The notes under the pieces: generated by a model | Database searches by the model: none | Seen by the model: the letters and a program-made list of their open reading frames with translations, nothing else | Told to the model about the DNA's origin: nothing | In this document: piece after piece, positions 1-32,000 of the stretch | Layout: the number at the start of each line of letters is the position of its first letter | Numbering within the stretch: the stretch's first letter is position 1 | Program-made: the position numbers and the translations under genes | NCBI RefSeq assembly: GCF_008000775.2 | Contig: NZ_CP042905.2 | Location: forward strand, 2,880,001-2,912,000 | Length of the DNA: 32,000 nt | Reading direction: 5' to 3' | DNA from: Promethearchaeum syntrophicum | GTDB lineage: Archaea; Asgardarchaeota; Lokiarchaeia; Sigyniarchaeales; Promethearchaeaceae

Positions 1-1132
1 AGGGATAATTTGTAAATATCGCACCTATTGTCTGAGAAACATAAAAACCAAACTGATCATTTGAGATTTCACTTGGATATGCAGGCATATTTGATAACAT
101 TACTGGTCGTAGGAAAAAAATCATTAATAAACAGAAAGGAACTGCCAAAGCATTAACAATAAATGCTAAAATAGCCCGATTTTTATTGTTTTTATTGTAA
201 AGAAAATCTCCCAACCAAGATAAAACAATACTTCCTACTATATAACCCACACTTGCCACTCCAGCCATTAGTGTGGAAACTTGAATTCTTATTTCACTAG
301 GTAGAACGGCTAATAAACCATCAGTTGGATGTGAAAACGTCGTTATTAAAGAGAAGATTATAATTGTGCCAGGAACAATTGAAAATAATCCATTTATAAT
401 GAGATATCTATTCGTTCGCTTTTTCATCATACTGATTAAAGCACGTCGACTCATTCGATATCCATATTGAAGTTCATCAAATTCTTGTAAATCTGCCAAA
501 CTCTCCTCTTTCGAGCCCATTTCTGGCAATTTTACAAAGGCGAGTAAAAATAATGCAATTACAGCTAATCCAAACAATATTAAAAATGGAAAATGCCACC
601 CTAAATTTAAAATATTAAGAGGACCAAGAAAAGCAGATAATCCTTGACCAGTACCATTACTTGTAGAAGAAAATATTGCTAAAAATCCAAATAATCCAGA
701 TCGTTCTTCTGCGGGAAATATATCACTTAGAATTGATATTCCAACTGGAATTGCAAAACCCATGCCACCACCTGTGATTATCCTAGCAACAATTAATAAC
801 CCATAAGAATTAACAAAAATTGTTAATAGAAAGCCCAAAATTGATAAAAATACCCCCCAACGAATCACTTTGTTCCGATCGAGCCGGTCCGTATAATATC
901 CCCATACTACCATCGTAAATGCAGCAATTAGCACCGACAAAGCATCAGGAATATAAATTGAAGAAGAATATTGCTCCCCGAAATCTGCAATAATTGCAGA
1001 ATATGAAGGAATCATCATATTTAAAGAAGCGACGTTAATGAATGAAAGCAAGAGAATTACAAAAATAACTGAAATCTCATTTTTAGAAAATTTCATCTTG
1101 AATTTCATCTTCTTTCGTTCTTTAATATCCAT
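1..1132 (-). CDS. MFS-type transporter, C-terminal end cut by the window edge
   Basis: This ORF is absent from the supplied track because it runs off the edge. I checked the minus frame triplet by triplet. It is open from ATG at 1132 down to base 2 (377 codons), with an upstream in-frame stop at 1157-1159. The N-terminus reads MDIKERKKMKFKMKFSKNEISVIFVILLLSFINVASLNMMIPSYSAIIADFG...MVVWGYYTDRLDRNKVIRWG. It carries the MFS loop 2-3 signature G-x3-D-R-x-x-R, and the rest is hydrophobic. Confidence 0.75.
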   Translation of the reverse strand, partial: MDIKERKKMKFKMKFSKNEISVIFVILLLSFINVASLNMMIPSYSAIIADFGEQYSSSIYIPDALSVLIAAFTMVVWGYYTDRLDRNKVIRWGVFLSILGFLLTIFVNSYGLLIVARIITGGGMGFAIPVGISILSDIFPAEERSGLFGFLAIFSSTSNGTGQGLSAFLGPLNILNLGWHFPFLILFGLAVIALFLLAFVKLPEMGSKEESLADLQEFDELQYGYRMSRRALISMMKKRTNRYLIINGLFSIVPGTIIIFSLITTFSHPTDGLLAVLPSEIRIQVSTLMAGVASVGYIVGSIVLSWLGDFLYNKNNKNRAILAFIVNALAVPFCLLMIFFLRPVMLSNMPAYPSEISNDQFGFYVSQTIGAIFTNYP

Positions 1133-1281
1133 CCCCTCGATTAATCCTAATAAAAATTACCATTATAAATATTTTAATTTATTCTTTCTATCGTAAATGT
1201 AGTTCTGTTAATTTGTTTAAGCTTAAATTAGGAAAAAATTTGGAAAAGAAAAAAATGAAAGCCTCACTGCATACTTATTTA

Positions 1282-2466
1282 TTAGATCATATCAAATTTT
1301 CTGCCAATTTTCTCATAGATATCTAATGCATCTTGAATTTGCTCTTCAGTATGAGTAGCCATTAGAGAATTCCGTAATAATTCATCCCCTTCAGCAACTC
1401 CAGGAGCACGAACTGGATTCGAATATAATCCTTCTGCTAAGAGTTCCTTCCAGACTTTGAAAACTTTAAGTTCATCTCGTACATACACTGGAACTACAGG
1501 AGTTTCGCTTCCACCTGTTTCAAAACCCAACTTTCTTAAACCAGATTCGAATAAGCGCGCATTTGACATTACTTTCTTCCTCAAATCTTCACTTTTTTCT
1601 ATCAATTCAATCGCTTTAATAATTGCTGCAACTGCAGGTGGAAGAAGAGAAGCACTAAAAATGAAACTTCGTGCATGGTGTTGAATATAATTAGCCACAT
1701 CCTCAGTACTTACACAAAAACCTCCAATGGAAGCGAATGATTTTGAGAATGTGCCAACGACAAGATCAATCCGATCCATAAGACCAAAATGCCCTCCAAC
1801 ACCTTCACCGTGATCCCCTAGATACCCCACTCCATGGGCATCATCAATCATTAAACGAGCGCTATATTGCTCTGATAATTCAACTAATTCAGGTATTGGT
1901 GCTAAAGATCCTTCCATGCTAAAAACTCCATCACTAACAATAAGTTTACCTTTATTTGCAGGTATTGATTGAAGAACCCTTTCAAGATCTTCCATATTAT
2001 TATGTTTGTAAACTTTAGTTTCTGCATAGGATAAACGACATCCGTCCACGATCGATGCATGATTTAACGAATCAGAAATAATATAATCCCCCTTTGTAGC
2101 TAAACCAGAAATAACACCCAGATTAGTTTGATAACCAGTTGAAAAAGTAACTGCTGCTTCTTTTCCCATAAATTTCGCAAGTTTTTCTTCTAATTCCAAG
2201 TGGAGATCTAGAGTCCCATTTAGAAATCTGGAACCAGTGCACCCTGTTCCGTGATCTTTTAAGGCTTGACAGCCTGCTTTAATCATTTCGGGGCGGTTCG
2301 TTAGACCCATATAATTATTAGAACCAAACATGATTGTCGGTTTACCTTGAATTTGAGTTATTGGCCCTATGATTCCATCTGCAGGAATAAAATAAGGATA
2401 TAACCCCATCTTCTTTATTTCTTGCGGTAGAGTATATTTTTGAGCTTTTCTAAATAGTTTTTCCAT
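1282..2466 (-). CDS. PLP-dependent alpha-oxoamine synthase family enzyme (8-amino-7-oxononanoate synthase / 2-amino-3-ketobutyrate CoA ligase / serine palmitoyltransferase-like)
   Basis: The 394-aa ORF carries family blocks FGSNNYMGL, GTGCTGSRFLNGT, STGYQTNLG and DDAHGVG, plus the PLP-lysine motif GTFSKSF. The subfamily cannot be resolved by eye. Confidence 0.9.
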   Translation of the reverse strand: MEKLFRKAQKYTLPQEIKKMGLYPYFIPADGIIGPITQIQGKPTIMFGSNNYMGLTNRPEMIKAGCQALKDHGTGCTGSRFLNGTLDLHLELEEKLAKFMGKEAAVTFSTGYQTNLGVISGLATKGDYIISDSLNHASIVDGCRLSYAETKVYKHNNMEDLERVLQSIPANKGKLIVSDGVFSMEGSLAPIPELVELSEQYSARLMIDDAHGVGYLGDHGEGVGGHFGLMDRIDLVVGTFSKSFASIGGFCVSTEDVANYIQHHARSFIFSASLLPPAVAAIIKAIELIEKSEDLRKKVMSNARLFESGLRKLGFETGGSETPVVPVYVRDELKVFKVWKELLAEGLYSNPVRAPGVAEGDELLRNSLMATHTEEQIQDALDIYEKIGRKFDMI

Positions 2467-2805
2467 TTTTTTCTCATCTATATATTTGTATGATCAAACG
2501 ATTATTTGATTAAAATGATCACTTGCTTATAAGTTTTTAATTTTGAACAAATTCGTACTTTATTTTTTATGCTGTAATTGCAAAAAAGTATTTTTTAGTA
2601 AATTTTACAAAATGAATTTGTTGATTTTTTGTATAAAAACTGATTAAATTTGTTGGTTTTTTAGGAACATTTCCTAAATAGTATTGTTAAACAGCGAAAA
2701 ATCAATCATAAAGCATTATTAAATTGACAAAATCAAGAAGAATCATTAAAAAAAAATATGGCGCAAATTTGTATAAAATAATATTTGAAGTAAAAAAAAA
2801 TTCAA

Positions 2806-3408
2806 TTATTCAATTTCAGTTAAAATCTGTGTTAATTGATTTTTTATGGATTCAAGTTTTCGATTACGGAGTGCTTCATCAACGATTGTAACGGCTTCTT
2901 CTTTCGCAATTTTGATACTTTTGGTCGGAATACTCATCATTTTTTCAAAAATCTCATCAGATTTACTCCTATCATTATTATTGTCTTCATCATGTCTAAC
3001 AAGAAATGGAGTGAGCATATTTAAATACCGCATGACAAATTCTATATCTCCCTCGAACCGTTCATAAATAATATAATCGATGCACTTACGACCTAAATCT
3101 TCTAAAGTATAGACCCTTTTCACTGGTCCCAATGGAGATTGCTTTCTTTCTCCTGTGATTAATTTTTTATTTTGTTCCAGTTTTGAAAGAATAGGATATA
3201 TAGTACCAGATTTGGCTTTCCACGAACCAGCAAATAATTCGTTAAGCTTTTGGATCATTTCATAGCCATATTGCCCAACAGGTTCTCCATTATTTCTCAA
3301 TTCCCTGGATCGTAGTTGTGTAAGAATCAGGACTTCAATCGGGCTTAAATTAATTTTTTTCTTTGGTTTATCACCTTTTACTCCAGGAAACGATACAGAT
3401 TTGCCCAT
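2806..3408 (-). CDS. PadR-family winged-helix transcriptional regulator
   Basis: The 200-aa ORF has the core YGYEMIQKLNELFAGSWKAKSGTIYPILSKLEQNKKLITG...VKRVYTLEDLGRK, which follows the PadR wHTH pattern. It also has a C-terminal helical extension. Confidence 0.8.
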   Translation of the reverse strand: MGKSVSFPGVKGDKPKKKINLSPIEVLILTQLRSRELRNNGEPVGQYGYEMIQKLNELFAGSWKAKSGTIYPILSKLEQNKKLITGERKQSPLGPVKRVYTLEDLGRKCIDYIIYERFEGDIEFVMRYLNMLTPFLVRHDEDNNNDRSKSDEIFEKMMSIPTKSIKIAKEEAVTIVDEALRNRKLESIKNQLTQILTEIE

Positions 3409-3416
3409 CCAGAAAA

Positions 3417-3947
3417 TTATTCGTCTCCCCCTTCTATATACTTCTTCTTCATTTTTTCTAACTCTTGATCAATTTTTCGGTCTAACCAATTTCTGTTGGG
3501 AGATTCTCCATGTTTTGGAACAACATAGAAAAATACGATTAAATGAATGATAAGCAATATTCCCCAAGGTGCAATGATCCACCATACCCAAGACATTCTT
3601 GAAGTTCCGACTTCTGTAGTATACCAGTTAGTAAAAATGAGAAAAAGATTAATGACCACATAAAATACGAGATGGTATAAAATAAAGACTGTGTGTAAAT
3701 CAACGATTCCTTTCCGAAACAATACATGTGAAAGAATATGTAAAATAAGGATCATCATCCACGCAGTTAGCGGCCATAAACACCAGAAATATGTGGGGTA
3801 AGTAAAATAATTGATTGCAAAAAGCAATAAATTTACCAAAATATAGACCCAAATATGTAAAATAAGAACGAATTTGCGCACGATGACTTCTTTCGCAATT
3901 TTCCTCAAAGAATCATTACTAAATTCATTTAATTTTTTACTAGTCAT
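3417..3947 (-). CDS. Membrane protein with two 2TM-type hairpin repeats
   Basis: The 176-aa ORF has two similar two-helix units: FVLILHIWVYILVNLLLFAINYF..WCLWPLTAWMMILILHILSHVLF and FILYHLVFYVVINLFLIFTNWY..WVWWIIAPWGILLIIHLIVFFYV. Its stop lies 8 nt before the PadR start on the same strand, so the two genes probably form an operon. Confidence 0.65.
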   Translation of the reverse strand: MTSKKLNEFSNDSLRKIAKEVIVRKFVLILHIWVYILVNLLLFAINYFTYPTYFWCLWPLTAWMMILILHILSHVLFRKGIVDLHTVFILYHLVFYVVINLFLIFTNWYTTEVGTSRMSWVWWIIAPWGILLIIHLIVFFYVVPKHGESPNRNWLDRKIDQELEKMKKKYIEGGDE

Positions 3948-4061
3948 AAGATAATATAGTCATCGATTAATAAAAAAAATCCGATAAAAGATAATTTAGC
4001 AATAAAAAAGTTAATGTTATTTAATTGAAATTTGAAAGAAATTTGATATAACCGTAATGAG

Positions 4062-4068
4062 AGGAGGA
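4062..4068 (+). promoter_or_regulatory. Shine-Dalgarno-like GGAGGAG upstream of the 4077 start
   Basis: The sequence gaGGAGGAGaaaaaaaATG places a purine-rich SD-like element about 9 nt upstream of the ATG. This supports the chosen start. Confidence 0.45.
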
Positions 4069-4076
4069 GAAAAAAA

Positions 4077-5822
4077 ATGGATGAAAAAAATAGCACTGAA
4101 AACGAGTTGGAGGAGCCAACTTTAGAAGAAATGATAAGTGAGGAAGAAAACAAAGACAAGAAGAAAAAGAAGGGAAGAAGAAAATGGTTTTCCAGAAAAA
4201 GAGATCATGAACAAAATTACGATGAACAGGGAAATTATGTACCCAGAGAAAAACCCAGACATGGTTTATATTCTGATTATTACGGTCCGATGATTGAGGA
4301 TGAAAAAGGGAGAAAAGCCGGGAAATTCTTCTTTAAAGAATATAATTCCCTGGGTCGGCATCATTTTTTTGGAGAATTTTTAATTGTCTTAATATTCGGA
4401 ATTTTTTTCGCTTTTGGAGGTTACAACCTTTATTATATAGGAGGACCAATTCGAGATGCCTATGCTGAGTCTGGAATAGATATTACTGAATACTACGGAT
4501 ATTTAAAATATGGATTATATATAATATTAATAATTTTCGCTGTTTGGATTATTTCATTGGCTATTTCTTATTATATGGTAAAGATTTTTGGTAAAATTGC
4601 ACCTATTCTTATGTTTACCTTAGTTTTTCTGGAAATTGGATTATTAGTTCTTCTTTACTTAAATTTTGAATGGGAATATAATTGGATATTTATTTTATTA
4701 GTTATTCCAAACGTTCTCATGCTTACGCTCTGGTATAAGAAGTTCAAAAAAGCGATCCATATAGTGCGTATGAGCAGTATTGCGGTATCAAAACAGCGTG
4801 AAATTTTAGTACCTCAAATTACACAGACTTTATGGATTATATTCTTAAGTTTTTTTCACATAATTACAACGATTAATACTTTTTTTGAAATAACTCCAAT
4901 AACAGGTGCTACATTTGAAATTCGGGAAAGTACTTATGAAATCTCAAAAGGGTGGATTTTCTTCGCTTATTCATGTCTATTTGTCTTCTGTATTTTTGTA
5001 ATTTATTTCGTAAGTCAAGGAATGAAAATGCTTATGGTTCATAATTGGTATCGAGGGGGAGGATCTATGGGATTCTGGAAAGCATTCCATGTTATTCGAT
5101 ATAGGTGGTGGGGAATCATTGGGTATGCCTTTAGTTCAGCAATAATACATATGCTTCAATCTCTTAGAAAAATGATAAAAGGAGATTTCGGACCAAAAAA
5201 TGTCAAAGAATGCTTCACTCAAACAGGAGAACTTATTCCAACTCAAGTAAACGCCTTAAGAACCAAAAAAGGAACACCTTGGTATGAAAGAATTTGGATG
5301 AGTCTTAACTTCTATTCATTACCTTGTATTGTAATTGAGAATAGATTATATCATCAAGCATTGATTAGATCACTCTATTTAAGCATTAGAGATATTCCAA
5401 GCAGATATATAAAGAGATCTAAGGTGGATGTTCTATTTTATTTCATCAAATATGCATTAATAGTAATAAATGGCCTTGTGGGAGCATTATTCGGATATGG
5501 AATTGCACGATATTTCGATGTTTCGGGATATACTCGTTATGCTGTTGTAGGAATAACGATAATGGTATTTTTGTGGGTGGCCGGAGGCACTTCAACATTA
5601 ATTGTTAACGATTTAAATAATTCTTATATTACAATTCTCTTTATTCATACGATAGATGAGCTTAATAACAAGGAGTATTTTACGTTAAATGAATTGGGCA
5701 AGTTAAAGGGTGATACAACAATAACTGAAGTTGAAATGAAAGAAAAAAAACATAAATGGTATCAATTTAGAAAGAAGAAGAAAGAAAAGAAAGAAATGAA
5801 GAAAACCAATGAAGAGAAATAG
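4077..5822 (+). CDS. Multi-pass membrane protein with a possible choline-transporter-like (SLC44/CTL/Pns1-type) core and Lys/Glu-rich tails
   Basis: The 581-aa ORF has about 10 hydrophobic segments and charged low-complexity N- and C-termini. Residues ~215-535 show colinear motif similarity to the CTL family (see finding). The CDS call is solid. The family call is tentative. Confidence 0.8.
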   Translation: MDEKNSTENELEEPTLEEMISEEENKDKKKKKGRRKWFSRKRDHEQNYDEQGNYVPREKPRHGLYSDYYGPMIEDEKGRKAGKFFFKEYNSLGRHHFFGEFLIVLIFGIFFAFGGYNLYYIGGPIRDAYAESGIDITEYYGYLKYGLYIILIIFAVWIISLAISYYMVKIFGKIAPILMFTLVFLEIGLLVLLYLNFEWEYNWIFILLVIPNVLMLTLWYKKFKKAIHIVRMSSIAVSKQREILVPQITQTLWIIFLSFFHIITTINTFFEITPITGATFEIRESTYEISKGWIFFAYSCLFVFCIFVIYFVSQGMKMLMVHNWYRGGGSMGFWKAFHVIRYRWWGIIGYAFSSAIIHMLQSLRKMIKGDFGPKNVKECFTQTGELIPTQVNALRTKKGTPWYERIWMSLNFYSLPCIVIENRLYHQALIRSLYLSIRDIPSRYIKRSKVDVLFYFIKYALIVINGLVGALFGYGIARYFDVSGYTRYAVVGITIMVFLWVAGGTSTLIVNDLNNSYITILFIHTIDELNNKEYFTLNELGKLKGDTTITEVEMKEKKHKWYQFRKKKKEKKEMKKTNEEK

Positions 5823-5829
5823 ATATTCC

Positions 5830-5837
5830 TTTTTTTT
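5830..5837 (+). terminator. Oligo-T tract (T8) just after the stop codon
   Basis: The sequence TAGatattccTTTTTTTT starts 8 nt after the stop at 5820-5822. Oligo-T is the usual archaeal termination signal. Confidence 0.35.
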
Positions 5838-6429
5838 ACACTTTTATTAATTTTAAATATTTAGGGTTATGTAATGTTCTTTACCTTCTCTCGATTTACA
5901 TGGCGAAATCTTTTATTGAATAAATAAGAAAAAATCTCACCACGTGTACCGAATGCATCGCAAATGGTCAGGGAAAAGATTCTTGATTTTTTAGAATAAT
6001 CGAATAGGTAATGACGTCATCATAGCCACAAGAAAGAATTTATTATCAAAGGAGTATTTAAAATCATATACCAATGTTCTTACTAATGATATAGCGAGCG
6101 GCGAGGGGAACTCGCAATCATGTTTTATAAGATTTAATAATTGTGTAATTATCTCATCGATCGAAAGAAAGATTTGATTTATAAACCTAGATTTTGTGAT
6201 AGCGAGAGTTAGAGGCATTGGTAACATGAAAAGATCTAAATTCTTATGGGTTATTTAATTCTTTGAAATATAACACGAATTTTAATCTTAGGATGATATC
6301 TATTCCAATGTTCTGTCTTACTTTCATGATTTCTATTTCATACCATTTTTCTTATAAAATTATACGTTATGAGAACTCTGAACGCGAATTTACGATTTTT
6401 TTTAATAATATCCTATTAAATAATGAAAA

Positions 6430-7425
6430 ATGAGGAAACAGATAATGAAAGTACAATATAAAAAACTCGGTTGGTATCGAATTAAACTGACTCGAAAAAT
6501 ACGGAATCTTGAAGGAAAAGAATTAATTGATGCATTACAATCAGCTATTGAAGACATCCATAAAAAAGGATATGATAAATTTGGAGTGTTTAAGCATTTT
6601 GTTACCCAGATCGAACAAGAAATTCAAGAATTAAAATTTCGGCCCAAAGCCAAACCTCGGGAACATGATCCGTTTCTGATTAAACGATCAGGTGATGGAC
6701 GAATTGTTCTGTTTGGACTTTCTAATGTGGGAAAAAGCACTTTAATGAATGCAATCACGAATACCAATGTAAAAACGGGAAATTATCTCCATACTACCAA
6801 AACTGCATTAGGCGGTACTTGTGAATATAATCAAGTGAAAATACAAATTGTGGATGTACCTGGATTTGTAGATTATCGGGATGATTGGATGATTAGCAAG
6901 CAAATTCTCCGAGTAGCACGAACTTGCGATGCAATTTTGATGGTGATTGATTTATCCCAAAATGTTTCTAAACAATATCAGTTTCTTTTGAATCAATTGG
7001 AAAAAGCAAATTTAATGATTGATGGAGAAACTATGTATAAATTAGGGATTATTGCTTCCAAAGGGGATCTTCCAAAATCAAAAGACCAATTCATTAAACT
7101 GGAGCAAGAAAGTGAGTACCCGATACTCCCTATTTCAATTATAAATGAAGAGTCCTTAGAAAAAGCCAAGAAATTTCTATTTGACATGCTAGATGTAATC
7201 CGGATTTTTACAAAATCACCTAATAAAAAACCTGATTTAGAACACCCGATCATATGTGACTATGATACAACAGTTGAATATATTTCAAGTAAAATTCATA
7301 AGGATTTTCTAACTAGGTTTCATCATGCAAAAGTTTGGGGCAATTCAGTTGATTTTGATGGCCAACATGTTGGAAAGGATCATGTACTCTCTGATCTGGA
7401 TGTGGTTGAATTATTTAAAACGTAG
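6430..7425 (+). CDS. DRG/Rbg-type Obg-like GTPase with C-terminal TGS domain (compact variant)
   Basis: The pre-G1 and G1 region is PFLIKRSGDGRIVLFGLSNVGKSTLMNAIT. G3 is DVPGF and G4 is the variant SKGD. The C-terminal block IRIFTKSPNKKPDLEHPIICDYDTTVEYISSKIHKDFLTRFHHAKVWGNSVDFDGQHVGKDHVLSDLDVVELF matches the DRG TGS domain. Confidence 0.85.
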   Translation: MRKQIMKVQYKKLGWYRIKLTRKIRNLEGKELIDALQSAIEDIHKKGYDKFGVFKHFVTQIEQEIQELKFRPKAKPREHDPFLIKRSGDGRIVLFGLSNVGKSTLMNAITNTNVKTGNYLHTTKTALGGTCEYNQVKIQIVDVPGFVDYRDDWMISKQILRVARTCDAILMVIDLSQNVSKQYQFLLNQLEKANLMIDGETMYKLGIIASKGDLPKSKDQFIKLEQESEYPILPISIINEESLEKAKKFLFDMLDVIRIFTKSPNKKPDLEHPIICDYDTTVEYISSKIHKDFLTRFHHAKVWGNSVDFDGQHVGKDHVLSDLDVVELFKT

Positions 7426-7444
7426 TAAAATAATCGAAAAGGAC

Positions 7445-7452
7445 TTTTTTTT
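7445..7452 (+). terminator. Oligo-T tract (T8) between convergent genes
   Basis: The sequence ggacTTTTTTTTcaa lies 20 nt after the TAG at 7423-7425. Confidence 0.35.
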
Positions 7453-7478
7453 CAATTTTAAAAAGAATATATTAGAGT

Positions 7479-8054
7479 TCATATGTTGAAATGTTTTTTA
7501 ATTAGTTTAGCTGTTTCAGAAGCAGATAAATAAGTATTGTTTATTTTAATATAATTGGGGCTATACTCAAATGGTTGAGTAGGTGAGCTATTCAACCGAT
7601 AATCTCTATCCATTTTTTTCACAGAATCTTCAGACCATTCCAAATCCCTTTTAGATGGTTTTTCTTCCAGTCTTAATCGAGTTTTATTACGTTCTAAGCG
7701 AATTTTTTGATCAGCTTCCAATTCAACGAAATTCGTTTCAATATCTTGAGCAGAAAAGATGTTTACAATTTCTGTAACGTAATCTTCATCAGCTTTGATC
7801 CCTAAAGCCCAAACCATGGTAAATATCAGTCCTTTTAAATCACTAATAGCAGCTTCTTCAAATATTCTAAAACGAAATTCCTTATCTAATCGTTTAAAAT
7901 GAGGAGAGCCATGAGGAAAGATTCTAATTAAAGGTTCAATTGTCATGTGGTTATGAAATACCTTGAATCCAGTCATTTGCGCCAATTCAAAACCAACTGC
8001 CATCTTACCTACTGCAGCGGGACCAAATATCATAAGAAATTTCATATCACTCAA
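7479..8054 (-). CDS. Small P-loop NTPase / kinase-like protein (AAA-type), substrate unknown
   Basis: The 191-aa ORF has an N-terminal Walker A, MIFGPAAVGKMAVGFELAQ, followed by FHNHMTIEPL and NKTRLRLEEKPSKRDLEWSE blocks. These are typical of a compact nucleoside/nucleotide-kinase-like family. Confidence 0.7.
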   Translation of the reverse strand: MSDMKFLMIFGPAAVGKMAVGFELAQMTGFKVFHNHMTIEPLIRIFPHGSPHFKRLDKEFRFRIFEEAAISDLKGLIFTMVWALGIKADEDYVTEIVNIFSAQDIETNFVELEADQKIRLERNKTRLRLEEKPSKRDLEWSEDSVKKMDRDYRLNSSPTQPFEYSPNYIKINNTYLSASETAKLIKKHFNI

Positions 8055-8077
8055 AGATAATATTGATTTGTAGTATT

Positions 8078-8524
8078 TTAGTCATATTCTTTACGAATTT
8101 TTTCATCACAGAGAGTTGGTGCCAAGAATTCTTTCCAAATAGGATCTTTCCAGCTTTGAAGTTTGGAATGTGGATAAATATATTTTTCAGGGATTGGATG
8201 GGTTCCAATTACAACTTCCATTTGAAATTTCGTTTCGATGAATTTTTTAAAATATGAAATATATGGACAAGGAGGATAGCCAACAACCAATCCTGTCGCA
8301 AAATGTATAACTTTAATTCCATTTGCTTTCATTTCTTCAGGGACACTTTCAATATTTCCACCAGGACATCCCCCACAAGTTGTAAAACCAGCAATTTCAA
8401 CATTTTTTCCTTGATATTTTTTAAAAGCACCTTCTTTTTTTGTAAATGATCTAAAACATTTTCCACCCGCGCAAGTATTGTAACGATCACAGATGATAAT
8501 TCCAATTTTAAGAGGATCACTCAT
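8078..8524 (-). CDS. CGGC-domain protein
   Basis: The Cys motifs are CDRYNTCAGGKCF and TTCGGCPGG. I prefer the ATG at 8524 (MSDPLKIGIIICDRY...) over the track start at 8617, because the extra 31 residues look like translated intergenic sequence. Confidence 0.75.
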   Translation of the reverse strand: MSDPLKIGIIICDRYNTCAGGKCFRSFTKKEGAFKKYQGKNVEIAGFTTCGGCPGGNIESVPEEMKANGIKVIHFATGLVVGYPPCPYISYFKKFIETKFQMEVVIGTHPIPEKYIYPHSKLQSWKDPIWKEFLAPTLCDEKIRKEYD

Positions 8525-9109
8525 ATTAATTTCAATAAATTGTTTAAATAAAAAAAGATTTAACATTTGATTTTCTCCTTTTCTAGGTAAAAATTGTAAA
8601 TTACTAACAAAATTCAAAAGATCGCTGTGGAATTTAACAATTGTAAAACTAATAATAAACTTAGTTTTTCTTGGATTACATGTACATCGCTTTTTCTTGA
8701 AATTTGGATGATTTAGGATTATGGAAAATTTCGATTATTCAAACTTAAAACCCAATTTTTTTATAACACTTGTGTAATAACCATTATTCTTTGCGGGATT
8801 TTCCGTTGTATCATTAATGTAACTAATCAAATCATTTTCATACTTACCATTATATACATATTCAAGAACTTCGGAAGATTTTAAGAATCTATTACTCATG
8901 ATATTCACAAACCTTTAGATTACTTTAGTGTAATCTTTAGTTGTATTACTATTTATTCAAATAACTATTTATTTATTTGCCTTAATGATTATTTCTTCAA
9001 ACAAATATGCACCCAATAATGTTTATTTTTATAGTTAATTGAGTTGAATAATAAAATTAGGTAATTTTTATTTTAGTAGGATTAGTTGTCTCTTCAATTT
9101 TATTTAAAA

Positions 9110-9626
9110 TCAAAGATACTGATGGTGATTTTTGTTCATTATTATGATATCAAGTAATTCATGACCTTCGGGTAGTAATTGGTTATTTTTGATCTTTAAT
9201 TCTCCTTTAATATCTGCTAAGACTACTACATCTTCAAATATACCAGTATATTTTTACTTGAATTCCAAGTAAAAACGTAACCTAATATTTTAAAATTTTT
9301 TCCAAGAAGATATTTGCAGAATAAACTTTCTGAAACTGGAATCTGCCATTCAATATATTCTATTTCATATAAATTAGCATATTTCTTAAGAAGTAAATAA
9401 GATCCTGTAAGTATAGAAGAATCTGAACATTTTTATTTGATTTTTTCGATATTATTCACGGATTCGGTATGAAGTGCGGTTAAATAATTACTCGTTTTTG
9501 GATCTACTATGGAAATTGACACATATCCATATTTATCTCTAGATACAGAATTATTTTAAAATCTAAATTTCAAGGACGCAATTTGAGACTTACTATATTT
9601 GCATTAAGGTTCTTCTTTTGGTTCAT
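9110..9626 (-). pseudogene. Decayed gene remnant (in-frame stops plus a frameshift), family unknown
   Basis: The minus strand gives three protein-like pieces. The first is MNQKKNLNANIVSLKLRP, then a stop. The second is NNSVSRDKYGYVSISIVDPKTSNYLTALHTESVNNIEKIK-stop-KCSDSSILTGSYLLLKKYANLYEIEYIEWQIPVSESLFCKYLLGKNFKILGYVFTWNSSKNILVYLKM, then TAG TAG. The third, in a shifted frame, is GIFEDVVVLADIKGELKIKNNQLLPEGHELLDIIIMNKNHHQYL, then a stop. No intact ORF of 60 aa or more exists here. Confidence 0.35.
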
Positions 9627-9661
9627 GAATTTTTTATATTGTCAAAACTTTTTTAATTAAT

Positions 9662-10240
9662 ATGGGAAAATCTAAATACAGTGCGAAAGTTGAGAAAAAA
9701 ATACATTCAAGTGGTCCTAAGAAGAAGAATCGACATGTGTATTATGATGAGAAAATTGCTCAAAAAGGACCTGGAATGTCAAAAAATGTCTTTGTTTTCT
9801 TAATTGGAATGATAATCATCGGATCTGGCACAGGATTTTATTTTATCCTGGCAGGAAACAATATTGGTGATGTAGATGGCGATCCAACATCTACTACTAC
9901 TACTACTACTACTACTACTGCTACTACTTCTACTCCAACTACTGGAAATGTACTTGAAGCAGGTGATAGATTTGTTTGCAATTATAAATTGTGGAAAGCC
10001 GATGTAGCCGGTCCATCAGGATACATAGATACATCTGAACTTCCCATCGAAGATAGTACAAACACTGAACCATTAGATACTACTACTGATAGATTGATTC
10101 CAGGTTTTACGGCAAATATATTGGGAATGGAAGAAGGCGAAGAAATAACTTTTACTTTAGAATCAGGAGAAGGTTATACCAGCGGAGTTAATGCATATTA
10201 CCGGTTAACTTTTTGGGTTCAAATTATCAAAATTTATTAG
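9662..10240 (+). CDS. Membrane-anchored protein with a poly-Thr linker and an FKBP-like (PPIase-type) C-terminal domain
   Basis: The 192-aa ORF has a basic N-terminus and one TM helix (VFVFLIGMIIIGSGTGFYFILAG). A Thr-rich linker follows. The C-terminal domain has GDRFVCNYKLW and LIPGFTANILGMEEGEEITFTL, resembling the FKBP pattern GD.V.v.Y ... vIpG.e.al.GM..GE....ip. Confidence 0.6.
   Translation: MGKSKYSAKVEKKIHSSGPKKKNRHVYYDEKIAQKGPGMSKNVFVFLIGMIIIGSGTGFYFILAGNNIGDVDGDPTSTTTTTTTTTATTSTPTTGNVLEAGDRFVCNYKLWKADVAGPSGYIDTSELPIEDSTNTEPLDTTTDRLIPGFTANILGMEEGEEITFTLESGEGYTSGVNAYYRLTFWVQIIKIY
9893..9943 (+). repeat. In-frame trinucleotide repeat (ACT)9 followed by degenerate ACT/GCT/TCT/CCA units
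   Basis: I counted nine perfect ACT units at 9893-9919. They are followed by GCT ACT ACT TCT ACT CCA ACT ACT. Together they encode TTTTTTTTTATTSTPTT. Confidence 0.9.
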
Positions 10241-10538
10241 CTTATTTTTTCTAAAACACTCCAATTCAATGATATTATTATGTTTGCGATTTAGTTTTCA
10301 ATATAGAATAGTAAATTCTTGTTACCATTAATCTATACACAATCAGAACCGACTTTTATGCATTCCATGATAGGAAAATTTATTTTGGAAAATAAATTTA
10401 AATCCATTTATTTTTCAACCACTTTAATGATTTCTATCTCAATTTTACCCCAACTCCTTTTCTCCTGTGATTTTTTCTTCTAGAATCATTCAAACTTATA
10501 GAAAGAAATTATCTGAATTCATCGAAGTTTAAATAATC

Positions 10539-11261
10539 TTGTATCTGTTTATATCAGATATGACAAGTCCGCAATTCATCAAAGATATTAACAAACATTT
10601 CTTAATCCGTTCATTGCACAATCGCGCCAAAATACATTCCAAATTACTAAGGATGAATTTGAATGAACAAATTCTTATCAATATTAACTTTCTTACTGTT
10701 CCATTTTTCAAATTTGATGCCTACAGGGAACATTACGAATTCATTGAGAAAAAAAATCCCTACCATCCCATTCCCTATTCCTTTAATGACTTTGCCCTTG
10801 CCTACATTGCCGCTGAGAATGGATTCGGTTTAGTTTCTTACGATCACCACCTCCTCACACAGATTACTGCTTATCTCGATTATGATTGTTATTGGCCTCA
10901 AGATATCGATAAAATACCCTCGGATTCGATGGTTCTATTAGATACAAATATATTTGTACATCTGATTGAAATGGAAAATTCCGAACAAAAAACCGAAATT
11001 ATGGCAATGTTTGAGAAAAACCAGTCAATAACGTTTATTCTTACTGATCATATCTTTGAGGAATTATGCTCAGTTTATGAGAAAAAATTCCAGAAACAAG
11101 ATAGCGAAGATGTACGTAAGAAATTTTTAGATGATTTCAATACCTTTGAGTCTACAAACAAATACAGAACTTTATTGAAGAAGATGAAAAAGAAGAGTCA
11201 AGGAAGGTCAGTAAATGTTTGTAGCAGGTATCGAAAATCATATAGATCTCTAAATTCATGA
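10539..11261 (+). CDS. PIN-like domain protein (apparently one divergent PIN plus a second, C-terminally incomplete PIN)
   Basis: The track ORF starts at TTG 10539, and the first ATG is at 10560. Residues ~80-110, FNDFALAYIAAENGFGLVSYDHHLL, look like the C-terminal PIN block (D.lia..A...g..lvT.D). Residues ~130-175, MVLLDTNIFVHLIE...FILTDHIFEEL, look like the N-terminal PIN block (lDTnv...E). Confidence 0.5.
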   Translation: MYLFISDMTSPQFIKDINKHFLIRSLHNRAKIHSKLLRMNLNEQILININFLTVPFFKFDAYREHYEFIEKKNPYHPIPYSFNDFALAYIAAENGFGLVSYDHHLLTQITAYLDYDCYWPQDIDKIPSDSMVLLDTNIFVHLIEMENSEQKTEIMAMFEKNQSITFILTDHIFEELCSVYEKKFQKQDSEDVRKKFLDDFNTFESTNKYRTLLKKMKKKSQGRSVNVCSRYRKSYRSLNS

Positions 11262-11643
11262 TTAAATATTGAAAAATACTTCGGAGTTTAAATAAGTTAT
11301 TGAGATGAATAAAGTAAGGAGGTTTGCAAATGAAAGGTCCTTATGAAAATTTTCCTCCAAATTGAGGATTAATCATGTTTTAAAATTCAGACTCGATAGA
11401 TACCTAATAAATGAGTCATTTTTTTTTTTGATTTTTTTATTTATTTCTCCTTTAGTGTGGAAAAAAAATTACCAATATTCTAAACTTTCCTACGTATTAT
11501 ATGATAAATATCCTCTCGCAAAAAGACTAAAAAAAGAATCTAATCTAGTTCAAGGGATTAGATCCAAAAAAACCATTTTAATTTTTTTTTTTGATAGTCA
11601 AGTAAATCTATAAATTTTAAACCAAGCATGCAAAAGGATAATT

Positions 11644-12789
11644 ATGGAACCATCTCCGATAATAAATCTTCCCATGCTCATCCTCCAATCAGAAACTAGC
11701 ATTTTTATAGGGTATATAGGTATTTTTACTTTATTGATAATTTTGGGACTTACTTGGTATCTTCTCTTCCATTCACATAGGAAAAAAATTCAATTGCAAA
11801 TTCCTAATTATCCATTTTTTCAATCAGCGGGTCGAGATTTTAAAAAAATAAATAGTGAGAGGGTAAGAGAATTAAACCAACAACATCTTGATGGATCTTC
11901 TCAATCAGATAAACGAGCCAGACCAATAAATAAGACTTTATTAGAAATGGAATTCCGTGAATTTGTTGATCGATCAATGTTTAGCTATCCCAATCCTCCT
12001 TCAAAGTTTATTTCGGAGATAATTCCATCTGAAATAACATTTGTACCATATCAATTTTATCGATTTAATCTTTGGCAACAGTTTTCCAATAGGACACGGT
12101 CATGGGTATGGGATATGAACTATCCCGATCATTTGTTGGTTAACCATCCCATCCAAAAATGGCAGATAGCTGAAAATCGCCAACGTAGCGAATCTATTGA
12201 TTTAGATAAATTAACTAAAGATATTGAAAAAGAAGGATATAAGTATTCAATTGGTCCTGCTCCACAAATTAAAAAGCTATCGGAGGTGAAAGAAATCATC
12301 CAACTGATCTCAGCGACTAAAAAATCATATAAAGATCAAAATAATCAACGTATTAACAAGATGTGCACTGCTGATGAATCCAACATTAATATTCAGGCCT
12401 CAACCATATTTTGGGGTTCATGGATTAATATGAAAACGAAAATTGGAGAAAAAATATATATTCAATTGCAGTTACATGAAGGGAAAGTATCCAAGGTATT
12501 AAATCATAATAATATTGAAGGGTTACTGGATAAAACTACACTAATTTGTCAAGAGTGTCAAAAAATATGTCTCCCCGCTAAGTATTTTCGAAATCTTGAT
12601 TATTGTTGGGCATGTGGAAAAATATTATGTTCTAATTGTGGTCATTCAGAAGTAAAACTAGGATTATTAAAAACTCACTGGTGCTCTGAATGTTGGTCTC
12701 AAATTACCAATAATGAGAAAGAGAAGAAAAAAAATAAGGATGCAATTATAAAATTAAAGAATGTATTCAAGAAATGGCAAAAATGGTGA
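11644..12789 (+). CDS. Single-pass membrane protein with a C-terminal Cys8 cross-brace (FYVE-patterned) zinc finger
   Basis: The 381-aa ORF has a TM helix, IFIGYIGIFTLLIILGLTWYLLF. The finger at residues 302-351 is CQECQKICLPAKYFRNLDYCWACGKILCSNCGHSEVKLGLLKTHWCSECW. The tail is Lys-rich. Confidence 0.8.
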   Translation: MEPSPIINLPMLILQSETSIFIGYIGIFTLLIILGLTWYLLFHSHRKKIQLQIPNYPFFQSAGRDFKKINSERVRELNQQHLDGSSQSDKRARPINKTLLEMEFREFVDRSMFSYPNPPSKFISEIIPSEITFVPYQFYRFNLWQQFSNRTRSWVWDMNYPDHLLVNHPIQKWQIAENRQRSESIDLDKLTKDIEKEGYKYSIGPAPQIKKLSEVKEIIQLISATKKSYKDQNNQRINKMCTADESNINIQASTIFWGSWINMKTKIGEKIYIQLQLHEGKVSKVLNHNNIEGLLDKTTLICQECQKICLPAKYFRNLDYCWACGKILCSNCGHSEVKLGLLKTHWCSECWSQITNNEKEKKKNKDAIIKLKNVFKKWQKW

Positions 12790-13141
12790 TATTAACATGA
12801 GGGGTTTTGTTTCATTTTTTTCATTCATCGTAAATTATTAGGAAAAAATCCCGTGAATAAGATTTTCAAGTGTAATATTTAGAAATTTGCATAGTTTTTC
12901 CCTGATTAAATTTATATTATTTTTTAAAAAATGGTTGATTAATTATTTTTTATACACACATATTAAACACATTTTTATCTGATCATTTCGAAATATTTTT
13001 TAACAACTCCCTTTCATCTACGAAAATCATCTTGGATTAAGTAACTACATGCTAATAATTGGCCCAAACATTTTTAATATATACACACTAATTATACATA
13101 TTAACACATAAAAAAAATTTTATATTGTGGTGGATTAAAAA

Positions 13142-14452
13142 ATGTTTACTAAAGCAAAAAAAACTTATAAGGAATTCCCTGACACGTTTTGGGTTATTAC
13201 TCTCGGCTCATTTATTGATCAAATAGGTGGTTTTATGTTAATGCCATTTATCTCATTTTACATGACAAGCACTTTTGGTATCGGAATGATTGAAGCGGGT
13301 ATTGTTTTTTTGATTGTAGGCCTTGGAAGCTTAGTTGGAGGGATCATTGGAGGGGCTTTAACTGATAAATTCGGCAGAAAAAGCATGGCTTTATATGGTT
13401 TATTAATGAGCGGATTATTTTCATTAATTTTGATATTCATTAATAATTTAACTACTCTTTATATTGTAGTGGGATTAATGGGTTTAGTGGGGTCCTTGGG
13501 CGGTCCAGCACGAGGAGCAATGATTGCTGATGTGCTTCCTCCAGAACAAAGGGCTGAAGGTTATGGCATTTTACGGGTTGCAATAAATCTATCTGCAACT
13601 ATAGGCCCCGCTCTTGGGGGATTTTTACTTGGGCAAGGATTTATGTGGATTTTTATTGGAGATGCTGTCACAAGTGCGATCACTGCAGTAATATTCTACA
13701 TCAAAGTTCCAGAAACAAAACCTATAAAAAAAATTGAAGACACTGATATCCCAGCTAAACCAGAAACAGTTGGGCAATCTATGGGAGGATATAAAGATGT
13801 CTTTAAAGATTGGAAGTTCATGTTTTTCATTGGGATCAGTATGATAATGACTCTGGTGTATATGAATATGAACTTTACTTTACCGGTATTCTTAATTGAT
13901 GATTTATCATTTTCTCCTCAAATTTATGGATGGTTAATCTCTATGAATGCATTCATGGTTGTAGTTCTTCAATTTTATATTACGCGAAAGGTGAAAAAAT
14001 TCCCTGCTTTAATCGTGATCGCAATCGGTAACTTGCTATATGGGATTGGATTTGCAATGTATGGATTCATTTCCTCTCTTGCTTTTGTATTTATTGCTAT
14101 GATAATTATTACCATTGGAGAAATGATTATCGCTCCATTTTCAGAAGCGATTGCTGCAACTTTTGCACCCGAGGATAAACGAGGGAGATATTTGGCAGTG
14201 TATGGGTGGTCTGGATTATTCCCAATGATGCTTGGAAACATTGCTTTTGGAGCGGTCATGGATAAATTAGACTCAATTTGGGTATGGTATATATGTGGTA
14301 TTCTCTCAATTTTTGCAGTTGGAGGATATTTATTACTAAATAAGCTAGCCAAAGGTCGATTCAACGAAGGCTCTAGTACTGATGTGGAAGAGGTTGATGA
14401 AACTGAGGTTTTAAGTGAAAGTGGTTCTCAAATTCTGAAAAAAGCAATTTAG
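13142..14452 (+). CDS. MFS transporter
   Basis: The 436-aa ORF has a hydrophobic profile of about 12 TM segments. It carries the MFS motif GALTDKFGRKS after TM2 and a second-half motif, PEDKRGRY. The C-terminal tail is acidic. Confidence 0.9.
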   Translation: MFTKAKKTYKEFPDTFWVITLGSFIDQIGGFMLMPFISFYMTSTFGIGMIEAGIVFLIVGLGSLVGGIIGGALTDKFGRKSMALYGLLMSGLFSLILIFINNLTTLYIVVGLMGLVGSLGGPARGAMIADVLPPEQRAEGYGILRVAINLSATIGPALGGFLLGQGFMWIFIGDAVTSAITAVIFYIKVPETKPIKKIEDTDIPAKPETVGQSMGGYKDVFKDWKFMFFIGISMIMTLVYMNMNFTLPVFLIDDLSFSPQIYGWLISMNAFMVVVLQFYITRKVKKFPALIVIAIGNLLYGIGFAMYGFISSLAFVFIAMIIITIGEMIIAPFSEAIAATFAPEDKRGRYLAVYGWSGLFPMMLGNIAFGAVMDKLDSIWVWYICGILSIFAVGGYLLLNKLAKGRFNEGSSTDVEEVDETEVLSESGSQILKKAI

Positions 14453-14501
14453 AACATTCTGTTAAAGCAGAAATGAGGATATAATTAACCATTGATAGCC
14501 C

Positions 14502-14508
14502 TTTTTTT
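14502..14508 (+). terminator. Oligo-T tract (T7, then T5) after the MFS gene
   Basis: The sequence gatagcccTTTTTTTcttatcTTTTTg lies about 50 nt after the stop at 14450-14452. Confidence 0.3.
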
Positions 14509-14615
14509 CTTATCTTTTTGCGGTTGATAACATAGACATCTTTTAAGATTGTTCACACATCAAATTTCATTTCTATACATAATTTTTAATTGTCGGTATT
14601 TATTTTGTGTATAAT

Positions 14616-15149
14616 ATGGGAATTTGGAAAGGAAAAAAAAAACAACAAAAAGGGATCGTAACTCAACGATGTCCTAAATGTTTGAAAGCAAATTTAAGAT
14701 ATGCTTCTGGTATTAGTGGATTATATTCTCCGGCTAAGATTGTGTGCCCTGATTGTGGGTATAAAGGATCCATTTATGTTGATGTAACCGCTGAAGATGA
14801 AAAAGAAGACCTTCAATTAGAAATGTTACGAAAAGAATTCCCAGATTTAGTTGAAGAACAGAAATCTGCTTATGAATTAGCGAAAATCACATTGAAAGAT
14901 AAATGGCATCCGAATCAAGAAACCAATCATAATATTTTAAGAGCCTGGTGCCCTTTTTGTGCCGATGTTAATGTGGTATGTTCAATATGTAAATGTCCGC
15001 CTGAAATATGTTCAAAACATGCAACGGAAGGATTAATTGGTCAATTAAATGACATGTACGATGATGAAATCGAGTTATGCGATGTAGATCCTACTATTTA
15101 CAAGCAAATTATCCAACTATTCCAAAATATCATTAAGGAAAAGTCTTGA
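14616..15149 (+). CDS. Cys-rich zinc-ribbon protein
   Basis: The N-terminal ribbon is CPKC...x22...CPDCGYKG. The C-terminal cluster is WCPFCADVNVVCSICKCPPEICSKH. The track starts at GTG 14607, and I prefer ATG 14616 (MGIWKGKKK). Confidence 0.7.
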   Translation: MGIWKGKKKQQKGIVTQRCPKCLKANLRYASGISGLYSPAKIVCPDCGYKGSIYVDVTAEDEKEDLQLEMLRKEFPDLVEEQKSAYELAKITLKDKWHPNQETNHNILRAWCPFCADVNVVCSICKCPPEICSKHATEGLIGQLNDMYDDEIELCDVDPTIYKQIIQLFQNIIKEKS

Positions 15150-15237
15150 AAAATTGTTAGATTTCTGTGGTCAATTTCAATAATTATTATGAGAGGACCC
15201 CATTTCATTTTTATTTGTAATTAATTTAAGAGGGAAT

Positions 15238-15861
15238 ATGAAGAAAAATTCCTTAGAACTTCCAATAATTGAAGAATTATATCAAATAACTCCCGAGGAT
15301 TTCACTCCTGCTAGGATCATGTTAGGAAATGCATTCCGAAAAGACCCAATTTGGAGTGAAATTATGAAAAACCGTGAAGATAAATTCCCTATAATTTTTG
15401 GTGTTCCTCTAAAATATACTTTAAAATATGGAAAAATATATGCCCCTACATCTGATATTGAGGCGACTGCGTTATGGTTGGGCACTCCTTTTGTCGATAT
15501 GAATATATGGCGAGTAATTCGGAGTGGTTCAATAACAATGTCAATGAAATTAGGATCAAAAATTGCTAAACTAATGATGAAAATCTTTGATCAAATCGCA
15601 AAAGATAGAAAGAATTTCATGAAAGGAGAATATGTATATTTAATTGCATTAGGAGTTTCCCCAGAAAAACAAGGACAAGGATTCGGAAGTCATCTTGTCA
15701 GAACAATGCAAAATAATCTACCACCTAAAGTCCCTATTTACTTAGAAACAGAATCTGAACGAAATGTGAGATTTTATGAACAATTAGGGTTTGAAGTAAT
15801 AAATAAATTACAGGTTCCCATTTTTGATCTGCCAATGTGGGAGATGATTTATCAACCTTAA
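15238..15861 (+). CDS. GNAT-family N-acetyltransferase
   Basis: The acetyl-CoA binding motif A is LIALGVSPEKQGQGFGSHLV. Downstream are YLETESERNVRFYEQLGFE. The purine-rich agaggga sequence lies upstream of the ATG. Confidence 0.85.
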   Translation: MKKNSLELPIIEELYQITPEDFTPARIMLGNAFRKDPIWSEIMKNREDKFPIIFGVPLKYTLKYGKIYAPTSDIEATALWLGTPFVDMNIWRVIRSGSITMSMKLGSKIAKLMMKIFDQIAKDRKNFMKGEYVYLIALGVSPEKQGQGFGSHLVRTMQNNLPPKVPIYLETESERNVRFYEQLGFEVINKLQVPIFDLPMWEMIYQP

Positions 15862-16011
15862 AAGAGTATAGAGAATTTACCCTACAGATCCTTTCTTATT
15901 GTTTTTTGAACCAAATTAATCAATCTCTGGTTAATATATTTCACCCGTGTATTACAAAATTTTCATAACTGAAACATTTAAGAATTAGTAATCAAAAATT
16001 ACAATGATTTT

Positions 16012-16911
16012 ATGAAAGTAATTTACAAAACTTATGAACCAAATAGCGGATTTGAAGAGTTTCAAGCCCAAATTTACAACGATCATCTTAGAAGAAACCC
16101 ACAAACCTCTTTTACACCAGTTACAGCAGCCAAAATCAAGGAACGGTTTGCATTTGAAAAAAAAGGTCCAAAATTAATTCGATATGCATTTCGAGAAGAT
16201 GGAACCCCGCTTGCGTATATTCAAGCATCCATTGACGGGAAAACAACCTGGATTGGATATCCCTGGGCTTTTGAAGATTGCCCAAAAGAAACCCAAGAAA
16301 GATTATATCAAGAATTATTCGATTATGCAACAGAGAAATATCCCGAAAACAAAATAGTAATTGGGTATTTTTCTAAATCATGGGATGAACAGATACAATT
16401 TGTGTTAGATAAAGGATATATCCTAAAAGATACCGCATATTTTTACACATTAGATCCCGATAACGTTAAATTAAAGATTCCTGAAGGGTATTCATCCAAG
16501 ATAGGAACAATCGATGATCTAAAGGCTGTTTTAGAGCTAAGTAAAGCAGACTCTGATCTACGAAATGCTTTTCCTTCAGATGAAGCTCGCGAACACTATT
16601 TCAAAAATCGCGTTTTAGCGGATGGAAACTTAATTTTAGTCTACAAAGATAATATTTTGGTCGCAGCTACTGCACCCTTACGAGGGTTTTATGTAGGATA
16701 TATGTTCCGATTTACCGCAATACGACCGGGATTTGAAGAAGCATGGAAAATATTGGCCGTCAAAATTGCAAAACATTGCAAGGAAATTGGTTGGACCGAA
16801 AAAATTATGATTACTTCCTTTGAAAAATGGGATATTATTAAACCCCAGATTAAAAAATTGAAAGCAGAATTAATTGATACCCAAGTACAATATAAATTAG
16901 AGAAAACTTAA
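16012..16911 (+). CDS. Hypothetical protein, possibly a tandem degenerate GNAT-like fold
   Basis: The 299-aa ORF has clean coding character and no competing ORF. I found no diagnostic motif. The GNAT-like suggestion rests only on size, the neighbouring gene and beta-alpha patterning. Confidence 0.6.
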   Translation: MKVIYKTYEPNSGFEEFQAQIYNDHLRRNPQTSFTPVTAAKIKERFAFEKKGPKLIRYAFREDGTPLAYIQASIDGKTTWIGYPWAFEDCPKETQERLYQELFDYATEKYPENKIVIGYFSKSWDEQIQFVLDKGYILKDTAYFYTLDPDNVKLKIPEGYSSKIGTIDDLKAVLELSKADSDLRNAFPSDEAREHYFKNRVLADGNLILVYKDNILVAATAPLRGFYVGYMFRFTAIRPGFEEAWKILAVKIAKHCKEIGWTEKIMITSFEKWDIIKPQIKKLKAELIDTQVQYKLEKT

Positions 16912-16998
16912 GATTTTCAAATTATCCCATTGTTGTTATATATATGGTTTTTTTGAAATGTTTTTTAGATGAAAAAACAGAATAATGAACTAGAATTT

Positions 16999-17622
16999 TT
17001 AGTATGAATTTCTCAAATGTAAGGTTTGGTTTAAGTATGAAATTGTTTTATCCCCCCAATTATTGATCCGGAGTCTACTAACGCTGCATGGATCAATATC
17101 ATAAGAAATGTGATTTATTTTCTCAAAATCCAATTTTAACCACCAATGAATAATAGCACATATCGCATTTCCATGACTTACAATTATTATTCGTGCCTCG
17201 TCTTTTAGATTAACTTCTTCCATGAATTGAGATATCCGATTGTATAACATTCGCCAGCTTTCTCCATTTGGATATGGAATCCAATCCAATAAAGGTTCTG
17301 TTGGAGAGATATATATTTCTTTTGCTTCTTTTTGGGTTAGATTCTTAGCATCCCCATTTGATAACTCGCGTAATTCTTTTATAATTTTTAGTGTTTTATC
17401 CAAATCAGAATTTATTATATTAGAAGTTTCTAAAGCTCGCGCTAAATCACTAGAATAGAGTGTTATAAAATCTGCGGCTAATGTGGAGTACAGGAATTTT
17501 GCAGTTTTTTGGGCTTGAATTCGACCTTTCGGTGTTAAATGAACATTAGACCATCCACCAGTAAGATTCTTTATCATATGATCCGCTTCTCCGTGGCGAA
17601 CTAATATTATTTCACTCAACAT
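16999..17622 (-). CDS. Histidine phosphatase family protein (phosphoglycerate-mutase-like)
   Basis: The N-terminal catalytic motif is ILVRHGEADH (RHG). The second catalytic His motif is IIVSHGNAI. Confidence 0.85.
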   Translation of the reverse strand: MLSEIILVRHGEADHMIKNLTGGWSNVHLTPKGRIQAQKTAKFLYSTLAADFITLYSSDLARALETSNIINSDLDKTLKIIKELRELSNGDAKNLTQKEAKEIYISPTEPLLDWIPYPNGESWRMLYNRISQFMEEVNLKDEARIIIVSHGNAICAIIHWWLKLDFEKINHISYDIDPCSVSRLRINNWGDKTISYLNQTLHLRNSY

Positions 17623-17777
17623 TATTAAAACATAGATTTGAATTTAATATATAATTTTTGAAACTGTTTGAATACAATAATGATATTTTATCTAAATTTA
17701 TGTTAAGAAAAGATATAGTAATGCACAAAAGAACTTACTAATTGAGGAGAACGATATTCAAAGAAATAGTGCTATAA

Positions 17778-18773
17778 GTGAAAAGATTAATATCATTAAT
17801 TGTGAAAACTTATTATCATATTTTGCCTAATGATCCCCACTTATTTATAAAGAAAACTACTTCCCGCGCTCTTCAAATTCAATTTGAAGCATTTACTAAC
17901 CAAAATTCTACAAATCAAAAATGTTATTTAGATCAACTCTGGAATCTTCCTACACCCCTTAAAATTCTTCGATCGCAGCATAAAGATGGATATTGGAGTT
18001 ATCGCGGAAAAAGAACCAGCTCAATCGATTATGATTTATTAGAAACCTATAAAGTACTCCGTGATTTGATTGAGAAATATATGTTTAACAAAAAACACTC
18101 AGCTATTGAACTTGCTTCAAATTTCTTATTTAGTAAACAATCAGATCTTGGAGATTTTCGAGGAATTTATGGAACACAATTTTCTCCCAATTATACTGGC
18201 GCAATTCTCGAATTACTGATCAAGGCAGGATATGCACAACGCCCTGAAGTGGAAAAAGGATTACAATGGTTACTCAATTACCGTACTGATGATGGGGGTT
18301 GGGCAATTGCCATGCGCACCCAAGAAATGAAATGGGATGATTATATTCAAACTGATCCTATTATTGAACTAAATCGCTCCAAACCGTTTTCCCATACAAT
18401 TACAGGAATGACAATGCGAGCATTTGCAATGCATCCAAAATATAACAGCAACCCTTTGGTTCATGCAATTGGCGAACTGCTTATTTCTCGAATATTCAAA
18501 CCAGATGTATATTCAGATAGACGTTCCAAAGCATACTGGACCAAATTTACATGGCCGTTCTGGTTTTCAGATTTGATGAGCGTGCTAGATTCATTATCGC
18601 GATTAAATTTTGATCCTTCTTCCTCTCAAATTAAAAAAGGATTTGATTGGTTTAGTACAAATCAAAACTCTGATGGAGGTTGGACATTTCAAATTCTCCG
18701 TAATAAAGATAAACAAACCTGTTTTTGGTTAGCTTTTGAGCTGTGTAGGATTTTAAAAAGATTTTATCATTAA
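17778..18773 (+). CDS. Prenyltransferase / terpene-cyclase-like alpha-alpha toroid repeat protein
   Basis: The GTG start follows an in-frame TAA directly. Repeated motifs QHKDGYWSY, QSDLGDFRG, RTDDGGWAI and NQNSDGGWTF are spaced about 50-60 aa apart, as in prenyltransferase/squalene-hopene-cyclase repeats. Confidence 0.7.
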   Translation: MKRLISLIVKTYYHILPNDPHLFIKKTTSRALQIQFEAFTNQNSTNQKCYLDQLWNLPTPLKILRSQHKDGYWSYRGKRTSSIDYDLLETYKVLRDLIEKYMFNKKHSAIELASNFLFSKQSDLGDFRGIYGTQFSPNYTGAILELLIKAGYAQRPEVEKGLQWLLNYRTDDGGWAIAMRTQEMKWDDYIQTDPIIELNRSKPFSHTITGMTMRAFAMHPKYNSNPLVHAIGELLISRIFKPDVYSDRRSKAYWTKFTWPFWFSDLMSVLDSLSRLNFDPSSSQIKKGFDWFSTNQNSDGGWTFQILRNKDKQTCFWLAFELCRILKRFYH

Positions 18774-18837
18774 AACTAGATGAAAATACTATTTAATAAT
18801 TTACCCCAGAAAATAAAGGATATAAGAAAAGATTGAA

Positions 18838-18909
18838 TGGACCCAGAGGGAATTGAACCCTCGACCTCTTGCATGCCAAGCAAGCGATATACCGCTAATC
18901 CATGGGCCC
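18838..18909 (-). tRNA. tRNA-Ala (anticodon GGC), 72 nt, no encoded CCA
   Basis: I folded the reverse complement GGGCCCA TG GATT AGCGGTA TATC G CTTGC TTGGCAT GCAAG AGGTC GAGGG TTCAATT CCCTC TGGGTCC A by hand. It has a 7-bp acceptor stem including G3:U70, the alanine identity pair. The anticodon loop is TT-GGC-AT and the T-loop is TTCAATT. Confidence 0.9.
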
Positions 18910-18918
18910 TTTCAATAG

Positions 18919-18932
18919 TTTTTAATATTTTA
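18919..18932 (-). promoter_or_regulatory. Possible TATA-like box upstream of tRNA-Ala
   Basis: The minus strand reads gTAAAATATTAAAAAc 10-23 nt upstream of the mature tRNA 5' end. This spacing is compatible with a short leader. The background is AT-rich, so support is weak. Confidence 0.25.
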
Positions 18933-19246
18933 CTTAAGTATTAGAATTCACTTTAATTATAAAACACACATAAAACCACCAAATGCTTGATTGTGTGCTA
19001 GATTGCAGAGATTCTAAGTACTTCTATCCCAATAAAAGGTGCAAATATTAAAAATTTTTTCATTATTCATTAGTTCTAAATTTTTATGCGAAATTAAAAA
19101 ATGAAAAAGTTTCAAGTAATTCTGGAATTTAATGATTATTTTTTCTCTATCAAAGTTGATCTGATTTTATAGGATTTGTTCAGTGATTTCACGATATTTC
19201 AGAACCATATTTAATCTATAAAAAAATAAATTAGTAATTGTTGGAG

Positions 19247-19272
19247 ATTGGGTTCGATTCCCCTCGAGAGCG
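19247..19272 (+). pseudogene. Orphan tRNA-like 3' fragment (T-loop plus 3' acceptor strand only)
   Basis: The sequence GATTGGGTTCGATTCCCCTCGAGAGCGG is a GC-rich island in AT-rich spacer with a canonical GGGTTCGATTCCC T-arm core. The 5' T-stem partner bases do not pair. I found no matching 5' acceptor strand (GCTCTCG or CGCTCTC) in the 300 nt upstream. Confidence 0.35.
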
Positions 19273-19511
19273 GTCATTAACTAAGAAAGATCAAGATTAG
19301 GTCCCTGTAATTGATTAAATTAATGAAAAAGATCAAGTTATTTTTCGAGGATCTTTATCATCACTAAATATTTCATTAAAAGTATGTAATATTTCCTTTT
19401 CCTAATATCTTGCATGTGTTCCAATTTTCACTACTATTTACCTTTACATGACGAGAAAAAACATAGAAAAAATTAGTTGAATTAGTAAAAGACCAAAATT
19501 CATTTCATATA

Positions 19512-20471
19512 TTAAATTACTTTTATTACTACACTTCCTACTTTATGACCCTTGTCTGCATAAGCATGAGCATCTACAATCTTTTCTAAGGGATAAATTT
19601 TATCAATGATTATCTGCAATTTTTTAGATTCTACTAAATCTTTTAGAAGAGTTAAATTTTCACCAGCTTCTGCAATTCCAGTTATTACCTTTTTCTTCCC
19701 TATTTTTGAGGTCCAAAACATTTGAATAAATAGTTTAAAAGAACAAAGAATATTCAAGTAAATTCCATTTTTTGTCAATAATTTTCTACATTTTGAGAAC
19801 GAACTTTTTCCAACTACATCAAATATAAGATTATATTTTTGGTTCTTTTCTTTAGTAAAATTTGCTTTTGTATAGTCAATTACTCTTTTTGCTCCAAGAG
19901 ATCGTACTAAATTCACATTTTTAGTACTACATACTCCAGTGACTTCAGCTCCAAATTGGTTCGCTAATTGAGTTGCAAAAACTCCCACACCACCTGATGC
20001 ACCATTAATGAGTATTGTTTGCCCACTCTGAATTTTTGCGATTCTTTTTAGAAAATGAATTGCTGAAATAAATCCAAAAGTAACGGATGCTCCCTGCTCA
20101 AAGCTCATTGAGTCAGGCATCAATTCCAGCTTAGAATTTTCTGTTGCTATGAAATACTCCGCGTATACACTTTGACCAGTTCCAAAAACTTTATCACCTA
20201 TTTTATATTTTTTAACATCATTTCCTATTTCAACGACTTCACCACTTACTTCAGTTCCTAGAATTTTCTGTTTTGGTTTCCAGAATCCTAACATCATTTT
20301 CGATATAGGCCACAATGGTAATTTTCCACTCCTTGCCCTATAATCCATAGGAGTAACTGAAGTGGCATGTACTTTAATAAGTATTTCATTTTCCTTTATA
20401 ATTGGTTTTTCAATTTCTTCTAATTTTAGAACCTCTGGTGGACCATATTTTGTTCGGATAATTGCTTTCAA
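19512..20471 (-). CDS. MDR-superfamily NAD(P)H-dependent oxidoreductase (quinone-oxidoreductase-like)
   Basis: The GroES-like N-terminus is MKAIIRTKYGPPEVLKLEEIEKP. The Rossmann motif is LINGASGGVGVFATQLA. There is no structural-zinc Cys cluster. Confidence 0.9.
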   Translation of the reverse strand: MKAIIRTKYGPPEVLKLEEIEKPIIKENEILIKVHATSVTPMDYRARSGKLPLWPISKMMLGFWKPKQKILGTEVSGEVVEIGNDVKKYKIGDKVFGTGQSVYAEYFIATENSKLELMPDSMSFEQGASVTFGFISAIHFLKRIAKIQSGQTILINGASGGVGVFATQLANQFGAEVTGVCSTKNVNLVRSLGAKRVIDYTKANFTKEKNQKYNLIFDVVGKSSFSKCRKLLTKNGIYLNILCSFKLFIQMFWTSKIGKKKVITGIAEAGENLTLLKDLVESKKLQIIIDKIYPLEKIVDAHAYADKGHKVGSVVIKVI

Positions 20472-20473
20472 AC

Positions 20474-20935
20474 TTAAATTCCCTCCTTAATTGATTGGTC
20501 ATCAATGTAATTTTCCAATAAACAAGCAGTTTCAAAAACAAATTTTTTACAATTTTTAAAAACGTCTTTCTGGTATGCTTGTTTTATATCTTCCTCATCG
20601 ATCAAATCATGACCAATTAATTCACGACAGATTATTGATCCATTAATTTTCCTGAATTCTTCTATTAATTGAGAAGAAATTTTTGCCAAGTCTTGAATAT
20701 TTCCATTAAATTTGAGACCCAATGACATTAATGCACCTGCTATTGCACCACAAACATTTCCTGTGCCATTTACACCGCCTCCAAATGCAGAAGTTATTTT
20801 CATACAATATTCAAAGTCTAGTTTTTCTTTAGCTAAATATGGACCATACGTTGCAAAAATAGCTTGTGCACAATTCCCTCGTCGGTTTTCCATCATTTCA
20901 TTTACCGAATTTATTAATTTTGATTTATTTTTCAT
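20474..20935 (-). CDS. C_GCAxxG_C_C family protein
   Basis: The family signatures are RGNCAQAI, GNVCGAIAGALMSLG, and C-terminal Cys residues (ICRELIG, NCKKF). Its stop lies 2 nt before the reductase start, so the two genes probably form an operon. Confidence 0.8.
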   Translation of the reverse strand: MKNKSKLINSVNEMMENRRGNCAQAIFATYGPYLAKEKLDFEYCMKITSAFGGGVNGTGNVCGAIAGALMSLGLKFNGNIQDLAKISSQLIEEFRKINGSIICRELIGHDLIDEEDIKQAYQKDVFKNCKKFVFETACLLENYIDDQSIKEGI

Positions 20936-21609
20936 ATTTCATACCTGTTTTCTAGTTAGTTTGATGTATCATTTTTTTATATACTATCCATCCGATACTA
21001 TATAATATTACTAAATTATATATGGTATTCCACCTATAAAACGTTTAGTAATCCCAAATTTTGCACTAATTATAACTTGCATAGCATTATTCAATCTCAT
21101 CTAAATCAACAATTTTTTATCAATTAATAATTTTTAATGGTGATTTAAATGTAATTCAATTTTCAATTAAAATCTCTTTTTCAAACCTCTTTCTTAACTT
21201 TATATCTTTCATAATCCATTATTTTATCTAAATCAATTAAAGCACCAATTTTCTACGAAATTTTAGCAAATTTTTTGTGAAAAAGAACACAATGTCCGAT
21301 TACTCCGATAAATTCCTTGATATCGACTTTTTATTTGTAGAGAAGAGGATATTTATCCTTTATCCATGAAAAGAGGTTAAAGTAAAAATCTTGTAATGAT
21401 AATAGATTTTCATCTACTAGTTGATCAATTGTTTCAGAATCGATTTCTGGATTCATTTCTTTAGCCTTTTGTTTTAATGGCCCAAAAACATCTTGAATAC
21501 TTGAATTTGTTAGAATATTATCATACTGACCAAGGAATAGTGAATTCTTCTAAAAATTTCATTTCTGCTAATTTTTTTTCAATAGCAGATTGTGCAACTT
21601 ATGGCCAAT

Positions 21610-22410
21610 TTATTTCGGTAATTGATCTGCAGATATTTTAACTGGTTCATACATTAATAGCGCATCAGATGAAATATCAATCTCATCAACATAGAAAACT
21701 TTCCCTTGAATTTCAGAATTTTCACCAATGTGGACATTTCTGCCTTGAATTTCACCTAATACTTTAATATTATTTATGGAAACTTTCTCTTTTACTGCGA
21801 TATCGCCCATGACTAAGGATCTTTTCGAAAATGGAAGCGTTACGTCATCAGATATCTCAATTATCAAATTCTCTCCAACAATGTTACCCGAGATTTTGCC
21901 ACGCCCTAAAATTTTTATTGTTCCATGTGAAGATACATCACCTTTAACTTTGGTAGAACCTGCAAATAATGCACCTTTTACTGCACGTAGATGATCTTTG
22001 CATTTAAAAGCACCTTCAATATGAATCGAACCGTTGATATTAACACTATCCTTAATGCTCGTCGCACCTTCAATATGAACGTCTTGTTCGCATTTCAACT
22101 TTCCCTTGCATGTAAAAGCACCTTCGCATTTGAAATCACCGTGCAGTACTAAATTACCTTTGGCTCTCAAGAATCCTTCCGTGTGAAGACTATCACATTC
22201 AAAATTTCCACCAATATTACCGAAACCACTGATTTTAATGTCTTGTAGTAATTTACCTGCGGGAATTTTTGCGAAACCATCAAATTGCATAACTCGGGGT
22301 TCAAAATCTGCACTAAATTCTTCATTACTCATAATGAAATAATCTATGTTTTCCAACCTTATTAATGATACTAAAATTTCCAGAGTTTGAGAATATTGAT
22401 AATTTGTCAT
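21610..22410 (-). CDS. Bactofilin-like (polymer-forming beta-helix) protein with an N-terminal extension
   Basis: The 266-aa ORF has a beta-helical repeat region at residues ~60-240 with 18-residue periodicity (VHIEGA at 111 and IHIEGA at 129). An exact 16-nt DNA repeat, gcaccttcaatatgaa, occurs at 22010-22025 and 22064-22079, 54 bp apart. G-x-V/I-x-G-type strands occur throughout. Confidence 0.75.
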   Translation of the reverse strand: MTNYQYSQTLEILVSLIRLENIDYFIMSNEEFSADFEPRVMQFDGFAKIPAGKLLQDIKISGFGNIGGNFECDSLHTEGFLRAKGNLVLHGDFKCEGAFTCKGKLKCEQDVHIEGATSIKDSVNINGSIHIEGAFKCKDHLRAVKGALFAGSTKVKGDVSSHGTIKILGRGKISGNIVGENLIIEISDDVTLPFSKRSLVMGDIAVKEKVSINNIKVLGEIQGRNVHIGENSEIQGKVFYVDEIDISSDALLMYEPVKISADQLPK

Positions 22411-22419
22411 TAAAAATCC

Positions 22420-23052
22420 TTATATAGATTTGATAATTGGTTGACGGAGTATTGTTTTCAACCGTTCTGGTTCCACACGACGAGGATCACTTAAATAAAT
22501 TTCGTGGTGCTTTCCTTCTAATGAATACCCTTTTTCTTCTGCGAATTTATGTATTTTTGCAATAGTTGGAGGTTCATCATCATATGCCCCTAAATACATT
22601 ATTTGAACACAAGTTCCCTCATTATATTTCTCATATCGTAGTTTTGAAAGCAACTTAGGATTTTTGGTTTCCTTTAAGATTTTCATTGCTTTTTTTATTT
22701 GAGAATCTTTGATAAAATCGGGGATTCGAATCATCATAGTCCATTGCCATTTATTTTTATCTTCCATTGACCATTCTTCCATTTTTGGCATATACCATAA
22801 TCCTTCTAATGGAGGAACAACATAATCTTTACTGGGAGATTCTTTTTTAATCACTTTTATCTTCAATGTATATGAAATATTATAAAGAACCTGCACTGCA
22901 TCTTTATATTCTTCCGATGTATTTGGATCACCCACTCCATCTATCATAAAGAACATCATTTCTGGAATTTTGATGATTAGCGGTGTTTTCAAAGATGGTT
23001 TATACAAATCTGGAAACTCCTTTTTATAATCAAGTTTTTTCTTTGCAGGCAT
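22420..23052 (-). CDS. GyrI-like small-molecule-binding domain protein
   Basis: The blocks are DYKKEFPDLYKP, FFMIDGVGDPNTSEEYKDAVQVLYNISYTLK, VVPPLEGLWYM, GTCVQIMYLGAYDDEP and HHEIYLSDPRRVEPERLKTILRQPI. I prefer ATG 23052 (MPAKKKLDYKK) to the track start at 23118. The gene ends 9 nt before the bactofilin start. Confidence 0.75.
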   Translation of the reverse strand: MPAKKKLDYKKEFPDLYKPSLKTPLIIKIPEMMFFMIDGVGDPNTSEEYKDAVQVLYNISYTLKIKVIKKESPSKDYVVPPLEGLWYMPKMEEWSMEDKNKWQWTMMIRIPDFIKDSQIKKAMKILKETKNPKLLSKLRYEKYNEGTCVQIMYLGAYDDEPPTIAKIHKFAEEKGYSLEGKHHEIYLSDPRRVEPERLKTILRQPIIKSI

Positions 23053-23165
23053 TTTTATCACTGTTAATACATTCAATCTTAATTTCTTTCTCAATTTAAA
23101 AGTTTTTAGAAAAACCAATAACGTCTTTAATTATAAATTGCTAAAAAAGGAGAATAATTCTTATT

Positions 23166-24542
23166 GTGGTTTCAACTTTGGAAAAAATTCGAATATTGGG
23201 GGAAAATGGAAAATATGATATCTGTGCCAGCACAGCCAGTAGTCGAAGTGAATCTGCCCCCAATCTTTTTGGAAATTCACCAAAATGGATAGGTTCAACA
23301 ATTTCTGCGGGAGTATGCCATTCTTATGCACCCGATGGGAGATGCGTTTCACTTTTTAAAGTGTTGTTCACAAATAAATGCATTTATGATTGTAAATATT
23401 GTTTTAACAATGTATGTAAGAAACGGGTATCGTTTACACCAGAAGAATATGCTCGTACATTTATGAAATTATATTCAATGAATGTTCTTGAGGGTTTATT
23501 TATATCTTCGGGAATTTGTGGAGATGCTGATGAAACTACAAAGCAAATGTTGGAAACGATAAAATTGCTTCGGTTTAAATACAATTTTCGTGGATATATT
23601 CATTTCAAATGCTTACCTGGAACTAGCTATTACCTGTTAAAAGAAGCGGTGCAACTTGCTGATAGAATATCTGTCAATTTAGAAGCCCCCACAAAAGAAA
23701 TTCTTGAAGAAATTGCGGAACAAAAAAACTATAATACAGATATAATCACACGTCAACGATGGTTGAAAGAGATCCGCAATAATCATAACATTAAAGCAAA
23801 TAAAATTATTTCAGAACAACAAGATAATCAACCTCCAAAAAAATTCGGGATCCAACCAGATTTTCCTAAATATGAACTTGATTCACAAAAAATAAATAAG
23901 AAGAAGGATGAATGGGCAGATGAATGGGGAATAGCTCGTAGAAGCACTGGTTATAAAAAAATAAGATGGGACGGAGCAACTATATTAAATTCGGGTCAAA
24001 CAACTCAAATGGTTTTAGGGGCGGGAAGTGAAACTGATTATGACATTTTAAAACGTCTTGATTGGGGGTATCGAGAGATAGATTTACGGCGTGGATATTT
24101 TTCAGCTTTTTCACCAATTAAAGGAACCCCTTTGGAACGGCGTCAAGCAACACCATTAGAAAGAGAACATCGTTTGTATCAAACGGATTGGTTATTACGT
24201 TTGTATCATTTTCCTATCAAAGATATAAAAGGAATTTTAGCGAGGGATGAAAATCTTCCTAAAGGAGACCCAAAAATACATCTTGCGCGAAATTATTTTG
24301 GTGAGAATGGAAAAATTGACCCCAATAAGGCAACTTATGAAGAATTAATACGAGTCCCAGGTATCGGTTTAACCTCTGCAAGAAGAATAATTCGGTTAAG
24401 ACAAGATAATCATTTGATAAAAACACGTTCCCAATTACATTCAATAGGAGTGATTCTCAAGCGAGCTGATCCATTTTTGCGAATAAATGGACATATTCAG
24501 ACCACAATTGATGCTTTTAAATCAATGCAGGTGATTCAATAA
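23166..24542 (+). CDS. Radical SAM protein of the putative DNA modification/repair type, with a C-terminal helix-hairpin-helix
   Basis: The start is GTG. The N-terminal block is KYDICASTASS..GVCHSYAPDGRCVSLFKVLFTNKCIYDCKYC, with CxxxCxxC given by CIYDCKYC. Further blocks are GLFISSGI, GYIHFKCLPG and DRISVNLE. The C-terminal HhH is YEELIRVPGIGLTSARRII. Confidence 0.85.
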   Translation: MVSTLEKIRILGENGKYDICASTASSRSESAPNLFGNSPKWIGSTISAGVCHSYAPDGRCVSLFKVLFTNKCIYDCKYCFNNVCKKRVSFTPEEYARTFMKLYSMNVLEGLFISSGICGDADETTKQMLETIKLLRFKYNFRGYIHFKCLPGTSYYLLKEAVQLADRISVNLEAPTKEILEEIAEQKNYNTDIITRQRWLKEIRNNHNIKANKIISEQQDNQPPKKFGIQPDFPKYELDSQKINKKKDEWADEWGIARRSTGYKKIRWDGATILNSGQTTQMVLGAGSETDYDILKRLDWGYREIDLRRGYFSAFSPIKGTPLERRQATPLEREHRLYQTDWLLRLYHFPIKDIKGILARDENLPKGDPKIHLARNYFGENGKIDPNKATYEELIRVPGIGLTSARRIIRLRQDNHLIKTRSQLHSIGVILKRADPFLRINGHIQTTIDAFKSMQVIQ

Positions 24543-24544
24543 AA

Positions 24545-25207
24545 ATGAATGAATTATCGAAAAAGAAGAAAAACGCGCGTTTGTTTGGTTTTTCTAAAGA
24601 GGAAATGCTAGAAAATCTTATCCGACATTCCAATTGCAATCGAAATTTGCTTAAAAAAGTCCAAAATACCTCCGAATCGCTTTTAAGGAATAAAGGGTCT
24701 CCATTTGCGAGAAAAATTTATCGAATGTTACATGAAATTTTTCGTGAACTCGAAAGAAATCGCCAATTTACTCGAACTACTCTCAATAATCATGGGGTTC
24801 TTTATGGGAAAATTTCACTTTCCCATCAAAGCGAGGAGGATCTGCTTAAATATTTCCATAATCGTTTTCCTAATTGTGTTATCTGCCTATATAACATAGT
24901 CAAAAATGAAACTATAACAATGAATGAACAAGGGAGATTCCAAAAATTTCAAGAGAATTTGGATGAATGTGTTCAAAAAATCAGTATGAATAGAAAAAAT
25001 ACTCCATATTTTGAGGATATAACTATGAATAATGAAGAATTTTTCCAAGAATTTTATTCTTCTCAATTTATTGAAAGTAGGGAGAATCGGAAATATTTTA
25101 AAAAAATGATTCCGAAATATGCAATGGAAATGCCCGGGATGAAAGGTGGAGTTGAAAATAGATTTAGAAATCATCAATTAGATAAATATATTAAAAAGAA
25201 TAAGTAA
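24545..25207 (+). CDS. DUF4130-type partner protein of the DNA-repair radical SAM (putative DNA metabolism protein)
   Basis: The gene starts 2 nt after the radical SAM stop. The blocks ARKIYRMLHEIFRELERNRQFTRTTLNNHGVLYGKISLSH..LLKYFHNRFPN and FYSSQFIESRENRKYFKKMIPKYAMEMPGM follow the DUF4130 pattern as I recall it (..hr..gf.RF...g.y.a.i.p...v...l..hf..Rf and W..y...i.I..R.N..l....mP...W..l.E). Confidence 0.6.
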   Translation: MNELSKKKKNARLFGFSKEEMLENLIRHSNCNRNLLKKVQNTSESLLRNKGSPFARKIYRMLHEIFRELERNRQFTRTTLNNHGVLYGKISLSHQSEEDLLKYFHNRFPNCVICLYNIVKNETITMNEQGRFQKFQENLDECVQKISMNRKNTPYFEDITMNNEEFFQEFYSSQFIESRENRKYFKKMIPKYAMEMPGMKGGVENRFRNHQLDKYIKKNK

Positions 25208-25217
25208 TAACATACGT

Positions 25218-26117
25218 ATGAAGAAAAAAAAGTCAGACGGTTTAATAGGAGAACAAAAAAATTTAGACAAAGATATTAGAAAAACTTTATCAGGAAACTT
25301 TCTAGAACTTGAAAATGGTACTGTTCATTATCAAATTGGAGGATCTACTGAAGGAGAACCTATAGTCTTAGTGCCCGGTTTTTCTGCTCCCATGTTTATC
25401 TGGGATCCTACATACAATTATCTTATTAAGCAGGGATTTCGCGTTTTACGCTATGATTTGTTTGGTAGGGGGTTATCTGATCGCCCGAAAATCAAATATA
25501 CTGAAGAACTTTTTGATCGTCAACTGCATCAACTCATTGAAAAACTTCAATTTTATAAACATAATAGAAAGATCACTGTAATCGGACTTTCATTGGGAGG
25601 GATAATAACCGTAAATTTTACAGACAATCACCCAGAATTTGTAAAAAGATTAGTATTAATCGATCCTGCAGGATTTCCGACTGGAAAGAAACTCATCCCC
25701 GGAATAATGAAAATTCCTTTTTTAAATAAGATAATATTCAAATATTTTGGATCTAAACGTTTGGTTTCAAAATTGTCTAATGATTTCTTACATCCTGAGA
25801 AATTTCCACAGTTTATTATAAGTTACAAAGAACAAATGCAATATCGAGGGTTTTTACGCGCGATATTATCAACAATGCTCAAAATTGATATGGAATCAGC
25901 TCAATCCACCTATGAAAGAGTCGGAAAAACCAATATCCCAATTCTACTTATTTGGGGAGAATTAGATGAAACAATTCCATATCACGTTCACCAACAAGTT
26001 CGCGATGCAATTCCCCAGATTGAATTCTATTCAATACAAAAAGCTAAACATCTTCCACATTATGAACAATCAGATCAAGTAAATGAAATTTTATTAAAAT
26101 TTTTACGAAAGAATTAG
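25218..26117 (+). CDS. Alpha/beta-fold hydrolase
   Basis: The oxyanion region is VLVPGFSAP. The nucleophile elbow is GLSLGG (GxSxG). The C-terminal His region is KAKHLPHYEQ, and WGELDETIP supplies the Asp. Confidence 0.85.
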   Translation: MKKKKSDGLIGEQKNLDKDIRKTLSGNFLELENGTVHYQIGGSTEGEPIVLVPGFSAPMFIWDPTYNYLIKQGFRVLRYDLFGRGLSDRPKIKYTEELFDRQLHQLIEKLQFYKHNRKITVIGLSLGGIITVNFTDNHPEFVKRLVLIDPAGFPTGKKLIPGIMKIPFLNKIIFKYFGSKRLVSKLSNDFLHPEKFPQFIISYKEQMQYRGFLRAILSTMLKIDMESAQSTYERVGKTNIPILLIWGELDETIPYHVHQQVRDAIPQIEFYSIQKAKHLPHYEQSDQVNEILLKFLRKN

Positions 26118-26163
26118 AACATAGTGGTAAAAACTTTTTTTGACCAGATTCTAATAGAAGTTT

Positions 26164-26808
26164 ATGGTTAAAATTACTTGGATCGGACATGCTAGTTTTA
26201 TGCTCGAATCGGCTGGAAAACGGGTATATATTGACCCATACCAACTTACTGAAGAATATAAAAAATTACCTGCTGATGCGATATTCATTACGCACGATCA
26301 TGGTGATCATTTCGATGAAAATTCCGTTAAGTTAATTTTTAATAAGGAAACTAAGGTTGTGTGCCCCGTAACTTGCAATGGACCAATAGAGAAATTTCAA
26401 GCGAAAGGATTTAGCCCTGGTGGGAAAGGGTCTGCAAGAGGATTTGAATTTCAAGCAATTCGTGCCTACAATCCAGAAAAGAGATTTCATCCAAAATCAA
26501 ATAACTGGCTGGGTTATATAATAAACATAGAAAATCATCAAATTATGCATGCAGGTGATACGGATTATATTCCGGAATATGAGGATCTCAAAGGAAAGGT
26601 AGATATTGCATTATTACCTGTAGGAGACAACTATACGATGGATTTTAATGACGGAATTAAAACGATCGCAGCCATAAATCCTCAATATGTAATCCCAATG
26701 CATCTATGGGATAAAGATCCGAATGAATTTAAAATAATGTCTGAAAAAAAATATCCAAAAACCGAAATCATTATTTTAAGTGAAACTGACAATGTATTTG
26801 AACGATAA
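26164..26808 (+). CDS. MBL-fold metal-dependent hydrolase (UPF0173-like)
   Basis: The N-terminus is MVKITWIGHASFMLESAGKRVYIDPY. The metal motif is ITHDHGDH, and later blocks are MHAGDT and PMHLW. Confidence 0.85.
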   Translation: MVKITWIGHASFMLESAGKRVYIDPYQLTEEYKKLPADAIFITHDHGDHFDENSVKLIFNKETKVVCPVTCNGPIEKFQAKGFSPGGKGSARGFEFQAIRAYNPEKRFHPKSNNWLGYIINIENHQIMHAGDTDYIPEYEDLKGKVDIALLPVGDNYTMDFNDGIKTIAAINPQYVIPMHLWDKDPNEFKIMSEKKYPKTEIIILSETDNVFER

Positions 26809-26865
26809 ATTTTTTGTTTTATTTTTCCTTATTTAAAATTAACTATAAAACTGATTTGAAAAGCA

Positions 26866-27897
26866 TTGAAATTAGGCTCGATTGAACTTCCAACTGATTT
26901 ATTACTAGCACCTCTAATGGATGTAACTACTCCTAGCTTTAGACAACTAATATGTGATCTGGGGGGAGTTGGTTTAGTTGTTACCCCTATGGTATTTGTA
27001 CAACAAATTGCATTAGCCCCAAAAACGGTCTTACCTCATTTAGAGCACATTGAAAATCAGTCACCAGCTTCTGTACAAATCGTTGCAAGCGGTCGAAATG
27101 AAGAACACATTAAAAAAGCTATAGATTTTTTAAGCTCTTTTCAATTTGACATTCTTGATATTAATGGGGGGTGTCCAGCAACACATACTATGAAAAGTGG
27201 TGGTGGTGGAGCACTTCTTAGAGATTACCTTAGAGAGGGGAGTATAAGCCGATTTCAGAAAATTATTGAGGCTGCAATTAAATATTCTTCCAGACCTGTT
27301 TCAGTAAAAACTCGATTGGGTTATGAAAAAGAAGAAGAAATCCTTGAGATCTGCAAGATGATTGAAAAATCTGGAGCAGAATTTCTAACAATACATGGAA
27401 GGACAGTAAAGCAAAAATATCAGAGTGAAATTAATTTTGAATTTATTAAACAAGTAAAAAATACAGTTGAAATCCCCGTAGTAGGTAATGGTGATGTAGT
27501 AGATTATGAATCTTATAAAAATATGAAGGATAGAACTGGATGCGATGCAGTCATGATAGGTCGAGCGGTAATGGCAGATCCATTAGTTTTTAATAAAATT
27601 TGGCAACAGCAGAAATCTTCTAAAAATGATTTTAATTTACCTCCCTTCACCGAACGTCATAGTATTGAAAAAATTCGTCAATATTTACTAAAAAATCATC
27701 AGTTTATTGAATCATCTTCTCAATTTTGGAATACAGAGCGCTTTAAATTAGCAGAAATGCGACGTTTAGCAATTTGGTTCATTAAGGGAATTCGAGGGTA
27801 TAAAAAAGTAAGAGAAAGACTTTCCAAATTTAATGATATTCATGAATTGAAATCGTATATCTTTAGTAAATCTTTTGAAGAAGACTTCGTTCTATAA
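26866..27897 (+). CDS. tRNA-dihydrouridine synthase (Dus) family flavoenzyme
   Basis: The TTG start lies 2 codons after an in-frame TGA. The family blocks are LLLAPLMDVTTPSFRQL, DINGGCP, VSVKTRLG, LTIHGRT, VVGNGDV and DAVMIGRA. Confidence 0.85.
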   Translation: MKLGSIELPTDLLLAPLMDVTTPSFRQLICDLGGVGLVVTPMVFVQQIALAPKTVLPHLEHIENQSPASVQIVASGRNEEHIKKAIDFLSSFQFDILDINGGCPATHTMKSGGGGALLRDYLREGSISRFQKIIEAAIKYSSRPVSVKTRLGYEKEEEILEICKMIEKSGAEFLTIHGRTVKQKYQSEINFEFIKQVKNTVEIPVVGNGDVVDYESYKNMKDRTGCDAVMIGRAVMADPLVFNKIWQQQKSSKNDFNLPPFTERHSIEKIRQYLLKNHQFIESSSQFWNTERFKLAEMRRLAIWFIKGIRGYKKVRERLSKFNDIHELKSYIFSKSFEEDFVL

Positions 27898-27901
27898 ATT
27901 A

Positions 27902-28807
27902 TTATTTTTTCCTTGTGTCTTTTAATATTAATTCCATAGAGCGAAATAAGGTATGAATTAATTCAGGCTGAATAGAACTGAAGGTAGCTTTTATATTCAG
28001 ATCTTTCTCTAAAATTTGTTTCACTTTGAGAATACTATCTTTATCTGGGTCTGAAAGTAAGTCGATCTTATGGCAAAAAGCATAAATTTTTGAATTGGGA
28101 GGGGAAATTACTTCTTTTGTCGAAATTATTTTTTTAAGATTATCTATGACTTTTTCCGACTGTTCTTTCCAATTGATTACATCAAAAACATAAATTATGA
28201 TATCAGACCCTTCAAAAGCTCTTAATTGTTCCTCATTTCCATCCGATACATATGAATCGAACTCTTGACCACTGGAATCAACAATTCCGATACTTGCATT
28301 AAACCAGGAATATATAAAATGGACTAAACCTCTAGTCGGCTCAGGAGATGAATCGCCCAACAATTCTTTTGGATCTTCTTTATCAAAAATTGATTTCTTT
28401 ATGCTAGTTTTACCAGCAGAAGGAAATCCAATAAATAATAATTTCTTAGCTTCACTTTCACTAAAAAATTGGCGCGCAAAAACTTCAAATTTTGCATATC
28501 TCTCTTGTTTGTTATTCTGGTAAAAATTTTCTATATTATTCAGAATAAAATCGATAAATTCTTTTTTCTGTGGAACTTCGTTTGGTGAAAGAATTAACGC
28601 AATAATTTCATTTGATTGATGTAAATCGATTTCTTGTGATAATATCAAAACAAGCTTATCTCCGTAATTATATTCTAAAATCTCATTCAATTTAGCTCCA
28701 GATTGCATGAAGAATTGTGTTATTTTATGTATTAACCCCCGTGAAATTTTAAACGATTTCGGATAAGAACTTTTTATTTCGCTTTTTATATCGAATTCTT
28801 CAGACAT
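27902..28807 (-). CDS. Rag/Gtr1-like small GTPase with an extra ~120-aa N-terminal alpha/beta domain
   Basis: G1 is GFPSAGKT (residues 127-134), G3 is DSSGQ (176-180), and G4 is HKID (246-249, the Rag-type HKxD). Blocks [42 protein letters not shown] and [16 protein letters not shown] parallel RagA/Gtr1 as I recall them. Confidence 0.8.
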   Translation of the reverse strand: [301 protein letters not shown]

Positions 28808-28860
28808 AGAATTTTCAAGTAATACTGCTCCTAATGGTATTTTTATCCCTCCATAATTTT

Positions 28861-30939
28861 CTAAACCAAATCCGCCATTATTTCTGATAAAATTTTCTTT
28901 CGTAAGAATTCAAGGAAACCTTTATCGATTTCGGCTATAGTTTTTAATGTTCTAGTTTGTTCTTCAAAAATGTTCTTCACTTTTTGACGATCATAGAAAA
29001 AAGGTATTAAGTTTTTTGTAAAAACTAAACAAAGTAAAGTATATGATTGTTGATGAGTTCTTTTCTGAATTTGAGAGGGATCATCGATAATCAAGGTATA
29101 TATAATAGATCTGAGCTTTTTATCACCAAACGGTAAAGGTCCAAACAATCCTTCGTGATATTGAATACCTTGCCCAAGAGCGATTGAATAAAGACTTCCA
29201 ATCATTAAAATATTTTTATTCCAAGCCATATCGTTTGTTTTTACGTTTTCTTTTTCTAGTATAACAGGACCTAGATTCTCATCAATTTTAAATGAAACAA
29301 AAAAGGTGTCTGCTAAATCCTCCTCAGAAATCACACTTTCAACGTAAGATGCAGTGGTTGCTTTTAATTCTTCTAAAGCATAACTGAGAATTATATGATT
29401 TAGTTGAGATTTTGGAGAATTAGATGATTTTTTTGCACTAATAACCAATAATTTCTCTTGGACATTTCTAGATTTAAAATCCATTTCATGGGATTGGGCA
29501 AGTTGAATAGCTTCAGTCAGGGTTTTTTCGGCATTTTCTTGTTCATCTTGAGATGAATAAAGTAATCCTCGAATTATAAGGGCATTAATATAATTTGGGA
29601 TCAATTTTTTCTCTTTAGCTAATTCCATTGCTTCAGATATAAAAGATATTGCATCGTTATAATTCTGAAAATCAGTTGAATTATGTAGATAATTTACCAA
29701 AAAAGTTTGTGCTAAGAGCATTTTACACGTAAATTGAAATATAATATGATTTATTTTCACAGAATGCCATAGTGCCTCATTTAAAGACATTTCTGCTTCA
29801 TTAAAATCCAGTTTATTCAAACATATCCGACCCCGTTGAATTAGCACTTGTGCATGCCCAATTTCTGAATTTCTTTCTCGTGATAAACGATCCGCTTGCT
29901 TTAAGTATTTATAAGCTTCATCAGTTTGACCCATCCCTTCGTGTATTTCTGTAAGCAAAGTTAAAATTTCTATCTCTGCATCGCTTGCCCCTGTTTTATT
30001 AACTAATTCTAGTGCTTCTCTTATAGTTTTTTTGGCTTTTTGAAATTGACCCTGTACTAACCAATAATTTGCTAGAGTTTGTAAAGCTAATATTTTTCCT
30101 TGAGGATCATAAAAATCTTCATATATTTCAAAAGCGGAGTTCAACATCTGATATGCTTTTTTTAATTCACCCAGATCAATCCAATAATTTGCATAACTTA
30201 CACTCATGGATGCAATATTTGCTACATAATTCAATTTTTTCGCTAATTCTAACCCTTCTTCTAAATGTTTGAAACCTGTGGTATATTCACCCATAAGCCT
30301 CAGTGCATCAGATATGTTACTTTGAAAAGAACATACTCCCCGATAAAAATTCAATTTTTTCGCTTTTTCAATACTTAATCTTGAAAATTTGACAGATTTT
30401 TCCATTTCTCCTCTTAATAAATAAATTAAAGCACTATTTCCAAGAGCCATTGTATACATTATGGTTTCCTTATTCTTGGTAAGTCTCATTGTATTCTTGT
30501 AACGTTCCAAACTTTTAACAAATTCACCCTTTGCAAAATAAAGGCTTCCAAGACAGTTGTTAGCTTGAGCTTCTTTTTCAGGTAAAGATAATTTCTTAAA
30601 AATCTCTATTGCTTGCGTACAATTCGAAATTCCTTCACCTAAATTGCTTGAATAAATATTACAAATTCCTTTTCCAAGCATTGCCTCAGCGATTTCTCTT
30701 TGAAAATTATGGACACTGGCTTTTTTCAAAACTTCCTCATAAAGTTTAAGAGATTCATTGATTTTAGTTTGTGAAAAAAGTGAATATGCAAGAGAAATTT
30801 TGATTTGAAGATCTTCTCGATTACTGTTATCCTTTGCTAGAAGCTCACGTAAAGTGATTTCACTTTGTTGTGGATTGCTGACTACTAATTCCCTTGCTTT
30901 TTCCAATTCAATTGAGAGTTTCTTTTGTTTTTCTGGCAA
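28861..30939 (-). CDS. TPR-repeat protein (~500 aa of TPRs) with a C-terminal ~148-aa longin-like alpha/beta domain
   Basis: The 692-aa ORF starts at TTG. An in-frame TAA lies 8 codons upstream, and no ATG is available. It has many 34-40-aa A/G/Y-patterned helical repeats, for example ALGNSALIYLLRGEMEKSVKFSRLSIEKAKKLN and VCSFQSNISDALRLMGEYTTGFKHLEEGLELAKKLN. The C-terminal domain begins TFFVSFKIDENLGPVILEKEN. Confidence 0.85.
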   Translation of the reverse strand: MPEKQKKLSIELEKARELVVSNPQQSEITLRELLAKDNSNREDLQIKISLAYSLFSQTKINESLKLYEEVLKKASVHNFQREIAEAMLGKGICNIYSSNLGEGISNCTQAIEIFKKLSLPEKEAQANNCLGSLYFAKGEFVKSLERYKNTMRLTKNKETIMYTMALGNSALIYLLRGEMEKSVKFSRLSIEKAKKLNFYRGVCSFQSNISDALRLMGEYTTGFKHLEEGLELAKKLNYVANIASMSVSYANYWIDLGELKKAYQMLNSAFEIYEDFYDPQGKILALQTLANYWLVQGQFQKAKKTIREALELVNKTGASDAEIEILTLLTEIHEGMGQTDEAYKYLKQADRLSRERNSEIGHAQVLIQRGRICLNKLDFNEAEMSLNEALWHSVKINHIIFQFTCKMLLAQTFLVNYLHNSTDFQNYNDAISFISEAMELAKEKKLIPNYINALIIRGLLYSSQDEQENAEKTLTEAIQLAQSHEMDFKSRNVQEKLLVISAKKSSNSPKSQLNHIILSYALEELKATTASYVESVISEEDLADTFFVSFKIDENLGPVILEKENVKTNDMAWNKNILMIGSLYSIALGQGIQYHEGLFGPLPFGDKKLRSIIYTLIIDDPSQIQKRTHQQSYTLLCLVFTKNLIPFFYDRQKVKNIFEEQTRTLKTIAEIDKGFLEFLRKKILSEIMADLV

Positions 30940-31255
30940 AATGAACCTACCTAGTGTGGTTTAAGGGGGAGAATCCTTTCAAAGAGAAAGTTGTAATTTC
31001 TCTCAAAATATTCAGTTTTGATTTATTCGTGAATATCATAAAGAGAATTATAGAACAATCAATGCTATTATCGTAATCAAACCTAAAAATTCTACTTTTT
31101 GAAATGAAATTAAGTGGTTTCAAATAATCTGGAAAGTTTTAAACCTAAAACAACACATTGTGAAATTGGCCGAAAATAATCCTTCACTAACATTCGTAAA
31201 TATATTTAAAAAATCTCTTTAATTTTAGTCATGCGTAGAGAATTTGATGTAAACC

Positions 31256-32000
31256 TTAAAGAAAAGCAATTAATAATGCTATGATTGTAATTAAACTTAA
31301 AAATCCTAAACCCAAATAAGAAAACAGGAAGTTCTTAAAATATTTTATTTTGAACTCTATGGCTTCATAAGGGCATAATTCAGCACAGCAATAACATGAA
31401 ATGCATTTTTCTTTATCCCAAATTGGAATAAATTCTCCAATTTTTAATTTCTCAGGAGATGCTAAAGCATCCACTGGACAATTTTTCCAGCAAGTCCCAC
31501 ATAATTGACATTTTTCAACATCTATCTTAATTGTTGATTTGAAAATTTTATCACCAATATATTCAGCTATTTGTCGAGGTAATCGAAGACTAATTGGCAT
31601 AACTCTAGGAAGTTTGAAAGGACGGAAAACAGATTCAATGGTTTGACCTACAATTTTAAATTCATCTAAATCTGAACTCCCAATTCCTTTGGCTACTCCC
31701 TTTTTAATATATTTAACTTTAGCTGGATCTAATCCTATAATTTTACAAACTAAAGTATCCATAGCGACTCCATCATATCCTGCAACAATGATTTTCAAAT
31801 CGTCTACTACATCACCTGCACCAGGCCCATTTCCTTCCATAGCCAAAAATCCATCAATAACAGTTAATTGAGGTTTTGAAACGGAATAAATATCCACTAA
31901 AGCAGAGGCAAATTGGTCAATTGCCGGAAACCGAGCATGTTTTTCTGCCTTTTTAGTCAATATTATTGTTCCAAACATATTTTTAATACAGCAAGTAAGA
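31256..32000 (-). CDS. DUF362-domain protein with a 2x[4Fe-4S] ferredoxin module and a C-terminal TM anchor (N-terminus outside the window)
   Basis: The frame stays open upstream of the track Met, reading ...LTCCIKN-MFGTIIL up to base 32000. The DUF362-like block is VIDGFLAMEGNGPGAGD. The two clusters are CQLCGTCWKNCP and CISCYCCAELCP. The hydrophobic tail is FLFSYLGLGFLSLITIIALLIAFL. Confidence 0.8.
   Translation of the reverse strand, partial: LTCCIKNMFGTIILTKKAEKHARFPAIDQFASALVDIYSVSKPQLTVIDGFLAMEGNGPGAGDVVDDLKIIVAGYDGVAMDTLVCKIIGLDPAKVKYIKKGVAKGIGSSDLDEFKIVGQTIESVFRPFKLPRVMPISLRLPRQIAEYIGDKIFKSTIKIDVEKCQLCGTCWKNCPVDALASPEKLKIGEFIPIWDKEKCISCYCCAELCPYEAIEFKIKYFKNFLFSYLGLGFLSLITIIALLIAFL

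Follow-up and report, generated by a model that had tools for sequence, protein, structure and literature searches.

The stretch of DNA analysed here, referred to as the window, comprises 32,000 nucleotides of the Promethearchaeum syntrophicum genome (GCF_008000775.2, NZ_CP042905.2:2880001-2912000). On its plus strand, positions 4077-5822 constitute a single ORF with an ATG start which, stop codon included, encodes a 581-aa membrane protein resembling the CTL/SLC44/Pns1 (choline-transporter-like) family. Direct reading of the sequence reveals, 9 nt upstream of the ATG, the ribosome-binding motif GGAGG (4063-4067). The AT-rich intergenic region of 129 bp (3948-4076) is common to the CTL-like gene and a divergently transcribed 2TM/PadR gene pair, and may have a promoter role. 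G+C content of the window is ~31%, and the gene is present as a single copy in the closed 4.32-Mb genome. Homologs at E 1e-97 or better number 21, and the named close homologs (21) all belong to Lokiarchaeia/Promethearchaeota; the homolog from Ca. Lokiarchaeum ossiferum is 63% identical to the window protein. Comparison with the same-genus ortholog yielded a dN/dS of 0.14. Because of these homologs and this ratio, the ORF can be regarded as a real gene under selection. Public records list the window protein, like its close relatives, as ‘hypothetical protein’.

The genes encoding an MFS protein, an alpha-oxoamine synthase, PadR and a 2TM protein are kept next to the CTL-like gene only within the genus, and a neighbourhood comparison found them absent beside the orthologs in L. 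ossiferum, Harpocratesius, G132 and CR_4. Deducing function from gene context was rejected, as no neighbourhood is conserved beyond the genus and no operon hints at a pathway. None of the neighbours hints at a choline or ethanolamine pathway. A class I/II aminotransferase is encoded on the minus strand at 1282-2466, 1.6 kb from the CTL-like gene. This is the protein addressed in the initial annotation as an alpha-oxoamine synthase or serine-palmitoyltransferase-like enzyme; a link to lipids is tempting, and the pairing is kept only within the genus. On the same strand as the CTL-like gene and 600 bp downstream, positions 6430-7425 (+) encode a DRG/Rbg-like GTPase with MMR_HSR1 and TGS domains, a homolog of which was not found beside the CTL-like orthologs in other genera.

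The membrane topology was derived from an AlphaFold2 model, calculated from a 22-sequence alignment without templates (mean pLDDT 78, pTM 0.77), together with hydropathy analysis. Ten membrane helices were identified, namely M1 (residues 97-120), M2 (146-170), M3 (173-196), M4 (203-217), M5 (242-270), M6 (291-322), M7 (344-367), M8 (402-419), M9 (449-479) and M10 (485-529). Three short, basic and strongly amphipathic helices are located at 220-239 (AH1), 333-341 (AH2) and 425-438 (AH3), i.e. between M4 and M5, M6 and M7, and M8 and M9, and exhibit hydrophobic moments of 1.14, 1.93 and 1.04, respectively. As the loops are rich in K/R, the amphipathic helices and both termini were placed in the cytoplasm. 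CTL1 and PNS1 likewise possess ten TM helices, three amphipathic helices in the same three positions and cytoplasmic termini (PMC13160678), and the topology thus agrees with the CTL-like assignment made in the initial annotation. The loop between M1 and M2 comprises only ~25 residues (121-145) and therefore the window protein represents the compact Pns1-like type, which lacks the metazoan extracellular domain.

As judged from pLDDT, composition and conserved columns, the protein begins with a cytoplasmic N-terminal extension (residues 1-96; 4077-4364, +). Residues 1-56 form a Glu/Lys-rich disordered tail (pLDDT <50 for residues 1-35), which is followed by a conserved mini-domain (residues 57-96; pLDDT ~80 for 45-96) that contains a short beta hairpin, is confined to the Lokiarchaeial long form and has Y65, Y69 and F84 as conserved columns. 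The short Asgard forms begin at about query residue 80-100. The next segment (residues 97-217; 4365-4727, +) comprises, according to model and hydropathy, the peripheral helices M1 and M2 and the M3/M4 hairpin; its model helices span residues 97-132, 136-196 and 203-217, and the region aligns to PNS1 132-200. Model and hydropathy further assign AH1, M5, an external beta hairpin (278-289) and M6 to residues 218-326 (4728-5054, +). AH1 carries six K/R, and in M6 residues K317 and H322 are invariant, corresponding by alignment to the PNS1 pocket residue R296 and to PNS1 H300, respectively. Residues 327-421 (5055-5339, +), delimited by model, hydropathy and conservation, comprise AH2, M7, a conserved external loop of 34 residues and M8, and the invariant residues of the M8 segment are E404, R405, W407, N411 and E421. 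Of these, N411 aligns with PNS1 N396 and CTL1 N497. AH3, M9 and M10 occupy residues 422-529 (5340-5663, +), as derived from model, hydropathy, conservation and alignments, with K446, G469 and G473 being invariant in the M9 segment and D512, N514, Y517 and D527 in M10. The protein ends with a cytoplasmic Lys-rich tail (residues 530-581; 5664-5819, +; assigned by pLDDT and composition), in which 17 of the 52 residues are K or R and which is predicted to be disordered and then helical (pLDDT <50 for 543-565). Hence, the unusual Lys/Glu tails that had been noticed at both ends are indeed there, Glu/Lys-rich at residues 1-56 and Lys-rich at 530-581. The 96-residue N-terminal extension, the conserved 34-residue M7-M8 loop and the Lys-rich C-terminal tail are the features specific to the long form. 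The same-genus ortholog of G141 (L002 / L031:10098-11753, +) has 552 aa and ends ~29 residues earlier, and the genome search reported one in-frame TGA within the region matching the long C-terminal tail. Therefore, the length of the Lys-rich tail varies even within the genus.

Polar or charged invariant residues that by alignment fall at or near positions of the CTL pocket are K317; R405 and N411; K446, R447 and D451; and D512 and N514. Ser409 aligns with Tyr394 of PNS1 and Tyr495 of CTL1, which is the sole pocket residue those two have in common. Across the Asgard, yeast and human proteins, the alignments show no conservation of the pocket residues. The secondary structure of the model contains three AH-hairpin units. 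A threefold repeat at the sequence level, considered from the motifs KAIHIVR, KAFHVIR and QALIRSL in AH1-3, found no support, as hhalign among the units remained below 1%, i.e. the same as the control. Any threefold pseudosymmetry would therefore be structural only.

When the window protein was compared to Pfam, no match to the Choline_transpo profile PF04515 was obtained even at E up to 10, and a six-frame PF04515 search of its genome likewise gave none. Direct searches of Pfam, NCBIfam and PDB sequences (phmmer) with the window protein returned nothing relevant, and the same was true for PDB sequences searched with a profile of the window's family (alignment A1). The profile of a broader Lokiarchaeial alignment (A2) reached PNS1 among the PDB sequences only at E 0.87. 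As the direct searches found nothing relevant, the kinship claim was tested with profiles and structure. For this, two further alignments were employed, i.e. A3, representing full-length yeast PNS1 sequences gathered by a search seeded with a 78-residue stretch, and A4, representing the short forms found in other Asgard families. In hhalign, A2 aligned with yeast PNS1 at 74% probability (E 2.7e-5) over 300 colinear columns (query 152-480, PNS1 132-461). Direct comparisons of the family with yeast PNS1 span only 32-74%, and therefore the sequence link to eukaryotic CTLs depends on intermediates. The A1 alignment matched A4, made of PF04515-positive short Asgard proteins, at 99.95% (E 4e-38, 403 columns across M1-M10), and A4 in turn matched yeast PNS1 at 97.4% (E 1.6e-11, 360 columns). 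The A4 HMM even matches the window gene directly (E 1.3e-39). Of the relatives, P0018 (39.8 bits), P0037 (41.3 bits) and P0041 (32.7 bits) exceed the curated PF04515 gathering cut-off of 26.9 bits over the whole profile of 326 positions, P0018 matching the query at E 2e-116 and P0037 at E 1e-22. Since these relatives pass, the missing PF04515 match of the query is read as limited reach of the HMM rather than as evidence against homology. The yeast PNS1 profile reaches only 36.5 bits with human CTL1, so the distance between Asgard and eukaryotic proteins is no greater than the distance within eukaryotes.

The fold points to the same family. In a Foldseek search of the model against PDB, the top three hits were yeast PNS1 (9f63, E 5e-7) and human CTL1 (9qu3 and 7wwb), after which TM-scores fall to ~0.1. 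CTL1 and PNS1 led the results of two independent aligners, and unrelated membrane families scored no higher; in the ESM Atlas, the closest clusters consist of eukaryotic CTLs. The proposal of a multi-pass protein with similarity to CTLs is thereby borne out by the profile chain and by the fold comparison, in which unrelated membrane families did no better than CTL1/PNS1. The five blocks on which the initial annotation had relied all land on equivalent CTL/PNS1 segments in the profile-profile alignments: blocks 1 and 2 fall in residues 218-326, block 3 in residues 327-421, where block 4 also begins, and the remainder of block 4 and block 5 in residues 422-529. Its expectation of a Choline_transpo match held in part. 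The query itself has none; its relatives pass, and hhalign probabilities of 74%, and of 97-99.95% via the short forms, lie above the 50% line. That helical bundles converged and the protein stems from an unrelated prokaryotic family has next to no probability left, and this reading is effectively refuted already. We consider homology to the eukaryotic CTLs, with the same architecture, as nearly certain. Judged by its profile relationships, the window protein would be filed as a divergent subfamily of CTL/SLC44/Pns1 outside the present Pfam model.

Comparison with known systems brings out what is particular to this form. Pns1 of S. cerevisiae (PDB 9F63), a PF04515 protein of the compact CTL/SLC44 type with ~12% identity to the query, shares the short M1-M2 loop. 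In contrast to yeast Pns1, the query, whose host is an archaeon, possesses the 96-residue N-terminal extension with the mini-domain, the Lys/Glu-rich tails and the conserved 34-residue M7-M8 loop, while pocket residue Tyr394 is not conserved. Human CTL1/SLC44A1 (PDB 7WWB, 9QU3) is lipid-modified, has a Cys-rich stretch preceding M8 and bears, between M1 and M2, an extracellular domain that is glycosylated and ~150 residues in size, and all of these features are missing in the query; more generally, the large M1-M2 extracellular domain of metazoan CTL1-5 is replaced by a loop of ~25 residues. The short Asgard CTLs (460-510 aa) are clear homologs of the query over all ten helices and have the M8 motif N-[YF]-[FY]-[TS]-L-P-x-I-V-I-E-N in common with it. 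They pass PF04515 with 26-72 bits, and in many of them the C-terminal half is additionally matched by DUF6159, DUF7544 or GPDPase_memb. In contrast, the long form of the window passes none of these four profiles and is ~100 residues longer.

DUF6159 (PF19656) is a prokaryotic membrane family that corresponds to the AH1-M10 core of the CTL fold without M1-M4. The window protein gave no Pfam match with the DUF6159 HMM, and hhalign of A1 with the DUF6159 protein of its own genome yielded a non-significant 0.9%. From these profile comparisons, the window protein appears to be related to DUF6159 only via the short Asgard forms. The DUF6159 protein in question (295 aa; PF19656, 99.7 bits) is encoded ~680 kb before the window (L035:1432-2319, -; G000:C1:2204800-2205687) and looks like a free-standing six-helix CTL core (AH1-M10). 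The A4 short-form profile matches it at E 9.5e-21, which points to the six-helix core as the basis of a more extensive prokaryotic superfamily and suggests that DUF6159 and Choline_transpo form one superfamily. CysZ, a putative bacterial sulfate permease (PDB 3TX3, 6D9Z), has six helices; it is a hexamer, differs from the query in membrane topology and shows no detectable sequence similarity to it.

Strong full-length matches to A1 are confined to the window's taxonomic family (12/13 genomes) and close relatives in the order. PF04515 exceeds its cut-off in 100/400 Asgard genomes and 33/85 genera, but in 0/13 genomes of the window's own taxonomic family, and therefore the window protein represents a lineage-specific, divergent branch within a family that extends across Asgard. 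The view that the family is overwhelmingly eukaryotic needs correction, as a PF04515-positive gene occurs in a quarter of the sampled Asgard genomes and the family is thus not rare in archaea. Two occurrences under Bathyarchaeal labels were encountered. Contig WJJB01000103.1 (L016) of ‘Candidatus Bathyarchaeota archaeon Bin_245’ was retrieved with identical contig, coordinates and score as G401 and G282, the latter being assigned to the window's own Asgard order. Bin_245 thus proved to be an Asgard genome of that order, and its NCBI label is probably wrong. The second case is a 625-aa ORF (PF04515, 56 bits) on the 3.8-kb contig JBGOZA010000140.1 of a Bathyarchaeia MAG (L018:19-1893, +). Its product lies inside the Asgard short forms as sister to one of them (100/99), and PF04515 is found in 0/300 additional genomes of the phylum; it is likely that the contig was mis-binned or the gene recently transferred. 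No relative was found on viral contigs, and the scan of the whole collection used a single peptide pattern and thus had low sensitivity.

In the sister genus Ca. Harpocratesius, the CTL-like domain is located at the C-terminus (residues ~1520-2024) of a protein of 2037-2038 aa. The fusion is present in Ca. Harpocratesius repetitus (P0022/P0051; L029:12969-19082, -) and in a second genome (L009, G137), and the open frame is uninterrupted in both. Its N-terminal region of ~1500 residues contains HEAT and Adaptin_N-type repeats (PF01602, 52.8 bits). In other Lokiarchaeial genera, the CTL-like domain lies behind N-terminal extensions of ~400-540 residues, for which no Pfam match was obtained (1065-aa frame L010:1057-4251, -, of G143; P0025, 907 aa). 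Adjoining the Harpocratesius fusion, L029:7815-12077 (-) encodes a protein of 1421 aa that contains Laminin_G_3, PKD and F5/8 type C domains. This protein also scores 75.9 bits with Tymo_coat (tymovirus coat protein) as a whole, with no single significant stretch, and this score is probably a repeat or composition artefact.

The molecular function of CTL proteins is contested even for CTL1 and PNS1: choline or ethanolamine transport was the first suggestion, and phospholipid binding is the current one. A structural and biochemical study from 2026 found that CTL proteins show no choline transport and carry lipid-like densities, and the bowl-shaped fold was judged incompatible with transport (PMC13160678). 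A 2026 preprint reported phospholipids bound to CTL1 as well as membrane thinning and curvature in simulations (bioRxiv 10.64898/2026.10.02.755950). Since neither of these studies observed choline transport by CTL1/PNS1, ‘transporter’, as used in the initial annotation, is probably the wrong word. The central hydrophilic pocket of the CTL fold is contributed by M6, M8, M9 and M10. By analogy, the window protein may form a bowl open to the outside, as do CTL1 and PNS1, with a polar floor that would be lined by the conserved charged residues K317, E404/R405, N411, K446 and D512/N514 of these four helices. It could bind a polar lipid head group or another amphiphile in this bowl and would organise or deform the surrounding membrane rather than carry choline across. 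The Lys/Glu-rich cytoplasmic tails and the N-terminal mini-domain might dock the protein to acidic membrane surfaces or to cytoplasmic partners. We advance this lipid-binding, membrane-organising mechanism tentatively, with a chance somewhat below even. The lipid-binding idea is carried over from eukaryotic proteins residing in ester-lipid, sterol-containing membranes; the host is expected to have archaeal ether lipids. We are more confident of the description of the ORF as such: very probably its product is a genuine polytopic membrane protein and represents a ‘long form’ of CTL/SLC44/Pns1 that is divergent and specific to Lokiarchaeia, with lipid binding as the proposed mechanism.

Alternatively, the protein could truly be a secondary transporter or a channel, with a small polar solute bound as substrate in the conserved charged pocket. 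Candidate solutes would be organic cations such as choline and ethanolamine or, in line with the proposal for CysZ, an anion. We regard this as unlikely, though worth keeping in mind: in the two 2026 studies CTL1/PNS1 showed no choline transport and the bowl fold was judged incompatible with alternating access, the pocket residues vary between the Asgard, yeast and human proteins, and the neighbouring genes point to no choline or ethanolamine pathway. Because of these studies on eukaryotic CTLs and because of the HEAT/Adaptin_N-type fusions, a membrane-organising or anchoring role is favoured over transport of small solutes.

A different question is whether the Asgard genes go back to horizontal transfer from eukaryotes, in which case they would be silent on the origin of the eukaryotic family. 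A maximum-likelihood tree was calculated from 40 sequences (499 columns, LG+C20+F+G4). In this tree, the archaeal sequences are split from the yeast and mammalian CTLs with 100/100. The long form, on a long branch, constitutes a clade (100/100); its sister is a Lokiarchaeial form of 665 aa (92/87), and the pair connects to the short Asgard forms. A long branch separates the two sides and no archaeal sequence nests among the eukaryotes. Further points against transfer are the presence of PF04515 in 33/85 Asgard genera, the deep divergence into short, 665-aa and long forms, and the low G+C of the genes, which is that of their hosts. As the tree is unrooted and samples eukaryotes by yeast and mammals only, it leaves room for a eukaryote-to-Asgard transfer at the base of Asgard. 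Overall we consider acquisition from eukaryotes very improbable. On the sequences sampled, the tree argues against a recent transfer from eukaryotes; vertical descent is not proven by it.

Asgard CTL-like proteins have already been labelled as such, and what is new here is the divergent Lokiarchaeial member. Short-form orthologs of Heimdallarchaeum carry the name ‘choline transporter-like family protein’ (Ca. Heimdallarchaeum aukensis UJG41882.1), those of Helarchaeota are named ‘DUF6159 family protein’, and a preprint from October 2026 lists a CTL/PNS1-like cluster of Asgard and eukaryotes. The CTL family is unmentioned in a 2021 survey of Asgard transporters (PMC7997004) and in the main text of a 2026 structural catalogue of eukaryotic signature proteins (PMC12962969). 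Among the genomes sampled here, the finding adds a membrane protein to the short list of genes common to Asgard and eukaryotes. Annotation by Pfam underestimates the spread of the family, as in the window's taxonomic family PF04515 detects 0/13 where the family-specific profile detects 12/13.

It is conceivable, if rather doubtful, that the CTL family arose in Asgard by addition of M1-M4 to a six-helix DUF6159-like core and was vertically inherited by the first eukaryotes, with the long form acting as a membrane anchor that recruits solenoid scaffolds. If true, CTL would count among the eukaryotic signature proteins, with a role in organising lipids and membranes, and the long form with its basic tails and the HEAT/adaptin-type solenoid of Harpocratesius would be an archaeal forerunner of the roles of CTLs in vesicle trafficking and autophagy in plants and fission yeast. 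In humans, CTL/SLC44 proteins have been connected with neurodegeneration, hearing loss, thrombosis and cancer, and what they do at the molecular level became a matter of debate again in 2026, as choline transport could not be reproduced. A compact archaeal CTL without extracellular domain, glycosylation and lipid modifications provides a simple test object, derived from organisms that are expected to lack sterols and choline lipids. If such a protein still binds lipids or bends membranes, this would be the ancestral activity of the family.

Follow-up and report, generated by a model that had tools for sequence, protein, structure and literature searches.

A TPR-longin protein and a longin-fused Rag/Gtr1-like GTPase encoded side by side in Promethearchaeum syntrophicum: a predicted regulator-GTPase pair

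Introduction

Rag GTPases are obligate heterodimers of two paralogs in opposite nucleotide states, which dimerize through a C-terminal roadblock domain (CRD). Promethearchaeum syntrophicum MK-D1, an Asgard archaeon available in culture, encodes a TPR protein and a Rag/Gtr1-like GTPase in two minus-strand genes. The locus raises the question whether a GTPase is encoded here together with its own regulator and, if so, what that regulator would do. The window (the whole stretch of DNA that was analyzed, 32 kb) contains otherwise housekeeping genes that are unrelated to the pair.

Longin-fused Rag-like GTPases are known from Asgard archaea as the ‘LG’ and ‘LGR’ architectures (Tran et al.; bioRxiv 10.1101/2020.10.19.343400). 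The GTPase of this locus is among them: WP_147664208.1 is labeled ‘-LG’ (longin-GTPase) in the supplementary alignment of Tran et al. (2024) and is the same protein, with a Rag-like G domain carrying HKxD and an N-terminal longin. The accessible text of Liu et al. describes longin-fused Rag GTPases as well as NPRL2-like longins fused to two-component signaling domains (their Fig. 5c), and that of a 2025 paper in Traffic (PMC12290439) describes ‘FLCN/SMCR8-type’ longins with a GP motif and an Arg finger in Asgard archaea. Given these three precedents, the statement in the original prediction that no equivalent had been described has to be withdrawn. We found no mention in the accessible LG/LGR literature of an upstream TPR-longin gene, of LGR orthologs in connection with roadblock loss or of a short annotated start, nor, in the accessible text of Liu et al. 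and PMC12290439, of TPR fusions or a Rag-like GTPase neighbor.

Results

Organization of the gene pair

The features of both genes are listed in Table 1; coordinates of sub-features were checked by translation. The open reading frames bear out the original prediction in that the two genes are co-directional with the TPR gene upstream, 53 bp separate its stop codon from the annotated ATG of the GTPase gene, and the quoted peptide blocks are all present. Upstream of this ATG, the in-frame peptide IPLGAVLLENS corresponds to the N-termini of relatives (MPLGAV...), and an ATA at 28840-28838 occupies the position of the ATG in three of them. The 11-codon extension forms the conserved beta1 (PLGAVLLENS) of the longin sheet in the AlphaFold2 model (pLDDT ~89). 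By comparison with the relatives, the annotated start is probably 11 codons too short, the true start being the ATA and the true gap 20 bp.

A GGAGGG ribosome-binding element is located at 28852-28847, 7 nt upstream of the ATA, and is kept by relatives at the same spacing. No T-run terminator is present in the sequence of the spacer. Because the 20-nt spacer holds just the ribosome-binding site, both genes are almost certainly co-transcribed and the GTPase gene is probably translationally coupled to the TPR-longin gene. We found no second Rag-like gene within the 32-kb window and no gene for a heterodimeric partner adjoining the GTPase gene.

Table 1. Features of the TPR-longin and GTPase genes (positions within the window).
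Feature	Position	Strand	Basis
TPR-longin gene, 692 aa, WP_147664209.1 / QEE17314.1, TTG start	28861..30939	(-)	ORF
TPR solenoid, MalT-like, residues ~1-500	29440..30939	(-)	Pfam TPR profiles
C-terminal longin-type domain (predicted), residues 545-692; uncurated family without Pfam model	28864..29307	(-)	AlphaFold2
GP motif G557-P558, beta1-beta2 turn, before strand 2	29266..29271	(-)	Translation-checked; family conservation
Near-invariant signature GQG-x5-G-L-F-G-P-L-P, residues 589-603, end of alpha1 through beta3	29131..29175	(-)	
R627, candidate arginine finger, beta4-beta5 loop	29059..29061	(-)	Between model strands E91-100 and E112-121
Probable intergenic spacer, 20 nt	28841..28860	(-)	Sequence; from probable ATA start
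Longin-Rag-like GTPase gene, WP_147664208.1 (annotated 27902-28807, 301 aa; extended here)	27902..28840	(-)	ORF and N-termini of relatives
N-terminal longin of GTPase (predicted), extended residues 1-125	28466..28840	(-)	AlphaFold2 topology; ‘LG’ label of Tran et al.
Rag/Gtr1-type G domain	27920..28450	(-)	Pfam Gtr1_RagA, Foldseek, family-invariant motifs
P-loop GFPSAGKT	28406-28429	(-)	Translation-checked
DSSGQE	28262-28279	(-)	Translation-checked
HKID (G4 box)	28061-28072	(-)	Translation-checked; invariant in 42 family members
SSIQPE, G5-like	~27962-27979	(-)	Resembles Rag ‘TSIWDE’

A Rag-type GTPase that has lost its roadblock domain

The G domain is Rag/Gtr1-like, with a similarity far beyond chance, and this part of the original prediction stands, including the HKxD box, which is HKID throughout the family. 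The protein matches Pfam Gtr1_RagA (PF04670) with an E-value of 1.3e-13 and 51.3 bits (gathering score 22), while the Arf profile reaches 20.6 bits, under its cut-off of 22.3. The best 15 PDB chains found by phmmer are all RagA, Gtr1, RagC, Gtr2 or RagD. The best 16 Foldseek matches are likewise all Rag/Gtr chains (rmsd 2.1-4.2 A), including the Asgard ‘LokiRagO’ structure; the leading RagA/Gtr1 matches have an rmsd of 2.1-2.9 A (RagA 6s6a_A: E 3.6e-11, 2.1 A) and Rabs rank behind, with an rmsd above 4 A. An Arf- or MglA-type G domain is rejected by the Pfam scores, phmmer and the Foldseek ranking.

The MK-D1 GTPase and its relatives of at least 68% identity stop right after the G domain, so the observation that nothing follows this domain applies to this clade; orthologs of at most 52% identity carry an extra C-terminal domain of ~130 aa. 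The family profile aligns with RagA residues 5-245 (E ~1e-19), which identifies this extra domain as a Rag-type roadblock. As judged from these alignments, the ancestral architecture of the family is longin, G domain and C-terminal Rag-type roadblock, and the Promethearchaeum clade alone has lost the roadblock dimerization domain, its protein being a truncated derivative of the Rag family lineage.

The additional N-terminal domain shows the strand and helix order of a longin (beta-beta-alpha-beta-beta-beta-alpha-alpha) in the AlphaFold2 model (E4-12, E18-26, H34-46, E54-59, E62-70, E77-84, H86-106, H111-123; pLDDT 85.6 for the whole extended protein). A roadblock domain, unlike a longin, begins with a helix, and a relocated roadblock is rejected on the modeled order. 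The protein is therefore not ‘domain-inverted’, as had been proposed, but predicted to keep an N-terminal longin after loss of the roadblock. This longin has neither a GP motif nor an Arg in the beta4-beta5 loop.

A TPR scaffold with a C-terminal longin domain

The 692-aa protein is a soluble MalT-like TPR scaffold ending in a longin domain. The ~500 aa of TPRs read from the sequence by eye are recovered by Pfam with TPR_12 (94.7 bits, cut-off 30.1, eight stretches), TPR_MalT (86.7 bits, cut-off 45) and TPR_2 (58 bits), along with TPR_1 and TPR_8. Full-length orthologs and paralogs (692-705 aa) are found down to 43% identity. AlphaFold2 also reproduces the by-eye order of the C-terminal 148 aa (model numbering: E27-34, E38-45, H52-70, E75-78, E91-100, E112-121, H132-144, H154-170). 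It is the order of a longin, in a model with pLDDT 69.4 and pTM 0.71 and with one of the five models being confident. The longin is the final domain, without a DENN or NPRL2-type C-terminal domain behind it. Its family comprises 324 representative clusters at E<=1e-3, in which the domain is fused to REC-PAS, PAS/GAF, TPR or HTH domains or stands alone.

Motif conservation was computed across 165 representatives of this family. The GP motif is conserved in 93% (G) and 78% (P) of these and matches the position of the GP motif defined for FLCN, NPRL2, SMCR8 and C9orf72. R627 is conserved in 90% and D620 in 92%. The catalytic Arg of GAP longins is R164 in FLCN, R78 in NPRL2 and R147 in SMCR8; the spacing from GP to Arg is 69 residues here, vs. 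57 in NPRL2 and 78 in SMCR8. The strongest conservation of the family, above that of the Arg, is found in GQG...GLFGPLP (G589, Q590, G591, G597, L598, G600, P601, and P603: 92-99%), a loop modeled with low confidence.

The resemblance to Nprl2, FLCN and SMCR8 longins in the original prediction is consistent with the GP, the Arg and structural matches, but does not extend to homology detectable by HMMER. Foldseek returned Npr2, NPRL2 or FNIP2-complex chains as the five best of 350,542 PDB chains, all weak (E 0.018-0.13, TM ~0.36): the SEA complex (8adl_S, which is Npr2), two NPRL2-containing GATOR1 entries and a non-FLCN chain of the FLCN-FNIP2 complex. GAF3 structures follow at ranks 7 and 11 (TM 0.38-0.42, E 0.26-1.1, probabilities 0.13-0.33, rmsd >10 A). 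A Pfam search with the domain gave no match even at E<=10; none of 35 family members matches the HMMER profiles of the NPR2, Folliculin or SMCR8 families at E<=1, and no chain was found with the family profile against PDB sequences. Nothing significant was obtained by hhalign against FLCN and NPRL2, the only local match to FLCN, which pairs R627 with R164, being non-significant (E 0.01, probability 4%).

Conservation of the adjacency

The adjacency is kept in every Promethearchaeum-level locus and is confined to this genus. All relatives in which the C-terminal domain of the TPR protein is at least 78% identical have the pair (the window, L001/L002, L008, L010, and L021-L024; P0005/P0086 and P0010/P0090 are each recorded on equal-sized contigs), and the arrangement has persisted through protein divergence to 68-73% identity. 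The conservation of the neighborhood that the original prediction called for is thus only half borne out: it holds within the genus, but not in Lokiarchaeum, Harpocratesius and the other lineages examined. At the 16 other TPR-longin loci, the gene directly downstream is in no case a GTPase gene; at the seven loci of longer, roadblock-bearing GTPase orthologs or paralogs, likewise, the gene directly upstream never encodes a TPR-longin protein. The TPR-longin paralogs L007 and L009, which come from the MAGs of L001 and L010, respectively, lack a GTPase gene next to them, and other short longin-GTPase paralogs occur without a TPR neighbor (L017). Because the whole neighborhood is syntenic in the genus (Dus, Lactamase_B, DUF362), the conserved adjacency represents one evolutionary event. 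The roadblock loss falls in the same clade.

Discussion

We tentatively read the pair as a bicistronic regulator-GTPase module specific to the genus Promethearchaeum with the TPR-longin protein as predicted GAP, a reading to which we assign a probability of roughly 0.4. By analogy with NPRL2-NPRL3, FLCN-FNIP and SMCR8-C9orf72, the two longin domains would align edge to edge, forming a platform that cradles the G domain. The longin of the TPR protein would put R627 into the nucleotide pocket and speed up GTP hydrolysis, while the longin of the GTPase itself would be the non-catalytic ‘holding’ partner; as the latter has no Arg in the equivalent loop, the catalytic Arg would need to act in trans. 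The TPR solenoid may link this off-switch to some protein or ligand input, and the longin-longin heterodimer may substitute for the lost roadblock-mediated dimerization.

This GAP function is favored by the gene order on the same strand, with a gap of 20-53 nt, a conserved GGAGGG and no terminator, and by the retention of the pair in the genus. Further arguments are the Rag-type G domain, the longin topology of both accessory domains, the conserved GP and R627, placed as described in catalytic GAP longins, the origin of the five best PDB structural matches from Rag-GAP complexes, and the loss of the roadblock in the clade that has the adjacency. There is also a structural precedent for a two-longin platform in which one subunit supplies the Arg finger. 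The GAP function is weakened by the missing sequence-profile link of the C-terminal domain to NPR2, folliculin, SMCR8, Pfam or PDB families, the weak Foldseek E-values and low TM with a single confident model out of five, and the fact that the majority of regulators with a longin domain act as GEFs or platforms rather than as GAPs. The lack of GTPase linkage outside the genus, the synteny within it and the L017 GTPase without TPR neighbor weigh in the same direction.

The latter points lead to a reading that we regard as somewhat unlikely: the adjacency would be an accident of rearrangement in one genus without functional coupling, with the TPR-longin protein serving other GTPases or pathways and the GTPase homodimerizing via its longin. 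Homodimers were indeed modeled for longin-containing GTPases (Tran et al.), most Asgard ESP genes lie outside conserved neighborhoods according to the accessible text of Liu et al., and the window otherwise carries housekeeping genes without relation to the pair. The absence of the adjacency from 16/16 other TPR-longin loci and 7/7 loci of longer GTPase orthologs or paralogs, like the missing GTPase neighbor of L007 and L009, would also be expected. An accident is harder to reconcile with the spacer, whose ribosome-binding site as sole content implies co-transcription, with an arrangement that outlasted divergence to 68-73% identity, with one clade sharing roadblock loss and adjacency, and with the partnership of the same two domain types in eukaryotes. 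The operon evidence argues equally for another form of cooperation, in which the TPR-longin protein would act as a GEF, as a platform for membranes or complexes, as an effector or as a scaffold, and the Arg and the GQG...GLFGPLP loop would serve binding or structure. Most characterized longin/roadblock regulators are of such kinds (Mon1-Ccz1, TRAPP, DENN, Ragulator), as far as covered by the accessible text of PMC3747258, a GEF role was proposed for an Asgard longin/DENN module in that of Liu et al., and the loop, not the Arg, is the most conserved element of the family. We nevertheless consider this unlikely, since the GP, which the accessible text of PMC12290439 reports as specific to GAP longins and not present in FNIP2, NPRL3, TRAPP, adaptins or DENND proteins, is accompanied, in the corresponding loop, by an Arg with 90% conservation, and the catalytic subunits Npr2/NPRL2 are among the best structural matches.

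The C-terminal domain could also be a sensor of small molecules or signals, i.e., a GAF-, PAS- or profilin-like alpha/beta sandwich used as a module of Asgard signaling proteins without any role in GTPase regulation. Its fusions to PAS, GAF, receiver and HTH domains, the two GAF3 matches with their TM values, an invariant Gly/Pro-rich loop that could line a pocket and the missing profile-level homology to GAP longins are in line with this. Yet the secondary-structure order is that of a longin, GP and Arg occupy the GAP-longin positions, the GAF matches are poorer in E-value, probability and rmsd, and longins fused to two-component domains are classed as NPRL2-like in the accessible text of Liu et al. 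We consider a sensor domain very unlikely.

Compared with eukaryotic Rag/Gtr proteins (RagA-D, Gtr1/2), the MK-D1 G domain is closest to RagA/Gtr1 and shares HKxD and a ‘TSIWDE’-like SSIQPE; its orthologs also share the order of G domain and C-terminal roadblock. In contrast, the MK-D1 GTPase itself has no roadblock, an extra N-terminal longin and no adjacent heterodimer partner gene, and lacks a TOR, Ragulator or lysosome context. With GATOR1 (NPRL2-NPRL3), FLCN-FNIP and C9orf72-SMCR8, the C-terminal domain shares the modeled longin fold, the GP before beta2 and the beta4-beta5 Arg, and a second, non-catalytic longin is available at the MK-D1 pair. It differs from these in having no DENN/NPRL2 domain behind it, in its position behind a 500-aa TPR solenoid and in the missing HMMER-level homology; moreover, the putative partner longin is covalently joined to the substrate G domain, and the GAP role is a predicted one. 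The family agrees with the Asgard NPRL2-like (Liu et al.) and GP/Arg (PMC12290439) longins, a likeness drawn from the descriptions in the accessible text. MglA-MglB is likewise a prokaryotic operon of a small GTPase and a regulator of the roadblock/longin superfamily, but here the G domain is of the Rag rather than the MglA type and the regulator is an Arg-bearing longin fused to TPRs, whereas MglB is a standalone roadblock dimer.

Whether the pair goes further and represents the eukaryotic GATOR1/FLCN-Rag switch in a minimal prototype form encoded by one operon, in which a TPR-scaffolded longin GAP with an arginine finger would heterodimerize with a substrate-fused longin and so replace the ancestral roadblock-mediated Rag dimer, is doubtful. 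Both protein types had already been described, and the locus provides a concrete candidate pair for tests. If this prototype reading is correct, Rag-type GTPases would be physiological clients of GP-motif Asgard longins, and the coupling of longin GAPs to Rag GTPases would be older than eukaryotes.

The gene pair and its Rag-like G domain

The TPR gene precedes the GTPase gene in the same direction on the minus strand, as originally predicted, with 53 bp between its stop codon and the annotated GTPase ATG (see table). All peptide blocks quoted in the original prediction were found, and sub-feature coordinates were checked by translation. The window comes from Promethearchaeum syntrophicum MK-D1; its 301-aa GTPase corresponds to WP_147664208.1/QEE17313.1 (100% identity) and the 692-aa TPR protein to WP_147664209.1/QEE17314.1. 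The two genes probably form a co-transcribed pair. The rest of the window is devoted to ordinary metabolism and transport and contains no further longin, roadblock or Rag-like genes; a bactofilin-domain protein and a DRG-like GTPase are also encoded there.

The G domain is of the Rag/Gtr1 type and not Arf or MglA, in line with the prediction, because four lines of evidence agree. The Pfam model Gtr1_RagA matches residues 122-264 with 51.3 bits against a gathering score of 22, while Arf stays slightly under its own threshold. A phmmer search of the PDB sequences returned exclusively RagA, Gtr1, RagC, Gtr2 and RagD above a marginal match to Der. The AlphaFold2 model of the GTPase (mean pLDDT 85.6) has Rag/Gtr chains as its 16 top Foldseek matches (RagA/Gtr1 with an rmsd of 2.1-2.9 Å), followed by Rab8 and Rab1 with an rmsd above 4 Å. 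Finally, the P-loop, DSSGQE and HKID motifs do not vary among 42 family members. The 16 top matches include 8yl2, a crystal structure of a Lokiarchaeal GTPase. This entry (also 8zla/9m28), released in September 2025, is titled ‘Homo Tetrameric RagA-like small GTPase from Asgard Lokiarchaeota (LokiRagO)’; no paper describing the structure was found in the literature searched.

Coordinates of features in the window and in the compared loci
Locus	Feature	Position	Strand	Remark
Window	TPR protein ORF	28861-30939	minus	
Window	GTPase ORF	27902-28807	minus	annotated limits
Window	Candidate GTPase start ATA	28840-28838	minus	ATG at the same place in three relatives
Window	GGAGGG	28852-28847	minus	kept in relatives; 7 nt upstream of ATA
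Window	GP turn before beta2 (G557 / P558)			conserved 93% / 78% among 165 representatives
Window	GQG-x5-GLFGPLP, alpha1-beta3 loop (residues 589-603)	29131-29175	minus	conserved 81-99% among 165 representatives
Window	beta4-beta5 loop (D620 / R627)			conserved 92% / 90% among 165 representatives
Window	Bactofilin-domain protein	21610-22410	minus	47.8 bits
Window	DRG-like GTPase	6430-7425	plus	MMR_HSR1 + TGS
L005	Multi-pass membrane protein	2-823		C-terminus weakly matches longin family (E 1e-6, YGP turn)
L005	Ras/Rab-like GTPase, 194 aa	913-1497		Pfam Ras, 155 bits; 90 bp downstream of membrane protein
L014	~730-aa protein	9093-11297		between Dus and TPR-longin gene
L017	Island of Rag-like GTPase genes	1-11900		six HKxD genes, 310-510 aa
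L018	~730-aa protein	12841-15006		between Dus and TPR-longin gene
L023	Longin-GTPase/Mur-ligase reading frame	998-2254		metagenome contig

Longin domain, roadblock loss and start codon of the GTPase

The GTPase had been described as a ‘domain-inverted’ Rag protein, a view that the family does not bear out. Its N-terminal domain follows the order beta-beta-alpha-beta-beta-beta-alpha-alpha in the model and is predicted to be a longin, not a relocated roadblock. We therefore rejected an N-terminal roadblock and regard the sub-threshold alignment to the RagA roadblock (phmmer against PDB sequences) as noise. Homologs at or below 52% identity are 435-455 aa long, with an extra domain of about 130 aa beyond the G domain. 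The positional ortholog in Lokiarchaeum ossiferum, in the common Dus/Lactamase_B neighborhood, belongs to this longer group. A profile of the longer homologs aligns to Gtr1/RagA without a break across the G domain and on through the roadblock (RagA residues 5-245, E 1.6e-19 to 7e-19), so that the longer homologs retain a C-terminal roadblock of the Rag type. In strain MK-D1 and in relatives whose GTPase is at least 68% identical, the protein is only 301-315 aa long and has no roadblock. These alignments argue that the ancestral architecture was a longin plus a canonical Rag (G domain and roadblock), which Tran et al. (2024) call ‘LGR’, and that the roadblock was lost in the MK-D1 clade. The idea that the 447-aa L. 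ossiferum ortholog owes its additional ~146 aa to the C-terminal domain of the TPR protein (a Rosetta-stone fusion) was discarded, as the two share no similarity and the extension is the Rag-type roadblock.

The annotated GTPase start is probably too short. In frame 5' of the annotated ATG, MK-D1 encodes the first longin strand as I-PLGAVLLENS (MPLGAV... in relatives), and the annotated Met (28807) is not a conserved position; L008 has Val there. When the 11 N-terminal residues are restored, the strand enters the sheet in the AlphaFold2 model (pLDDT ~89). The MK-D1 gene would either start at a non-canonical ATA or carry a recent mutation in its start codon. With these residues restored, the spacer between the genes shrinks to 20 nt, which hold little besides the ribosome-binding site and no T-run terminator. 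In locus L023, a reading frame opens with the first ~140 longin-GTPase residues and goes on unbroken as the C-terminal region of a Mur ligase, which most likely reflects chimeric assembly of the contig.

Conservation of the gene neighborhood

The GTPase gene adjoins the TPR gene, about 10-20 nt downstream, in every locus whose TPR C-terminal domain is at least 78% identical to that of MK-D1 (the window, L001/L002, L008, L010, and L021-L024). The related sequences P0005/P0086 and P0010/P0090 are recorded, within each pair, on equally long contigs. At none of the 16 other TPR-longin loci (C-terminal domain at most 67% identical) is a GTPase gene found directly downstream; these include same-MAG paralogs of paired copies (L007 with L001, L009 with L010) and the L. 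ossiferum copy (L012). Likewise, none of the seven loci with roadblock-bearing orthologs or paralogs (L. ossiferum, L016, L019, L020, L014, L018, and L017) has a directly adjoining TPR-longin gene. The adjacency is thus genuine and has stayed stable inside a single genus-level clade, and the conservation on which the original prediction depended is seen there and at none of the other loci compared.

A TPR-longin gene does occur in L014 and L018, but 4-9 kb away and beyond Dus; this copy is the most distant paralog (29-32% C-terminal domain identity). An inversion scenario based on this arrangement (TPR gene, Dus, then a convergent GTPase gene) is weakened by that low identity; the L013 copy, found in the MAG that also contains L014, is 45% identical. 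Between Dus and the TPR-longin gene, both loci encode ~730-aa proteins. The one in L014 comes close to the threshold for adaptor-complex mu-homology (Adap_comp_sub, 30.6 bits; cut-off 31.6) and also matches DUF11, and the one in L018 has weak precomputed matches to Adap_comp_sub and CLIPPER (PF01345).

A general association of the C-terminal domain family with small GTPases is not supported by the 16 non-orthologous TPR-longin loci. The neighbor in L012 is EF-1alpha, and the P-loop neighbor in L032 is weakly STAND-like. The membrane protein and Ras/Rab-like GTPase of L005, from a Hermodarchaeota-labelled MAG, may represent a second kind of longin-GTPase pair and are the sole suggestive extra case. 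In the L017 island, the Rag-like GTPase genes show several architectures, with response regulators interspersed and PAS histidine kinases on the flanks. This fits the idea of Liu et al. that links Asgard Rag-like switches to two-component signalling.

The C-terminal domain of the TPR protein

Residues ~1-500 of the TPR protein are MalT-like TPRs (Pfam); no Pfam or NCBIfam model matches the last ~150 residues. An indexed search with the C-terminal domain alone gave two matches, and the family became visible through an exhaustive profile search of representatives, which yielded 324 clusters at E≤1e-3 and 134 at E≤1e-10, mostly TPR proteins of ~700 aa with the domain at the C-terminus. Genome and metagenome scans gave only 8 and 13 loci, respectively, because their pattern step requires near-invariant stretches.

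For residues 545-692, the AlphaFold2 prediction shows strands and helices in the longin order (mean pLDDT 69.4, pTM 0.71; only one of five models confident). The 2025 survey of longin GAPs (PMC12290439) reports a GP motif at exactly the place of the GP turn; it finds this motif only in GAP-type longins (FLCN, NPRL2, SMCR8, and C9orf72), spatially adjoining the arginine finger. NPRL2 R78 and FLCN R164 (human sequences verified) lie in the stretch matching R627, just before the fifth strand by our own strand assignment. The GQG-x5-GLFGPLP loop outranks the GP turn and the Arg in conservation across the longin family and has low AlphaFold confidence; FLCN ‘REGPIFFGD’ loosely resembles it at the same place.

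Against 350,542 PDB chains, Foldseek found nothing at E≤1e-3 for this domain. The five best matches (E 0.018-0.13), individually weak, are without exception chains of Rag-GAP complexes. The SEA complex contributes 9h4q_T and 8adl_S, the latter confirmed as Npr2; 6ulg_N is a non-FLCN chain of the FLCN-FNIP2 complex, presumably FNIP2; and 9v0j_A and 9o5d_D belong to GATOR1 entries that include NPRL2. This enrichment is unlikely to be due to chance, since SNARE, TRAPP, and adaptin longins rank lower though they are far commoner in the PDB. HMMER profiles of the family found no relative in Pfam and PDB, and hhalign was not significant against single FLCN and NPRL2 sequences and negative or non-significant against the GTPase N-terminal longin and the LGR roadblock. 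The sole local hhalign match, itself non-significant, pairs R627 with FLCN R164 and GLFGPLP with REGPIFF. By fold and motifs, the domain is predicted to belong to the GAP-like longins, the class with GP and Arg; its homology to the eukaryotic GAP longins is plausible, with no significant HMMER or hhalign match to them.

A possible GTPase-regulator cassette

In SMCR8-C9orf72, FLCN-FNIP, and NPRL2-NPRL3, two longins together cup the GTPase, with the Arg finger provided by one of the pair. Here, too, there are two longins: that of the TPR protein has the GP and the conserved loop Arg, and that of the GTPase has neither. By analogy, the TPR-protein longin would pair with the GTPase's own longin, R627 would act as the GAP finger, the TPRs would link the switch to some input, and the longin heterodimer would make up for the lost roadblock dimer. 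We give this mechanism as a whole a probability of about 0.4.

A genus-specific accident of gene order is somewhat unlikely. The adjacency counts as one evolutionary event, flanking genes are also syntenic in the Promethearchaeum-level clade, and short longin-GTPase paralogs without a TPR neighbor exist (L017); the proteins have nevertheless diverged to ~70% identity with the adjacency kept, and the clade with the adjacency is the clade without the roadblock domain. That the proteins are partners, with the TPR-longin serving as a GEF or platform, is unlikely; this reading draws on the same evidence of pairing, and the conserved Arg and the GQG-x5-GLFGPLP loop would then have a binding or structural role. 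Very unlikely is a sensor domain unrelated to GTPases. The family also has REC-PAS-X, PAS-X-GAF, HTH-linked, and standalone forms, and the REC/PAS/GAF-fused ones match the Asgard fusions described by Liu et al.; the fold and the GP and Arg positions speak for a longin of the GAP-like class. Of the proposed cassette of a GTPase and cognate regulator on a TPR scaffold, the Rag-type G domain and the longin C-terminal domain stand, and the inverted architecture and the lack of a described equivalent do not.

Both components fall into published Asgard classes. Tran et al. (2024) analyzed all MK-D1 small GTPases, list ‘WP_147664208.1-LG’ (G, GTPase; L, longin; R, roadblock), and describe Rag-like GTPases with longin and/or roadblock fusions, the longin-containing ones modelled as AF2 homodimers. 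According to Liu et al., most Asgard eukaryote-signature genes have no informative neighborhoods. The published text examined makes no mention of TPR fusions, a TPR-longin/GTPase pair or roadblock loss. What is new is that the two genes are paired in a probable operon, that this pairing is confined to Promethearchaeum and coincides with loss of the roadblock, and that the GTPase start codon is revised.

PMC12290439 also reports Asgard longins with GP motif and Arg finger and asks whether their partners are Arf-related, Rag-like (Rag/Gtr) or both. The locus offers a candidate answer: one concrete gene pair, probably co-transcribed, from the first Asgard archaeon brought into culture. Its value is limited by the earlier description of both protein types and by the pairing being a single evolutionary event. 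Both proteins are soluble and of tractable size and the prediction is specific (R627-dependent GAP activity via a longin-longin interface), so that binding, GTPase-stimulation, and co-structure work can be designed directly. Should the prediction fail, the adjacency would be a genus-level accident; if it is true, the way in which longin GAPs control Rag GTPases in mTORC1 signalling would predate eukaryogenesis.
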